DNA from: Cyanophora paradoxa CCMP329
Lineage: Eukaryota > Plantae > Glaucophyta
Direction: 5' to 3'
Length of the DNA stretch: 64,000 bases
Assembly: GCA_004431415.1 (NCBI GenBank)
Contig: QPMI01000054.1
Span: forward strand, 186,001-250,000
The position numbers and the translations under genes were made by a program. This document shows, piece after piece, positions 1 to 64,000 of this stretch. Each line of letters opens with the position of its first letter. The first letter of the stretch is position 1. The notes below the pieces were generated by a model, which was given only the letters and a program-made list of their open reading frames with translations, had not been told where the DNA came from and did not search any database.

Positions 1-1284
1 TGCACCTGAGCTCTCCATTGCTGTGGGCCGGACGGTGACTGTGGTGTGAAGGATCTCGAGCAGTAAGTCGAGACGGGGCCCGTCGAAGATCGCGAAGGTC
101 TCGTTGAAGGACGTAGGAATGGAGGTGCATAAATTCATCAGGTTGCTCTGCCCGTTGATCGAAATCAGCTCGGGACCAAACGCGATCTAAGAATTTGATC
201 TTACGATGATTCTGGCCGTCAGGGGGAAACGAGGGTTGCGTGGACGCCAGGCGGCCTGAAGCGTGTCCAGCAGCGCTTTCGACGTGCGGGCACGGTCCCC
301 GCTGAGGATCATCTCCCAGAACTCACGCGCACGGCCTTCGACGAGCAGAAGCACATTGACAACCTGTGCGCCGCAGTTATATAATCATAGTCGAATCATA
401 CGACCGCGGACCAACTTCAATTCGGGGTATGGCTCGGACCAGGCTGGCCTGTGCCACGAGAATGTCCGCATGCAATTTCGAGTCCTCTATGCATATGTCG
501 TCATGATCAGCGGCGCCGGACCTGCGAGAAGGTCCACGATAGTGAGATACGGGATCTGACCAGGCCGGCCTGCACATGTGCTGCGAGAAGCTTAAGGTCC
601 GTTAACGTTTGCACATTCGATCGCGTGATCTAGATCTATGTCGTCGCGATCGGCGGCGCCGGACCTGGCGGCGATTTCTTCGCCCAAGCGCACGAGAGGG
701 TGATCCCTGCAAACCAGCCGCAGACACTCCTCAAAGCCACCGGCCCGCGCGAACTGCATGCGTGAAGGATTACGTAAGTACTTGCAATTGCGCATGCGGG
801 CATGCGACTGCAGATGCATACGTCTGCGGCGCCGCCCGGATATCGATCCGCTCTAGATCGATATCTAGATCTAGATCTACGAACCTCAATCATCTCCCGC
901 GAGCCCGGTTTCTTACTATAGTCGACGTCAATGTGGATGAGCACGCTCTGAACAGCGCAGACGAGGTCGAGAAATGACCCCGGCGCGCCCGCGGCCGGTA
1001 GTACATCCGCGCCGGCCGCAGCTGCACATGTACATGCAGCGCCAGCCATGGCGGCCGCTCGCTGCAGCACGTACACCAGGTCGCGCGGCTTGAGTTCGAC
1101 GTTCTGGTTCGCGAAAGCATTCTGAGCGAGCGCTCGGGGCGTCAGAGCCTAATCGGATTGCGAGGCAGCGAAGCAGCGTAGCGTCGCACACATGGCTCGC
1201 CTGAGGCGGCGGATTTGCTCGAAGGAATGACAGGATGGCGTCCACTGTGCGCCCCTGGCCACGACCGATGAAAGACTCCGCCAT
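1..1284 (-). CDS. Copy 1 (5' part only, runs off the window) of a triplicated multi-exon gene with an uncharacterised helical N-terminal domain; possibly degenerate
   Basis: It starts MAESFIGRGQGRTVDAILSFLRANPPPQ. Its exons NAFANQNVELKPRDLVYVLQRAAAMAG and QFARAGGFEECLRLV are near-identical to those at 7000-8746 and 24400-26386. It carries an internal ~120-bp duplication (GACCAGGC.GGCCTG at ~437 and ~558; CGGCGCCGGACCTG at ~510 and ~654). Confidence 0.6.
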
Positions 1285-1480
1285 CTTCGTTGCGCGCGTC
1301 GCTGAACTTCAATTTCACCGCTGTGTCCACACCGGATAAGCCAGGATGTGCCGATTAGGCATCCGCACTGGATACGTGCCACTGGTGCCAGCCTCTGCCA
1401 GGCCCATTAGGGGTACAGGCACAGAGCGGGCGTCACCGCGTAACAGGCGCATACCTCGAGCGGAGCCTCAACCAGGCCCA

Positions 1481-2200
1481 GGTGAGGCACAGCTCAAGTT
1501 CGAGCGCGCACGCGAACCGCGACCCGCTTACCTCGCCGTCCCTTCCCTCCGCCATCGATATCCCCGCGCCCTCTACTCGCGCATAAGCTCACGTATACGT
1601 ACGATCGCAGGAGGCCGCTGGTCGGCCCCGGGGAATGAGATCGCCCTTGTCCTCGACCTGTCAAACGTGAGCCCGCGGCGCCGCGACTCCGCCGTGCAGC
1701 GCAGCTTCTTTGAAATGACTCGATTCGGCCCAGATTGCGTACACGCTCATCCAACAGGCCGCCGAGGCAGCCGCGCAGCTGGGCGGTCGCGGCGATGTCG
1801 ACGGACCCGCCGCTGCGGCGGAGGCCGGCGGGCGGAGTCTTTACTTCCTCGTCAACATCTCCGGCAGTGCGCCTCCACGCAATGATCAGACCGCAGCGCG
1901 CGGCCGCGGCAGCGCCGCGGCGATCAGCTGACACGTGCGGCTGCGCCGCAGGCGAGTACGACCTGCTGGACGCGCACGTGGAGCGCTACTTCCGCCGCCT
2001 GCGCGCCGCCGGCCTCCGCGCCCACTGCTTCCTCGACCCCGCCAAGGCTCGCGCGCGCCCCCCGCCGCCTGCCGCGCCCCACGGCGCCCTCAGAGACGCT
2101 AGAGCGCGCCGGGCGCAGGCTGATGGTCCCTCGCGCAGGGTCAGACTGAACATAGTGGCTGATGGATGACCGACTCGGCGCAATGGCCCTCCAGAAGTGA
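1481..2200 (+). pseudogene. Decayed 5' fragment of the FAM120/Asteroid PIN-like gene (partial duplicate of ~8994-9760)
   Basis: Exons GNEIALVLDLSN and GEYDLLDAHVERYFRRLRAAGLRAHCFLDPAK match the intact copy. The MGVRGL exon is missing, there is a 2-nt insertion near 1625, a deletion removes DDEERKLATW, and QKW becomes QK* (TGA 2198-2200). Confidence 0.75.
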
Positions 2201-2219
2201 GGCGCTGAGAGGGGCGCAG

Positions 2220-4765
2220 TGCTGGGGACGGACCCCGGGGCGCTGCGGGCGGCCATCTGCACCTCTCTCGAGGACGACGCCGAGCTCCTCCTCGCCTTCT
2301 CCGACCTCGCCTTCCTCCGCCGCTGCCTGGTACCCCCCTTTCAAATCGCCGTACCCCCCGGCGCTCGAGCCGAGGCCGGGCCCCGGCCGCAGGCGGTGCA
2401 GGCGCTCTTCGTGTTCCGCGCCCTCGCGGCGGCCCGCGGGCTCGCCTTCCGCGGCCGCCGCTTCCTCGAGGCCGAGGCCCGTACCCCCCTCACCTCTCCC
2501 CCCTCCCAGCTCACCCCCCCTCCTCCCCGCAGGCCGAGAGGAAGCGCAAGGCCGAGTTCGAGGCCGCCCTGAAGGCGCGTACCCCTCCTCCGTCCCGGGC
2601 ACAACCCCCTCCGCCTGACGCGGTACCCACGCAGAAAGAGGAGGCGGAGTACGCCGAAGCGAAGCAGGCGGCGGAGGCGGCGGGCCTCCCCGCGCCCCCT
2701 CTACCCCCCTGCATAGCCCAGGTGCGGCCGTACCCCCGGGCCCGCCTCCAGCCCGTGACGCGGCGGCCCGCGCCAGGTCGCCGAGGAGAAGGGGGCTTTG
2801 GAGAAGATCCTCGCGGAGGGGGGAGAGCCGCCCCCGCCCCCCCCGCCCAGGGTCCTGACCCTGCCCCCCCTCTTCCACCCCCCCCCTGATCGTGTACCCC
2901 GCAGGTCGACCCCGACGAGCTTGAGCCGTTTCGAGTCGCCGTCGTCGGCGGGGGGGATACCGCGCGCCACCTCCTCGACATCGCCCTCCGATCCGGTACC
3001 CCCTCCCTGCCTCTCTGTACCCCTCTCGCCCGGGGTACACATTTGCGTCCTCCGGCAGGGTACCTCGCGTCCGAGCAGATCCAGGTCGCGGCCCGCCGGC
3101 CCGAGACCCTCATCAAGGCGGGCGGTACCCCCCTCTCCGGCCCGGTCGCCCCTTAACCCCCCCTTCTGGCAGTACGCGAAGATGAACGTTCTCGTGACCG
3201 ACGACCTGGCGCGAGCCGTCGCCGGCACCCAGGCGAGCTCCCTCCCCCGCCCTCCCCATCCCTTCCCTCCCATCTGAACCCGGCCTGGCTGGCAGTGCGT
3301 GGTGCTGGCGTGCGGGCCGCGGCACCTGCCGGCGGCGGCGGCGGTGCTGGGCGCGCTGCTGCGGCCGGGCCTGCCGCTGCTCTCGGCGGTGGCGGGGGTG
3401 CCCACCTCCAAGCTCCGCGCCACCTTCGCCGGCCACCAGCGCGCACCCCGCGCCATCAAGCTCCAGTTCGTGCGCCCCGTACCCCCCAAACACACTCCTG
3501 TCTCTTCCCGTTCTTCGTTTCGTCCCCGCCGACGGGGGCGGGTACAGAGGCACGACCAGCCCCGGGAGCTCATCGTACCGGAGGCCTGCCGCGCCTACCG
3601 GCCCCCCGAGGTGCGAAGAGGGCCGTTCCCCCGCGCCATTCAGCCCCACGGCTCGTCTCACCTCCCGCGTCAGTTTCCCCTGCCCCCCGACGAGATGACC
3701 GGGTACATCAACACCGCCAGCGTCGACCTGTGTCCGCGCCCCTAAACCTTCCGCCCTTTCCCCTTGCTATGCTGTCTTGAACCGTACCCCCGCCCCAACA
3801 GCGGTCGACTTTGCGTCCGTGTACGACATCGTCCTCGCCGTCCAGGTCTGAACCCGTACCCCCCTCGGAACCTGCCCCCCGCTCAATCCCCCCAGGAGTT
3901 CGTCGCGGCCCTGTGCCCCGGCCTCTCCCCCGCGAACGCCCGCCGGCGCGCGCCCCCTCCCTACCCCGCGCCCCGTACCCCCGGGGCTGAGATCGGGTAC
4001 CCCCAGGTGCGCGTTCGCGGCGGGGCTCGGGGTCGAGTTCGACGAGCCGCTCTTCGAGCGCGAGCTCTCCGACGACGAGCTCTACTTCAAGGCCCGCGTA
4101 CCCCCCGCCCGCCCCCGCACCCCCGTACCCCCTGACCCCTCGCCTGACTTCATTTCGTTTTTCTTGCAGCTGGTCTCCGGGGCGCAGGAGACCGTTCGCG
4201 CGCCCACGGTGCCCGTTCCCGACGCCATCCTCGCGAAGGCGCGCGTACCCCCTCCCCTCCGCTTGCCGTACCCCTGACCGCCCCCGCCCCCGCAGGAGGC
4301 GGCGCCCGACGAGGAGGAGGAGGAGGACGCGGACGCCCGCCCCAGGCGCGCGCTCGCCCCTCCCCCCGCCCCTTGCGCGCCTCTGAGCGGGGCGGGGCGG
4401 CAGGGAGCCGAGCGGGGCGGACCTGGCGGCGGTCTCGGCCTTCCGCGCGTACTTCGCCCGCCTGCTGCTCCCGAAGCCGCCGCCGCCGCCCACGCCCCCG
4501 GCCCCCGCCTCGGCGGAGGAGGCGGGGACGCCGCCGGCGTCGGCGCGGTCGGGGGGTCGGGGCGGGGCGGCGGCGGCCGCCGGTCTCCTCGCGGCGCTAC
4601 TCGAGCGCGGCGGGGGCGGGGCGGGGCGGGGGCGGGGCGGGGAGCCGGCCCTCGACGGCGGCCTCGGGGCCCGGGCGGCCCGGCACGGCGCGCCCCGCCA
4701 CCGCCCTCTCCGCCGCCTCGGGGCGCCCCGCCGTCACCCCGCGCCACGCCCACACCGCCCGCTAG
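2220..4765 (+). CDS. NADP-binding Rossmann protein, NOXRED1 / pyrroline-5-carboxylate-reductase-like (multi-exon; native 5' end not found, 3' end approximate)
   Basis: Spliced peptide FRVAVVGGGDTARHLLDIALRSGYLASEQIQVAARRPETL...VLVTDDLARAVAGTQCVVLACGPRHLPAAAAVL...LLSAVAGVPTSKLRATF follows the F420_oxidored/P5CR N-terminal pattern. Confidence 0.6.
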
Positions 4766-5042
4766 CGCAGCCCCCGGCCGGCGTGTCCCTCGGAAGACGG
4801 AGGCGACCTTGGCACGCGCATGAGGGCCGAGCCGACTGTTTTAGAAGCACCTGAATGAATAAGTCTGGGGGCAGGGGAGACGCAGACGGGTATCGATATC
4901 TAACACATCTCAATAAAAAGGCAGGAATTCGAAGCACTGATCATGAGTACAACTGATCATGAGAGACGCGCTGCGGGGGAGGCGGCGGGGGATTGTGGAA
5001 GCGGAAGTGGAAGCAGAGAGACGAATTATGTGAGGAAAGTAG

Positions 5043-8000
5043 TCAAGCGGGGCGGGAAGGCCCGGCCCCGCGGTTGAAAGGGTCGTAGGGACGCGTGGGG
5101 CGGATGGAAGGGCCGCCGGGAGGCAGGTAAGGGCGCGTGGGGCGGGGAGCCAGGGCCGAGGCCGCGGGCGTGAGGGCGACTGCACGAGCAGCAGCAGGCC
5201 CCGCGCTTCCGTTGGAGCTCGAGGGCCCTGGATCCGAGGGGGCCGCGGAGGCCGCGGCCGCGGCCGTGGCTGCGAAGGCCGCGGCCGCGAGGGAAGGCGG
5301 GGAGGGTGCGCGGACGGCCGGAGCCACGGCAGGGCCCGCGGGCGCCAGCGGGACGGAGCTCAAGGCGGTGGAAGGGCCGGCCGCAGGATGGATTACCGCA
5401 GGTAACGCACCAGCGGGGCCGGCAGCCGCGATGGGGTCGCGGCATGTCGGGCAAGTAGCCGATGCCCCCGCCTTCGCTCGCCACGTGTCAATGCAAAGCG
5501 CACAGAAGCAGTCCTGGTCTGCAGAGGCGTCAGCGCGCAGCGCTCGGAAGGCCGTCGGCGAGGCGAAATCGATCGCGATCGACACACGGCCGCAGGAGAA
5601 GAGAACGGTGGAGGAGCTGGCGCCGGCGGCAGCTGCAGCGCCCAGGGACTCGTAGCAGATGGCACACTCGCCCTCCTCCCACGCGGAGCCGACACCAACG
5701 CCGGGCGCGGGTGCAGGCGGCGCGGCGCGGCCGCTGCTCCCGATGTCGATGGCCGCAGTCTTCGCTTCGCCGGCGTGGGAGAACCTGCTCAAGCGAGTGA
5801 TGGGTTGCGCGCGGGCTCGAGGAATCGGAGATCAGTGCGCCGCACCGGCAACGAGCGCCGAACGCGCAGGAGCCCCGCGCGAAGTGCCTGCAGGGTGGCT
5901 GCCTGGAAGGGCCGGCAGCTGCGTCGGCCGCGACGGCGGGGCCGGGGGCAGCGCTAGCGCTGGTCGTGGGTCCTGGAACATGGGCCCCCTCGCGCTGCGA
6001 ATGCTCGGGCTGCTGTGGCCCCGCTGCACGCTGCCGCCGCTCCGCCGCTTCTGGTGCTCCACCCGCCTGCTTCTCTTGCTCGCCGCCCTCGTGTTCTTCA
6101 CGCACGTCTTCTGTCGCGCTCCCTCCTGCCCCCCGCCGTAAGCGCATGGAGGCCTCCACCTTCTGTCGCTCCCGCTGAACTCTGCCAATTTCTGAGCGCG
6201 GGTGAGAGCACCGAGAAACACGACAGCGCACCTCGCAAGCAGATCGCGATCCGTCCCGGCGTCCGAGCTCGAGGCGGCGAGCTCGCACTCCCAGGCCTCC
6301 GCCTCCCGCGCGGCGCCCTCCAAGTCGCCCGCCCCCGCCACGCACTCTGCGCTGGGCTTGAGATGGCTAGAGGCGAAACATGGCAAGAGGGCACACGGAT
6401 GCGGAGCAGGCGCGCCTCCGCGTCTCCAGGCGACCGCTGGACGGTACGGGCGTCAGAGTCGGCACAGATATTTGGGACGTGGACCAGCGATTGCGACAGC
6501 CCTGCCGGACCTTGAGCACCGCGTTGAGCAGCTGGCGGGCTCGGGACCACTTCAATCGCTGCATGTGCCTGCCCGCCGCCTCCTGCTCGGGTGTTAGGGC
6601 AGAGAACTTAGAAGCGGCTGCGCCGGTCACGAGCACCCGGCCGGGACGCACCCGGTCCGTGGCGTCGCGCTCAGTGCTCTCGGCATGCGCACGCTCGGCG
6701 CACTCGGCCTCCCGCCGCGCCCGCTCGCGCTCCGCCTCCGCTCGCTTTGCCTCCTCTCGGACCCGCTTCCGCTCCTCCACCTTGGCCGAGATCTTGCAAT
6801 TGATATTATTTAATGTCGTCTGCGCAAAAGCATTTTAATATGGAAATGCAAACGACGGAGGCGACTCGCACCCGCACTTCGAGAGGATCACCCGAAATTG
6901 GCTCGACGAAAGAAGGCTTGAAGGCCTGGGTGGCGGGGGGGTAAGCCGACGCAAGCAGCCGTTCCGCCGCCTGTGCGGCATTCCTCAGGCCCTTTGCGGC
7001 CGGCAGCTCCGGCACCCGGGCCGTCACCCTGTGCCCGGGTCCATCAGGCCAGGAAATGAGGTGTGCGGCACCAACGCACGCGGAAATGCACTCAGCGAGC
7101 GCAACGATGCTCTTGGCGAGGACTCCAAAGCCGGCCTCGCCAGCTTCCAGGGCCCCCACCAGAACTCCAAAGAGCGCTGATTCCGAGTCGGATCAGATAT
7201 GAGAGGGAGGGAGGGAGGGGAAGGGGAGGGGAAAGAGGGCGAGTGGAGGCAGAAGATGGGCGGGGGTACCGTAGATATCGTCGGATATGAGGGGTACAAG
7301 GCGCCGGAGGCGATTCACGAATCCGGGGTGCTGCAGCGCGTCTGGTTGCAAATGGCGGAAAGATATGTCAACAAGAGAGATCGAGCAGAATGGCGATCGA
7401 GATCTATAGCAAGGCGGATCTCACCGGGGTGCTGGCCCGTAAGGATCTTGCCGACCAGGGCGGCACAGTAGATCGCAACATAGGCTGAGCAGGGAATCTC
7501 GTCAGGGACCAGTGCGTACTCTGCTCGCGCGAGGGAGGGCAGCCCCCGGCTAAGGGATCAGGGCGAACTTCGGTTGATTCGGGAGCAAGCGATGCGCGCG
7601 CCCCTTGGGCCATCGCCAGCAACCGACTCGAAGGCTGTGGGTCGGACGGTGACTGCGGTATGAAGGATGTCGAGCAAAACGGCGAGGCGGGGTCCCTTGA
7701 AGATAGCCAAAGTCTCGTCGGGGGACGTCGGCAAGGAGGCGCATAAGTTCACCAGGTCACCCTGCCCGTTCATTGAAGTCAGCTTGAGCCCAATCCCGAT
7801 CTAAAGATTTGGTCGATATCTCACGATGATTTTGGCCGTGACGGGGAAATGCGGGTCTCGATGGCGCCATACGGCCTGGAGCACGTCCAGCACCGCGTTC
7901 GACGTGCGGGCGCGGTCCCTGGTGAAGATCTTCTCCCAGAATTCATGGCCATTGACATGCAAAAGAGCGTTGATAATCTGTTCACCGCAATTAGATCAAG

Positions 8001-8746
8001 AGTCGATTCACACGGCCGTAGCCGCGCGCGGGTCTACTTCGATCCGGGATCGGTCCGGACCAGGCCGCCCTGCATGGCGAGAAGGTCCGCGGCTGCTCGC
8101 ACGTCTAGAACTACGTCGTCTTCCTCCTGATCAAAGCGCATGCATATGAGCGGGTGATCCCTGTGGACCAGTCGCAGACACTCCTCAAAGCCGCCGGCCC
8201 GCCCGAACTGCAGGTCTACGTTAGCGATGCGCCTGCAGCTGCAGATGCATATGATCGATATCATGACTGCCGCCCGCTCGAGATCGATCGCGCTATCTAG
8301 ACCTAGATCTACGGCCGCGACCCGCGGACCTCGGCAAGCTCCCGTGTGGCAGGCTTCAACATCGTGTCGATGTGGAGGAGCACGTTCTGCACGACGCCCG
8401 AAAGGTGCAGAAACGACCCCGGCGCGCCCTCCCGTACATTCGCAGCGCCGGCGTCAGCCATTGCGGCCGCTCGCCGCAGCACGTACACCAGGTCGCGCGG
8501 CTTGAGTTCGACGTTCTGGTTCGCGAATGCATTCTGAGCGAGCGCTCGGAACTGTCAAAACGCAGTGGATGGATTGCGGCGGCGGCCGCGTGGCAGAGCG
8601 CAGAAGCCTGCTAGTAGCTGCGAATCGAAGCAGCGCGCAGCGTCGCACACCTGGCTCGCCCCTGGCGGCGGATTCGCCCGAAGGAATGACAGGATGGCGG
8701 AGTGCACGAACGGCATCACAGTGCGCTCATTGAATTCGATCGCCAT
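5043..8746 (-). CDS. Multi-exon protein: unknown helical N-domain + coiled coil + CCCH zinc finger + RING-HC finger (putative RNA-binding E3 ligase); complete copy 2 of the triplicated family
   Basis: ATG at 8746 (MAIEFNERTVMPFVHSAILSFLRANPPPG). Coiled coil EERKRVREEAKRAEAERERARRE (~6650-6790). CCCH PCRHFARGSCAFGARC|RFSH (~5775-5895). RING ECAIC...SCG|HQDCFCALCIDTW...CPTCR (~5435-5670). Tail PTRPYDPFNRG, stop at 5043. Confidence 0.75.
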
Positions 8747-8753
8747 CGTACTT

Positions 8754-8846
8754 GCCTGCACTGGCCTACGCTGCCCGGCGGCCCTGCACTGGGCCTGCAC
8801 TGGCCCTGCACTGCCTGCACTGGCCCTGCACTGGGCCTGCAGCTGG
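8754..8846. repeat. Short tandem repeat (~7 x CCTGCACTG[G]) in a 175-bp divergent intergenic region; candidate bidirectional promoter element
   Basis: The CCTGCACT units are directly visible between the ATG at 8746 (-) and the ATG at 8922 (+). Confidence 0.7.
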
Positions 8847-8921
8847 CGGGGGGTACGCGCGCGAACGCACGCACCGAAACCTCGCCCGAAATTCCCAGGC
8901 GCTGCCAAAGCGTCGATCGAG

Positions 8922-11900
8922 ATGGGGGTGCGCGGCCTCACCGCGTACCTCGAAAGGAGCGAGGGCACCGCGCAGGACGTGAACCTCACCGAGGTGAGGA
9001 ACAGCTCGAGCGCGCACGCGAACCGCGGGCCGCTTGCCCCACCATCCCCGCACCCTCTCCCGCCGGCCCGTGCAAATGTATTCGCGCGTGGGCCCACGTA
9101 CGATCGCAGGTGGCTGCAGGTCGCCCGGGGAATGAGATCGCACTCGTCCTCGACCTGTCAAACGTGAGCCGGCGGCGCCGCAACCCCGCCCTGCAGCGCA
9201 GCTTCTTTACAATGACTCGATTCGAAACAGATCGCGTACACGCTCATCCAACAGGCCGCCGAAGAAGCTGCGCAGCTGGGCGGCCGCGGCGATGTCGACG
9301 GACCCGCCGCGGCGGCCGGCGGTCGGAGTCTTTACTTCCTCGTCAACATCTCCGGCGGTGCGCCTTCGCGCGTCGACCGGACGGCAGCGCGCGGCGGCGT
9401 CGGCGTCGCAAGCGCGGCGGCGCCAAGCGGTCGCGCGCTACAGCTGACGCGCGCGGCGCCTCCTCAGGCGAGTACGACCTGCTGGACGCGCACGTGGAGC
9501 GCTACTTTGGCCGCCTGCGCGCCGCCGGCGTCCGCGCCCACTGCTTCCTCGACCCCGCCAAGGCCCGCGCCGCCCGCCGCCCGCCGCGCCGCGCGGCGCC
9601 CGTAGAAACGCCAGAGCGCGCCGGGCGCCGCGCCGAGCGCATGCCGACGGATCCTCGCGCGCGCGCGCAGGGGTCGGACGACGACGAGGAGCGCAAGTTG
9701 GCGACGTGGACGGAGCGGCTGATGGAGGACCGGCTCGGCGCGATGGCCCTCCAGAAGTGGTGCTCCACCGGCCGCGGCGCCGTCGCCGTCGGCGGGGCCA
9801 GCGGCGCTACCGGCGGGGGCCCGGGCCCCGGCGCCAGCGCCCTCCGCGTCCCCGTCCCGCCCCTCGCCTTCCGCCAGATCATCCGCACGCTCCAGCGCCT
9901 GCAGGCGAGCCCCCCGGCCCACCGGTCTTATCGTCTTCGGCCCGCCGCTGACCCGCCGCCCGCAGGTTCCTGTCTCCATCTGCACCGGGTGCGCGGGCCC
10001 CCTCTCCTCCGCCTCGCGCCTGCGGGCGACTCTCGCCCAGGGAGGCGGACCAGCAGCTGCTGCACGAGATGCGCCGCCGCGGCGCCTTCGCGATCGTCTC
10101 AGACGACTCCGACTTCGCTGTCATGAGCGGTGCTTTGTTAACAGAGCTCTCAATGCGTCGCGACGCCTCTCGGTGATCTCTCCCCCACCTCAGGGTCCCG
10201 CTGGATCCCGACGCGGACGCTGCGGGTGCCGACGGCGGAGGAGCTCGCGGCGGGCGGCCCCGGCGCCTGCGCCCGCGCCCGCCTCCTGACCCCCGACCGC
10301 GTCGCCGCCGCCCTCGGCGTGCCCCTCCCCGCCTACCCGAGCTCGCCGCGGTGCGCCGTACCCCCTCCCCCCCTCCGCCCCTCCCTCCCTCCTCCCCCTT
10401 CCCCCCTTCCGCCCCGGCCCCTCTCCTCTAACTCCTTGCCCCCCCTCCCTCCCCCGCTCCCCCCTCCCCCTTCCCCGCTCCGCCCCCTCCCCTCTCCGTC
10501 TTTCTCCCCCTTCCCTACCTCCCCCCCCCCCCCCCCCGCCACCTCACCTCCCCTGGGCCCTCCCTCCCTTCCCCCTTCTCCCCCCTCTTCCTCCTCCCCT
10601 CCTCCCTCTCCCCCCCTCCCATCCCCTCCCCTCCCCCCCCTTCCCTACCCCCCCCCCCGCCCCCTCACCTCCCCTGGCCCCTCCATCCCCCCCCCCCTTT
10701 TACTCCCCTCTTTCCCCTCCTCGACCCCTCCCCGACCCCTCCCCCTCCCCCACCTTCCCTTCCCGACCTTTTCCCTCCCCACTTCCCCCCGCTCCGCCCC
10801 CGCCCTCTACCCCCTCCACCCCACCCACCGAATCCCGCCCGAGCCCTTCGACCCCGGTGCAGCTGCTCGGGAACGACGTGACGAAGGCCGCCGTCGCCGC
10901 GCGCGACGTCCTCCGCGCTCTCGGCGTCCCCGCCGCCTGGGGCCGCCCCAAGGCGGGCCGCCCCTCCCCCAGCCCGGCACCCGCCCCCAGCTGAGGGAGC
11001 CCAGGTCGAGGACGTGGCGGCGTGGATCCGCGGGCTCCCCGGCCGCTCCGCCCTCTCCTCCCCGGCCCTCCGCGGTGCGGCTGACCGATTCGATTTCCAG
11101 CGCCTTTCGATCCCGATCGCGCCTCGCGTCTCACTCGCGCGCCCTCGGCCCTCGCAGACCTCCTCGCGCGGCACGCCGACCTGCGCGAGGCGTGGGAGCG
11201 CTCCGCCGCCTTCTACATGTGCGAGGCGCCGCCGCCGCCCACCGCCGACGCCCGCCTCGCGGTAAGCTCTCTCCCTCATTATCTTGCTCGTCGCTCTCCG
11301 CTCACGCCGCCCTCAGTTCCTGGAAGGCGGCGTGGCAGAGGGGATCCTCCCCGGCCACGCCATCGCCGTCGCCCGCTTCGGTGCGCTCCGAGCTCGCCCC
11401 CGCCGCCGCCGGCGCCGCCCGCTCTGCCCCTGACGCGCCCCCGTGGCCAGGGCGGCACTGGAGCTCGGCGCGGGCGGAGTGCGTGCAGTGCAGCCGCTCG
11501 CCCTCCTCGGACGAGCTCGTGGCGCCGCTGCGGGCGGCCGGCTACGCGCTCCTCGGGCGCGACGAGGTCGAGGAGCGCGTCGTCGAGGCCGGTGCCTGGT
11601 CGCTGACGCGCCGCGTCGTGCGGGCCTTCCTCCCGCACGCCGCCCGGCACGTCCCGGACACCTGGGCCGCCCGCGCCGCCCCTCCCGAGGCGCGCCGCCG
11701 CGCCCTCGCCGCCATCCTTCACACCCACATCCCTTCCGCCCCGCCGGACCCGCCGGCGGGTCCGCTGGGCCCCGCCGCCCTCCTCCTCCGCTACCTGCTC
11801 TCGCTGGTGCCGGCGAGCGGGCTGGACATGACCGTCCGCGAGTGGCGCGCCATCCTCCTCACCGTCGCCGCCTGCGCGCGCGCCTCGAGCTCGTCGCCGC

Positions 11901-14900
11901 CCCTCGCGGTCGACGGCGCCCAGCGGGCGGCCCTCGCCCGCTGCGCCCCCTCCTTCCGGGAGGTCCTCGTCGCGTACCGCCTCCAGGCCGTCTTCACCGC
12001 CTGCGCCGGCATCGGCCAGGTCCGCCTCCTTTTTCGATGTCCTCAAATCCTAGATCTAAATCTCTGCTCGGTCGCTCCCGCGCCAGGCCCTGTGGGAGCC
12101 GGACTTCTTCCCCGAGCCGCGGGCCCTCTTCTCCGGCCTCCTCTTCCGCCGCCTCCTGCGGGCCCCGGCGGGCGCCCCCGCGGAGGCCGCGGAGGCGGCC
12201 GCCCAGCTGCTCGCCCTCGTCGCCGCCGCCTTCCCGCCCGCGGGCGAGGCGCACCCGGCCCTGCGGCGCTTCCTGTCCGTGGATCTCCGCAATGCCGGCC
12301 CCCCGGCCGCGGACCCCGCGGAGAAGGAGGCGGAGGAGGAGGTGCCCCTCCACAGGGACTGCTGGGAGGAGGTGGAGGCCCTCTGGGACGAGGAGGGCGA
12401 CTCGTGCGGAAATGCTCACATTTCGAGCTTCCTTAAGCTTGTAAGAAGTCTCACTGCCCGGCAGGGACGAGGACGTCGAGGCGATGCTGGAGAGCGCTGC
12501 GGCCGGCGCCGCGGAGCGCCCGCCGACGTCGACGTCGCCCCTGTCCGCGGCCGCGGCGGCCGGGCCTCCCTTGCAGGACGGCCTCCTCCCCATCGGTGCG
12601 CCCGTCGCCTCGCAGCCTTCAATCTGAAATGCAACTGACGGCCTCGCGATTGCAGACGCGCACAAGAAGAGCATCCTCGAGCACATCGCCCGGCACCGCG
12701 TCACTTGCATCCAGGGCGAGACCGGCTCGGGCAAGGTCCGGCCCCTTCTTCTGATTCTTTCTCTTCTTCTGTTTGGTTGACGCCGCAACGCGCGCCGCCC
12801 CGCGAAGTCCTCCAAGCTGCCCGTCTTCCTGCTGGAGGAGGCCCGCAAGGCCGGCCAGGAGGTGCGCCGCCCGCAGCCGCCCGCTCCGTTTTCTTCGCCG
12901 TCGCCACAACGCCGCTAGCAGGTGCGGATGGTGATCACGCAGCCGCGCCGCATCGCCGCCATGTCGCTCGCCAAGCGCGTCGCCGACCTCGTCGGGTGCA
13001 AGCTCGGAGGCGAGCCGCCTTCTTGAGCTTCGGCTTATAGAACCCGCTCTGTCTGATGGACATCTGCAGAAACGGTCGGATACTGCGTGTCTCGGGATCG
13101 TGCCGTCTCACCGCGAACTCGGGTTACCTACGTGACGGGTCCGCGTTAGCCGCGTTTTCTGACTCCAGCTTTGAACTGACCCGGTGCGATTTCGCGAATG
13201 CAGTCGGATACCTCCTGCAGGTCAGAGCTGCATCCGGTAGAGATGCGCGTCGGGCTCCAAGTTTATTTATTGTCGCCTCTTTCGCTGCGCGCGCAGCTCC
13301 TGTCGCACAAGCCGGCCGAGGCCGGCCGCTACACGCACATCTTCCTCGTGCGCCGCCTCCAGCTTCGCCTTCGAGAGGGCGACTCGCTTTGCTCTAGATC
13401 CCATTGTCCGCGGACAGGACGAGGTGCACGAGCGCGGGGTGGACCAGGACCTGCTCAGCCTGCTGGTCAAGGTGCGTTATATACCAAATTTATGTATACA
13501 TAAGCCTTGCATGATTTCAATATTTAATCCTGTACATGTACAGCTGCTGCTGAAGAACCATCCTTCGGTCAAGCTCATCGTCATGGTGCGCGAACTTCAA
13601 TGTTTTTGTCTTCGCAAATTTAAATCGAAACGAGCGAATCATGACCATGCATATGCATGATTCATTGAATCTCACCGATGCAAAATGAAATCTGAACGCG
13701 AACGCCTTCGGCGCAGTCTGCAACGCTGCACGCGGAGCTGTTCTCTCAGTACTTCGCCGACCTCTCGTGAGCCCGGAGGAGACTTCAGCTTGCGAGACCA
13801 TATGCTCAGCTCACATTGCTGCTTGCCCTTCGACAGGGATGACGACGCGCCGCCCGCGCCCATCTTCGTCGGCGCCGCGCGCTACCCTCTCGAGTGCGTC
13901 GCGATCGTCGCAAGCCGACTCGCCCGCATCTCTTCATGACGGGCGCGCGCCTCGAACTCCCGCAGGTTCCTGTACCTGGAGGACCTGCCCTCCAAGTTCA
14001 GCGCCAGGCGCTCCATCGCCCCGCTCGTCAAGTCGCTGCTCTCGCAGGCCCCCTTCAAAAAGGGAGCCAAGCAGCAGGCCCCATCGAGCGAGGTCGGCGC
14101 CGGCATCAGGAAGGAGATGTTCGCGCTCGCTGTGGATCTGCTCGCCGCCATTCTGTCGCCCGGCAAGGCGGGCGCGGCCCCCGCCCGCATTCGATGTTAA
14201 CGTTTTGATTTCAGCTGAAATTTAACTGGTAACGGGTCTTTTATGCAGACTGTTCTCGTTTTTCTGCCCGGAATCGCGGAGATGACCACCCTACAAGTGT
14301 GCACGCTCATGCGGATCCCTTCGATCTGCTTCGGATCCCTACATCTCCTGATATCGCGATCGCCCTCTGCTCTTCACCAGATGGACGTGCAAGAGAGGAT
14401 CGCGGGGGCCTGCGACGGCTCCCTGGTCGAGGTCCTCCTCCTCCACTCAACCATGCCGCGCGAGGAGCAGGTCCGCGCTCCACCGCCGTCGCCTCTTATG
14501 TAGATTGTTCGCTCGTCTTCGCCCTGACCCCGGCGCAGGCTGCCGCATTCGCCCCGCTCAACGCTGGTGCGGAGTTTTGTAGAGCTTGCAAGCGCAGCTA
14601 CGTATACGCTTCTATTCCGCCTGACTGCCGGGCCCAGCGCGCTCGCGGCTCATTCTGGCGACGAACATTGCCGAGTCGTCCATCACGCTGCCCGCGGTGC
14701 GCCTCGAGCTCGTGTCTTTCCACTCTCTCAGCTCTACCTAAGAGGGTTCTCGGCCTCGTGCGCCCTCATGATCAGGTCCACTATGTCGTCGACTTTGGAC
14801 TGCACCGCCAGATCGTGCTGGACAAGGCCCGGGGCGTGCAGGTGGGCCGACCGCCGCGTGCGGCTCGATCTTAAAATCCGTGATCGTGACATTCCGCGCG

Positions 14901-17900
14901 CTCCGCAGGGCCTCTCCCTCTCCTGGTGCTCCCGGGCCTCGTGCAAGCAGCGCGCGGGCCGCGCCGGGCGGCTCTTCCCGGGCACCGTCATTCGCCTGAT
15001 GTCGAAGTGCGCAGCTTTCGTACATGAATATGTCCGCAGAGAGATCTCTGACTCGACCTCTTATTTTGCTCGCAGAGACTTCCACGATAGGGCGCTACCG
15101 GACTTCGAGAAGGCGGAGATGCTGCGAATTTCGCTCGAGCACGCGGTGCGCATGCCCGCACGAAGAAGGCGCAACACAGGCCTGCAGCTGCACCTTCCAG
15201 CTCACCGGCAGATCTGGCGCAGATTTTGCGGGTCAAGATACTCTTCGCACATTTCGGGACGGTGCGTCAACGTTTGAAGTTTCGAACGTGACTGCATTTA
15301 TCGTTTCGGATGATTGCGACGCGCCCCTCAGGTTCGGGAACTTCTGGCTCGGGCGGTAGAGAGTCCCACCAAGGAAGAGATCGACCACGCCCTGCGCGAG
15401 CTCTACTTCGCCGGTGCGCCGCCTTACGTGTCGCATATGCATTCGAATTCTATTTTCTCTGCGGCCTGTTCGCCTCGCTAAAACGTTGGTCAGGTGCGAC
15501 CACCGGCGAGGAGGAGGACGCGGGTGTCACGCTGTTCGGACAGCTCGCGTCGGCGCGTGCTCCCACTGATGCCGCTGTCGCCACTTGTTGCGTACGTGGT
15601 TCCTGCTCGAATCTGACGCGGACGGCCGCGTGTACAGGTGATGCCGGTCGGGCTGACGGCCTCCAAGCTGATCATGTACGGCCTGCTCTTCCACGTCGAG
15701 TGCGACGCCGTTTGCATGGCCGCCGCCATGGCCGTCCAGGTCAGCCCGCGGTTCATACATGCATTCGGCGGCGGGCGATTCTCCATTATTGAACACGAGC
15801 TCGGGAAAACAGGACCCCTTCGCGTCGCCGACTCAAAAATACACAACCGATGTGAAAAAGGTGAAATAATCGTTATGTACTGTGTCTACAAATAGCTAGT
15901 GTGCGTCTTTTGATTTGTTTTCTGCGATGCTCAGTACTGCGAAGACCTCGCGCGGAGCTTCCGGTCGCGCACCTCGTGCGTCGCTTGCGTCAGCGTCGAT
16001 ATCTCGTGCACTGTTAAATAGTCCGATCAGATTCGACGAGGGAAATTACTCGGAACTCATCGCGTTTCGCAACGTGTGGATCGGTCCGTTCAATGTGTCC
16101 TTATTTAAATTTATGCAAGAGATCAACGTGCGCCTGCAGACTGGACGCGGGCCGGCAGAAGGCGCGACTGGACGTACAACAACTGCGTCTCTTTCGAGAG
16201 GGCGCGCAGGAATCCCGCCGTCCTCCGCTCCGTCGGCGCGGGAGCGACCGGCGCGCGCAGATGCGGGCGTTCGACGCGACGGTGGCCGACGTCGCGACGC
16301 ACTTCGTCGGGTTCCTCTCGAGGAACGGCGCCGACGTCGACGGCCTCCCCGGCCTCGTCGGTTCGTCTCGGCCCGCGGCGATACAAATTTCGAATCCGCC
16401 ACACAGCTGGTTTACCTGCATCTGAACATCACCCCGCAGCGATGAGCCAGCGATGGAAAGAGGACGACAGTGCCGGTGCGTTTGACGCTAACGTGACGCT
16501 TTCGAATTCCTGTTTGCCGCCTTTGATTTGAACGGTCCCTCTCAGAGAGCTGGACGAGTGACGCCTTCAGCTCTAACGCGCCCCTCCTCAAAGCGGTCAT
16601 CGCCCTCTCCAGTCGGCCGGGATTCTTCCTGCGCCCCGCGCCCGCCCAGGCGGAGCGCACTGGGATAAAGAAGATCCGCGCGGCGATGCTCACGGCCGGT
16701 CTGGAGCCGTCGCGCACGCTCCAAGTCACGCTCGGGATCAGCGGTGGCTCCGCAGCTGCAGCGGCCCGCGAGTTCACTCCGGCGGACTTCTCCGCTCTCC
16801 TGCGCGATCTACTGGACGTGAAGCCCGAAAAGGTGCGCCGAGCCCCCAGAAATCGTCTCCCGTTTCATTTGCGATGTCTTACATCTTGCTCTTCGAAATG
16901 GGGTCTGCAGGTCGTCAAGGATGAAAACTCGAAGAGCGTTTTCTACGTTCAGTTCCGCGCCGACAAGCCCAAAGGACCTTCTCATGGCTCGGACGAAGCC
17001 GTCATCCACGTGCCTCCGAATTCTTTCGTTTGGGCTTTCTCTCTTCGCTAAGGCTGTTCTTTGATTGCAGGATTTGCCTAAGGATGCAAAGCTGGTTCGG
17101 TACTTGACGGGAGTGCTCTCATTCCAACAAAAATTCAGCTGCCCGTTGCGTCCCGAGGCGCGCAGGGGGCCAATAAGTCCGGAAGAACCCATGGTGCGTT
17201 TTTGCATTGGTGTAAATGCTTGAACAGTGCCACGGTGGAAAAAGTTTACAAGTCTCTGCAGGTTGTGTTTGAAAGCATAGTTCAGCTTGGAGGCTTCATG
17301 TGGCGTGCGATGAAGCCAACATGCACCGTTCGTTGCTCCATGCACACTTTGCATTGCTTCACCGCTGCTGCCATTGACTCCCAATGTGGATGATAACCGC
17401 AGGCGAAAGCGGACAGGCGGACGCCCTTATCGAACGCATCCGAATTCGACGCCGTCGAAGCTCTTTGGGTATGTATACTGTATCGCGTGTGCTTGTCACA
17501 GCGTCGTCATTATACCTGGCCCTTTCGCGCAGGCCGTGGCATCGGATGCGCAGCTGCAAGGGAACAATCTGTTCGTGTCAGGGACAACAGTTCTCCCCAG
17601 AGGTGCCGGCGCTTGCTGTTGCAATTCCCGTATCGGGCGCTTTAATTTCTATATCTGATCTGGGCTCGCGTCGAGCAGGCCACTTTGGCGCGCTGCTGCT
17701 GCTCGCGACGGGCATCACGGAGCACGGCGAGGGCGAGGAGGTCGGCAGGCCCGTGCGGCTGTACGTCGACCGGCAGCTCACGCACATCCACTCGGCCGCC
17801 CTCCCCGGGTCGCCCACCACCTTCTCCTTCGCCCCGCACTTCCCGTCCCTCCGGGAGACCGTCGAGAAGCTGAACCGCCTCCGCGCCTGCCTCTCCGCCT

Positions 17901-20900
17901 CGTACGCGCCGGGGATCTGGCCCCGCTCCTCCGAAGTCCGGCAGGTCTCCGGAGCTCTATAGCTAGCTTGTCTTTCGTCGCGAATTCGCTTGATTTTACT
18001 CGCAGGCTCTGGCGGATTTGTTGGCGTGTGTGCCTTCGGAGCCGGCAACTTCAGCGAAACCAAGTTCGAAGAAGGACGAGCAGTACCGCTGGGTCAGCCT
18101 GCCCACGGCCGAAGACGGCGCAGCCGAGCGGCCGTACGCGTTCCTTCCGCCCTACGTCGGGCCCATCGCGGTGCGCAAAGACAGACGCGTGGGGCCCCAG
18201 ACTCTGCGGCCCGCTCACGTCCAGTGCAGGAGGGCGACATGGCTCTGCACGCCGCCGGGGAGGACCTCGCCGTCCTGAGGGCGCGCGCTGCCTCCTGGAG
18301 CCTCCGCCCCGCGAAGGCGGAGCGCCGGCACGCCGACCTGGAGGCGCGGAGCCCCCTCGTGGACGCGAACCTTCGCGAGGAGGACAGGCACCTCGCGGCC
18401 TGCATCGATCGCATGTTCTCCCAGGTTCGTCGGTCGCGATCGGACCTCTGCTCGTTTATTCCTTGTCTTTAATTCTAAGACCCGGGGGCCGGGTCGCAGT
18501 TGGAAGCTTTGTGCAAGTCGGGCAATGGCCAAGAGCTCGAGCTCGAGGGATCGCCCGAAGTGACAGTGTTCTCGCCCCAGACTCAAGAAGATTTCGATCT
18601 AGATCTGGACGCGGAATATGATGAGACAGGAGTCGACTCTGCGTATACGTACGCGTCGGCGTGCGTGTGGCTGGCCAGCAGCGCCGTCGACTCGAGCAGC
18701 GAGCGCCGTGTCTTGAGTTGTCAGGTTCGTTCTCGTTTGCAGCTTAAGCTGTTCTCTTGCCGCACGGAATTCGAATCGACTAAGAATTTTGTTTTTCGCT
18801 TCAAATTGCAGGAGGCCCCGTCGATGCTGGACGCGATAGCAGCCGCCGTCAGCTGTGCCCTGCAAATTTCGAAGGGGAGAAATTCGACTCCCGCAGCTGC
18901 AGCGGTGGCCGACTTTGTGGGCACTGTTTCAAACTCGGCTCCAGTTCGGTTTTCATCGATTGCCGGCGGTACCGGTGCCTCGAGCAAGGCGCAGCTGCGG
19001 CCGTCGACGTCGGCAGATCTAGAAGCGGCTTCTGATTCGGCACAGCCGTCGTCCAAGTTCGCCAGTGATTGTTCGTCGCAACCACCGGCAGGGTCTGCGC
19101 CTGCTATCAACGCAGCAGCTCCGCCTCCAAGGCCACCTCCCCTCTCAAAAGGCGGAAAACTCATGTGGGACCAACTTCTCGAAGTGCGTAAATCTTATTT
19201 TTTCGTCTTTCTCTAGATCTATCATCACCGCTTCGAAACGTTCACTGACCCGCCTCTTAATTTCGACCAGACCTGTCAAAGGCGCTCGCTCTCGGCTCCC
19301 ACATACTCGTGTGCACTCAACTCCGACACTTGCTCCATGCAGGTTCGGCATTCTCGAACCTTGAACCTTGCGAATTCCGAAGTGATGATTGTGTGTGTGC
19401 ATTTGCAGATCTGCATCGGGGGACAGGTCTATGAGCAGCGCCTTCCAGCCAAGGTCGTTCAAGAGGCTTTCCAAGTGCGCGAGCGAGTGCGAACGCGTGC
19501 ACTCTGAGGCATCGTCCTTAACGATGTGCATGTGCTCGCGGCAGGCGGCGCTTCGAAAAGCGCAATTGCACGCGAGCGCAATTCCAATTCGTGAGCTAGC
19601 AGGTGTGGCGAATGACGCAGACGGTCGGGGGACAGCGGAAGCGTCTGCATCACCTCTGGCAGCATCGATGTCGAGTTCGCATGTACCATTGCAAGCCTCG
19701 CCAAGCCCGGTGCCGGTGGTGTCGTCGCAATTCCAAGACGTGCCAATGCCTGTGCCTGCGGAAGCCGCCTGGTGTCATAATCAGCCACAGCGAGTTCCGG
19801 ATTCAAAAGAAGAGACCTCAACTGCAGCTGCGGGCGTCGGATCTTCCGTTGCCATCGCTTCCGATTCAATGTCGACACTGCCACCCGACCTCCTGCCTTT
19901 CATCAACAGCCACGACCTCGCCCTTTGGACGGAGCTCAACCAGGTGCCCTCGAATATATATTAATCCGAGCGAACGTCGAATTTATCGCATCACGGACCA
20001 ACGTTCCCGTATGCAGGAATGCCGGCTGCGGGGACTCGACCCGCCGGAGGCAGGTGCTGAGGTGATGAAGGCGGACAATGGCGATGCCCTGCTGCTACAC
20101 ATTCGGGTTTGCTTCTCGAGCACCTATTTCTAAGCGCTATTTAACAGGTACGTGCGCAGATGTATGTTGGCCTGCCGGACCCGGGCTCCGAGCAGCACGG
20201 CTGGTACTGCCTCACAGCCGGGTGCGCTCAGCTCGAAGAGGACGTCCGCGGTTCCCATCAATTACAAGAAGCCTGCGTTCACGTGCGTGTAGTTCAACTT
20301 GCCGCGCTCGAAATCGTAACTAATTCGAAGTGCCTCCGTTCACAGATGGCATTCGAGCCCGCCGTGCGACGAGCGCTCGCAACCGTGCGGCAAGTCCCGG
20401 CTGAAAGCGAGAACCCGGGGATGAGTTTCGAGGAGAAGAAGGCTGCTTGCTTCGGCTGTTTCGGGAACCACAGCGACGCGGAGAAGCAGTGGCAGACCCT
20501 TCAGCGGGTACGCGAATGCAGAATATCCTAATCCGTTTCACTGGAGCTTGAGCGCGTTTTTTCGCAGCTCTGCGCTGAGCGACAGCTAGACGCGCCTCTT
20601 TGGCAGCTGTACAGCCCAGAAAATGGAAATGCACTGGTCGAGGTGCGACTCGAAATCTCTAAGAGTCTTTAATTTTTAAACGTTGTCACCTGCAATCGAT
20701 ATCATCGAACATCCACACATGCATATGCAGGTCGTCGTCCGTGGCCTACAAGGCCCAGGGAGCGCCAACAGCTACACTGGACGGAGTTCAAGTTCTGCAG
20801 CCGCCGCCCACGTGAGCAGTCGCTGTGGACGCAATGTGTAGCCGGTCTCATTGCACGCTCGCGCAGTTCGCAATGCAGCAGGCCATACCGGCTGTACGAA

Positions 20901-23591
20901 TGTCGAAGCCTAAATTGAAACAAGTCGATTTCGGAGCGGCGAAAGCCACCTCGAGCGAAAAAGAGCGCACGAAAGAAATCAAGACATCCAAACCGTCCAA
21001 AGCATCGAAGGCTTCCACAGTCAATTCTCTTCCGTCAGACCTCGCTCGCCTTCTATACGGTTCGAGTCTCGATCTCTGGAAACTACTAGCTTCGGTGAGT
21101 CGACTTTCTTAGATCACGATCCATGTATACTTGGAAATCTGCGCGATATTAATATCGTTATTTATCGCTGCTGCGGATTAATGTTACATTCAGGAATGCG
21201 AAGCGAGGGGCTTGCAAGCACCTTCAGTTGGCTGGAATTCGGATAATGCTGGCAAGGAGACCCCGAGGGTGCGAGTGAAGGTGAGAGCAAGCATTGATAT
21301 CGACTTGCATTCAAAGTCGCAGATTGATATTTACAATCCACGTGCACACGTCTCAGGCTGCTGTGCAACTCTCGCTGCCTTCCGCATCGGGAAAAAAACC
21401 GAAACCGGCTTGGCGCCTCATTGTGACGACCAAAGCGCTGACCAAAGACATGAACAAACAAGCAGACGTGAATGCTGAGGGGGTGAATGTGCGCGCGATT
21501 TTGCTTCTAGCTGCACTTTATTTCAGATCTCAGATGAGCACGCAGGGAGCTTTTGGAGAGCTTATTCACCAGTTGTTGGGCGTTGCTGGAAACATTCCTG
21601 TGCGCATTTCCATCGCACCGATCCCGAATTACTCTCTTATATAATTACCTATTATGATCGACAGAGGAGCCCGATACTGGAAGCGGATACAATTGCACAA
21701 TGCGACGCCGCCAGCTTACAAGGATCCCCAACGTTGACTGCGAAATGGGCGGAGCTGAAAGAAGAGTGTAAGAAGCGCGGATTTCGCGAGCCAACTTGGA
21801 CCTCGGCTCCTACATCGGTGTGGAAAGTGAAATGCCACGTGCGTTTACGGGGGAGCCTGCCGCGAATGTTGCGTAGCCTGGAGCCAAAATACTCATGTGG
21901 CGCAGGTGCATATTTCGAACGGGGCCGATGTGCAAACCATTTTCGCAAAAGGCTCATCCACAGAGGATGTCCTAGAGGTGCGACATATAATTCGAGCTGC
22001 GAACGTTTTTAATCGGTGCAACTGATCATCCGCATGCGCATTTGTGTCCCAGATTGCATTCGGGCGCGCGATGAAACTTGTAGCTGGCCACACTTTCCGA
22101 GCAGAAGCATATGGTTCCAAGAGTCATCATCAGGACTTTAACGAAGACAAAGACAGCAGCGATTCGTCCAGTGACAGCGGCAGCGAATCACGAATTGAAT
22201 CTCGTCAAGCGGTCTGTGCGCGAGATGCTCTGGAGCCAAAGCAACCGAACCATGATGCGGATTTCGGCTTCCCCCTCGACAATTCCAGCGCTGAGGCCTG
22301 GCGCGAGCTGCTGCAGGCGCGCATCTCCGTTTATCAGAGCCGCTCTGCTCTAAATCTGCTCTACTCGTTGTACGGAACGCTTTGCTCACATGTCGGGCAG
22401 GAATGCAAGCGGGCAGGCCTGGGGCCGGCTTCCGTCCGCCGGGATGTTGCGGGCACGTCGAGCGCGAGCTCCGTGAGCGTTCGGGTGGATATAGAGGTCC
22501 GCATTCCGCACAATTATTGCAGAATATCACGACCTCGAGGCCTCACGACTGGGCTCCTTGCGGGTGCAGGTCGGCTCCCTCTCGAAGTTCGCATGTCGGA
22601 AAGGGCCGGCGGCGGAAGTCGTCGAATCCTCGAACGTCCGCTCTTTGAGCTGTTTGCGTTTAGGAAGGGAACCGCCGACCCGTCGGGGGCAGGTGGCGTT
22701 CGCGATGGCGGCGAAGGCGCTGCTCCGCGAGATCTCGACCTCCAGCTCCGCACCCGCTGCAGAGGAAGCTTTGAAGCAGCCCGTGCCCGCGGCCGCCTCT
22801 TCGAAGCCGCTGGAGACGGAGGAGCAGTGCCAGAGGCGAGAAGCGGCGGCGGCGGCAGCTGGCCTGGCTGCAGCAGTCGCGATCACCGGGCTCGGGAAGC
22901 AGACGAAGAAGAAGTGGAATGAACTCCTCCTTGTGCGTTTCGCCTTCTGCGGTTTTCGCTCACGACCTGATCATGAGCTTGCTGTTCGCAGAGATGCGCT
23001 CAGGCGGGCCTGCTCACTCCGGAGGTTGTGATCAGCCCGCCAGCAAGCGCTGCAGCGCCCTCTGGATCTGGATCTACGTCGTCGACCGCGAAAAGACCAT
23101 CTAAATCTGCCCCCGCGTCCTTGTGGCGAGCTCTCGTGCGCACACTGCCGTCCCCGCATCGAATTCGCCGAAAATTCACTTTGCCTCTCTTCCTTCAGCT
23201 CTCGATCCACAAACGCGATCGCGGGTCCGCGTCGGCGTCGGATCCGGAAGTGGCGAAGCCCTTCTTCTCGTACACGGGAGAAGGGCCCTCCGGCATGAAG
23301 GCGCTGCAGGTATCCGTTGGAAGCGCAGATGCGTTTCACGTCTCTAGATCTGATCGGGAACACCCTCGAATTTTGCAGCACGCGGTCGAGCGAGCGGTGG
23401 AATGCGAAGTTCTGCGGATGAGGGCTTTGTTTGTTTCCCAGAAATCTAAATTAAATGCTAGTGCGAGTTAACGATGCAGATTTATATCGGCTAGAGAAAG
23501 ACGAGATTATGCTCAGACTGCTTGTGGAAAACTTGCAATTGTCGGCGCCTGTTGTCGGCGCCTGCAGCTGTACATGTTCGCCTGTGTCTGA
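8922..23591 (+). CDS. FAM120/Asteroid-type PIN-like domain fused to a DEAH/RHA RNA helicase (HA2) and 7-8 degenerate dsRBD-like repeats (many exons; 3' end approximate)
   Basis: PIN: MGVRGLTAYLE, LVLDLSN, GGEYD, FLDPAK, KLATWTER, EADQQL, IVSDDSDF, LAALLGND. Helicase: LPI|DAHKKSIL, QGETGSGKS (~12710), TQPRRIAA, DEVHER (~13418), M|SAT, VFLPG, LHS, ATNIAESSITLP, QRAGRAGR (~14948), HA2 region TLFGQLASVMPVGLTASKLI. An in-frame splice joins the two parts (..EEGDS DEDVEAM.., intron ~12404-12464). Confidence 0.8.
10352..10858. repeat. C/T-rich low-complexity intron (poly-C runs; G-rich on the minus strand)
   Basis: About 500 nt of CCCCT-like runs between exons ..YPELAA| and |LLGNDVTK. The Pro-rich ORF read through it is an artefact. 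Confidence 0.75.
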
Positions 23592-24381
23592 ATGTTTGAT
23601 CGGCATTTTATAATTATAAATACGACCACTTATGCCGCTGCGAGCGCGCTGGACGACTCACTGATCCATAATATTGTGAGCTTGTTTCAACTTTTTCACA
23701 GCGCTAGCTGCAGGAACCTGTGGAGCGGGTCTTCCGATCCATCCGTCTTCTATCCGTGTCGATCCGTTTTCTATCTGTATGGAGGGTGAGAGAAAACGTT
23801 TCGGGCCTTGAATACAATGATGCCAGGATGGTACCCCGCTGCAGCTGGTACCCATGGCCATGGCCATTTATATGCATGCTTGTACGTTGCTTACTTCAAG
23901 GCTTGTGCCCCGCCTAGTCTCGATATTGTGATTGATAACATTGTAATTGATAACAAGCCACGAGGCTCCCAGCCCAACCGGTTTCCAGCTTTGAAAAGCG
24001 GAGCGTAGCGCGCGATTGAGCGGGATCCCCTAGGTCTAGCCCCCGTCCCCGCTCACTCGTTGAGCGGGGACGGGCGTTAGGCCTAGGGGAGGCCGGGGGG
24101 CTACGGTTGGGCGGGGGAGTGGGGGCGCGGCGGGGCTGGGCCGGGGGGAAGCGGGGGGGCCCAGGGGCGATTCGCGGGGAGGAAGCAGCCTCGGGGGTAA
24201 GGGGCGGAGCCTGGAGGGGAGGGGGGGGGGGGGGGGGAGGATTGCGTGGCACGCAGCGTCTAGCCTTTCGCAGGTGGGAAGAAAATCAATCAAATTTGAA
24301 AAGCCACATGCTGGAGCGACACTAGACTTCCACGTGCACCAAGGGCTGTCCAGATGCACGTATCTAGCTATAGTGCGCTGG

Positions 24382-26386
24382 CTATTCGTAGGGATGCTCC
24401 CAGGAAGTCTTGAAGGCCTGGGCGGCGGGCGGGTAGGCCGCCGCGAGCCGCCGCCCCGCCGCCTGTGCGGCATTCCTCAGGCCCTCGGCAGCTGGCAGCT
24501 CCGGCGCCCGGGCCGTCACCCTGCGCCCGGGTCGATCAGGCCGGCCGGGAGAAGGGGGGGACGGGGTACGGGAGGGGGAGGGGGGTACGGCGCCGACGCA
24601 CGCGGAAGTGCACTCGGCGAGCCCGGCGATGCTCTTGGCGATCCCGACGGGGCCCGACTCGCCGGCCTCCAGCGCCCCCGCCAGCACTCCGAAGAGCGCT
24701 GCCCCCGCCCGCGCGTCAGATCCGGTAAGAAAGGAGGGGGGGGAGTGGGAGGGGGAAGGAGTGGGGGAGTGGGGGCGGCGGCGGCGGCGGAAGAAAAGGG
24801 GGGGGAGGGGAGGGGGGGGAGGGGGGGGAGGGGGGGAGGCGGCGGGCTCGTGGGGGGGGAGAGAGAGAGTGGAAGGGGTACCGGAGATGTCGTCGGCCAT
24901 GCGGGGTACGAGGCGCCGGAGGCGGTCAACGAATCCGGGGTGCTGCAGCCCGTCTGGTTGCGATCGGTGGATCGTGAACGACGAGTAACGGAGAGAGATC
25001 AGAATGGAGAGACGCTCGGATCTCACCGGGGTGCTCGCTCGTTAGGATCTTCCGGACCAGAGCGACGCAGTAAACGGCCACGTAGGCTGAGCAGGAAATT
25101 CGGTCAGGGAACAGGGCGGTCTGCGACGGGAGGGCGGCCGCGGGCCGAGGGAACAGGCGGACTTCGGTTGACGCGGGAGGCGCCGATGGGGCGCGCGCCC
25201 TTAGGGACATCGCCGGCCACCGGCTCGAACGCCATGGCAGAGTCTGCGATCAGATTTATTAGAAAAGATTTGAATAGCGTTCCACAACCTCGGCGCGCGC
25301 ACCGGAGCTCTCTCGGGCGGTGGGCTGGACGGTGACGGCTGTGTGAAGGATCTCGAGCAGCAAGTCGAGGCGGGGCCCGTCGTAGATCGCGAAGGCCTCG
25401 TCGGGGAGCGTCGGGACAAGGGCGCACACGTTCACGAGGTCGCCCTGCGCGGCGCTCTTAATCGAAGTCGACCCCCAATACGATCGGAAGATTTGATCTC
25501 ACGATCATTCTGGCCGTGACGGGGAACCAGGGCGCGCGTGGGCGCCAGGCGGCCTGCAGCGCGTCCAGCAGCGCTTTCGACGTGCGGGTGCGGTCTCCGC
25601 TGACGATCTTCTGCCAGAACTCGGGGCCGCCGAGCAGAAGATGGTTTATAACCTGTGCCGTGCACGTCAAGGTTGATTCGAGCAGGCGAACGTCGATTCG
25701 GGATCGGACCAGGCCGGCCTGTGCCGCGAGAAGGTCCGTTTGCACATTCGAGGTCTCTCTGTCGTCTGCGGCGCCGGACCTGGTCGCGATTTCCTCGCAC
25801 AAGCGCAAGAGCGGGTGATCCCTGTGGACCAGTCGTAGACACTCCTCAAAGCCGCCGGCCCGCCCAAACTGCAGGTCTACGTTAGCACTAGTACTGCGCA
25901 TGCAGCTAGCCCTGCAGCTGCGCATACAGATGACTGCCGCCCGGCCGCTCGAGCTCTAAATCTACGGACCTCGGCAAGCTCCCGCGTGCCAGGCTTCATC
26001 ATCGTGTCGATGTGGACGAGCACGTTCTGCACGACGCCCGAAAGGTGCACGTACGACCCCGGCGCGCCCGCCGGTACATTCGCAGCGCCGGCGCCAGCCA
26101 TGGCGGCCGCTCGCTCCATCACGTACGCCAAGTCGCGCGGCTTGAGTTCGACGTTCTGGTTCGCGAATGCATTCTGAGCGCGCGCTCGGAGCTGTCAAAA
26201 CGCATTGCATGGATTGCGGCGGCGGCCTGATGGCCGCGTGCTGCAGCCTGCTAGTAGCCGATAACCGAAGCAGCGCGCAGCGTCGCACACCTGGCTTGCT
26301 CTAGGCGGCGGGTTCTCCCGAAGGAATGACAGGATGACGTCCTCTGTGCGCCCCTGGCCAAGGCCGATGAACCGGGAATCCGCCAT
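24382..26386 (-). CDS. Copy 3 of the triplicated family; N-terminal helical domain only, with no coiled coil, CCCH or RING (truncated gene or pseudogene)
   Basis: Starts MADSRFIGLGQGRTEDVILSFLRENPPP and is colinear with copy 2 up to AYPPAAQAFK. It then diverges to TSWEHPYE* (stop 24382). Confidence 0.65.
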
Positions 26387-26610
26387 CTTCGATGCGCGCA
26401 CCCGGGCTGAACTCGCTGCGTCCGCGCCGCGCTATGCTCGCCAAGCGAATGTGCCTTTGGCTTTTCCGGGTACGCTGTGTCGCTGCCTGGTTGGGGTACG
26501 CCTCTCTGCAACCGCCACTCGCTGGCCGTCACCGGAGCCAGGCGGTGCGCTAGCTGCAGCTTCGTTATCCCAAAAGCTACTGGTTAGCCTGCACCTCGAG
26601 CGCGGGCGCG

Positions 26611-29600
26611 ATGCCGGCCGCCGGGAGCAAGATCCTCGGCCAGCAGCGCAAGGCCTTTGACTACAAGCTCTCGAAGGTCCGGCTTCCGGGAGAGCAGCAG
26701 GTTCGTTGAGCCAACGCGCCGCATCCCTTCCTCGGGCCGGCGCTCATCTCATGGGCCTCGTGCGCAGGCGGCTGCGGCCCCGCAGGCGGATCTCGGGCTG
26801 CCGCAGCCTGAGGCGCTCGGCTATCACCATGCAGCGCACGGCGCACCTCCGGAAGCGTGGCCCTTGGACTACGGGCCGGTCGACACGTCCGCGTCGTACC
26901 TTGAGGCGCCCTACGCGCAGTGGATCCAGCCGCACATGCCGCCCCCGCCCGCGCACTTCGCGGCGGCCGGCGCGCGTGTCCCGATGACGCCGGCGGCCAC
27001 GCCGGGCGTCCTGCACCCGGCCGCCCCGCCCCCGACGGGCGAGACGAGGCGCAGCGTGACGCTCCGGGGGCGGAGCCCGCCGAAGGAGCCGCCGGGCCCC
27101 GGGCGCGCCCACTCGCCGCGCTTCGCCGCGCGGCCGCACACGGCGCCGGCGCCGGCGAGCCCGGGCCCCGTCCCGTACGGCTACGCGGCCCTGCCGGCCC
27201 CGCCGGCGCCGGCCGCCGCCCCGCGGAGCGCGCGCGCTCGGGCTCGCCGCCGCCGCGGGCGAGCGCGCGGGGGGCGGCCTGGGGCGGGGGCGACGGCTTC
27301 CACGTCTCCACGCTGACGCTCAACCGGAGCCTGAACCTCGACTCGTACATCCCGGGGCGCTCCGTCGGCAAGATCAAGCTCCGCATCCTCGCCAAGTGCC
27401 CCCGCGCCAGCCCCCACCGACCCCCGCGCCTCCCTCGCCGAGCCCCGCCCTCCGCCCCGGGCAGGTGGGTGGACTCGCTGAACGTGGCGCCGCCGGTGAC
27501 CGACCTCTGCATCCGGCTGCGCACGGGCAACCTCCTCTGCGCCCTCCTCGAGCGCCTCGAACCCAGCCTCCAGCTCAAGGGCGTCGTCCGCAAGGCGAGC
27601 GCGGGGAAGGGGGAGGGTACACGGGCCCGGCCGCACGCTCTGAGGCCGCCCCCCCGCGCCCCCCGCAGCCCGTGGTGGCGGACTCGTGCGTCCACAACAT
27701 CGAGATCGCGCTGCAGCACCTCTTCAAGAAGAACGTCCAGTACCAGGCCCGCGCTCCCCCCCCCCCGCCGCCCGGAAACGGTGTACCCTTGAGGCGCGGG
27801 GTACCGCAGAACATGCCGACGGCGCGGGAGATCTTCGAGGCGCGCCCCGGCGCCGTCCTCCGCCTCCTCGGCGAGGCGCGCAGTACCCCCCTTCCCTTTC
27901 TTCCCCCGCCTTTTGCTGGGCCCCCTCCCTTCTGAGGCCCCCCCACAGGTCTTCGACGTGTACGTGGTGCAGCCGGCCCGGGCCCAGCTCCGCGTCCTCC
28001 TCTCCTGGTATCCCCCGCTCTCCCCTCCCCCTCCGGTACCCCCGGCGAGCGGCCGTACCCCCCGCAGGTACTTCGGGACGGTGGCGCGGTACGGTGTGCT
28101 GGACCCGCGCTCGGTCGCCTCGATCCAGCCGGGGCCCGCCGCCGCCACCCTCCTCCGCGAGACCCTCGCCAGGTCCCTCCCTTCCCCATTCCCTCCCCCC
28201 GCTCCCCTCCTGACGCCCCGGGGGCAGCGGGACGGCGTGGTGCTGCGTGATGCACTGCCACGCGGCGGACGCCGGCTTCGACCTCGGCCTCGTCTTCCGC
28301 CAGCCCGCCGCCCTCGAGGAGGCGCGCCCCCCCGCCCCGCCCCGCCGTTGTCGTCCTTTTGTATGTCCTCACCCAGCCGGCCAGGTGCTGAACAACCTGG
28401 AGTACGCGGCCGAATTCTCCGAGCAGCTCGGCGTCCCCTGGTACTGGTGGTCCGCCCCGCGCCCCGCCCACCCCGCCCGCCCCCTCCCTCCCTCCCGCCT
28501 CTCAGCGTCAACGGCGGGGGCAGGTCCCCCGCGGACTGCGCGGCCTTCCCCGCGGACGACGTCGTCCTCGCCCAGCTCCACGCCCTCTACTCCTACTTCA
28601 AGGGCGCGCCTGCTCTCTTCCCCCGCTCCGTCCCTCTCGCTTGCCCGGCCCGGCCGCGTCGAGCACGGGGGGCGCAGCGCAGGGGAAGCTCTCCTCCGGG
28701 GCGCCCCGGGGCGCCGCGCGGGGCCTCCAGTTCGCCGACTCCGAGCGCATCGAGGCCGCCCGGGTACCCTGTCCTTCTCTTTCCGCATCCGCCTCTTTCT
28801 TCCCGGGCTCAGGCGGGCTCAGATCGAGGCGGAGCAGCAGTGGGCCAACGAGCGCGCCGCCGTCTTCAACGACATCGTCACCCAGGTAGCCCCTACCCTC
28901 CCCCCGCCCGATCCCGTACCCCCCCCCCCCCGCCCGACGCCCCCGCAGCGGATCGCGCAGCACTCGGAGCGGGAGGCCGTCGGCCGCCAGCGGAAGCAGC
29001 TCGCCTACTACGCCGAGGCACGCACTCGTACCCCCCGCCCAAACCGAGCCCTTCCTCCGCTTACTTTTCCCGCGGCGGCAGCTCGCGGAGCGGGAGCGGC
29101 AGATGGACGAGCGCTCGCGCCTCTCGCCCTTCCGTGCGCCCGGCCCCTCGGGCGGCGCCCGCCCCGCCCTGCCCCGCCGCCCCTGACGTCCGCGCGCAGT
29201 CCAGGCGAAGCGGATGCAGCGGATGAAGGAGCGGCTGGAGAACGAGCGCATCCTCCGCCTCCGCCGGGTGCGCAGACATGGACGGATTCGTGATGGGAGG
29301 GGTTTAAGCCCCGGCGCAGCAGCAGGCGTCGGAGATGCGGTGGGGCGCGAAGAGCAAGGGCACGCCAGCGGCAGCCACGGCGGGGTCGGCGGCCGAGGGC
29401 ACCGAGTCGCGGGCGGGGCGGGAGCGGGAGGAGGGCCCCGGGCGCCTCTGGCCCCGCCTCATCCGCCGCATCGAGACCGAGCGCGACGTCGAGTGGGTCC
29501 CCGTTGACGTGCGCCGTACCCCCCGCCGGCCGCTCAGGTGAACTCCGCCGAGGGCGGGGGCGGCTCAGGTGAAGGCGTCGCTCAAGGCGACGCGGGCGGC

Positions 29601-32005
29601 GCGGGCGGCGCAGTCGGGGGCGCCGCCCCCCCACACGGGGCCCCGCAACCGCCTCGCCGGCCCCGCGGCCCCGGCCCACGCGCCAGCCCGCGCCCCGCCG
29701 CCGGCTTCGGGAGCCCGGGCGCACCGGCGCCGCACGCGGCACCCGCACGGGGCCCCGTGCCGCCCCGCCGAGCCGCCCGGCGCGCCCCGCGCCGGCCGCG
29801 CCGGCCGCGCGGCCCCCGCGGGCCGCCTCGCCCCACGACTCCGACCCCGGCCGCCAGGCGCCGTGCGCGCCGCCTCCCGCCCCGCCCCACCCGGCCCTGA
29901 CCCGACCGGCCTCGCGGCGCGCAGGGCGGGCGGGCGCCGGCGCTGGCGCGGGTGCCGTCGGGGCGGTCGGTGCAGCGGGCGGGGTCGAGCCGGACGACGC
30001 CGCGGGAGAGCCCGCGGGGGGCGCCCCGGGCCCCCGAGGAGGAGGAGGGGGAGGAGGACCTCGGGCAGCTCCAGTCCTACCTCTCCACCATCCCCTCCTC
30101 CATGACGTACGCAAATCCCCTACCCCCCGCCTCTTGCTCTCTCGTCTGAAGTCATCTGCAGGGGCCGGCCCGGCGCGCGGCAGCCCACGAACACCGGCGA
30201 GGCGCGCCTTCCCTCTCCCCTCCTCGCCTTCTCTTCCTCGTCCCTTCCTCAACTTTTCGGCGCAGGGGTTCGAGTTCGAGGAGCCGGACGAGCAGACGAC
30301 GGACCACCCGATGTACAGCGAGGCGCGTACCCCCCTTTCGTTTCGCTTTGCGCCTGTGCGAGCCCGCGGGGGCGCGTGCGGGCGCGCAGGGCCTGCGGAC
30401 GGTCGCGGAGGAGAGCGTGACCTCGGAGGGGGCCGGCTTCGGGCGGGAGGACGGCGCCGGCGGCGCGGGGGCCGACGGCGCCGGGGACCACGGCGAGGGC
30501 GGCGACGGCGACCGGAGGGGGTACGACGAGGACGACGCCGCCACCGGGTGCGCCGACGCTCTCCTCCTACCCCCCCTCTTCGCTTCTGAGCTTCGAGGGG
30601 TACAGGTACTCGGCGAGGGGGGACGAGCACGAGCCCTTCGGCGAGGACGGGTTCCCCCAGGACTACTCCCCGGGTACCCCCTCTTCTGTTTTTTCCTGCT
30701 GCTCTGCGAACAGCGCGCGCCGCGCAGGCTGGGGGATGCAGCAGGGCCAGGCGGAGCAAGGGGACCGCCGCGGCTGGGAACAGGAGGTGCGGCGCCCGGT
30801 CCCGGGGTACGCGGGCGAGCGCTCCCCGCGAACTTAGACGGGTGCAGGTGCACGAGCTGTTCGAGGACGAGGGTGCCCACGCCGGCAACGAGCACGGGTA
30901 CGACCACGGGGACGGGGAGGGGTACGAGCACGGGGCGCTGGACCGGTCGGCCTCGCCGACGGCGGTGGGGCCGGGCAGCCAGCCGGGCTCCGCCGCCGCC
31001 AGCCCCCACCGCGCCTCCGCCGCCCCCTCCCCCGGGGCCGGCTACGGGGCGGCCCCGTCCCGTCGGGAGCGCCCCGCCTCGGCCGGCGGCACGCCCCGCG
31101 CCAGGCCCGGCCTGCCCCCGCCCCCCGTGCCTGTCTCCGCCCCCGCCCCGGCCCCGGGCCCCGCGCCGGCGGCGCCGTACTACCCGCACCAGGAGGAGGG
31201 GGGCACCTACGTGGACGAGCCGGTACCCGTGCGGGCGGCGGACTTCACGTGGGGCGGCCTCGACGTCGAGCAGCTCCTCTCCGAGCGCATGCCCCGCATC
31301 GTGCGCACCCCGTACCCCCCTTTTTGGCCTTTCTCTGAGAGCCGGGGGGCAGCTGGAGCCGCGGGGCTGGTCGCGGGGCGAGTGGGAGGGCGCGGCCGTC
31401 CACATCCGCTCGACCCTCTTCGAGCCCAAGCTCTACCACCTGCTCCCCCCGCCCGGCGCCCCCGAGGACGCGGTAGCCCCCGCCCCCTTCCGAACGCTCC
31501 TGTACCCCTCCCTCACCGACCGGGGTACAGGAGCCGAGCATGTACGTCTTCCAGGTGGAGATGGACGTGCCCGAGGCGTACGGCCCCGCCCTCGTGTGGC
31601 GCGACCTCGACTCCGCGGAGCTGGTACCCCCCTGCCTCCCCGACCGTGGCTACTTTTAGCCGGGCGCGCGCTGACGCGTACCCCGCGACAGGTGGGTGCG
31701 GTGGAGCTGCTGCACCTCACAGCGGTCGAGCGCGAGCTCTCGGGCACGACCATCACCATGCACGTCGCGCCCCCGGGGGGTACACCCGCCTCCGTCCAGT
31801 TCATGACCGGTGCCGCCTCGCCCCGTCTTCCCCTCCCCCTCCGGCCCGACCGGGCCCCGCAGGGGAGTACGAGGAGCGGGACGGGTACACGTGGGCGACG
31901 ATGCTCTTCTGCTTCCTGCTGAAGGGCCTGCACCGGACGCCGATGCGCCTCACGGAGGACGACATGGACTGGATCCGCAATAAGGCCGAGATGGTCTCCC
32001 TCTAG
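26611..32005 (+). CDS. Protein with tandem calponin-homology (CH) domains, coiled coil, low-complexity linker and a C-terminal globular (possibly PH-like) domain
   Basis: CH1: LRILAK|WVDSLNV..VTDLCIRLRTGNLLCALLERLEP..CVHNIEIALQHL. CH2: LLSW..LASGTAWCCVMH..VLNNLEYAAEFSEQLGVPWYWSPAD..VLAQLHALYSYFK. Start MPAAGSKILG; end NKAEMVSL*. Confidence 0.7.
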
Positions 32006-32453
32006 CCCCGCCCCCGTCCCCGCGAGCTCCGTGGTGCAGCAGAGCAACCGCAGTGCGTATGTACGATTTCGCAAATTCCAGTGTTCAAGCCAATTTTGTG
32101 CAGTTCTATTTGCCTCATCGGGAATCGGTACAAGTAATTGCAATTGCAAGCCAGGGTTTAGAGCTCGCCACATTCTAGCATAAGACGGCTTAAAGTTATA
32201 ATTAGCTCGAAGCAGATATGGCAATTGACACTAACTAACATGACTTCACTAACATGCGAGCTCGAGGTAGCTATAGTATAACACATATTGCGGTAATGCG
32301 GCACTAATCATGAATAAGCGATGCGCGTCGACGTCGCACGGTTCGACGGCCAATGACTCTTCAGACGGGACGCCGTGACGCCACCGAGGCCGCCGCGCGG
32401 CCGGGCCCCGGGGCCCGGGGGCCTGGAGGATCCACCAGAGCGAAGGGGTTAGA

Positions 32454-35400
32454 TTACACTGCAGCTGGCCCAGCCGGGGCCCGCGGACTGGTACTGGCTC
32501 CGCCCCCTGGCCGGCTGCCCGCGGCGGGGCTCGCAGCGAGTTCGCCGCGCGCCGACGACGGGTCCGCGGCGAGCAAGTCGGTGGAGCCGACGCCCGCGCC
32601 GACCGCGGCCAGCGCGGGTTGCGTGGTGGCAGGGTCGGCGTCGTAGTCCCGCATGATGGCGTCGACCTCGTCCTCCGCGGCCGACGGCCGGCGCCGGCTG
32701 GCGGCGTCTGCCGATCGCGGCGTCAGCCCCGCGGCGCGCCATCGGCGTCGACGGGCGCAGTGCACCGCCGCCTGGAAATCCGTCGCCCCCTGTCAGTGCA
32801 CCGCTCCCTGCGCTCGTTCTCGGTTTCAGGCGCGCTGGGAAAGGGCAGCGGATGAACGCGCACTGGCGCTGCCCGCGGGTGAGAGGCGGTCCGGCGTCTC
32901 CGGGATCGCGTCCAGCCGCGGCGTCGACATCGGAACTCCGGATCCAGGCCTCCCGTAGACGTCGACGGGAGGCTGGGACGACCGGAAGCCGGCCCCGCCG
33001 AAGTGGTCGGGCGGGCGGGACGTTCCGATAAAGTGTTGTACATGTGCAACGGCCTCTGAATTCGAAGCGGCCCCCACTTGGCTGCGCGCGGGCCGTGCGT
33101 CAGCCGGCTTGTGCGCGCGGAGAGGCGAGCGCCGTCGCACCCGCCCGCGGGCCGCGCCATAGCCGGCCGCCCCGGCTCGTGCCCGAGTTTGCCGACGGTG
33201 TTGAACGCCACGCCGGGTCCGTCTTGGCGCTCGTCCGCGCCGCCGCCGAGCCCGCCGCTCTGGCGGCCGCGCGACGGGTCCGAGAGCTGGTTGTTGCTGA
33301 CCATCCAGCCCGCCTCGCCTGCTCGAAATCCAAGTCAGCGGGCTGCAGAATACATGTACAGCCAAATCGTCGAGCGCGCCTAGGATGACGTTCTCGGCGG
33401 AGAGGACGAGCCGCTCAATGTTGGTGCGTTTGAGCTTTTCGTCGGGACGCAGGGCGTTCCAAGAGGCCTGCCGCCGGTCGCTCGGCGGAGGAGATCTAGA
33501 GCGCGAGGGGATGCATGCACAGGCGCGAGGGCGCACCTGGATGTTGTTCAGCTCGGTGTGGCACATGTTCATCTGCGGTGGAAGAGCTCGTCAGAAGCGC
33601 TGCGAAGAGCTGCGCGCCGACCGTTTGACCGGCCTGCATGAGGCGCTTCTCGAGGTTCTCGAGGTCCTGCCACGCGGCAAAGACGGCAGCGAGCGAGGTC
33701 GTGACCGCGATCCACAGCTGCGACCCGACGATCGCGAGGTGGGATAGTAGAAGCGGAACTCGTCTTCTGCTCACCTGATAGCCCAGGAGACCGAGAATGG
33801 CGCCCGCCGCGCCGGAGAAGATCGCTGAAATCTGCACGGCTTCCTTAAGCCCGTGAATACTGTGGACCGCGGCCTACGGGTCTGAGCGACCTGGAGGAAG
33901 CGCAGCCAGGCGTGGGACCACTCGGCTTCGGCCTTGTAACGGCGGAGCTTGGGGCGGACCTGCCAGGACGAATCTGCAAGAGAACGAAGCGAGCACGACG
34001 GCGCCGGCGCACCCTGAACTCGAGGTACTGCTTGGGGTCCAGGCGCGAGAATCCGTCGTCGCTCGGGTGTATAAACTCCATCGTCCGCAGCTGGTCCCGC
34101 GACGCGACCTCCTTTGCGGAGGGGTCCTGCTGCGCAGCGGCCGCTGCGTCCACCTTGCCGGCTTCTGGGTGCTGATTATCGTTGTTGTCGATGTCAGGAA
34201 TCGATTCAATTGCAAGCAGCGGTAGATCTAGAGTGTACAAGCGCACTCGAACAAACTTGGCGCCGCCGGGACCGACAAGAATGACTCGCTTCCTGCTCGA
34301 AACTCCAGAGTTAACGTTAATGATCATAAGATGACGCCGTCAACGGCGTGCGCACGACATGGAGGCGAGCGACGTGGACGAGAGCTCGCCGTGCATGATG
34401 CGGCCGCTGATGTCCCGCATCCGCTCGGCGAGCTTCTCGGGCGCGATCTTCTCCCGGTAATCCGAGGAGACGCCGGCGCGGTACTTGAAGAGCTCCGACT
34501 TGATGCGCTCGCTCGACATGGCGAGGTAGTAGAACTTGGTCGACGGGCCTTGCATGGGCGACAGCGTACGCGTCGGGACGGTGGAATGGCGTCAGGCGCG
34601 CGGGCGTGCGGCGAACCGAGGAGGCTGTAGACGGAGAGGAGGGCGGAGAGCGCGATCGGCCACGCGACGGAAATGTACCTTCGCGATCGGAAGGAAGTCA
34701 GGGGCAAGCTGTAGTAGAAAGCCACGGCCGAGCGACGCACTCGAGGAACTTTTGGGCGCGAGTGACCATGCCGCTGATGCAGTACGAGACGATGATGGAG
34801 TCCTCGGCGCACTTGTAGGACTGCGGACGGGCGGTAATTATAAGACAGCTTGATCGAGCCCGCTGGGGCGCCGGATCCGACCTGGAGGAAGGAGGTGATG
34901 ACGACCGTGAGCGTGGCGACAAAAGAGAGCAGCTGGACGAGGAAGCCGAGGATGCGGGCCACGTCCTGCTGCTTCTCCGCCGACTGCCCGCAATCTCAGC
35001 TCCGGGAGAGAGCTCAAGATCGGCGATCGCGAGAGCACCTCGCGGTAGATGGCGAAGCGCGACCAGGCATCCTGGACGACCTGCGAGCGCCCGTCCTCCT
35101 CCCGCCCGTCTCCGTCGCTGCGCAGCCCTCGCTGACAACGCGTTGCCGCGAGCGTGGGCACGCCCGCGCACGAGAGGAAGCGGTTGAGGTGCGTGGCGGC
35201 CTCGTCGACGCTGTCGGTCTCCAGGCTGACGAAGCTCAGATTGCCGTCCTCGAAGAGCTCCGCGACAGGTGGCTCGTTCTGGTCCCAGTTAGGATTATTC
35301 AGATGGAAGAAGTCGGAAGCAGATCTAGAGCGAAAAGACGCACCTCGACGGCTGCCGAGTCGCTGAGCCACTCCTTGTATTTCGTGCCCAGCCGGTCCGC

Positions 35401-38400
35401 GAGTCCGCCTGCTGGGCTGTTTGCGACTGAACTTCGACGCCCGGGCACACTGCGCACCGGTGCCCTGGATGACGAGGATGGGCAGCCCGGCCCGGACCCA
35501 GTAGAGGAGCTCCTCGATGCGGAATCGCGTCCCCCCGATGAGGACCACAGCGGCGGGGACCGAGGGCGCGGGGCGTGGTTGCGCGGGGGCGTCCGTGTCG
35601 GCAGCCTCCGGGTCAATCCTCTTCAGCTGAAGGCTTCGAGACTGTGAATCGCGGGACGCGAGCCGGTGGGCGAGGCCAGACACTGCCACCTGAACGTTGG
35701 GTGCATATGCTCAAGAGCGAGTTTTCGCAGCAGAGCATCCCAAGCTTAAGCTTAAGCAAGCCTTACCCTGTCCTGCTGCATCTGGTTCTGCAAAGCGGCC
35801 ACTGTTCGAACTTTCGCCCTCAGCTGAAGGGGAATCGATATCGCGATCGAGATCGACACCGTCAGTAGGGCAAGACGCTTATAGTGCCGTTTGCGCACGT
35901 AGCCGTGCTTGATGTGATCCTTGTCGGGCGTCTGCACCCATATACCGCAGCTGCACGAAAATAAAAAATGTGAACCAGAGTTTGGAATATATATATATAT
36001 TAATAAAACGGATGCAGCGTTGAGCACGTGTGATGCTGCTCCAATGTTCGACTGCTGAGGAAGTCGCTCGCCTCTTTGTCGAAGCCCAGCGAAGCCCAAT
36101 GATCGTCTTTGCTTAGAAGTTGGGGCGGGGGCACCCAAAAGAAGCTGAAAGGGGTCACATTATCCCACGTAAGAGGCTCTGTACACCGTGCACGCACCCT
36201 GATATGCGAAGAGCGTCCACGTCAGCAGCGCCGCTCCTCAGAGTTTGTATGGTTCGCTCCATATTGCTGTCGTCTTCGAGGAGCGCTATGTTGAATGCGA
36301 CCTTCCACCTCCCCGTCAGTCGTAAACTAATTATCAGCAAGTTACCTGATCAAAGGCAAACCAGAGAGCCTTTCGATCCCTCTGACTTTATTCGAGCCGC
36401 GGCCTGCTTAATTATATAAGTTTAAGAACGTGTTTCGTTTGATGACCCCCGCAGCCCGGCACGCACGCCCTCGATGGCCGGCCCCAGCGTGGTGCCGACG
36501 AACGTAGAAATACCCTCAGTGAGCACGACGGCCCGGCGATCAGCCTGCTCGAACCATCAAAGGGGAACGAGGGCGAAAAGTTAAGACGGCGCACCGCCAC
36601 CTTGGCCAGACCCCTCGTGAGAAATTGGCGCAGCCTCCTTCTCGCCAGCGCCTCGCGCTCTGATCAACGGTAAGCAAAGGAAACGCCTCCAACTTGCCAT
36701 TATGATCATGAGAGAGCGCGCCCTCTTGGATGTGCGATCTGTTGGCGGCACTCGAAGCTGCGCCGCCCGTTGCCTGCAGCTGCTTTTCGGCTTCCTTCGC
36801 CTTCTTCTTCTCTTCCGGCTCGGGGAAGTCTTCAATCTGCACTGTCCATCAGCGCTAGCCGCTATATAGCTAGTCTCGATCGCCCATGACAAAACAGTCA
36901 CCATTAAAACGACCGAGGAACGCAATTGAGATGGATCCCGCTGCCCCATCGCGTGGAGCGGTCTGTGAAGGAATTCTTTCACGAGCTGCACAGCGGCTGT
37001 CTCTGTGTGATTTGAGTCTGCCGCAGCAGCACCCCGATCAATTGCAACAGGCTGCTCAGAATGTGCGCCATGGATTTGCGGCGCACGCACCCACCTGCAA
37101 CCGTGTATGATTAGACTCGAAGATCTTGGCGGAACAAGGAGAAAACCGTTTGAACCGCGCACAATGAGGAAGGACGAATCTCGGGACATGCCCGGTTGCC
37201 TCAGCTGTAAACATGTACACACCATGAACGTCAACATCACGTTTACGTATACGTATATTTATATATATATATATATATGCGATCATGGACAGATTGGCGA
37301 TACGTTAAATGTTTTAATTTACAAACGGAGAGTGCGAGCTCGAGAGCACGCACATTCACGCGGCCTGTGGTTGCAGCTTTTTCGGAGGGAACTGAGGATC
37401 CGAAAGCATTCGAGGCTGTGACCTGATGAAAATTCACTGCAAGTGCTCTCAAAATATCGACGGGCTCACTTGATAACTGAAGATCAGGCTTTGACTATCG
37501 TACGTCCCGTTCAGCCACAAATCGAAGACTCGTGTCTGCCCAGTTCAGAACAGGTGCACGTCATACGATTACATCAATATATATTAATAAGCATCGCCAA
37601 ATGAGAGGTGCACGCGGAGCAGACCGGAAGAACTGGAATGTCGACGCCGTACGCGTCCTTCCTAACCATCGGAGCGGGCAGGGGATACGGCACGTCCTTC
37701 TCTTCGGTCGTCAGTTCGTACGTCCCGTTCTGTCGAAAGTCGCAGACGACGTCATGATCAGCAGCCTTCGATTAAGCGCGTTCGGCCTCATTCAATACAC
37801 TTGCAATTGACCTCTCGCACGCGCTGGACGTAGTAGGGCTTGGAATTCGAATTCGAAGTCCCAGATGTTGCTTCACGGCCGGGTCTGCGGACGCATGCTC
37901 AGTGTCAATGGACGGCATTGATCGTGATCTCTACTGATTCCCCGCACGGTTGCCAAGTCGACTGCATGGAGTAGCTTTTGCCGTCAGGCAGAAGCTCAAT
38001 CACCGCAACCTGGGGGGAGAGGCATGGGGAGAGGGCCGTGGCTCAAGCACTCGAGAGCGAGTGTGGAACCTTCGAAGGAGGGTTGCGGCGGTCCGACCGG
38101 GTGACCACATACTGATTCCAAAGCACGTAAGCCACGCGACTCTGGCATGGAGCCTTAAAACTTGTGTACCTTCGTGATTCGCTCGGAGACCCTGTCGCTT
38201 GACATTGGGGCGTCCCACTCCACTTCAATCATCTGAGATATTAGTGATCAGGAAAGGAAAGCGATCGAACAAGCTGGAAATTTTAAAGCGAAGATCTAGA
38301 GGCAGGTGGCGTGCAGAGGCGGGCGGCAGGCATGCGCACCACAGTCCCCGATACTATCTGAGAATTGCCATCCAAAACGAAGCTGGGGCTGGCGCCGACC

Positions 38401-40398
38401 TCCGGAACGGGGCGAGTCGCGGCTGGACCCTCGAGCTCGTGAGTCACGCCGGGAATCCGAACCTGTCAACGCGGGGCACGCACGTACCTCGCAGGTTCCT
38501 GGGGGCGGGCGGGGGCCCGGGGTCCGTCTCGACCTCCGCCGCAGCGCTGCGGGGATCGAGGTTCGTCGGCGCGCTTTCGGGATCGAATTCCACTGCACTT
38601 GCCTGTACTCCGCATCGCCCGAATGCGGCCCATCGGCGCCGTCGACCCGCACACGCACGCGGAACTGCCACGCAGGGCTCAATGAAGACTCGCGGGCATA
38701 CCTAATTATACAAGCTGATACGTACCCGCTTGCCGAGGGGCAGCTCGAGGAGCGTGTGCCGCGTCTCGGACGCGGCAGCCACCTGCGATATTGATGACTC
38801 AGCTTTTATAGGACGGAAAAAAAGATGGTCAAGAAGCGGCGGGCCTGCTCGCGCCACACATTGGGGTCTCCGGCTACCTTCTCCTGCCACTCGACCGTGT
38901 ACGCTGCTCTCCAGTGGTCAGGCTCAGGGGATGGGAACAAGGTGCGCGGGAAGGGGGTGGGGGGATATTGGGGGGGGGGGGGGGGTGGAAGGGGGGATGG
39001 GGATAGACCGGTGCTCCAGCTGTGCCGGAATTGCCTGTGTGCTGCGTCAGTTTCGACTGGTCTTGGCTCTAAATAATTATAAACAGAGCCGACCTCTCCC
39101 AAGAGACGGTTAGGTTTCGGCCGGAGACATCGACGTGGGGGCGCGGGAGTCGCTCCCGGACGACGTGCTCGCCCACGGCCAGGTCGACCTCGCCCGAGGC
39201 GAACGTGCCCCGGAGCAGGAAGCCTGGTGCCCGTGTTTCATCATCGGGAGCGCGACGGACATGAGAGGGCCTCCACGCACGGTACAGACGGCCGGGGAGG
39301 AGGCCGCGCGGCCCGGCCGGCAAGCGCCGGGTGCAGGAGGGGTTCGGAAGGTGCGAGGCGTCCGAGGCGGTCGCTGACAGGGTTCAGGCGTGACGTGATT
39401 AAGACAGAACGCATGCGACAGGGGGTTACCCGGCTCCCACTGGCCCCGGGGGGCTCTCCCCAGGCAGAGCAGAACCACGCGGCGCGCTGGAGCGCAGCAG
39501 TGAGTGGAAGCTGGGACGGTGAGCTCGGAGGAAGAGGGCGCGCACGGTGCTCGCCGTTCACTCTTACATGCTCCGAAGTCCAGGACACGACCACCTGTAG
39601 CAGAGGTCGGTGAGAGGGGGAAGTAGGCGGCGGGGCGAAGGAGAGGGAGAGAGGCGTGCGGGGTGCGGGGGGGGGGGGGGGGGGGGGGGCGGGGGCGGGG
39701 GCGGGGGCGGGGGGGGGGGGGGGAGCGGGGAGGGAAGGGGTGTAGAAGGTGGTAAGGGAGGCGCGAGGGGCAGCGGCAGAGGACACGGGGTACGAAAGGG
39801 GCGGAGACGGGTAGCGGTTATAATAGGTGCGGGGTACGATAGGTTGGATGTGGGGTGGGGTATGGGAGGGAAGATCGCAGCCCGCCGCCTCGCACCTCGA
39901 GAGAAGATCTGGCGCCCGATGCTTCCGCCATCTCCTCTCTGATCTCCAGCGCAGCGGGGAGCGGCTCGGCTCCCGCGTTGGTCCAGGGCTGGACCTGCTC
40001 GATGCATATGCGGGATCGATCGCAAGTCTCGGACACTGCTGCGATTACGCTCTAGCGCTAGCTAGCGTTCTAGTCCTCCCCACGCGTACGGCTTTCGAGC
40101 GGAGAGCGAGCGGCGCACCTGATTCGGCTTCACGTGCACCTTGCCTGCAGGCGGTGGCCTCGGCAGCGAGCTCTCCGCTCCAGTGCCGGCGGCTGCGCAC
40201 GTAAACGCTGGTCAGCGCCCCGCGACTGGCACGCGTCTGGAAAGGCTCGAGGCTCATAATCATGATCATAATCATGTGCATGATCACAAAGCGCGCGGTC
40301 AAGAGGCGGGCACGTGCACCTGGCGGAGCGGGGACGATTACCCGGGTGCGCTGCGCATCTCTGCCGACGCTCGGGGTCGCCGACTGCTCCGACTGCAT
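32454..40398 (-). CDS. FN3-like repeats + SLOG (LSDAT/TRPM-type) domain + two SLATT/DUF4231 2-TM modules
   Basis: SLOG: RLRQFLTRGLAKVA|ADRRAVVLTEGISTFVGTTLG, LEQHHT|CGIWV, VVLIGGTRFRIEELLYWVRAGLPILVIQGT|GGLADRL. SLATT-1: QDAWSRFAIY..TM..TM..STKFYYLAMSSERIKSELFKYRAGV. SLATT-2: LDPKQYLEFR|VRPKLRRY..TM..LWIAVTTSLAAVFAAWQD..IERLVLSAENVIL. FN3-like: LTVSWE..YTVEWQE..WQFRVRVRVDGADGPHS, GLLPGRLY, IEVEWDAP. Linkage of the FN3 part is inferred from open exons across 37200-38500. Confidence 0.7.
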
Positions 40399-40579
40399 CA
40401 CGATCACGGGAGGCGCTGGCGTGGTCGGCTGGTCTTCTCGCAGCTCTCGCGGGTTCAACTCAGCACCAAGTTCGCGATCCGCATGCGGGGGACAGACCTG
40501 CGGGCGTTGCTCGCGCGCGCGACCCGGAAAAAGATAAACCTCCCCGCCCCGGTCCGAGCCTGGGTCTCCGCGATGCGGG

Positions 40580-41214
40580 ATGGCGCTGACGGACGAGGCG
40601 CCCCAGGCGACCTCACAAGGGTGCGCCATGCTCTGCGCCGCGTTCGCCGCGGCGGCTGCCCGTCGAAGCGCGTCCGCGCAGACAGTCGTTGGTGAGCTCT
40701 TCGTGACGGTCGACGTCGTTGGTGCACGTGGCGGGCCGGGCGTTTGGGCGACGGATCCGGAGGAGCTCGAGGGCGCGGGGCCCGCGCAGGGCCCGGGCCC
40801 CGGCGACGCGCCGGTCCTCCCCGAGGTACGCTTCCACGAGCTCCCGCCCGCGTGCCGCTCTCATGATCAACCACGTCGTCGGCATTCAGCCGGACGGAGC
40901 AGGCGAGCCGCAGCGCGCTGGAGTTGCATGCACGTTCCGCTGAGATCGCTGCGCGCGGGGCGGACTGATGGAGGACGCGCCCCATGGACCCCGCGGCCGG
41001 CCCGCGCGCTGCTCGCGATCGTTCCTCGAGCTCCGCAGCGCGGCGTTCCGATCCGTCCGCGCCGCGATGCGCTCCCTGCGGCGGAGCGATCGGCGCCGCC
41101 AAGCCGCCGCTGCTCAGGGCGAGGGCGAGCCCGCGGCGTCGGCCGCGCGCCGAGGGCCCCGCGGACGACGAGGGGGCCGCGGCGGAGGCGGCGGGGCGCG
41201 AGGAGCAGATCTAG
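40580..41214 (+). CDS. Small multi-exon hypothetical protein, head-to-head with the FN3-SLOG-SLATT gene
   Basis: Plausible exons MALTDEAPQATSQ, TVVGELFVTVDVVGARGGPGVWATDPEELE and AEAAGREEQI* with GT-AG-like boundaries. No family recognised. Confidence 0.35.
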
Positions 41215-41633
41215 AGCGACGACGAGGAGGACGCAGCGGGCCGCCTCATGCAACAGGTCCCTCCGTTCCCTCGGATCGAATACACGACGCGCACGTTACA
41301 TGCAACCGCCACATGCTGAGATCGGATCTCAGCGGGCCCGCAGACATGCGCATGCACTCCCTCTCTGCTCGTGGTACGAAGCCCTCGCGCGGCGCCCCTC
41401 AGCCTGGCAGAGTCCGACCCCTCCGCCGGTGCTCTCATTATACGATTTGCAAATTCAAGTGATCAAATGTGCATTTCTTTTAGCCTCATCGAGAAGCTAC
41501 GTACACGACGTTACACAAGTGACCGCAAGCTTAAGCCAGGGTTCGAAAGGGGCAGAATTTAAACCTAGCTTAAGCGCTTTGATCTGCATGCGCATGCATG
41601 CACTGCGCGGAGGGTGTCACAGTGTGCAATCAT

Positions 41634-41790
41634 GAATGTGCACCGCCGGATTGAGACTGCGTTCATGGATAGTCCGGCAGTCTCACCTAGACGGCACTAG
41701 ACGCTCTTGGGGGAGTTACGTGCGCCTGTCAGAGCACGGTTCCGGGTTGTGGGCCCGGGACCGCTCCGGGCGTATAGCGAGCCCCCAAAT
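41634..41790 (-). ncRNA. Box H/ACA snoRNA, copy 1 (3' pocket guides the LSU A-loop uridine, i.e. the yeast snR10 / human SNORA21 site)
   Basis: The minus strand folds as hairpin - AGAGCG (H-like box, 41702-41707) - hairpin - ACA (41637-41639) + 3 nt. The 3' pocket GGUG / CAAUCCG pairs with rRNA GGAUUG-U-U-CACC. The 5' pocket UCGCUAU / ACGU pairs with GCGU-U-C-AUAGCGA. Each pocket is 14 nt from its box. Confidence 0.85.
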
Positions 41791-41873
41791 AGAATTAGAA
41801 AGCGACGGAAACGAACGCCAATTTGATGGGGGCGGGGCAGCCTGGCAGATGGGACTATAGCGGGATCGGGATC

Positions 41874-42030
41874 GAATGTGCACCGCCGGATTGAGACTGC
41901 GTTCATGGATAGTCCGGCAGTCTCACCTAGACGGCACTAGACGCTCTTGGGGGAGTTACGTGCGCCTGTCAGAGCACGGTTCCGGGTTGTGGGCCCGGGA
42001 CCGCTCCGGGCGTATAGCGAGCCCCCAAAT
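41874..42030 (-). ncRNA. Box H/ACA snoRNA, copy 2
   Basis: Identical to copy 1 at a 240-bp period. Differences between repeat units fall in the 83-nt spacer. Confidence 0.85.
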
Positions 42031-42113
42031 AGAATTAGAAAGCGACGGAAACGAACGCCAAATTGATGAGGGCGGGGCAGCCTGGAGGATGGGACTATAG
42101 CGAGATCGAGATC

Positions 42114-42270
42114 GAATGTGCACCGCCGGATTGAGACTGCGTTCATGGATAGTCCGGCAGTCTCACCTAGACGGCACTAGGCGCTCTTGGGGGAGTTACG
42201 TGCGCCTGTCAGAGCACGGTTCCGGGTTGTGGGCCCGGGACCGCTCTGGGCGTATAGCGAGCCCCCAAAT
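42114..42270 (-). ncRNA. Box H/ACA snoRNA, copy 3
   Basis: Two substitutions versus copy 1: one in the hinge (42181) and one at 42247 that converts a G-U into an A-U pair in the 5' hairpin. Similarity stops essentially at the predicted RNA 5' end. Confidence 0.85.
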
Positions 42271-42493
42271 CGAATACGAGAAACGAAAATGGCGGTGGCG
42301 CAGGCGGAAAGGGGCGGCTTCGTGAGGTTCAGCGACGGGAGGCGGCGGGGGCGGGGGCGGCGAGTGGCGGCGCGCGATGAGAAGGGCATACAACGTATCT
42401 GCACTGATCAGCAAAAGCACGCAAACCTATGCTAGCCTGGGAATGTACACGCTAGGGGAGAGGAGGAGGAAAGGGAGAGAGCTAGGGGAGCGC

Positions 42494-42803
42494 CTAGTAC
42501 TCCTGGGCGGGAAGCTGTGTTGGCAGAATGCCGAACCGCTTCTTGCAGATGATCCTATGCCGCGAGAACTTGTCGTCCGGCGAGAACCGCGCTGCGAGGG
42601 AATGGCTCGGCGATGGTCGCGGCGGCGCAGGCTAGATGATCTACGTGATCGGCAAACACTCACCGGGATGAGCGGACCGCGACGCATTGCCGCAGTCGTG
42701 TGCTTTCTGCGGAAGCGTTGGCGAAGTTCGCGATGGATCGCGGATGGGGGCGGGGCACCTTCAGCGTGTACTTCGAGCAGTGGTCGCAGTACATGAGATG
42801 CAT
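42494..42803 (-). CDS. NOP10: H/ACA ribonucleoprotein subunit Nop10, 61 aa, 3 exons (42803-42759, 42706-42664, 42591-42494)
   Basis: Splicing two GT-AG introns gives [77 protein letters not shown] and KKRFG are diagnostic of Nop10. Confidence 0.97.
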
Positions 42804-43312
42804 TTTCGCGGAGCTTCACTCCCTGCGGGGCGCCGATCGCGCGGATTAGTCGCCATCGCCGCGCGAGCGATCGGGGGCCCCAAGGCGACGGAGCTGGCGA
42901 GCTAGCAATTCCACAGCCGCCCTTGGGCGACCAGAACACACGGGAAGAGGCGCTGTGGCGCAGTTCGGCGCACCTGCGTTTCCGGGGTACAAACTGACCA
43001 GCTTCTATTGCGCGTACCCCTGTAACGAGCCTGGCACAGCCTCGCGAAACCGGCTTCGCCAGCAATGAGACGCAGAGAAATAGCTTCAGGGGCGCGTTCA
43101 GCGCAGGATTGAGCCTCTGCACGCCGCCCCGCTCGGTCCCGCCGACGTTGAACCTCCGTCCCAGTTCCTCTCCACGGCAGCACCCCAGCTAGCGCCGCCG
43201 AGCTTAGCTAAGTCCGGATTGTAGGTCAGCGCAGCTGACGGCGGCCTGCGGCTGGCGGATCCTGTCCCTCCGATCATCCGTTCGACACGGCTAAAGCAGG
43301 AGGCCCGCAGCC

Positions 43313-46300
43313 ATGACGGAGCAGAGGCCACACTCGACCTCACACTCGAGGCCAGGATCCCGCGTTCATTCGAGGAGAGAGAGCACGGCCGAGTCGGCTG
43401 CAGACGATGCGGCGCCGCCGGCGTCGACGCCCGCGCCGCGGCTGCCCCAGACGCAGTCGGCATCCAGCGGCGCCCAAGGGCATGCAGTGGGATCGAGGCC
43501 ACGCGCTCGGGTCAGCACCGTGGGCCTCTCGCTCTCTCTGGAGCCCAGGTCCGCCCGCCCGCCGCCGCGGCCCTCCGCCCCCCGGAGCGTCGCCGCCGCC
43601 CGAACGAACGCCGCCGCAGCACGATGGCGGGGATCGAGCAGCTCCGCGCGTGCGACTTCAGGCTGTACGACCCGCGGCGGCCCGACCCCTTCCGCGACCT
43701 CCAAGTCGACCCGGCGACGTGCGCGTGCATGCGGATCGAATCTCCGGCCCGCGGCGCCCCGGCCGCTGACCGTGAGCCGGGCGCAGGGACTCGGACAGCG
43801 ACTCGGAGGGGGGCCACCTGCCCGCCGAGGAGAAGGAGCCGTACCCCCAGGAGGCCTCGTTCGGCTCCATACCCCAGCCGGAGCTGGCGGCGGTGGCGGG
43901 GGCGGGGGCGGGGAGCGTGCCCGAGATCTCGCCGCAGGGCTCGGCGGAGGAGATCGGGCGGCAGGGCTCGCGCGTGCGCATCAGCGCGGCGAGCCTCCCG
44001 CCCATCGACGACGCCCTCCCCCGGGGCGCCCTCACCGACCGCGGCCCCCGCCGCCCCGAGGGCGAGCCGCCGCCCGCCGTCCCCGCCCCGCCCCTCACCG
44101 CCCGCCCCGCCGCCGCCAGCCACCCCGCATCCGCGCCCTCAACCAGTCCTCCTCCGAGGCCCTCCACCAGGTCCCGCCGTACCCCCACCCCGCCGGCCAG
44201 CCGCGTACCCCCCTCCGACGATCCCGCCCTCCGCTCTGCAGGCCTCCACCGATTCCCTCGCCTCTTCCGCCGCGGGCCCCGTCGGTTGGCGCCGCGTTTT
44301 CGCTCCCCGCGTTCGCATCTCACCCCGTACCCCTCTCCGCAGAGGAGCAGTTCCCGCCGGGTGACGACCCCCGGGCCGCCTTCTTCCGAATCTTCCAGAA
44401 CCACCGGAAGGGCGCGCGCCGTGTACCCCCCTCCCCGCCGGCGTCGCTGAGGTACCCCCCAGAGTCCACGAGCCAGCTTCCCCGGAACCCGACCTCGCGG
44501 CACGTCTTCCTCCAGTCGACCGACGCCAACTTCCTCCGTGCGCGTACCCCTTTCCTGCCCCCACCCCGCGCCCCCAACGCCCCCGCCAGTGCCGCTGCCG
44601 TCGGTGGTGCCGCGGGACGAGCACGGGGGCCGGATCCGGCTGAGCCACTTCGGCCTCGGCTCCCGCTACGGCGTCGCCGTCGCCGACTCCATCAAGGTAC
44701 CCCCCCTCCCCCTCCCCCTCCCCTCCTTCGCGGGAAAGCTCAGCTTAGCGGGGGGCAGGTGCACCCGACGGCGGCGGTGCTGGAGATGCGGGCGAACCGC
44801 CTCACCTCGGGCCCCGCCATCGCCCTCGCCCACACCATCAGAGTCAACGCCCACGCGCGCACTATGCCTCCCCCCTTCTCGCCCCTGCCTCCTCCCCCTG
44901 ACTGCTCCCCAGATCACGTCGCTGGACCTGTCGGCGAACCGGATCGGGCGGGAGGGCGGCGTGGCGGTCGCCGACTGCCTCCGCGGCGCCTGCTCCCTCA
45001 CCCACCTCGACCTCGGTGCCCCCTCTCCCGCTCTCTCCCTTCGTTCTGTTCTGAGGCCGCGTGCGCAGGGGGCAACAAGCTGGGGGACGGGGTGTGCAGG
45101 GAGGTCTGCCAGGCCCTCATCGGCAACGACTCGGTGCTCTCCCTTAGCCTCGCCGACAACGACATGGCCCACCTCGGGTCCGCTTTCGCCACGCCACGCC
45201 CGCTCCGCCCCGCACGGCACCGAGCCTTACGCGCTCTTCGCAGGGCCGCCGAGCTGGCCAAGGTCCTCATGGCGAACAAGGTAGCCGGCTACCCAGCTCG
45301 CCGCGAGGGGCGGCCCGCTCGGGGGCGCTGCTCACCCACGCCCGGCCGGCGAGCAGACGCTGCGGGAGCTGGACATCAGCTGGAACCACCTCCACGGCGC
45401 CCGCGCCGTCCTCTTCGGGAAGTGCGCCCGCGCCCCGCCGCGCCGGCAGAGCCTCCCCGCCTCCCGCCGCGCGGGGTGCTCAGGGGGCGGTGCAGGGCGC
45501 TGGCGCACAACGGGACGCTGGAGGAGCTGCGGATGGCGTGGAACGGCCTCGGCGACGACGGCGGCATCGAGATCGCGCAGGGCCTCCGCGCCAACACCGT
45601 ACGTCCGCCCCGCCCGCCGGCGGCGATGCAGGGCCGGCCGCTGAGGGGGGCGGGCGGGGGCAGGGCCTGGTGACGGTGGACCTCTCTGCCAACGGCCTCA
45701 CCGAGCGCCCGGCGCGCGCCCCCGCCCCCGCCCCCGCGGACGAGGGCGCCAGCTGACGGGCGGGGCGGGGCAGTGCATTGTCCTGGGGGCGGCCCTCAAC
45801 GAGAACAAGACCCTCAAGGAGGCCCGCCCGCCCGCCCCGCCCCGCCCCGCCCCGCCCCGCCCCGATCTGGAGCCCTGACGCCGGCCGGGGCAGGTGCGGC
45901 TGGGGATGAACCCGGTGGGCCAGAAGGGCGGCCGCGCCCTCGTCCGCGCCATGAGCAACGCGTCCGCCCCGCCCCGCCCGCCCCTCCCCGCCCCCTCCGC
46001 CCTGGAGACCGAGGCGCCGGGTCCGGGCAGGTGGCGGCGGCGGACTGCGGAGGAGGCGGACGCGGAGGAGCCGGAGGAGGAGGAGGAGGCGCCCGTCCCC
46101 GTGCGCCCTCCTCCCCGCAGCTCGCGCCCTTCCTTCCTTAGGCGCGCAGGCGGGGATGGCGGCGCAGGCGGAGCGCAAGATCGACCTCGCTCGCTGCAAC
46201 TTCGAATGCGCGCCCGCCCCGGCCCCGCCTTGGCCCTCCGCCCAGCCTAGAGCCACCCCTCACCTGGGCGCAGGCACGACGGAGACGGGGACGAACCGCT

Positions 46301-49300
46301 ACTTCGACTTCTCGGAGCCCTCCGGCCGCTACAGCCTCGACGTCGTGCGCCCGCCCTGAAGCCCCCGAAGCTCCCGCCTGACGGCCGCCGCAGGGGCGCC
46401 CGTACGACCGTGTGGTCGCCATGGAGCTCATGCGCCTCGCCCTCGACGAGGCCCGCCCCGCCCCGCCCTCCCCGCCCGCCGGGGCCCGCGCGGCCTGACC
46501 CGCCGGCGCCGGCGGCGCAGGGCGCGGAGTGCTGGAAGAACGCGCGCTTCAACGGGCGACCGTTCCCCCTGCCCGAGCCCCACGCCCTCGCCTACGCCCT
46601 CCCCGACGCCGGCACCCTCGAGGTCCCACCCCGTACCCCCCGCCGCTTCCACCCCCCCTCGCCCCACGGGGACCGACGCGCGCGCAGGTGGAGTACGTGC
46701 ACCTGCGGGTGCAGGCGGACGGCCTGGGGTACCTCTCCAAGCGCGCCTTCGAGGTCCGCTCAAGATAGAGGCGGGAACAGACAAGGGCGCGGCGTCGCTG
46801 ACCGCCTGCTGGCAGGTCTTCACTCGCTCCGTCCAGGGCGACGCCAAGGCACGCGCCCCTTCGAAAAATTCCTCCATCCCCCTCCCTCCGTCTGACCCCG
46901 TACCCCTCTCGCAGGGCCTGGCGGCGCTGACGAAGATCGCGTCCCACGACGTCTACTTCACCACCCAGCAGGCGGGCGTACCCCCCGCCCTCAGCTCCCA
47001 CCTCTGACCCCCCTTCAGATCGCGGGGGTGCTGGCGCGCATCGGGGACTCCACGCTGCGAGGTGCCCCGGGGCGCGAGCGAGGGGCGAAGCCTAGCCAAA
47101 CCTAGCCTAACCCGGGCCCTCCCCCGCGGCCCCCGCGGCCCCCGCCGCCGCGCCGCCTCACCCCCTCCCCGCAGTGCAGGCGATGGCGCACGTCTTCTCG
47201 CGCATCCTCGACTTCGAGAACCTCCACGGGTCCGCGGGGCAGGGCCGGGGCCCGCCCCGCCTCCGCCGACCACGGCTCGCGCCGGCCAGGCTGGTGGTGT
47301 CGATGCCGGAGCACGAGGCGCGCGCCGTGCGGCACCTCATCGGCCAGCTCTACTACTTCAACCCCCGGCGCGCCCCCACCCCTCCCCCTCTTGTCGTTCC
47401 GCCCGGCGCTGAGCGGGGCGCGCGGGCAGGAACCCGACGGGACACTACAAGCTCTCCCTCGAGAACCCCTTCGACCGCCGCATCGCCCTCCAGGCGCCCC
47501 TCCCTTCGGCCTCGGCCTCGCCCTCGGCTGAGGGGGCCGGCGGGGCGGGGGCGCAGCTGCAGGAGATGGGGAACAAGGAGAAGCTGGTGCGCAAGAACTT
47601 CGCCGACACGTCGCGGGACGGCCGCCGCGAGACCTGGCGCAACGAGGCCCTCAACGGTTCGTCTGAGGCTCCTCCTCCACGTCCCCCTCCTTTCCCCTCC
47701 CAACATCTCTCCAGGGTACCCCTTCCAGTACAAGCCCTCGTACGAGATCCCCCAGAACGGCGTCCTCGAGTGCGCGCGTACCCCGGCCCCGGCCCGCCCG
47801 GACTCTTTCCGAGTCGTTCCCCCAGGCTGGACTACGTCTGCACGGCGCCCGTGCCGACGACGGCGAGGCCGATGGCCGACGAAGCGTTCGAGAAGGTGCC
47901 CCGTCCCGACTCGAACCCGCGCTCGTTTGCCTCCGAGGCCGCCCCGCGGGGCGCAGCTGCTGGAGCAGGAGCTGAGGCTGGGCAAGGGGATCGTGGCGAG
48001 CCTCCTCGGCGTCCAGCGTGCGCCTCTTCTTCTTTCTTCCCCGGCGCCCGGCGCCCCGCCCTCAGCTTTCCCCGCAGCGATCGACGAGCTGGGGCTGGCG
48101 TCCGCCCCCTCCGGGGGCCCGCTGAAGACGGCGGGGAGCGGGGGATCCAAGGGCGCCCCCGCCGCCAAGGCCCGCAAGCCGCCCCCCGGCGCGGTCGACC
48201 TCGAGGCCGTCAAGGCGCGCCCCCGTATCCCCCTGAACCGCTTCCTTCCCCGAGTCGAGGCGTACCCCGCAGGAGGGCCTGGAGTCGAAGGCGCGGGCGC
48301 CGCGGAGCAATTCTATGCTGCAGCGGAGCGGGTCGATGGAGCGGGGCGGGGGCGGGGAGCGGCCGGCGCCCCCGCGGAGCGGGTCGCTGGTCCCGTCGCC
48401 CAAGAGCCCCTCGCTGGGGAACACAGCGCCCTCCTCCCGCCGCTCCTCCCTCAACGCCGCCTCCACCGTCGGGGTGCTCGCAGCCTCGCTCCTCTTCCCG
48501 TACCCCCCTGAAGCCTCCGCTCGCTCGCAGCCGACGCACAACGTGGCGGCCTTCGCGCCGCCGCCGCCGGCGCAGCCGCTCATGGCGGGCGACGTCACGA
48601 GCCCGCGGCCCCCGCTGGGAAGTGCGCGGGGCCCCTCCCCCTCGCCCTTCTCCGCCCCCTGCCCCCGCCTCTAACGCCGGGCAGCGCACCGGGGCTCGAT
48701 CAAGCGGGCCGGCTCGATCAAGCGAACGGGCTCCATGCGCCGCCGCGAGGCGCGCCCCGGCCCCGCCCCGCCCCGCCCCCGCTCGACGCCGCCCTCGGTC
48801 TCACGCCCCGGCCCTGCGCCCCCCCCTCAGGTGCTGGAGGCGGGGTCGCGGCTGAGGATCCTGCGGCTGCGCACCGTGCAGGAGTACTACTCCTGCGCCC
48901 AGGCCCGCCCCGCCCCGCCCGCCCCCTCTCTCTCTCTTTTCCGTCCTGAGCCGCCTCTCCCTCTCCGGCAGGTCCGCCGCGTCGCCGAGTCCTTCACCGA
49001 CCACGCCCACCGCGTGCGCCCCACTTCCCCCACGCCCCCGCCTCCCCATCTGATCCGGGCGCAGGTGGAGGCGGCGGTGACGCTCTTCGCGCGGACGACC
49101 GACCCCGAGTTCTACTGGACCGACGTCGTCCAGGTCCCACCCCCCGCCCCGCCCTCTCGGCTCTAAGATGTCTAGCGCCGCCGTCCTTAAGCTTCCCGCC
49201 CTCACCCGCCCCGCTCGGGGGTACAGGCGACGCTGGACCGGGAGCACCTGAGGCGCTGCATGAACCGCCTCGGCTGGCTCAACGTCTGGAACCCCGTCTT

Positions 49301-50132
49301 CGCCGAGGGTGCCGTACCCCCCCGGGGAGAGTTGGCTCCGTACCCCGGTGGCTTAGGCGGGGCGGGGCGGGGTACAGGCTTCTACGAGCTCGACCTCTCC
49401 GTGAGGGAGGACCGCGTCGTCTGCGAGTGCCTGGTACCCCCCTCCGTCGCTTTCCGACCCGTATCCCGACGCATTTCTCACGCCCCTCAGGTGGCGCTGG
49501 CGGTGGCGGAGCCCGGCGAGAACTGGATCGGGGAGACCATGAACGGTACCCCCCGAACTGCGTGCCAAGTCTAAATCGCTCTGCGGGGAGTCGAGCCGAG
49601 GCGGGGGACGCAGGCCAGGCGTTCGAGCTGCCGGCGAGCTGGATCAAGGAGGTCCCCAAGAAGGGCCTCCTCACCCTCACCTACAGGCCCGCCCTCTCTC
49701 TCCCACCCCCTTTCCTGCTCACTTCCTCCTGACTCGAGGGTCCAGGGTCTCGGAGGCCTCCGTCCAGATCGACGCCCGCTACGCCTGGGTCGCCAAGGCG
49801 CGCCCCGCCCTTAAGCTTCCGCCCCGCCCCGGGCGCCGCTGAGCAGCGGGCAGACGCTGCTGGGCTCGCTGGAGCGCCTCAGCGTGGAGCAAATGGCCGA
49901 CAAGCGCCGCGCCCTCCGCGCGTGCGCCCCGCCTCCGCCCCGCCCGGCCGCCTGGCGACGACCCTCGAGCTCACGCGGGGCGGGGCGGGGCGGGGGCAGG
50001 GCGGCCAAGGCGGCGGCGGGGGCGGGCGCGCCGGCGTCCAAGGAGTCCATCGCAAAGGCGGCGCCGGGGGCGACCCCGGCTGCGAGCGCCCCCGCCTCCA
50101 AAGAGTCCATCGCCGCCGGCGCCGCGACATAA
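43313..50132 (+). CDS. Large RNI-like leucine-rich-repeat protein with repeated C-terminal modules (Y-x-LDL...DR-x-V...E-x-W-x-N; DUF4476-like helical units)
   Basis: LRRs: ITSLDLSANRIGREGG, LTHLDL|GGNKLGD, VLSLSLADNDM, LRELDISWNHL, LEELRMAWNGLGDDGG, LVTVDLSANGL. C-terminal repeats: SGRYSLDV, TGHYKLSLENPFDRRIAL, GFYELDLSVREDRVVCECL..EPGENW. Confidence 0.75.
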
Positions 50133-50563
50133 GAATCGTTTTCTTTTGTACGTATTAGCCTTCGATTAGTGCTTTTGATCGGAAATTAGTGGTCCCGAAT
50201 CAATCGGAAATTAGTACTAGTATACGTAGTCCCGAATACCGAAGACGAACGCGCGCATGCGCAACCTAACGGCGGTCGAACCGGCGAGTCGCTGGCACCG
50301 CTGCTGCCGCCGCTGCTGCTCGAGGTCAAGAGCTCGCCCCGGCCCTGTCGTCACATTTGACGGTGCAATGTACGTGTACCCGGCCACGGCAGGTGCAGGC
50401 GTACCCCTGTAAACCGAGTGCGTCGAGAAAGACAGCTCCGAGGTGCCCGTCTCACAGTGCAAAGTTAGCTACCGGCGTTGAGGGTTCCGCTAGCCGCGCA
50501 CCGGCCCCAGCCGGGCGCTTGGGAGCTCGTTCGACCGCCAGCACGCCAGCGAGTGCCGCAAGG

Positions 50564-53500
50564 ATGACAACGGCGGTTCTCGCGTTCCTCGTGGGTCCGC
50601 AGCACGAGCTGCCACTGCAGGGGCCGACCGCCCTGCTGGGCCGGGGCCTGCTCGAGGTCTGCGCTAACCCTGGCGGAGCGCCCGCTCAGCCTGCGTCGCG
50701 TGGCGCTCACTGCCCGTGCAGGCGAGCAACGAGACGGTTTCAAGCAGGCACGCGCTCGTGGAATTCCAGTCGCCGCACGAGGCGACCCTCCTCAACTCGA
50801 GCCCCAACGGCACGACCGGTCCGCCGGCCGCCCCAGCGCATCCGGCGCCGGCGGCGCCCCTTACGCGGGGCGGGCCAGTGAACGGGAAGCCGGCGCCGAG
50901 CGCGGGGCGCGGGGCAGCGCTGCAGTCGGGCGACGTGGTGCGGTTCGGGGCGGACCCGACGCTCTACCGCTTCTACTTCCTGGCGGACCTGCCGGAGGGA
51001 CCGCCGCCGGACTGGCAGGACGGCCTCGACCGCCTCGCCAACGCCCGCGCCAGCCTCTCCGCTTCCCTTCAGAGCCTCCTCACCGGCCCGCCCCGCCCCG
51101 CCCCGCCGCCCCGCCCCGCCCGTGAGCGCGCGTCCGACGCTCCGCGCAGAGGCCCGCAGGCCGCAGCGGCCCGCCACCGCCGGCCCCGCAACAAGGAACG
51201 GCCGAAGACCGTGCGCGCCCCCGCGCAACCGCGCTTTCGGTCGTCACGCGCCGAGCCGCGCCGCAGCCGCAGCGCACCACGCCGCAGCCGCCGCAGCCGA
51301 CGACGCCGGCCGCCGCCGCCCCGCAGCGGCCCTCTTCCGCCCCCGCGGAACAGCCGCGCACCAGGCCCCGCCTCCTCCCCCGGCCCCGCCCCCCCGCCCC
51401 CGCCCCCGTGCCCCTGCGCCCCCGCGCCGGCGCCGCCCCCCGCACCATCTCCCCCGGTCCCAGCGCCGGCGCCGGCCCCTGCGCCACCCTCGGCGCCGGC
51501 GGCGTCGGAGGTGTTGGCGGCGGCGGCGGCGGAGGCGCGGGCGCTGGCGGCCTCGCAGGCGGCGCTGATCGAGCGCGGCCGCCGCATCGCCCGCGCCCTC
51601 GCCGGCGAGCTCGCCCCTTCCGCCCCGGCCTCCGCCTCCGGCTCCGCCGCCGCCCCGGCCCGGGCCGCCTCGCCCGACAGCCTCCGCTCGGCCTCGAGCT
51701 CGCCCTCGCCGCCGCCGCCGGCGCGGCAGCTGAGCGAGACGGCGCTGGGGCGGGCGGCGCGGAGCCTGGCGGGACTCAGGGACGAGCCGCCGCCGCCGCC
51801 GCGGGAGGAGCGCAAGGGCCACCGCCACTGCATCCCCCCCGAGGAGAAGCTCACGGTCGGCGTCCGCAAGGCCCGGCCCAAGGCCGCCAGCCCCCTCCGC
51901 GGTGCCCCCGCCCCGCCCCGCCCCGCCCCGCCGTCGCCGTCGCCCCGCCCACGCCGCCGGCAGCCCAGCGATCCGTGCCCCCCGAGCTCTTCCGCGGTAC
52001 CCCCGCCGAGATCCTCTCCGAAGGCGCGCCCTCCCCTGCTCGTACCCCCCTTTCGGGGCTGCGCGGGCCGAGCGTGCGGACGGGGCCAGGGCACGCGTCG
52101 GACATCCAGCGGGAGCTGGACAGCGCCCCGCCGGCCCCGCCCCAGCCGCCCCGCGCCTTCCGTGACCGCGCCCAGGCCCGCCGCCCCGCCACGCTCCCCC
52201 TCGAGCGGGCGCTGACGGGGCGTTCTGGGGCAGATCGAGCGGGAGGCGTGGTTCGGGGTGGCGCGCGAGCTGGCCCCCGACGGGGCCGCCGAGGGCTTCG
52301 ACCCCTCCGCCCCCGACCACGAGCTCCGCCCCGAGTGGGTCTACGGCTACCGGTGCGGATTCGAAGCTTCCCGCGCACTTCAACCCCCGGCGCGGGGCCG
52401 ACGGGGCGGGCGCGGGCGCAGGGGCATGGACGGGCACAACAACGCGCGCTTCCTCGCCCCGCTGGGCTCCACGGCGGCCTACGACGCGCACGTCGCCGCC
52501 CGCCCGCGCGCCCCCGAGGGCCGCCCCGCGGGGCGCCTGCGGGCGGCGTGGCCGGCGGGGAGCCTCGCCGTCGTGTACGACCCCGCGACCCACACGCAGC
52601 GCTTCTTCGCGCAGCACGCCGCCGCCGTCCTCTGGTCCGCTTCCCGCCCCGCCCCGCCCGCCTCCCGCCTCCCGCCCGCCCGCCCCGGCGGTGAACGGCT
52701 GCACGGCAGCCTGGCGGTGAGCTACGACGGGGCGCTGGTCGCCACGGGGGATGCCGCCGGCAAGGTGCCCCGCCCTCCTCCCGGCCCGGCCGCCCCGCGG
52801 CGGCCCGAGGCGAGGGGCGGGGCCAGGCGTACGTGTGGGAGGCGGAGGAGCAGCGCGCCCTCGGCAACGTCACCGTCTGCGACCCCGCCGGCGCGCCCCC
52901 GAGCTCGCTCTTTGAGCATCGTCAACGCTGAGGCGGGGCCGCTCGGCAGGGCTGACGGCGGAGGAGGCCGGGGCGGCGGCGGGGGCGGCGTGCTGCGCCA
53001 TGGCCCTCTCCAAGTCGGGGCGCACCCTGGCGACGGTCTCCTTCCGGCCCCCGAACGGCAACCGCCTCCGCCTCTGGGACTGGGCCTCCGGCGCCTGCCT
53101 CCACACCCTGCCCCTCTCCGCCGACAAGGCCCGCCGCCCCGCCCCGCCCCGCCCCCGCCCCGCCCCCGCCCCGCCTAACGCCGGCGGGGCGCAGGTGATG
53201 GGCCTGGAGTTCTCGTGGTACGGGGCGGGCTACGAGGAGGCGCTGGCCGCCTGCGGGCCGGGGGGCCTCCTCCTCTACACCCTCTCCGCCTCCGTCCGCC
53301 CCGCCCCGCCCCGGCTTCCCCTCTGCTCCCTCACCGCGTATTCCCCCGCGGCAGGAGCGGTACTGCCGGCCGGAGGCGCTGGAGTACGGGGCGCACCCCG
53401 CCTGCTCCGTCTACGGCGTCGCCTTCCTCTCCTACGGCGCCCTCGTCTGCCCCGCCGCGCCCCGCTACCCTCAGCCCCGCCGCGCTGCGCTGTGTTTTGC

Positions 53501-56500
53501 TTACTTTTCTGTTCGCGGCGCAGGCGGCGGGGGCGTCGGACGGGAACATCTACCTCTGGCGCCGCGGCAAGTGCGCGGGGCCGGCCACCCCGCAGCCCGC
53601 CCACCGCGTGCGCGCCCCGCCCCGCTGCTCCGCGTTTTAGACCACCTCGCCTGACATTCGCACGGGGCCAGGGCTCGGTGCTGAGCGTCGCCGCGGACGC
53701 GGGGGTGTGCGTGACGGGCGGGGCGGACGGGTTCGTGCGCTGGTGGGACCGCTCCTTCGCCCCGCTGCGCGCCCTCGACCTCGCCGCCGCCTGCGCCGGC
53801 CCCGACGCCGGCGGCCTCCCCGCCCTCGGCGCCCCCTCCTACTGCCCTCGGGCCCTCTGCGCCGCCCCGCACGGCACGCTCGTCGGCACCTCCTCGAACC
53901 AGCTCTACGAGGTGGACCCGGGGGGCGCGGTGGCGCTGGTGGCGCGGGGCCACGGGCCCTCGGCGGGCCCGACGGCGACGGCGGCGGACGGGCGGGAGCT
54001 GGCGGCCGTCGGGGCGACGTGCAGCGGGACCGTGTGGGGAGTCTGCGAGCACGGCCGCGTGCCCGTCTTCGTCTCGGTCGGCTCGGACGGCTACGTGGCG
54101 GCGTACCGCATGGACGAGCGCCGCGTGACGAGCGCACGCCGCCTCGCCCACCCGCCCCGCTCCGTCGCCGTCTCCCCGGACCAGCACGCCCAGGCCCGCC
54201 CCGCCCCGCCCCGCCCCGCCCGGGATCCCGCCGGGCCTCGGGCGACCCGAGTGCACGCGCTCCTGCAGGTGCTCTGCATGGGCCTGGAGAGCGGCGAGAT
54301 CGTGATTCTTGACGCCGTCACGCTCGGTGCGGCGAGCATTTTCTCGCCCCGCCCCGGCCCGCCCGCCCCCGCTGAGCGTCCGGGACCCCCCGCAGCGGAG
54401 ACGGTGCGGGTGCACATCAGCGAGGGGCCCGTGACGGCGCTCTCCTACTCCCCCGACGGCCGCTGCCTCGCCGCCGGGGGGTACCACGACGGCTTCCACG
54501 TCCTCTACATCCACGACGTGCCCCACGCCCCCGCCCGCCCGCCCCTTCCCGCCCCCGCGCCTTCACCCGGCCGGCCGGCCGGCGGCAGGTGACGCGGGCG
54601 TACCTGCGGGTTGGGGCGCTGAAGGGCCACCACGCGCCGGTGACGGAGATCGACTGGTCCGCCGACTCGCGCTACGTGCAGACCAACGCCCCCGCCGCCC
54701 GCGAGCTCCGCTTCTGTCCGCCCCGCCCCCGCCGCAGCTCCGGCCGCGCTCGGCTGACCTTGGGGGGTGCAGGGGACGCGGACGCGGTGAAGACGGTGCT
54801 GCCCCACGAGCTGCCCCGCGGCCTCGTGTGGCCCTCCGCATCCTGCCTCCTCTCCGCCCAGGCGCGCCGCCCCCACCTCTGCGCGCCCCACAAAAGCCGA
54901 CGCGGGCGGCGGGCGGGGCGCAGGTGCAAGGGGCGAGCCTGGCGGCCGGCTCCGTGGGGGACCCGCGCTGCCTCTGCGTCTCCCACGACGGGCGCCTCCT
55001 CGTGAGCGCCCACGAGGGGAGCCCGTCGCTCCTCCTCTGGCGCCACCCCGCCTGGTCCCCCGCGGCGAGCCCCCGCCCCCGGCCCCCCCTCGGCCCCCAG
55101 CTGACGGGCGGGGCGGGCAGGCGATCCGGCGACGTGCGGGCTCGGGCCACTCGGGCCCTGTGCAGCGCGTCCGCTTCTCCGCCGACGACTCGTGCGCCCC
55201 GCCGCTGATACCTGCGGGTCGAGCCTTCACACGGGGACGGCGGGGCCGGGGCAGGTTCGTGATCAGCGCGGGGGAGGACCTGGCGGTGATCCAGTGGCGG
55301 GTGGCCCCCGTGCTGCTCCGGCGGGCGCCCCGGGAGCGGCCCGAGCACCGCATCGCCCCGGGCAGCGACCGCAAGGCCGCCGCCGCCGCCCGCGCCCTCG
55401 TCCGCCCTTTCCTTCCCGCTCATCCCGCCGCCCGATTGACGCCCCGCCGCAGCTCGCGGACCGCCTGGCGCCCCCGGGGGTGCTCGCCGAGCGGGCCGCC
55501 CGCGGCCACGCGCCCCCGCCCCCCCTGCAAGCGCCTCCAGCTCTCGTGCGCCCCGGCCTCGCCGCCGGCGCCGCCCCCGCGGCCGACTGGCGACCCCGCA
55601 GCTTCGTGCACGGGATCCGCTCGTACGAGCGGGGGAGTGCCTGCAGGCGGTCTCCGGCCCGGGCGCCCCCGCGCCGCCCCGGGCGAGTCCCGCGACACCC
55701 GCGAGGCGCGCCCGTTTTTTTCTTTGAGGCGCACCGCCGCGCGGGCCGCGCCGACGGGGCGGGGCGGCGGCAGGTGCTCTTCTGGGCGTCGGCGGTGGCG
55801 GTGCTGCACGCGCCGGCCACCGGGGCGCAGCGCTTCTTCACCCGGCACGACGACGAGGTCACCTGGTGCGCGGCGGCGCGGCGGCCGGGCCCGGGCCCTC
55901 CGCGACCGCCCCGCAAGCTGACCCGGCGCAGCGGGGCGGTGAACGAGCGGGGGGACCTGGCGGCGACGGGCCAGCTGGGGCCGCGGGGGACGGTGCACGT
56001 GTGGGAGACGGGGAGCCTGACCGTGCGCGCCACGCTCGCCGGCTTCCACCGCGGCGGCGTCTCCGCCCTCTGCTTCAGCCCCGTGCGCCCCACCTCCTCT
56101 AGCCCCGCCCCGCCGCGCCGCGCCGCGCCGGCCGGTCCGAGGCCTCTGCCCGCGCAGGGGGAGGGGGACCTGGTGGCGACGCTGGGGGTGGACGCCGCGC
56201 ACACCGTCGCCCTCTGGCGCTGGACCACTGACCCCAGGCCCGCGTCCCGCGCCCCCCCGCCCCCTTTGTATCTCGCCCTGACGCGACTCCAGCGCGCCGT
56301 GGGCGAGCGTCTCGGCGGCGCCGCGGCCCGTGCACGTGCTCAAGTTCACCCCGGACGGCCGCCTCTTCACCGGTCCCGCCCCGCCCCGCCCCCTCCGCTT
56401 CCCTTCGCTCTGTGTCGTCTGCTGACGGGCCGGTGTCTGCAGCGGGGCGGGGCCACGCGACGTGGTGGCGCGTCGGGCCGGCCGGCCTCGACGCGACGGC

Positions 56501-58471
56501 GGCGCACATGCCCTCCGCCCTCGCCCTCCTCGCCCCCGGTCCCAGCGCCAGCGAGCGGGCGGGGCGGCCGCCGACGATCCTCTGCGCCGCCTTCCCGCCG
56601 GGGCGGCCCGAGGTGACCCTCACGGGGACGCGGGACGGGGAGATCCTCCTGTGGCGCGGCGCCTCCGCCGCCGCACTCGCGGGGGGCGCCGCCAAGCGCG
56701 CCCACCTCGTGAGACCGCCGCCTCCTCCTCGCCCTTTAGAGATTCGCCTCACCGGGCGGCAGGGCGGGGTGTACGCGCTGCACGCGGACGCGGAGGGGGT
56801 GACGAGCGGGGGCGGGGACGGGCGCGTGCGGCGCTGGAGCCACGAGCTCCGCTCCGGGCCCTGCTTCGACCTCCCGCCCCTCGTCTGGGACGGCCTGGCG
56901 CGCCCCGCCCGCCCGTCTAGCCCTCGGCCCTGCCCGCCTGCCTCGCTTGCTCTTCTAAGGCGGGCGCAGATGGAGGGCCTGCCGGCGGTGGTGGGGCCGC
57001 AGCGGGCGGCGCAGGTGCCGCTGGAGGCGCTGGTCGTGCGCTCCCTCTGCGTCCTCCCCGCCGGCCTCGCCGGCCGCCCGCCCCGCCTCCTCCTCGCCGC
57101 CACCCGCGGGGGCTTCCTATTCGCGTTCCCCCCCAAGGGCCCCCCGCGCCTCCTCCTCGCCGTGCGCCGCGCCCCCAGAGGCCCCGCCCCCCGCCCGCCC
57201 CTCTGACCTCGCCCGCAGGCGCACGGGCCGGCGGCCGGCGGGGCCGGGCCGGGGGCCGTGCGGGCGGTCGCCGCGCACCCCGTCTCCCCGGGCCTCCTCC
57301 TCTCCGCCGGCGACGATCGCACAGGCGCGCCCCCGCGCCCCCGCCCGCCCGACCCCGCCGGAGCGCTCACTCGGGGCGCAGTGCGGCTGTGGGCGGAGGG
57401 CGGGCGCCGCTGCGCGCGGGTCCGCCTGCTCGGGCCCCCTCGGAGCCCCGCGACGCGACAGCAACCCGCGGCGCCGCGTCGAGGGGGAGCCTCGCGCCGG
57501 CGGCGGCCGCGGAGCCGCGGCCCTGCTGCGCGGCGTGGGCCCCCGACGGCGCCGCCGCCGCCGTCGGTTGCTCGGACGGCACCGTGCGCCCAGCCCCGCC
57601 CGGGCAGACCCTCAGAGCCGTCTGAACGTGTATCCCCGCAGGTGTTCTTCCTGCGGGGAGACCTGACGGACGCGGCGGGGCCGGGGGCGGGGCGGGGGGA
57701 CGGGGCGACGGCGTGCGCGTTCAGCCCCGGGGACGGCCGCCTCCTCGCCGTCGGCCGCGCCTCGGGCGCCCTCGACATCTACAACGCCGCCAAGGCCCGC
57801 CCCTCCCCCGCCCCCACCGCCACCGCCCGCCGCCTCTGACGCGGGCGCGGGCGCGGGGCGCAGGGGTTCGGGCCGGCGGGGCGGCTCTCGGGGGCCACGG
57901 GCGGGGTGGCGGCGGTGGACTGGGCGGAGGGCGGGCGCTACCTCCGCTCCATGTGCGCCTCGGGGCGCCTCGTCCACTGGGACCTCCGCCGCTTCGAGCG
58001 CCCCGTCGAGGGTGCGGTACCCCCGCCATCAGCCCTCGCCCGAAATGGACGGCGAGTGACGAGGCGGGGCAGGGGTGGAGGAGGGGCGGCGGGCGCCGGG
58101 GGCGCCGATGCCGACGGCGGAGCGCGCGGCGCTGGAGGCGGTGCGGGCGCTGCGGTGGGCGACGGCACGGGCGGCGGCGGCGGCGTGGGACGGCGAGGGG
58201 GCCCTCCCGCCGGCCGCGACGTCCCTTCCTCGCCGCCCTCGACCGCTGCCCCGCCGCCCCCGTCGCCGCCGCCGCCCGCGCCGACGGCCTCGCCCTGCTC
58301 CCGTACCCCGCCGAGCGCTCCGCGGCGGGGGCGGCGGAGGCGGCGTACGGGGGCGCGCAGGCGGCGGTGGCCTTCGCGGCGGACGGGGCCGGGCTCGCCT
58401 CGGGGGGCGCCGAGGACCCCGCCCTCCTCGTCTGGGCCCTCGCCGACCGCCCCGCCCCGCGCCCCGCGTAG
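50564..58471 (+). CDS. FHA domain fused to an EML/EMAP-like HELP-WD40 beta-propeller protein
   Basis: FHA: LLGRG..VSSRHA..NSSPNGTT|VNG..LQSGDVVRFG. HELP motif PDHELRPEWVYGYR|GMDGHNNARF, and a second LSFVHG-type motif near 55545-55615. WD40s: QRFFAQH, LAVSYDGALVATG, VTALSYSPDGRCLAAG, LKGHHAPVTEIDWSADSRYVQTN, LAGFHRGGVSALCFSP. Confidence 0.8.
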
Positions 58472-58503
58472 CGCCTCGCTGAGAGTCCGACGGTTTGAAC
58501 CAA

Positions 58504-58563
58504 CAATCGAAAAGTCGCCAATCAAAAACTCGCCAATCAAAAACTCGCCAATCAAAAAGTCGC
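58504..58563. repeat. 15-bp tandem repeat x4 (CAATCAAAAA[C/G]TCGC) between convergent gene 3' ends
   Basis: Directly visible: caatcgaaaagtcgc caatcaaaaactcgc caatcaaaaactcgc caatcaaaaagtcgc. Confidence 0.85.
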
Positions 58564-58698
58564 GGCCCCTCTCCCTGCCTCCCCCCCCCCCCCCCCCCCT
58601 CCCCGCCCTCGCTGACGACCTCTTTCACCCCCGAAGTGTGGGAGCTCGTCATTTTCGAGAGCCAGAGCCCAAAAAAGATTCTGGCCATGGGGTCTCCT

Positions 58699-60535
58699 TC
58701 ACAAAGGCGAGGGACCAGAGGGACCGGCGGAGGGGCCGCGGTTGAAGGGGTCGTAGGGGCGCGTGGGGCGGGCGATCGGCCCGCCGGGTGGCAGGTAGGG
58801 GCGCGTGGGGCGAGGAGCCGGGGCCGAGGCCGCGGGTACAGGTGCAGGGGCAGCCGGCGGGGGGTGCCCGCGATCGTGGGCGGCCGCGGGGCGCGCAGGG
58901 GGCACGGGAGCTTGTTCGAGGCCGGCCGAAGGCGGGGCGGGCGGCGCCTGGGGCGAGAGATCAGAGAAGGCGTCGGCGTCGTGCGTCAAAGCTGGCGTCC
59001 GATGAACCGGAGGCGGACGCACCAAGGCGGAGGCGGGGGATGCTCCGCTGGGAGGAGCCGGCCCATGGCCAGGGGGCGCGTTGGGAGCCGAGTTCGACGG
59101 CGAGCTCGAGGCGGGGAGCGGGGCGCGGCAGTGCGGGCAGCCGGTCCCCGCAGCCAGCGCCGTCGCGCCCCACGTGGCAATGCACAGAGAGTGGAAGCGG
59201 TCTGCGGGGGCGTCGGCGCGGAGTGCGCGATCACGAGCTCAAGGGCCACGGGGCAGCGCACGGCCGCAGGGGAGGGCGACGGTGGGGCCGGCGCGGGGCT
59301 CCGAGTCGAGGCAGACGGCGCACGAGAAGTCCTCCTCCTCGAGAGCGCGGGCGGGGACGGCGGGTGCCATGGCCAGCGGCGCGGAGGGTCCGCGGGCGAC
59401 CGCACATTCGCTGGGGCCGGAGGAAGGGCGGTGTGGGGCGACCTGCAGCTCTCCGCTCCGCTCCGTGCTCCTGGTGGCCGCGGTGGCGTGCGCTTGCGCC
59501 TGCTGCTGCCGTTGCCTCTCCTGCTCCTGCCGGCGCCTCGCCTCCTCGAGCCTGCGGCGCTCCTCCTGTTGCTGCCTCTCCTCGAGCTCCTGCAGCCGCC
59601 GCTGCTCGAGCTCGCGCCGTTCCTCTTCCGCGCGCCGGCGCGCCTCCTCCGCCGCCCTCGCCTCTGCCTCCCGGCGCTCACGGATCGCGGTCTCCGCCCC
59701 CTGCCGCTCCTGCCGAACCCTGCCCCCGCCGCCGCCGCTGAGCGCGAGGGGCGAACTAAAAGCAGAATGCCGGCACACCTGGCGAGCAGGTCGGCGGCGG
59801 CGTCCGAGGCGGCGAGCTCGCGCTCCCAGGCCTCCGCCTCCCGCGCGGCCGCCTCCAAGTCGCCCGCCCCCGCCGTGCACTCTGAACGGAGAGAGATCAT
59901 GAAATAGACGCAAGCGCAAGGCGCCGGCCGAGCAGCGTTCCGGCTGCTATGACAAGCGCGGAGAGCCGCAGAGGGCGCACGGATGCGGAGCAGGCGCGCC
60001 TCTGCGTCTCCAGGCGACCGCTGTGCAGCGTCGATTTCGCGGTCAGTTCTAAATTCAATCTGCGATCAGAGAAATAGCCAATTTGAAGCACCTTCAGCAA
60101 CGCGTTGAGCAGCCGGCGGGCGCCTGCCCACTTCGACCTGCGCATCTGCTCGAGCGCAGCCTCCTGCTCGGGCGTCAGATCGCCCCGCGGGCCCCCTGCC
60201 GCTGCCGGCTGCGCGTGCGGACGCGCACCCGATCGGCGGCGTCGCGCTCGGCGCGCTCGGCGCGCTCGGCCTCCCGCCGCGCGCGCTCGCGCTCCGCCTC
60301 GCGCTCCGCCTCCGCCTTCTTCCGCCCCTCCAGCGCCCGCCGCCGCTCCTCCAGCTTGCTAGATAGCCGGCTGGTGGCCTGGGACGGAGCTGGAGAACCC
60401 GCAGCTGCGCCTGGATTCGCAGCCGCGAGCTCTGCAAGTGAAGCTTTCACTGCAAGAGTCCCGTTGAGCTCTCCCGGAAGAAGTGAGCAGCCTGTCGTCA
60501 ATGCTTCCTGCACATGCGGCCATCAGAAAATCCGG

Positions 60536-60570
<35 letters not shown>

Positions 60571-62562
60571 CGGGGGCGGGGGGATGCAAGCTCACGTGGA
60601 GGATTTCGTCCAGGGTCTGGCTGCTCGCGGCTGCGTCCAGCTTCATGCCGAAGGGCAGCCTTCCCGCCTCTTTGGCGAAGGCAAGTAGTTTCTAAGGGTT
60701 TACATAGCTTCAGCGGCCAGTACTAGACCTGTATTTAGCTATTAATGCTTACCGTTGAGAAGAAGGAGGCAACTGCCGGGTCGGGATATTTTATCAAAAG
60801 CGCATTCAGCATGACGAAAGTGTTCTCTGTCTGCTTATCGACAAGCCCGCAGGTCACCTCTTGCACGACGATGGCACGCTGCAAAGGAGATATGTAGCGA
60901 TTGATCATGAGATCCAATATTCGACGGCAGCGGAAGCGCGACGTCGACGCCGCACCCGGAGATAAGACGAAGCCTTGTGATAGCGCTCGGATTGTATGCA
61001 CAGGTCGCCGAGGGCGTTGAGGATCTCCGTGAGCACTTTGCAGTCGCCAACGTTTCGCTCCGTTTCGACGAGCGCGCGCTGCGCGCGCTCCGGATTGTTC
61101 AAATGGCACGATGTAAATTATATATAATTAGCCACTGATAATCTTCGCAATCACCTTCAGGTAAGCCTCGGCTCTGTCCATGCCGAGGTCTGCCTGCAAA
61201 ATCATATCGCCGAGCCAGAAGAGCGCGAAGCCGAGGATATTCCGCTTTTGGCAGCTTGTGCACGCTTGCGCCGAGTTTGCAGCCTCCAATCCGAGCTGCT
61301 CGCACGATATTAATTGCGAATCACAAAGACGCTGCGCATGCTCGTGCATGCTGCTGCAGCTGTGGATAGGGTGCGCTTGCCTGCAGGACCTCTTCTGCCT
61401 TGCGCTTGAGACCTGCCTCGTAGAACTGGAGCGAGAGTTTTGAGATCGCTTCGTCCACACGGCAACAGCGAGCGGCCAGCCGCTGCTCGTCTCCCGAATC
61501 GCGGTCGCTCCCTGCTGCCGCCTGCGCATGCAAGCATGCATCGATCCTTAATATCCAGGCTGAGAAAATATTCAGGCAAAAGATCAGCCTCACCTGAAAG
61601 TACACCCACGCTTCATCTCTGTCGCCAAGCGCGACGCACATCTTCGCGAGATTCCATAACGCATCGGCAACTAGGGCGTGTCTCTCGTCATACTTGGCCA
61701 GCCGTTTCATGATGTCCAACGCGATCTGCAGGACATAATTATAATGAAGCGCAGTATCGGTAATTAAGGCGGCCGCAGGCTGAAGACTTCGCATCGACTT
61801 CACGAGGCGCACCAAGGTTATTTGCTTGGCGAGGGCGCGATTTGCAAAACGAGAGCACCAAATGCCGAAAAAGACCACGTGCTGCGCGAGGGATGCCGCA
61901 GAGGCCGCCCCCAGAAGTTCATCCCTCCGCTTGGCATCCAGCAGCCAGGGAGCGAGGAACCGCTGCGCATTCGAGTGATCACGAGGAGCCTCGAGGTCAT
62001 CTATGTCATGAAGCCTTGAAGATTACATGATCATGAACAGGTAATTATATAATTATTAGTGCTCGGGGCAACAGTCACCACGTAAACCGCATGCCGGTCT
62101 AGATCTTCAGCGAAGATTTCGCGATCGGCGGCGGTGGTGGCATCCAGATGCAGAAGCTTAAGATTGCACATGTTGCCAAGATCTAGACGGGCGAGGCGGA
62201 GGGCGTAGGCGACCGTGACCAGGCTGTGCTCGCCCCTCTTCGCGACGGATTCGTACAGCTCTCCCTGCGCGCTAATTTAATAATATTGTCGATGATCCGG
62301 AGGCCGGGCCAGGCCTCGTGCAAGCAGAGGATTCACTGACCTGCCACTTGACCCTGTATGCCTCACTCTGGGTTTCAGGGATCCGCACCGTTTCCAGGTG
62401 TTCGAGGAAGGAGTTGCAAAAGCGGGCCGTGCGCGTCGCTTGCGCGGCTGGAGAGAGCGCCTCCTCGCACTGCCGGCACGCGCATCGGTACTCCGCGTCC
62501 CGGTTCGACGGCGCCGGCGGAGGGGCATCTCCGCGCTGCTTCTGCTCCAGCGCTGCAGCCAT
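58699..62562 (-). CDS. TPR-like helical N-terminus + coiled coil + RING-H2 finger; C-terminal half paralogous to 5043-6800 (start approximate)
   Basis: RING-H2 FSCAVCLD..LPCG|HRFHSLCIATW..CPHCR. Blocks shared with the paralogue: ERARREAERAE..LTPEQEAA, KW..ARxLLNAxLK, AGAGDLE.AAREAEAWE, PTRPYDPFNRG. TPR-like segments ADALWNLAKMCVALGDRDEAWVYFQ and EILNALGDLCIQSERYHKA. Confidence 0.7.
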
Positions 62563-63114
62563 CTGTGCGCAGGCTGCGGCCGGCGTGAGGGCCGGACCGG
62601 AGCTGTCAATGCTTGTGTGCGCGTGGTTGCGGCCGGCACCGACCACGGTCTAAGGCTAGCTATAGCTGGAATTCGAAGCGCTGGTGCCCTTCACTCCAGT
62701 AACTGCCACGGTGCAGCCGATAGCTTTTCACGTTCCAGCGGCCGCAATCGAGCTCCTTGAGCTCGCTTGAGCCTCTGATCGCACTGCCGCTGGCCGTGAC
62801 GCAGTGCCGCTACAGGGAGAGCCTCCGATCGACGATCGTCGATCGCTGCTGGTTGGGTACGAGCGATTCGGCGGGGTACGCCCGACTCCGCGCGTTTCGA
62901 ATTGGCGACTAGGCCAGGCCTCCCGCATCACCGCGCCATCGTTTCAGCGCACCTAAAGGACACGAGTGACGTGCTGCAGCTCAGCGGGAGGTCCTCATCA
63001 GAACACGAGCTAGCTGCGGCTGGTGCGCGACAGGATCAAGTCACGCGCGCGCTAGCTACGCCCGAAAGAGTGATCCGACGACCGCAGGGAGGGCAGCGCG
63101 AGCTACGCTAGGCA

Positions 63115-64000
63115 ATGCCGCCGCCGCTTGTTCAAGTTGCGGGCGCGTTCAAGTCGCTCTCGCACCTGTCGCTGCACGAGGCCCTCGATGACGCCAAGGA
63201 GCGCATCCAGAAGGCGCGCCTCGCCTCGCCTGGGCCCTGCCTTTCGAATAGCTGAGACACTCGCCGCAGCTCGAGCGGGAGAACAAGCTGCTGGGGCAGG
63301 TCGTCGAGGAGCTCCGCGCCTCGAAGCAGAAGCAGGTGACGCCGCGCGGCTCGGAGCCGGCGCCGCGCCCGCCGCCGAGCGCGGCGGCCCGCGCAGGTGG
63401 AGGAGCTGGAGGCGGTGCGGCGGCAGGCGGGGGACGCCCTCGCGGAGCGCGACCTGATGAAGCTCGCCAACGACGAGCTCGAGAAGCGCACGAAGAAGCT
63501 CCAGAAGGAGCTCAGGCGCCCCCGCCGCCCTCCCCCAGCCGCCCGCCCCGCCGCCGGGCTCCTTCGCTGAGCCGCGCCCCCGGGCCGCGCAGCGAGACGC
63601 ACGCGACGCAGTTCCTGTCGACGGGCGCGATCAGCGCGGTCGAGGGCGAGCGCACGCGCCTCGCCGCCCGCACCGCCGAGCTCGAGGTGCGGCCCCGCAG
63701 GCGCCGGCGGGGCGGGCGGGCGGGCGGCTCAGGGGCGGCAGAGCCTGGCGCTGGACCTGGCGAACCAGCTGGAGTCGGCCAAGTCGCGGCGGGCGCTGGA
63801 GCAGGAGCTGGAGGGGAAGACGCGGCGGGAGCTGGAGCAGCAGCTCGAGCGGGCGCAGGCGCGCGCCCGCCGGCTGGAGGGCGACCTCAAGAAGGAGGAG
63901 CGCGCCCGCGCCGACGCCGACGCCGCCCTCGAGAAGGAGCGCGCCCTGCTGCGCGGCGTCCGGGTGCGGCGGGCGGCGCGCCGCGCGTACCCCCGCCCCG
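63115..64000 (+). CDS. Long coiled-coil protein (partial, continues beyond the window; start uncertain)
   Basis: Heptad-rich exons LERENKLLGQVVEELRASKQKQ|VEELEAVRRQ..LANDELEKRTKKLQKEL and LANQLESAKSRRALEQELEGKTRRELEQQLE. Confidence 0.6.

Follow-up and report, generated by a model that had tools for sequence, protein, structure and literature searches.

A predicted FEN-like nuclease and DEAH/RHA helicase fusion in Cyanophora paradoxa belongs to a conserved, uncharacterised eukaryotic family

Results

Analysis of a 64,000-nucleotide stretch of Cyanophora paradoxa DNA (the window) leads us to the following proposal, to which we give an even chance. The locus codes for a single protein, a member of a conserved but uncharacterised family of eukaryotes. 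It combines a FEN1/ASTE1-type nuclease, carrying the full set of active-site residues, with an intact DEAH/RHA helicase that follows about 470 residues further on. It is predicted to be a coupled unwind-and-cut enzyme, likely acting on double-stranded or structured RNA.

From the N to the C terminus, the protein contains a FEN-like nuclease, a helical linker, a DEAH/RHA helicase and seven repeats of about 70 residues (Table 1). The gene model has 74 introns with a median length of 70 nt, and its donors comprise 66 GT and eight GC sites. All motifs quoted in the original prediction were found in a single exon chain. In the nuclease these are LDLSN (aa 38), FLD (111), EAD (203), SDDSDF (222) and GND (287). 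GETGSGKS (753), DEVH (853), SAT (885) and QRAGRAGR (1098) follow in the helicase. Pfam searches with 56 single exons returned nothing meaningful, only chance-level matches in five proteins.

Table 1. Features of the nuclease-helicase gene in the window
Feature	Position	Strand	Description	Basis
Whole CDS	8922..23471	+	75 exons, 2934 aa, one X at exon-8 break	
FEN-like (XPG_I/XPG_I_2-type) nuclease	8922..11074	+	exons 1-10, aa 1 to ~337	HMM, motif alignment
One-base shortfall	10326..10350	+	end of exon 8, adjoining short C runs	gene model
C-rich low-complexity intron	10351..10862	+	512 nt, longest in gene	gene model
Linker	11158..12595	+	exons 11-15, aa ~338-732, mostly helical	part conserved across family
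Junction intron	12404..12464	+	61 nt, GT..AG, phase 2	gene model, EukProt P0001
DEAH/RHA helicase core	12656..15006	+	exons 16-32, motifs I-VI intact	Pfam, PDB matches, motif alignment
Micro-exon in helicase core	13204-13220	+		joined in RNA
Post-core region	15076..18424	+	aa 1117-1793; HA2-like part weak, rest colinear across family	Pfam, paralog/family alignment
Seven ~70-aa repeats	19142..23114	+	core W-x2-L-x3-C, low-complexity spacers	repeat alignment

The gene is expressed and spliced in RNA data of two studies. Read sets X1, X2 and X4 were taken to be RNA because they contain spliced joints. One spliced transcript covers the second half of the helicase and the tail, and the transcript extends to at least 23636. 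RNA contigs cross 23374-23628 without splicing, so the coding sequence stops at 23469-23471. The original prediction had placed the gene end at 23591, which would need an intron absent from these contigs. The RNA pieces listed show no read evidence over 8922-10859. Non-canonical RNA joints at 11420 and 14955, with sides of 20-21 nt, were assigned to other transcripts. The EukProt model P0001 is identical to the window protein over residues 1-231, then from 315 to about 1880. The Cyanophora genome has three divergent paralogs, and a decayed partial copy of the gene lies 5' of it at 1477-2200.

The nuclease half scores 337 bits against an HMM built without Cyanophora rows. Its predicted active-site acidic residues are D39, D113, E203, D205, D224, D226 and D289, conserved in 23, 22, 22, 22, 25, 25 and 24 of 25 other rows, respectively. 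K125 and R132, each conserved in 21 of these rows, align to the arch region of FEN-1. The family profile matches FEN-1, Rad2 and EXO1 at E values from 4e-11 to 2e-7, and the acidic motifs are in register. FEN-like PIN nucleases are defined by a core with six acidic residues, a further Asp from an H2TH/H3TH domain and a helical arch with a conserved lysine (PMC5499597, section 14). The window protein has the six residues (D39, D113, E203, D205, D224 and D226) and the arch lysine (K125). The further Asp would be D289 of GND, which the window model reaches only across a break in exon 8 or by a weaker acceptor. The PIN active site claimed originally looks complete, and all seven acidic residues are conserved among relatives. 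A single-sequence AlphaFold model of the paralog P0002 (mean pLDDT 39) was too low in confidence to use.

Judged by its sequence, the nuclease is ASTE1/FEN-like; its named relatives are Asteroid/ASTE1 and FEN1/EXO1/Rad2. The original prediction also named FAM120, and no FAM120 protein is named among the relatives found in these searches. Asteroid/ASTE1 proteins (Pfam XPG_I_2, PF12813) are the nearest. A search with the family profile found four Asteroid-type proteins that stand alone (E 2e-24 to 6e-12), and the similarity to P0053 covers HMM positions 1-424. PF12813 itself gave no match above cut-off in P0001-P0003, and one of 30 relatives passes. Human ASTE1 is the closest characterised nuclease. 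It is described, in parts of PMC9894118, as a stand-alone DNA endonuclease in end-joining that is reported to trim 3' overhangs, whereas the window nuclease is fused to a helicase. The structure-specific 5' nucleases FEN1, EXO1 and XPG/Rad2 share the acidic pattern and the arch Lys/Arg with the window nuclease, and D289 would correspond to their H2TH Asp. Unlike the window protein, the solved entries matched are all without a fused helicase.

The helicase motifs had been called intact, and RHA-type motifs I-VI are indeed all present. The core and following region of P0001 match the Spindle-E/DHX9/DHX29/DHX36 group (E 1e-74), with Spindle-E, DHX29, DHX36 and DHX9 as the best relatives of solved structure. 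Spindle-E is the top PDB match in two of four queries, P0001 (254.8 versus 225.4 bits) and the family profile (475.5 versus 449.6). DHX29 scores 231.5 versus 231.2 bits for Spindle-E with the Sycon query, and 210.1 versus 200.3 with the Andalucia query. The family profile aligns with DHX36 and Spindle-E well beyond motif VI. In the post-core region, HA2_C stayed below the Pfam cut-off (E 0.005) and OB_NTP_bind gave no Pfam match. The match of the profile to Spindle-E stops at Spindle-E residue 725; a possible likeness between the TDRD9 RRM and the post-HA2 segment was not borne out by this comparison.

The Spindle-E/TDRD9 and DHX9/29/36 proteins share the helicase core and the following region with the window protein. 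A Tudor domain serves as a Spindle-E/TDRD9 criterion in a table of PMC12147562, the part of that paper drawn on here. Pfam found none in P0001, P0003, P0012, P0019, P0034 or the 56 exon pieces. Spindle-E/TDRD9 proteins carry Tudor, whereas the window protein has an N-terminal nuclease instead. In a helicase tree of 10 rows, built without TDRD9, DHX9 and DHX36 and after five rows were dropped for incomplete motif match, the fusion clade received support of 100/99, but long branches are involved.

The fusion is found in other eukaryotes. Among 30 non-Cyanophora matches to a nuclease-only query, nine contain Walker A and four a complete helicase; 20 other matches (185-773 aa) were too short to judge helicase presence. 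The helicase is missing from the relative P0013 (1202 aa) and from P0002. Carriers include the jakobid Andalucia godoyi, the choanoflagellate Salpingoeca urceolata, whose fusion is a complete ORF with a transcript-assembly name, and the sponge Sycon ciliatum. The Andalucia and Sycon members bear the automatic name spindle-E. Spacing in these carriers is similar: 466 residues separate GND from Walker A in the window protein, and 457-529 in 12 of 13 other fusions. A family profile search gave 16 matches, of which one was a new fusion (P0044). In the ESM Atlas, DEAD and Helicase_C occur together in two clusters of 51 and 81 members (score 0.93 for each), where XPG_I is present in 25% and 63% of the members. 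Viral contigs held no relative of the query P0006, which is weak evidence, and PADLOC gave generic P-loop matches only.

The original prediction knew of no characterised protein of this kind, and our literature search likewise found no paper characterising the fusion. The architecture itself is widespread and already tabulated. Supplementary Table S1 of PMC5499597 lists oomycete XPG_I + DEAD + Helicase_C (+HA2) proteins, 13 from Phytophthora and one from Albugo, which make up 14 of 15 rows with Helicase_C. They resemble the window protein in domain list and in the N-terminal position of the PIN. These are automatic supplement entries from 2017, on which the main text is silent. The architecture is not new; it is an unstudied pairing.

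A nuclease tree separates 11 fusion rows from four ASTE1-like rows (support 99/96). Within it, the window protein pairs with P0002 inside the P0003 clade, and the fused state is therefore likely ancestral. Sequence comparison indicates that the fusion is real and old.

The tail was predicted to be a dsRBD-like array. The seven repeats are genuine, and six of them have a phase-0 intron at the same position, but no test gave evidence for a dsRBD identity. Their predicted helix-strands-helix pattern is dsRBD-like. Against the alpha-beta-beta-beta-alpha order of a dsRBD, a low-confidence model (mean pLDDT 49) places a helix, two strands and a helix in two of five paralog repeats. At E<=1 the dsrm profile did not match P0003, and it also had no match in the exon pieces, where the repeats are cut apart. 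An ESM Atlas search with the tail reached a best score of 0.76, and Foldseek found no match to the P0003 tail model at E<=0.001. None of the 50 rows given by VIA-align is a dsRBD (best Z 5.9, unrelated chains), and the repeats may still have a dsRBD fold. They were found in Cyanophora only. Since none was found in the Andalucia, Salpingoeca and Sycon tails, we place them outside the core mechanism; they would add partner or substrate binding in Cyanophora only.

Discussion

We propose that the DEAH/RHA motor would load onto a single-stranded 3' tail and travel 3' to 5', the direction given for DExH ATPases in the part of PMC5473145 used here. The moving motor would displace the partner strand from its 5' end, creating a 5' flap at the moving fork. 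The FEN-like nuclease could then cut this flap, its classic substrate, with the 5' end threaded under the helical arch. One strand would be destroyed in a resection-like manner, and no sized small RNAs would result. A likely role would be clearance of aberrant, transposon or viral duplex RNA, and a surveillance or antiviral function can reasonably be inferred. We lean towards an RNA substrate because of the best relatives with solved structures, namely Spindle-E, DHX29, DHX36 and DHX9.

Several points count against this proposal. DHX9 and DHX36 act also on DNA and hybrids, and PDB entry 8vv2 is titled as a DNA/RNA helicase. Human ASTE1, as a DNA endonuclease with 3'-overhang trimming (parts of PMC9894118), conflicts both with an RNA substrate and with strict 5' polarity. 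The exon-8 shortfall could mean that the window copy yields no full-length protein.

The same fusion may instead be a genome-maintenance enzyme acting on R-loops, G-quadruplexes, RNA:DNA hybrids or in DNA-end trimming, a one-chain analogue of a helicase with EXO1/ASTE1. We regard this as a serious candidate, if a somewhat unlikely one. The characterised nuclease relatives retrieved (FEN1, EXO1, Rad2/XPG and ASTE1) are all DNA-acting, and DHX36 and DHX9 rank high among the helicase matches. However, the helicase class is mainly RNA-acting. The three divergent paralogs, the decayed 5' copy and the lineage-differing tails would also fit conflict genes more than repair genes.

In its widest form, the Dicer-like idea would make the protein a small-RNA pathway factor like Spindle-E, with a part in processing or trimming silencing RNAs; this is distinctly improbable. 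Spindle-E leads the PDB matches of P0001 and the family profile, two members are auto-named after it, and in fission yeast RNAi silencing is served by Mkt1, a FEN-like protein without catalytic activity (parts of PMC7026591). Against this, DHX29 equals or exceeds Spindle-E for the Sycon and Andalucia queries, the profile match ends within Spindle-E, and Tudor, PAZ and RNase III were not matched. For PAZ and RNase III, this covers Pfam searches of P0001, P0003 and the exon pieces. The Dicer-like logic originally suggested is unsupported, because FEN-like enzymes are structure-specific junction nucleases and PAZ and RNase III were undetected.

The preferred unwind-and-cut reading also depends on the integrity of the gene. 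To reach GND in frame, exon 8 (10194-10350) would need one more base than it has, and a strict reading of the window model meets a stop at codon 289. D289 is reached in the window only across this break or by a weaker acceptor at 10844, which retains the frame (310.5 versus 341.4 bits). P0002 and P0003 are in frame at this position, and P0001 skips exons 8-9. The shortfall is either an assembly error or a true lesion. A true mutation would mean that the family is real and this copy is decaying, with a protein ending near residue 289 or an H2TH helix damaged by use of the weaker acceptor. We find this very doubtful. The shortfall is present in the assembly, EukProt skips the affected exons, the in-frame acceptor scores lower and a partial decayed copy exists nearby, but the remaining motifs across 2,900 codons are all intact, the nuclease exons have a GC3 of 0.93 and the gene is spliced and expressed. 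The break also sits among C runs adjoining a low-complexity intron, and long-read assemblies lose bases at such sequence.

The predicted in-frame join through an intron at about 12404-12464 was confirmed, and P0001 splices it identically to the window model. Its donor (4.9 bits) and acceptor (3.1 bits) scores are at the low end of, yet within, the range of 31 introns inside the RNA contig. The Cyanophora paralog P0003 is colinear with the window protein (51% identity over 1858 columns), and across the junction the two share 22 of 24 residues. The linker scores 17.8 bits against a linker HMM built from non-Cyanophora sequences. The exon chain, the P0001 junction, P0003 and the fusions elsewhere support the single polypeptide of the original prediction. 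It is barely credible that gene prediction alone fused two neighbouring genes: no read among the RNA joints listed spans the junction intron, RNA depth is low over 12588-13883, the nuclease-only P0002 terminates at about the junction and an ATG at 12483 might start a helicase, but a terminator and promoter would have to fit into only about 80 nt, P0003 keeps the junction peptide and other organisms have single ORFs covering both halves.

Other nuclease-helicase units exist. In PhoH2, a PIN and helicase protein, the motor feeds the nuclease as proposed here, but its PIN is of the VapC type and its motor a PhoH ATPase. Dicer also has a motor feeding a nuclease and uses RNase III and PAZ, and DDX60 is a nuclease-helicase unit with a Ski2-like motor. 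RecQ/BLM with RecJ/EXO1 are separate DNA enzymes that have their polarity logic in common with our proposal.

FEN-like nucleases paired with DEAH/RHA motors thus far come from Discoba, Glaucophyta, choanoflagellates and a sponge, as well as from oomycetes if judged by domain list, with both predicted active sites intact. One recombinant protein could address whether an RNA helicase drives a FEN-type nuclease to degrade duplex RNA. The family bears on the origin of the piRNA helicase Spindle-E. In a broader scenario, which we consider unlikely, it would be an ancient defence enzyme of eukaryotes that was lost repeatedly, resecting viral or transposon duplex RNA with a single chain and lineage-specific tails, and animal Spindle-E/TDRD9 would have derived from it by nuclease loss and Tudor gain. 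Should viral or transposon RNA prove to be the substrate, the family would give microbial eukaryotes a defence arm that does not depend on Dicer.

Gene model and transcript evidence

The fusion gene was modelled as a hand-built chain of exons. Its 74 introns have a median length of 70 nt, with 66 GT and 8 GC donors and with 73 CAG and one AAG acceptors; the window DNA is eukaryotic and dense in introns. Third-codon-position GC is 0.93-0.97 over the nuclease and linker and drops to 0.63 in the tail. The EukProt model of the gene, P0001, is identical to ours at residues 1-231 and 315 to about 1880, omits exons 8-9 and terminates early. Exon 8 is short by one base, and read strictly it leads to a stop at codon 289. 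In the Cyanophora paralogs P0002 (nuclease only) and P0003 (fused), the frame is kept through the corresponding helix into the nuclease motif GND. With an HMM built without Cyanophora rows, the N-terminal part carrying an X at the break scores 341.4 bits, compared to 310.5 bits for an alternative in-frame acceptor and 245.9 bits for the EukProt form. The likeliest, though unproven, explanation for the shortfall is that the assembly slipped among C runs.

Four sequencing runs (X1, X2, X4 and X12) were aligned to 10860-23800; 8922-10859 lies outside that span. Thirteen GT..AG joints in 18421-21355 were found in X1, X2 and X4, which represent two studies (X2 and X4 are from one sample), and are absent from X12. 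A 5983-nt X4 contig, whose start would fall near 14275, keeps a constant offset to the model at seven anchors (16546-23379), as does a 5102-nt X1 contig at three; this agreement is partly by construction, as the tail exons were set from these joints and lengths. In the RNA, a single transcript spans the helicase's second half and the complete tail. The original prediction placed the gene end at 23591. This is wrong, because the RNA contigs continue without splicing across the last exon to 23628, and the stop codon comes earlier.

Around the junction between the two halves, RNA pieces of single exons cover the linker region over 11450-11733 and 12124-12404. The junction joint (12403/12465) is not among the joints listed for the four runs. 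A 31-mer at the exon end may be shared with a paralog having an identical exon end and donor.

Coordinates of the fusion gene and other features of the window
Feature	Position	Strand	Details
Fusion gene CDS	ATG 8922, stop 23469-23471	+	75 exons, 2934 residues including one X
31-mer	12375-12405		separate X12 contig, depth 20, flanked by contigs at 9 and 11; single occurrence in window
Decayed partial copy of fusion-gene 5' end	1400-2200	+	80.5% identity to 8989-9628 over 668 columns; similarity ends near residue 145
Unknown spliced gene, three copies	6800-8730, 1-1308, 24400-26413	-	68-75% identical
CCCH zinc finger and weak RING finger	5040-6370	-	E 4e-6 and E 0.001; adjacent frames
Duplicated stretch	5068-6743		88% over 101 nt
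Imperfect inverted repeat	24026-24090		65 nt, immediately beyond fusion-gene 3' end
Tandem repeat	41634-42275		period 240 nt, about 98% identical
Duplicated stretch	58736-60306		66% over 547 nt

The decayed copy appears to have lost its start codon. One copy of the minus-strand gene is head-to-head with the fusion gene, about 200 nt apart, and was duplicated along with the fusion-gene 5' end. Pfam gave no match for 10 ORF pieces of this three-copy gene. The CCCH finger and weak RING finger of 5040-6370 have a Makorin-like arrangement.

Reality and spread of the fusion

Comparative analysis indicates that the nuclease-helicase fusion is real, in agreement with the single polypeptide originally predicted. 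P0003 (2424 aa), encoded on a different contig, aligns colinearly with the model over 1858 columns at 51% identity and shares 22 of the 24 residues spanning the junction. Both paralogs carry Cyanophora paradoxa accessions, and P0001 shares their naming scheme, which points to this glaucophyte as the most likely source of the window. P0002, searched against 1.84 billion representatives, gave 33 matches, 30 of them outside Cyanophora. Nine of these 30 reach the helicase Walker A motif and four contain a complete helicase; 20 are too short (185-773 aa) to be informative, and only P0013 (1202 aa) lacks the helicase. Among the 20 proteins whose organism names were looked up, fusions were recovered from Andalucia godoyi, Salpingoeca urceolata and Sycon ciliatum. 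GND and Walker A are 466 residues apart in the window gene, 457-529 in 12 of 13 others and 324 in the remaining relative, P0044. Two ESM Atlas clusters, one of 51 and one of 81 members, carry DEAD, Helicase_C and XPG_I.

In a nuclease tree of 23 rows, several with long branches or skewed composition, 11 fusion rows separate from four ASTE1-like rows (support 99/96). Within the P0003 clade, P0002 is the partner of the window gene and is therefore probably a split model or a protein that has lost its helicase. The P0002 model (EukProt tig00021314_g20115) lacks the arch helix and EAD motif, so its product may be catalytically dead or mis-modelled.

Domains

Six core acids are described for FEN-like domains (PMC5499597, section 14). 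The window nuclease has all six (D39, D113, E203, D205, D224 and D226), as well as the arch lysine and arginine K125/R132 and, when read across the exon 8 break or through the alternative acceptor, D289. Each of these residues is conserved in 21-25 of 25 other rows, two of which are Cyanophora paralogs and two nearly identical proteins from Sycon. A profile built from 20 helicase-free rows matches FEN-1 at E 4e-11 and both Rad2 and EXO1 at E 1e-7 to 2e-7, and the acidic motifs are in register. Asteroid/ASTE1 are the closest named relatives; no FAM120 sequence was among the proteins recovered.

Helicase motifs I-VI are all intact, as predicted, and the family sits in the DHX9/29/36/TDRD9 neighborhood. 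Spindle-E is the closest solved relative of P0001 and the family profile, but no Tudor domain was detected in the fusion proteins searched. For the Sycon and Andalucia proteins, DHX29 equals or beats Spindle-E.

The tail contains seven repeats of about 70 residues within residues 1979-2860. When scored with an HMM of the five P0003 repeats, the window tail reached 49.3 bits, whereas the highest of 200 shuffles (161 of them reported) reached 6.9; in the reverse direction the scores were 27.8 and 4.0 bits. The core W-x2-L-x3-C occurs eight times, seven inside repeats (shuffled mean 0.03). A phase-0 intron sits at an identical position in six of the seven repeats. The repeats thus originated by internal duplication. 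They were not found in the Andalucia, Salpingoeca and Sycon proteins, and so far this tail is known from Cyanophora alone. The predicted array is real as repeats, but no dsRBD match came from Pfam, ESM Atlas, Foldseek or VIA-align. In a low-confidence structure model of the P0003 tail, two units have the order helix, two strands, helix. dsRBDs carry a basic KKxAK motif, which is not evident in the repeat alignment.

Proposed activity

On single strands, DExH ATPases travel 3' to 5' (PMC5473145). Advancing in this direction on a duplex bearing a 3' tail, the helicase would raise the partner strand beginning at the 5' end, and the resulting flap would be threaded and cut by the FEN-like nuclease. 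Since such a motor could supply the flap that these nucleases cut, we favor coupled unwinding and strand destruction, probably on RNA, with roughly even confidence. Two points count against this: ASTE1 reportedly trims 3' overhangs of DNA (PMC9894118), and the nuclease relatives with solved structures work on DNA. Activity on hybrids or DNA is thus the main, though rather unlikely, rival. No structural basis for Dicer-like sizing was found in the window protein.

The original prediction knew of no characterized fusion. We likewise found no published description, in a search of largely non-subscription literature, but the architecture is already tabulated. Among the Helicase_C rows of Supplementary Table S1 of PMC5499597, in the portion available, at least 14 of 15 are oomycete XPG_I-cluster proteins with the domain architecture of the window gene; 'Phytophthora' and 'DEAD' do not occur in the main text. 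Apart from four corrections, the original prediction describes a real feature, and the window gene represents the glaucophytes in a widespread nuclease-helicase family that is tabulated but uncharacterized.

Follow-up and report, generated by a model that had tools for sequence, protein, structure and literature searches.

The NOP10 gene and the array downstream of it

The 64-kb stretch of Cyanophora paradoxa DNA analysed here (the window) carries, on the minus strand, a gene for NOP10, a core protein of the H/ACA RNP. The gene is followed on the same strand by a short tandem array of H/ACA-like units, which lies in the gap of ∼860 bp between NOP10 and a convergent gene on the plus strand. As read from the sequence, NOP10 has a coding region spanning 42803–42494 and divided into three exons (42759–42803, 42664–42706 and 42494–42591), the last of which includes the stop codon TAG (42496–42494). 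The two introns, of 52 nt (42707–42758) and 72 nt (42592–42663), are both of the GT..AG type. Both are present as spliced joints in three RNA-like public assemblies, where they were recorded as 'skips 52, CT..AC' (42706 to 42759) and 'skips 72, CT..AC' with a k-mer depth of 309–430. These three RNA-like runs (X15, X17 and X19), together with one DNA run (X4), were available as assembled contigs, and the libraries of the RNA-like runs were probably of the poly(A) type. The genome is GC-rich, and each DNA run comprises ∼100–120 Mb of contigs.

Exon 3, which encodes the C-terminal motif region, matches the Pfam family Nop10p (PF04135) with a score of 31.4 bits against a cut-off of 27.2 (E=2e-7). 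For the protein search, exon 3 was extended upstream in the same open frame to cover 42497–42631, which brings full-length Nop10 proteins inside the length filter. This query retrieved 130 Nop10 proteins, 69–88% identical to it, from a collection of 5.8 billion proteins. No identical protein was present among the 130 homologues, so the NOP10 product seems to be absent from the public protein collection, and the gene seems to be unannotated or mis-modelled in public annotations. A preliminary description of the locus had proposed a three-exon minus-strand NOP10 ending at 42494, a model now corroborated by the spliced joints in the three RNA-like runs and by the Pfam match.

Downstream of the stop codon, the spliced NOP10 contigs (depth 309–430) delimit a 3' UTR of 42368–42493, their ends lying at 42402 (X19), 42385 (X15) and 42368 (X17), albeit contig ends are no proof of an RNA end. 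These positions are 92–126 nt past the stop codon and about 95–130 nt before the first unit of the array, and a UGUAU element (42392–42388) is found just upstream of them. On the 5' side of the gene, the X17 contig departs from the genome at 42827 and its next letters resemble the upstream sequence 42979–42988; in addition, a low-depth X19 contig at 42828–42978 fits a retained intron. The 5' UTR of NOP10 is therefore probably interrupted by an intron of 151 nt (42823–42973).

The convergent transcript (40585–41663, plus strand) contains three GT..AG introns, 40620–40680, 40824–40887 and 41254–41329, the last of which is partly retained. Its last seen exon (41330–41663) is represented in X15 by a contig that starts exactly at the 41330 intron acceptor and terminates at 41663, 30 nt into the outermost unit of the array, in antisense orientation to it. 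By composition this exon has no coding bias (GC3 0.55) and appears to be non-coding, and the open reading frames of the convergent gene matched no Pfam family.

Tandem Repeats Finder (TRF) detected one array, at 41634–42275, with a period of 240 and 2.7 copies, a match rate of 97% and an absence of indels. Nothing else of its kind is present in the window apart from a C-rich low-complexity stretch near 10.4 kb (tandem repeats with periods of 39–121 at 10361–10697). A BLAST search with the 157-nt unit found exactly three copies in the window, all on the minus strand: copy A (42114–42270; 98.7% identity), copy B (41874–42030; 100%) and copy C (41634–41790; 100%). Unit alignment places two spacers of 83 nt between them, at 42031–42113 (A–B) and 41791–41873 (B–C). 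The stop codon of NOP10 is separated from the first unit by 223 nt, and a linker (42271–42367) extends from the apparent end of the NOP10 mRNA to copy A; it holds a GC-rich simple repeat (42341–42364) and ∼25 nt homologous to the 3' end of the spacer. The three same-strand units of 157 nt, the exact 240-bp period and the distance of ∼220 nt given in the preliminary description are all confirmed, and the units indeed lie outside the two NOP10 coding introns, downstream of the coding sequence.

Copies B and C are identical, whereas copy A differs from them at two positions of the unit, 24 and 90. The two spacers differ from each other at six positions, and past copy C the homology is lost immediately after ...GCACAUUC, that is, right after ACAUUC. 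The observation that the RNA portion is nearly invariant while the spacers drift holds up statistically: the divergence is 2/157 between copies A and B and 6/83 between spacers A–B and B–C (Fisher p=0.022). Position 24 is occupied by A or G and pairs with U60, giving either an A-U or a G.U pair, so that one of the two changes preserves the structure, as had been noted before. At the second position (42181), run X17 reads A, the letter of copies B and C. Concerning the spacers, only the A–B type was seen in X4 and X17 and only the B–C type in X15, with the caveat that holes in contig data prove nothing. These run-to-run differences in spacer type and at 42181 suggest either strain polymorphism with homogenisation within the array or a mosaic reference.

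The possibility that the triplication is an assembly artefact, raised in the preliminary description, was addressed using the DNA run. In X4, the unitig common to all copies (41874–42006) has a depth of 154.7, compared to 49.7–53.4 for the flanking single-copy contigs. The ratio of ∼3 indicates that the triplication is probably real.

Structure and possible targets of the 157-nt unit

Box H/ACA snoRNAs are stable RNAs bound by Cbf5, Nop10, Nhp2 and Gar1. They are characterised by a hairpin-hinge-hairpin-tail structure with an H box (ANANNA) in the hinge and an ACA box three nucleotides from the 3' end. As guides, they display bipartite complementarity to rRNA or snRNA around an unpaired U-N, and the top of the guide pocket is positioned 14–16 nt upstream of box H or ACA.

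The predicted minimum free energy structures of the 157-nt unit and of each of its halves contain two hairpins with a single-stranded hinge and tail (z=−3.3), and each of the three copies folds as hairpin-hinge-hairpin-tail ending with ACAUUC. The 5' hairpin (HP1) is composed of a lower stem of 7 bp, a symmetric internal loop of 9+9 nt (CUCGCUAUA / CACGUAACU) and a long upper stem. Directly after HP1, at the start of the hinge, lies AGAGCG (RNA positions 84–89), the only candidate for the H box; its A1 and A3 fit the ANANNA consensus, and its last position is G, not A. The distance from the top of the HP1 pocket to AGAGCG is 14–15 nt, fitting the H/ACA rule. The 3' hairpin (HP2) has only a 4×4 loop, located 12–13 nt from ACA, and is therefore probably a scaffold and not a guide. 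The ACA box (152–154) directly follows HP2 and is itself followed by UUC, so that the edge of conservation falls exactly three nucleotides past ACA.

The opposite strand deserves consideration, as the plus-strand fold is no less stable than that of the minus strand (−75.8 vs −67.5 kcal/mol). The A/G variant is also tolerated on the plus strand, through a register shift, and consequently does not fix the strand. With both fold energy and variant fitting either strand, the strand assignment rests on the boxes and the conservation edge. A plus-strand H/ACA reading was rejected, since that strand lacks an ACA and copy A does not preserve the AUA-like tail. In the predicted structures, the box H/ACA architecture fits on the minus strand only.

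As to the kind of H/ACA RNA, we take an identity with U17/snR30 to be unlikely, the strands of the HP2 loop being unlike the m1/m2 motifs. A scaRNA reading was discarded upon inspection of the terminal loops, none of which contains a UGAG CAB box. Rfam searches returned nothing relevant at the gathering score for the whole window, or at E≤10 for the region 41300–42500. Homologues were sought by a guide-anchored pattern scan of metagenome contigs, which produced three unrelated chance matches only. With no homologue found there is no covariation, and the sole variation in the predicted pairing is the A-U/G.U alternation at pair 24–60. The literature that could be searched yielded no description of the snoRNA repertoire of this alga.

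In order to look for guide targets, both pockets were compared with the SSU, 5.8S and LSU rRNAs of a plant (locus L035, verified with Rfam), that is, with plant rRNA and not the rRNA of the organism itself. When shuffled guides were used for comparison, no significant guide site emerged in this plant rRNA. The best site, U1496 of the SSU (18S) rRNA, involves 11 bp with one mismatch and was equalled by 31% of the shuffled guides. It varies among eukaryotes, as judged from a short 18S stretch whose anchor is present in 11 of 14 hand-picked plant-associated or environmental loci. The main text of PMC8351944 mentions no pseudouridine near this site. The window itself, including NOP10, was also scanned, and only background scores with no better match were obtained.

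The rDNA loci came from contigs filed as bacterial. Two of them, L035 and L002, were checked with Rfam, and none of those used looked human. The other loci, some of which may be human rDNA contamination, were left out of the analysis. Eukaryotic 18S-ITS-28S rDNA, which represents host or contaminant DNA, is present in more than 100 contigs (L001–L102) that are catalogued as bacterial or archaeal; L035, for example, is a complete plant rDNA operon inside an assembly of a Candidatus Burkholderia leaf symbiont. No rDNA was detected in the viral contigs scanned.

The imperfect H box, the fact that both strands fold equally well, and the failure to find a target, an Rfam family or a homologue would speak for a repeat that is non-functional and not a working guide RNA, as would the plus-strand transcripts that appear to enter the array (see below). 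Against it are the ACA exactly three nucleotides before the conservation edge, the correct spacing between pocket and box, and an RNA portion more conserved than the spacer, and we regard this explanation as quite unlikely. The units are, in our judgement, likely to be H/ACA snoRNA genes. The observations are best explained by an orphan, lineage-specific H/ACA family in a layout of a known kind.

RNA-like coverage of NOP10 and the array

Assembled contigs show neither strand, ends nor levels of transcripts, and they would fail to reveal a read-through precursor that is short-lived. Within these bounds, the coverage of the locus is uneven. None of the three RNA-like runs contains a contig over 42247–42334, a region crossed by a DNA contig (42217–43500), and no contig in X15, X17 or X19 joins the NOP10 exons to the array, although rare or unstable precursors would escape such contigs. 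The array itself, spacers included, is covered at a depth of 5–23, corresponding to 1–5% of the NOP10 depth. The lack of a bridging contig, the ends of the NOP10 contigs short of the array and the low relative depth together make a stable mRNA-snoRNA polycistron unlikely.

This bears on the operon-like cassette envisaged in the preliminary description. The identities of its parts, NOP10 and H/ACA-like repeats on the same strand, have stood, while the shared transcript has found no bridging contig. The description had also considered that a NOP10 end before ∼42280, combined with a start site of the array's own, would speak for adjacency only; as to the first of these two points, the abundant mRNA does appear to end at 42368–42402. 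NOP10 and the array may still share a promoter by read-through.

The runs differ in what they suggest about the origin of the array coverage. In X15, the array is represented by a single collapsed repeat contig of 270 nt (depth 22.8), and coverage continues into it, at a matching depth (10.1 for the exon), from the 3' exon of the convergent plus-strand gene, so much of the array coverage may be antisense 3' UTR of that gene. The other two runs point away from an antisense origin: X19 has a contig at 41519–41757 but none on the convergent gene's upstream exons, and X17 covers the array and neither of its flanks.

The main alternative to transcription from NOP10 is that the two are merely adjacent, the array being an independent polycistronic snoRNA cluster driven by its own promoter within the ∼100–220 nt upstream of copy A, in the manner of intergenic clusters of plants and yeast. 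This would account for the NOP10 contigs that end short of the array with nothing bridging the two, and for the X17 coverage confined to the array; moreover, intergenic clusters with their own promoters are a standard layout in plants and Ostreococcus (PMC7671301). On the other hand, NOP10 is highly expressed and on the same strand, and its termination zone leaves very little room for a promoter; upstream of copy A no promoter motif could be recognised, and the holes on either side of the array in X17 may stem from strain divergence or from filtering. We consider an independent promoter rather unlikely.

Another arrangement that would place the array within a NOP10 transcript is a minor isoform polyadenylated at a distal site, such as one following the UGUAA at 41515–41511, in which the array would be part of an extended 3' UTR or of a 3'-UTR intron. 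The array is on the NOP10 strand, this UGUAA is found 119 nt past copy C, and pyrimidine-rich CAG sites resembling acceptors lie 29–36 nt past each ACA box. The X19 contig mentioned above is in line with such an isoform, and precedents exist (PMC1821038, PMC2656528). Yet no contig links NOP10 with the array, and the NOP10 contigs end at three places and not at one donor site. The array was also considered as the content of an intron of an extended NOP10 transcript, and this was rejected, as no CT..AC joint spans it. The only long joints, from 41194–41205 to 42341, are seen in the DNA run as well and arise from a GC-rich repeat. Overall, we find the distal-site isoform very improbable.

Simple repeats of the GGCGG type (42341–42364 and 41172–41205) create false 'joints' of 1.1 kb in RNA-like and DNA assemblies alike, and these could pass for an intron spanning the array.

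Proposed read-through from NOP10 and related gene arrangements

RNA polymerase II runs hundreds of nucleotides beyond poly(A) sites. H/ACA RNPs assemble co-transcriptionally, and intronic snoRNAs are matured by exonuclease trimming down to the protected particle. NOP10 is highly expressed, and the array begins ∼100 nt past its apparent poly(A) site on the same strand, which makes transcription of the array by unterminated polymerase almost inevitable. The reading that we prefer, tentatively and with somewhat less than even confidence, is that the snoRNAs are trimmed from a short-lived NOP10 read-through RNA.

According to this reading, one lineage-specific box H/ACA snoRNA would be encoded at the locus by three gene copies, tandem and homogenised, with a unit of 157 nt, the 5' hairpin of which would carry the guide pocket. 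The copies would lie outside the stable NOP10 mRNA, ∼100 nt past the apparent end of the abundant message. Most likely, RNA polymerase II would continue beyond the site of NOP10 poly(A) cleavage and transcribe the array, and H/ACA proteins would assemble on the hairpins as they emerge. The cleavage would supply a 5' entry for trimming of the uncapped RNA downstream, of which 5'-3' and 3'-5' exonucleases would leave only the protected particles of 157 nt. In this way, the NOP10 promoter would serve the subunit as well as one client guide in three doses, with no bicistronic mRNA involved. A stricter version, in which read-through is obligatory and the NOP10 promoter drives subunit and three guide doses in a splicing-independent host-gene mode with coupled dosage, is conceivable, albeit doubtful.

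Several known systems resemble this arrangement. In algae, Ostreococcus among them, and in plants, tandem or polycistronic snoRNA clusters are standard (PMC7671301), and intronic snoRNA clusters occur in Chlamydomonas (Chen et al. 2008, as cited in PMC7671301). As in these algal and plant clusters, near-identical snoRNA isoforms are arranged head-to-tail downstream of NOP10 and are presumably trimmed from one precursor. In contrast to them, the NOP10 array is in no recognisable intron, lies past an apparent poly(A) site and overlaps a convergent 3' end.

The physical linkage of a core H/ACA RNP protein gene with its own client guides is also seen in human DKC1, which hosts the H/ACA snoRNAs snoRA36 and snoRA56 (PMC6466398). 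The DKC1 guides, however, are single-copy, intronic and released by splicing, whereas those of NOP10 are present in three copies downstream of the coding gene. A closer likeness in position is offered by the Drosophila dyskerin orthologue minifly (mfl)/Nop60B, which has a snoRNA cluster in an alternative extended 3' UTR (PMC1821038). There too, the proximal poly(A) site of a gene for an H/ACA core protein is followed on the same strand by tandem small-RNA isoforms. They differ in being C/D snoRNAs and ncRNAs of unknown kind, in lying within introns of a distal-poly(A) isoform that has been documented and in having transcripts demonstrated by experiment, while the NOP10 array is known from sequence and contigs. 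In Plasmodium, the snoRNA PFS9 resides in the 3' UTR of RPL7a (PMC2656528), likewise a few hundred nucleotides past the stop codon of a ribosome-related gene and on its strand. PFS9 is a single C/D snoRNA whose link to the mRNA was established by RT-PCR and ESTs, whereas the NOP10 array is unlinked in the assembled RNA data.

Judged by this comparison, the linkage of subunit and guide is not new, and the layout of the array would be a modest variant of known arrangements; its position after the gene is possibly of interest. If the read-through origin is true, the array would provide a natural case of snoRNAs matured downstream of the poly(A) cleavage site of the host, with neither an intron nor a promoter of their own, and another example of guide RNAs supplied by the gene of their own RNP subunit. 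It would thus bear on the way in which snoRNA genes shift from one layout (intronic, UTR or independent) to another. At present, the main gain from the locus is an unannotated NOP10 gene together with an orphan family of H/ACA snoRNAs.

Two further features of the NOP10 region were apparent. Upstream of the gene and divergent from it, the plus strand contains an open frame of 786 codons (43313–45673), with only a sub-threshold match to LRR_6; the intervening 42804–43312 would be a bidirectional promoter region shared by NOP10 and this frame. The N-terminal half of the NOP10 protein (42664–42803, minus strand) is short and carries C6, C9, H18 and C20, while all 16 eukaryotic Nop10 proteins retrieved have the usual cysteine-free form, M(Y/H)LM(Y/F)Y..G.RVYTLKK. 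The Cys/His set may be a remnant of an archaeal-like zinc ribbon.
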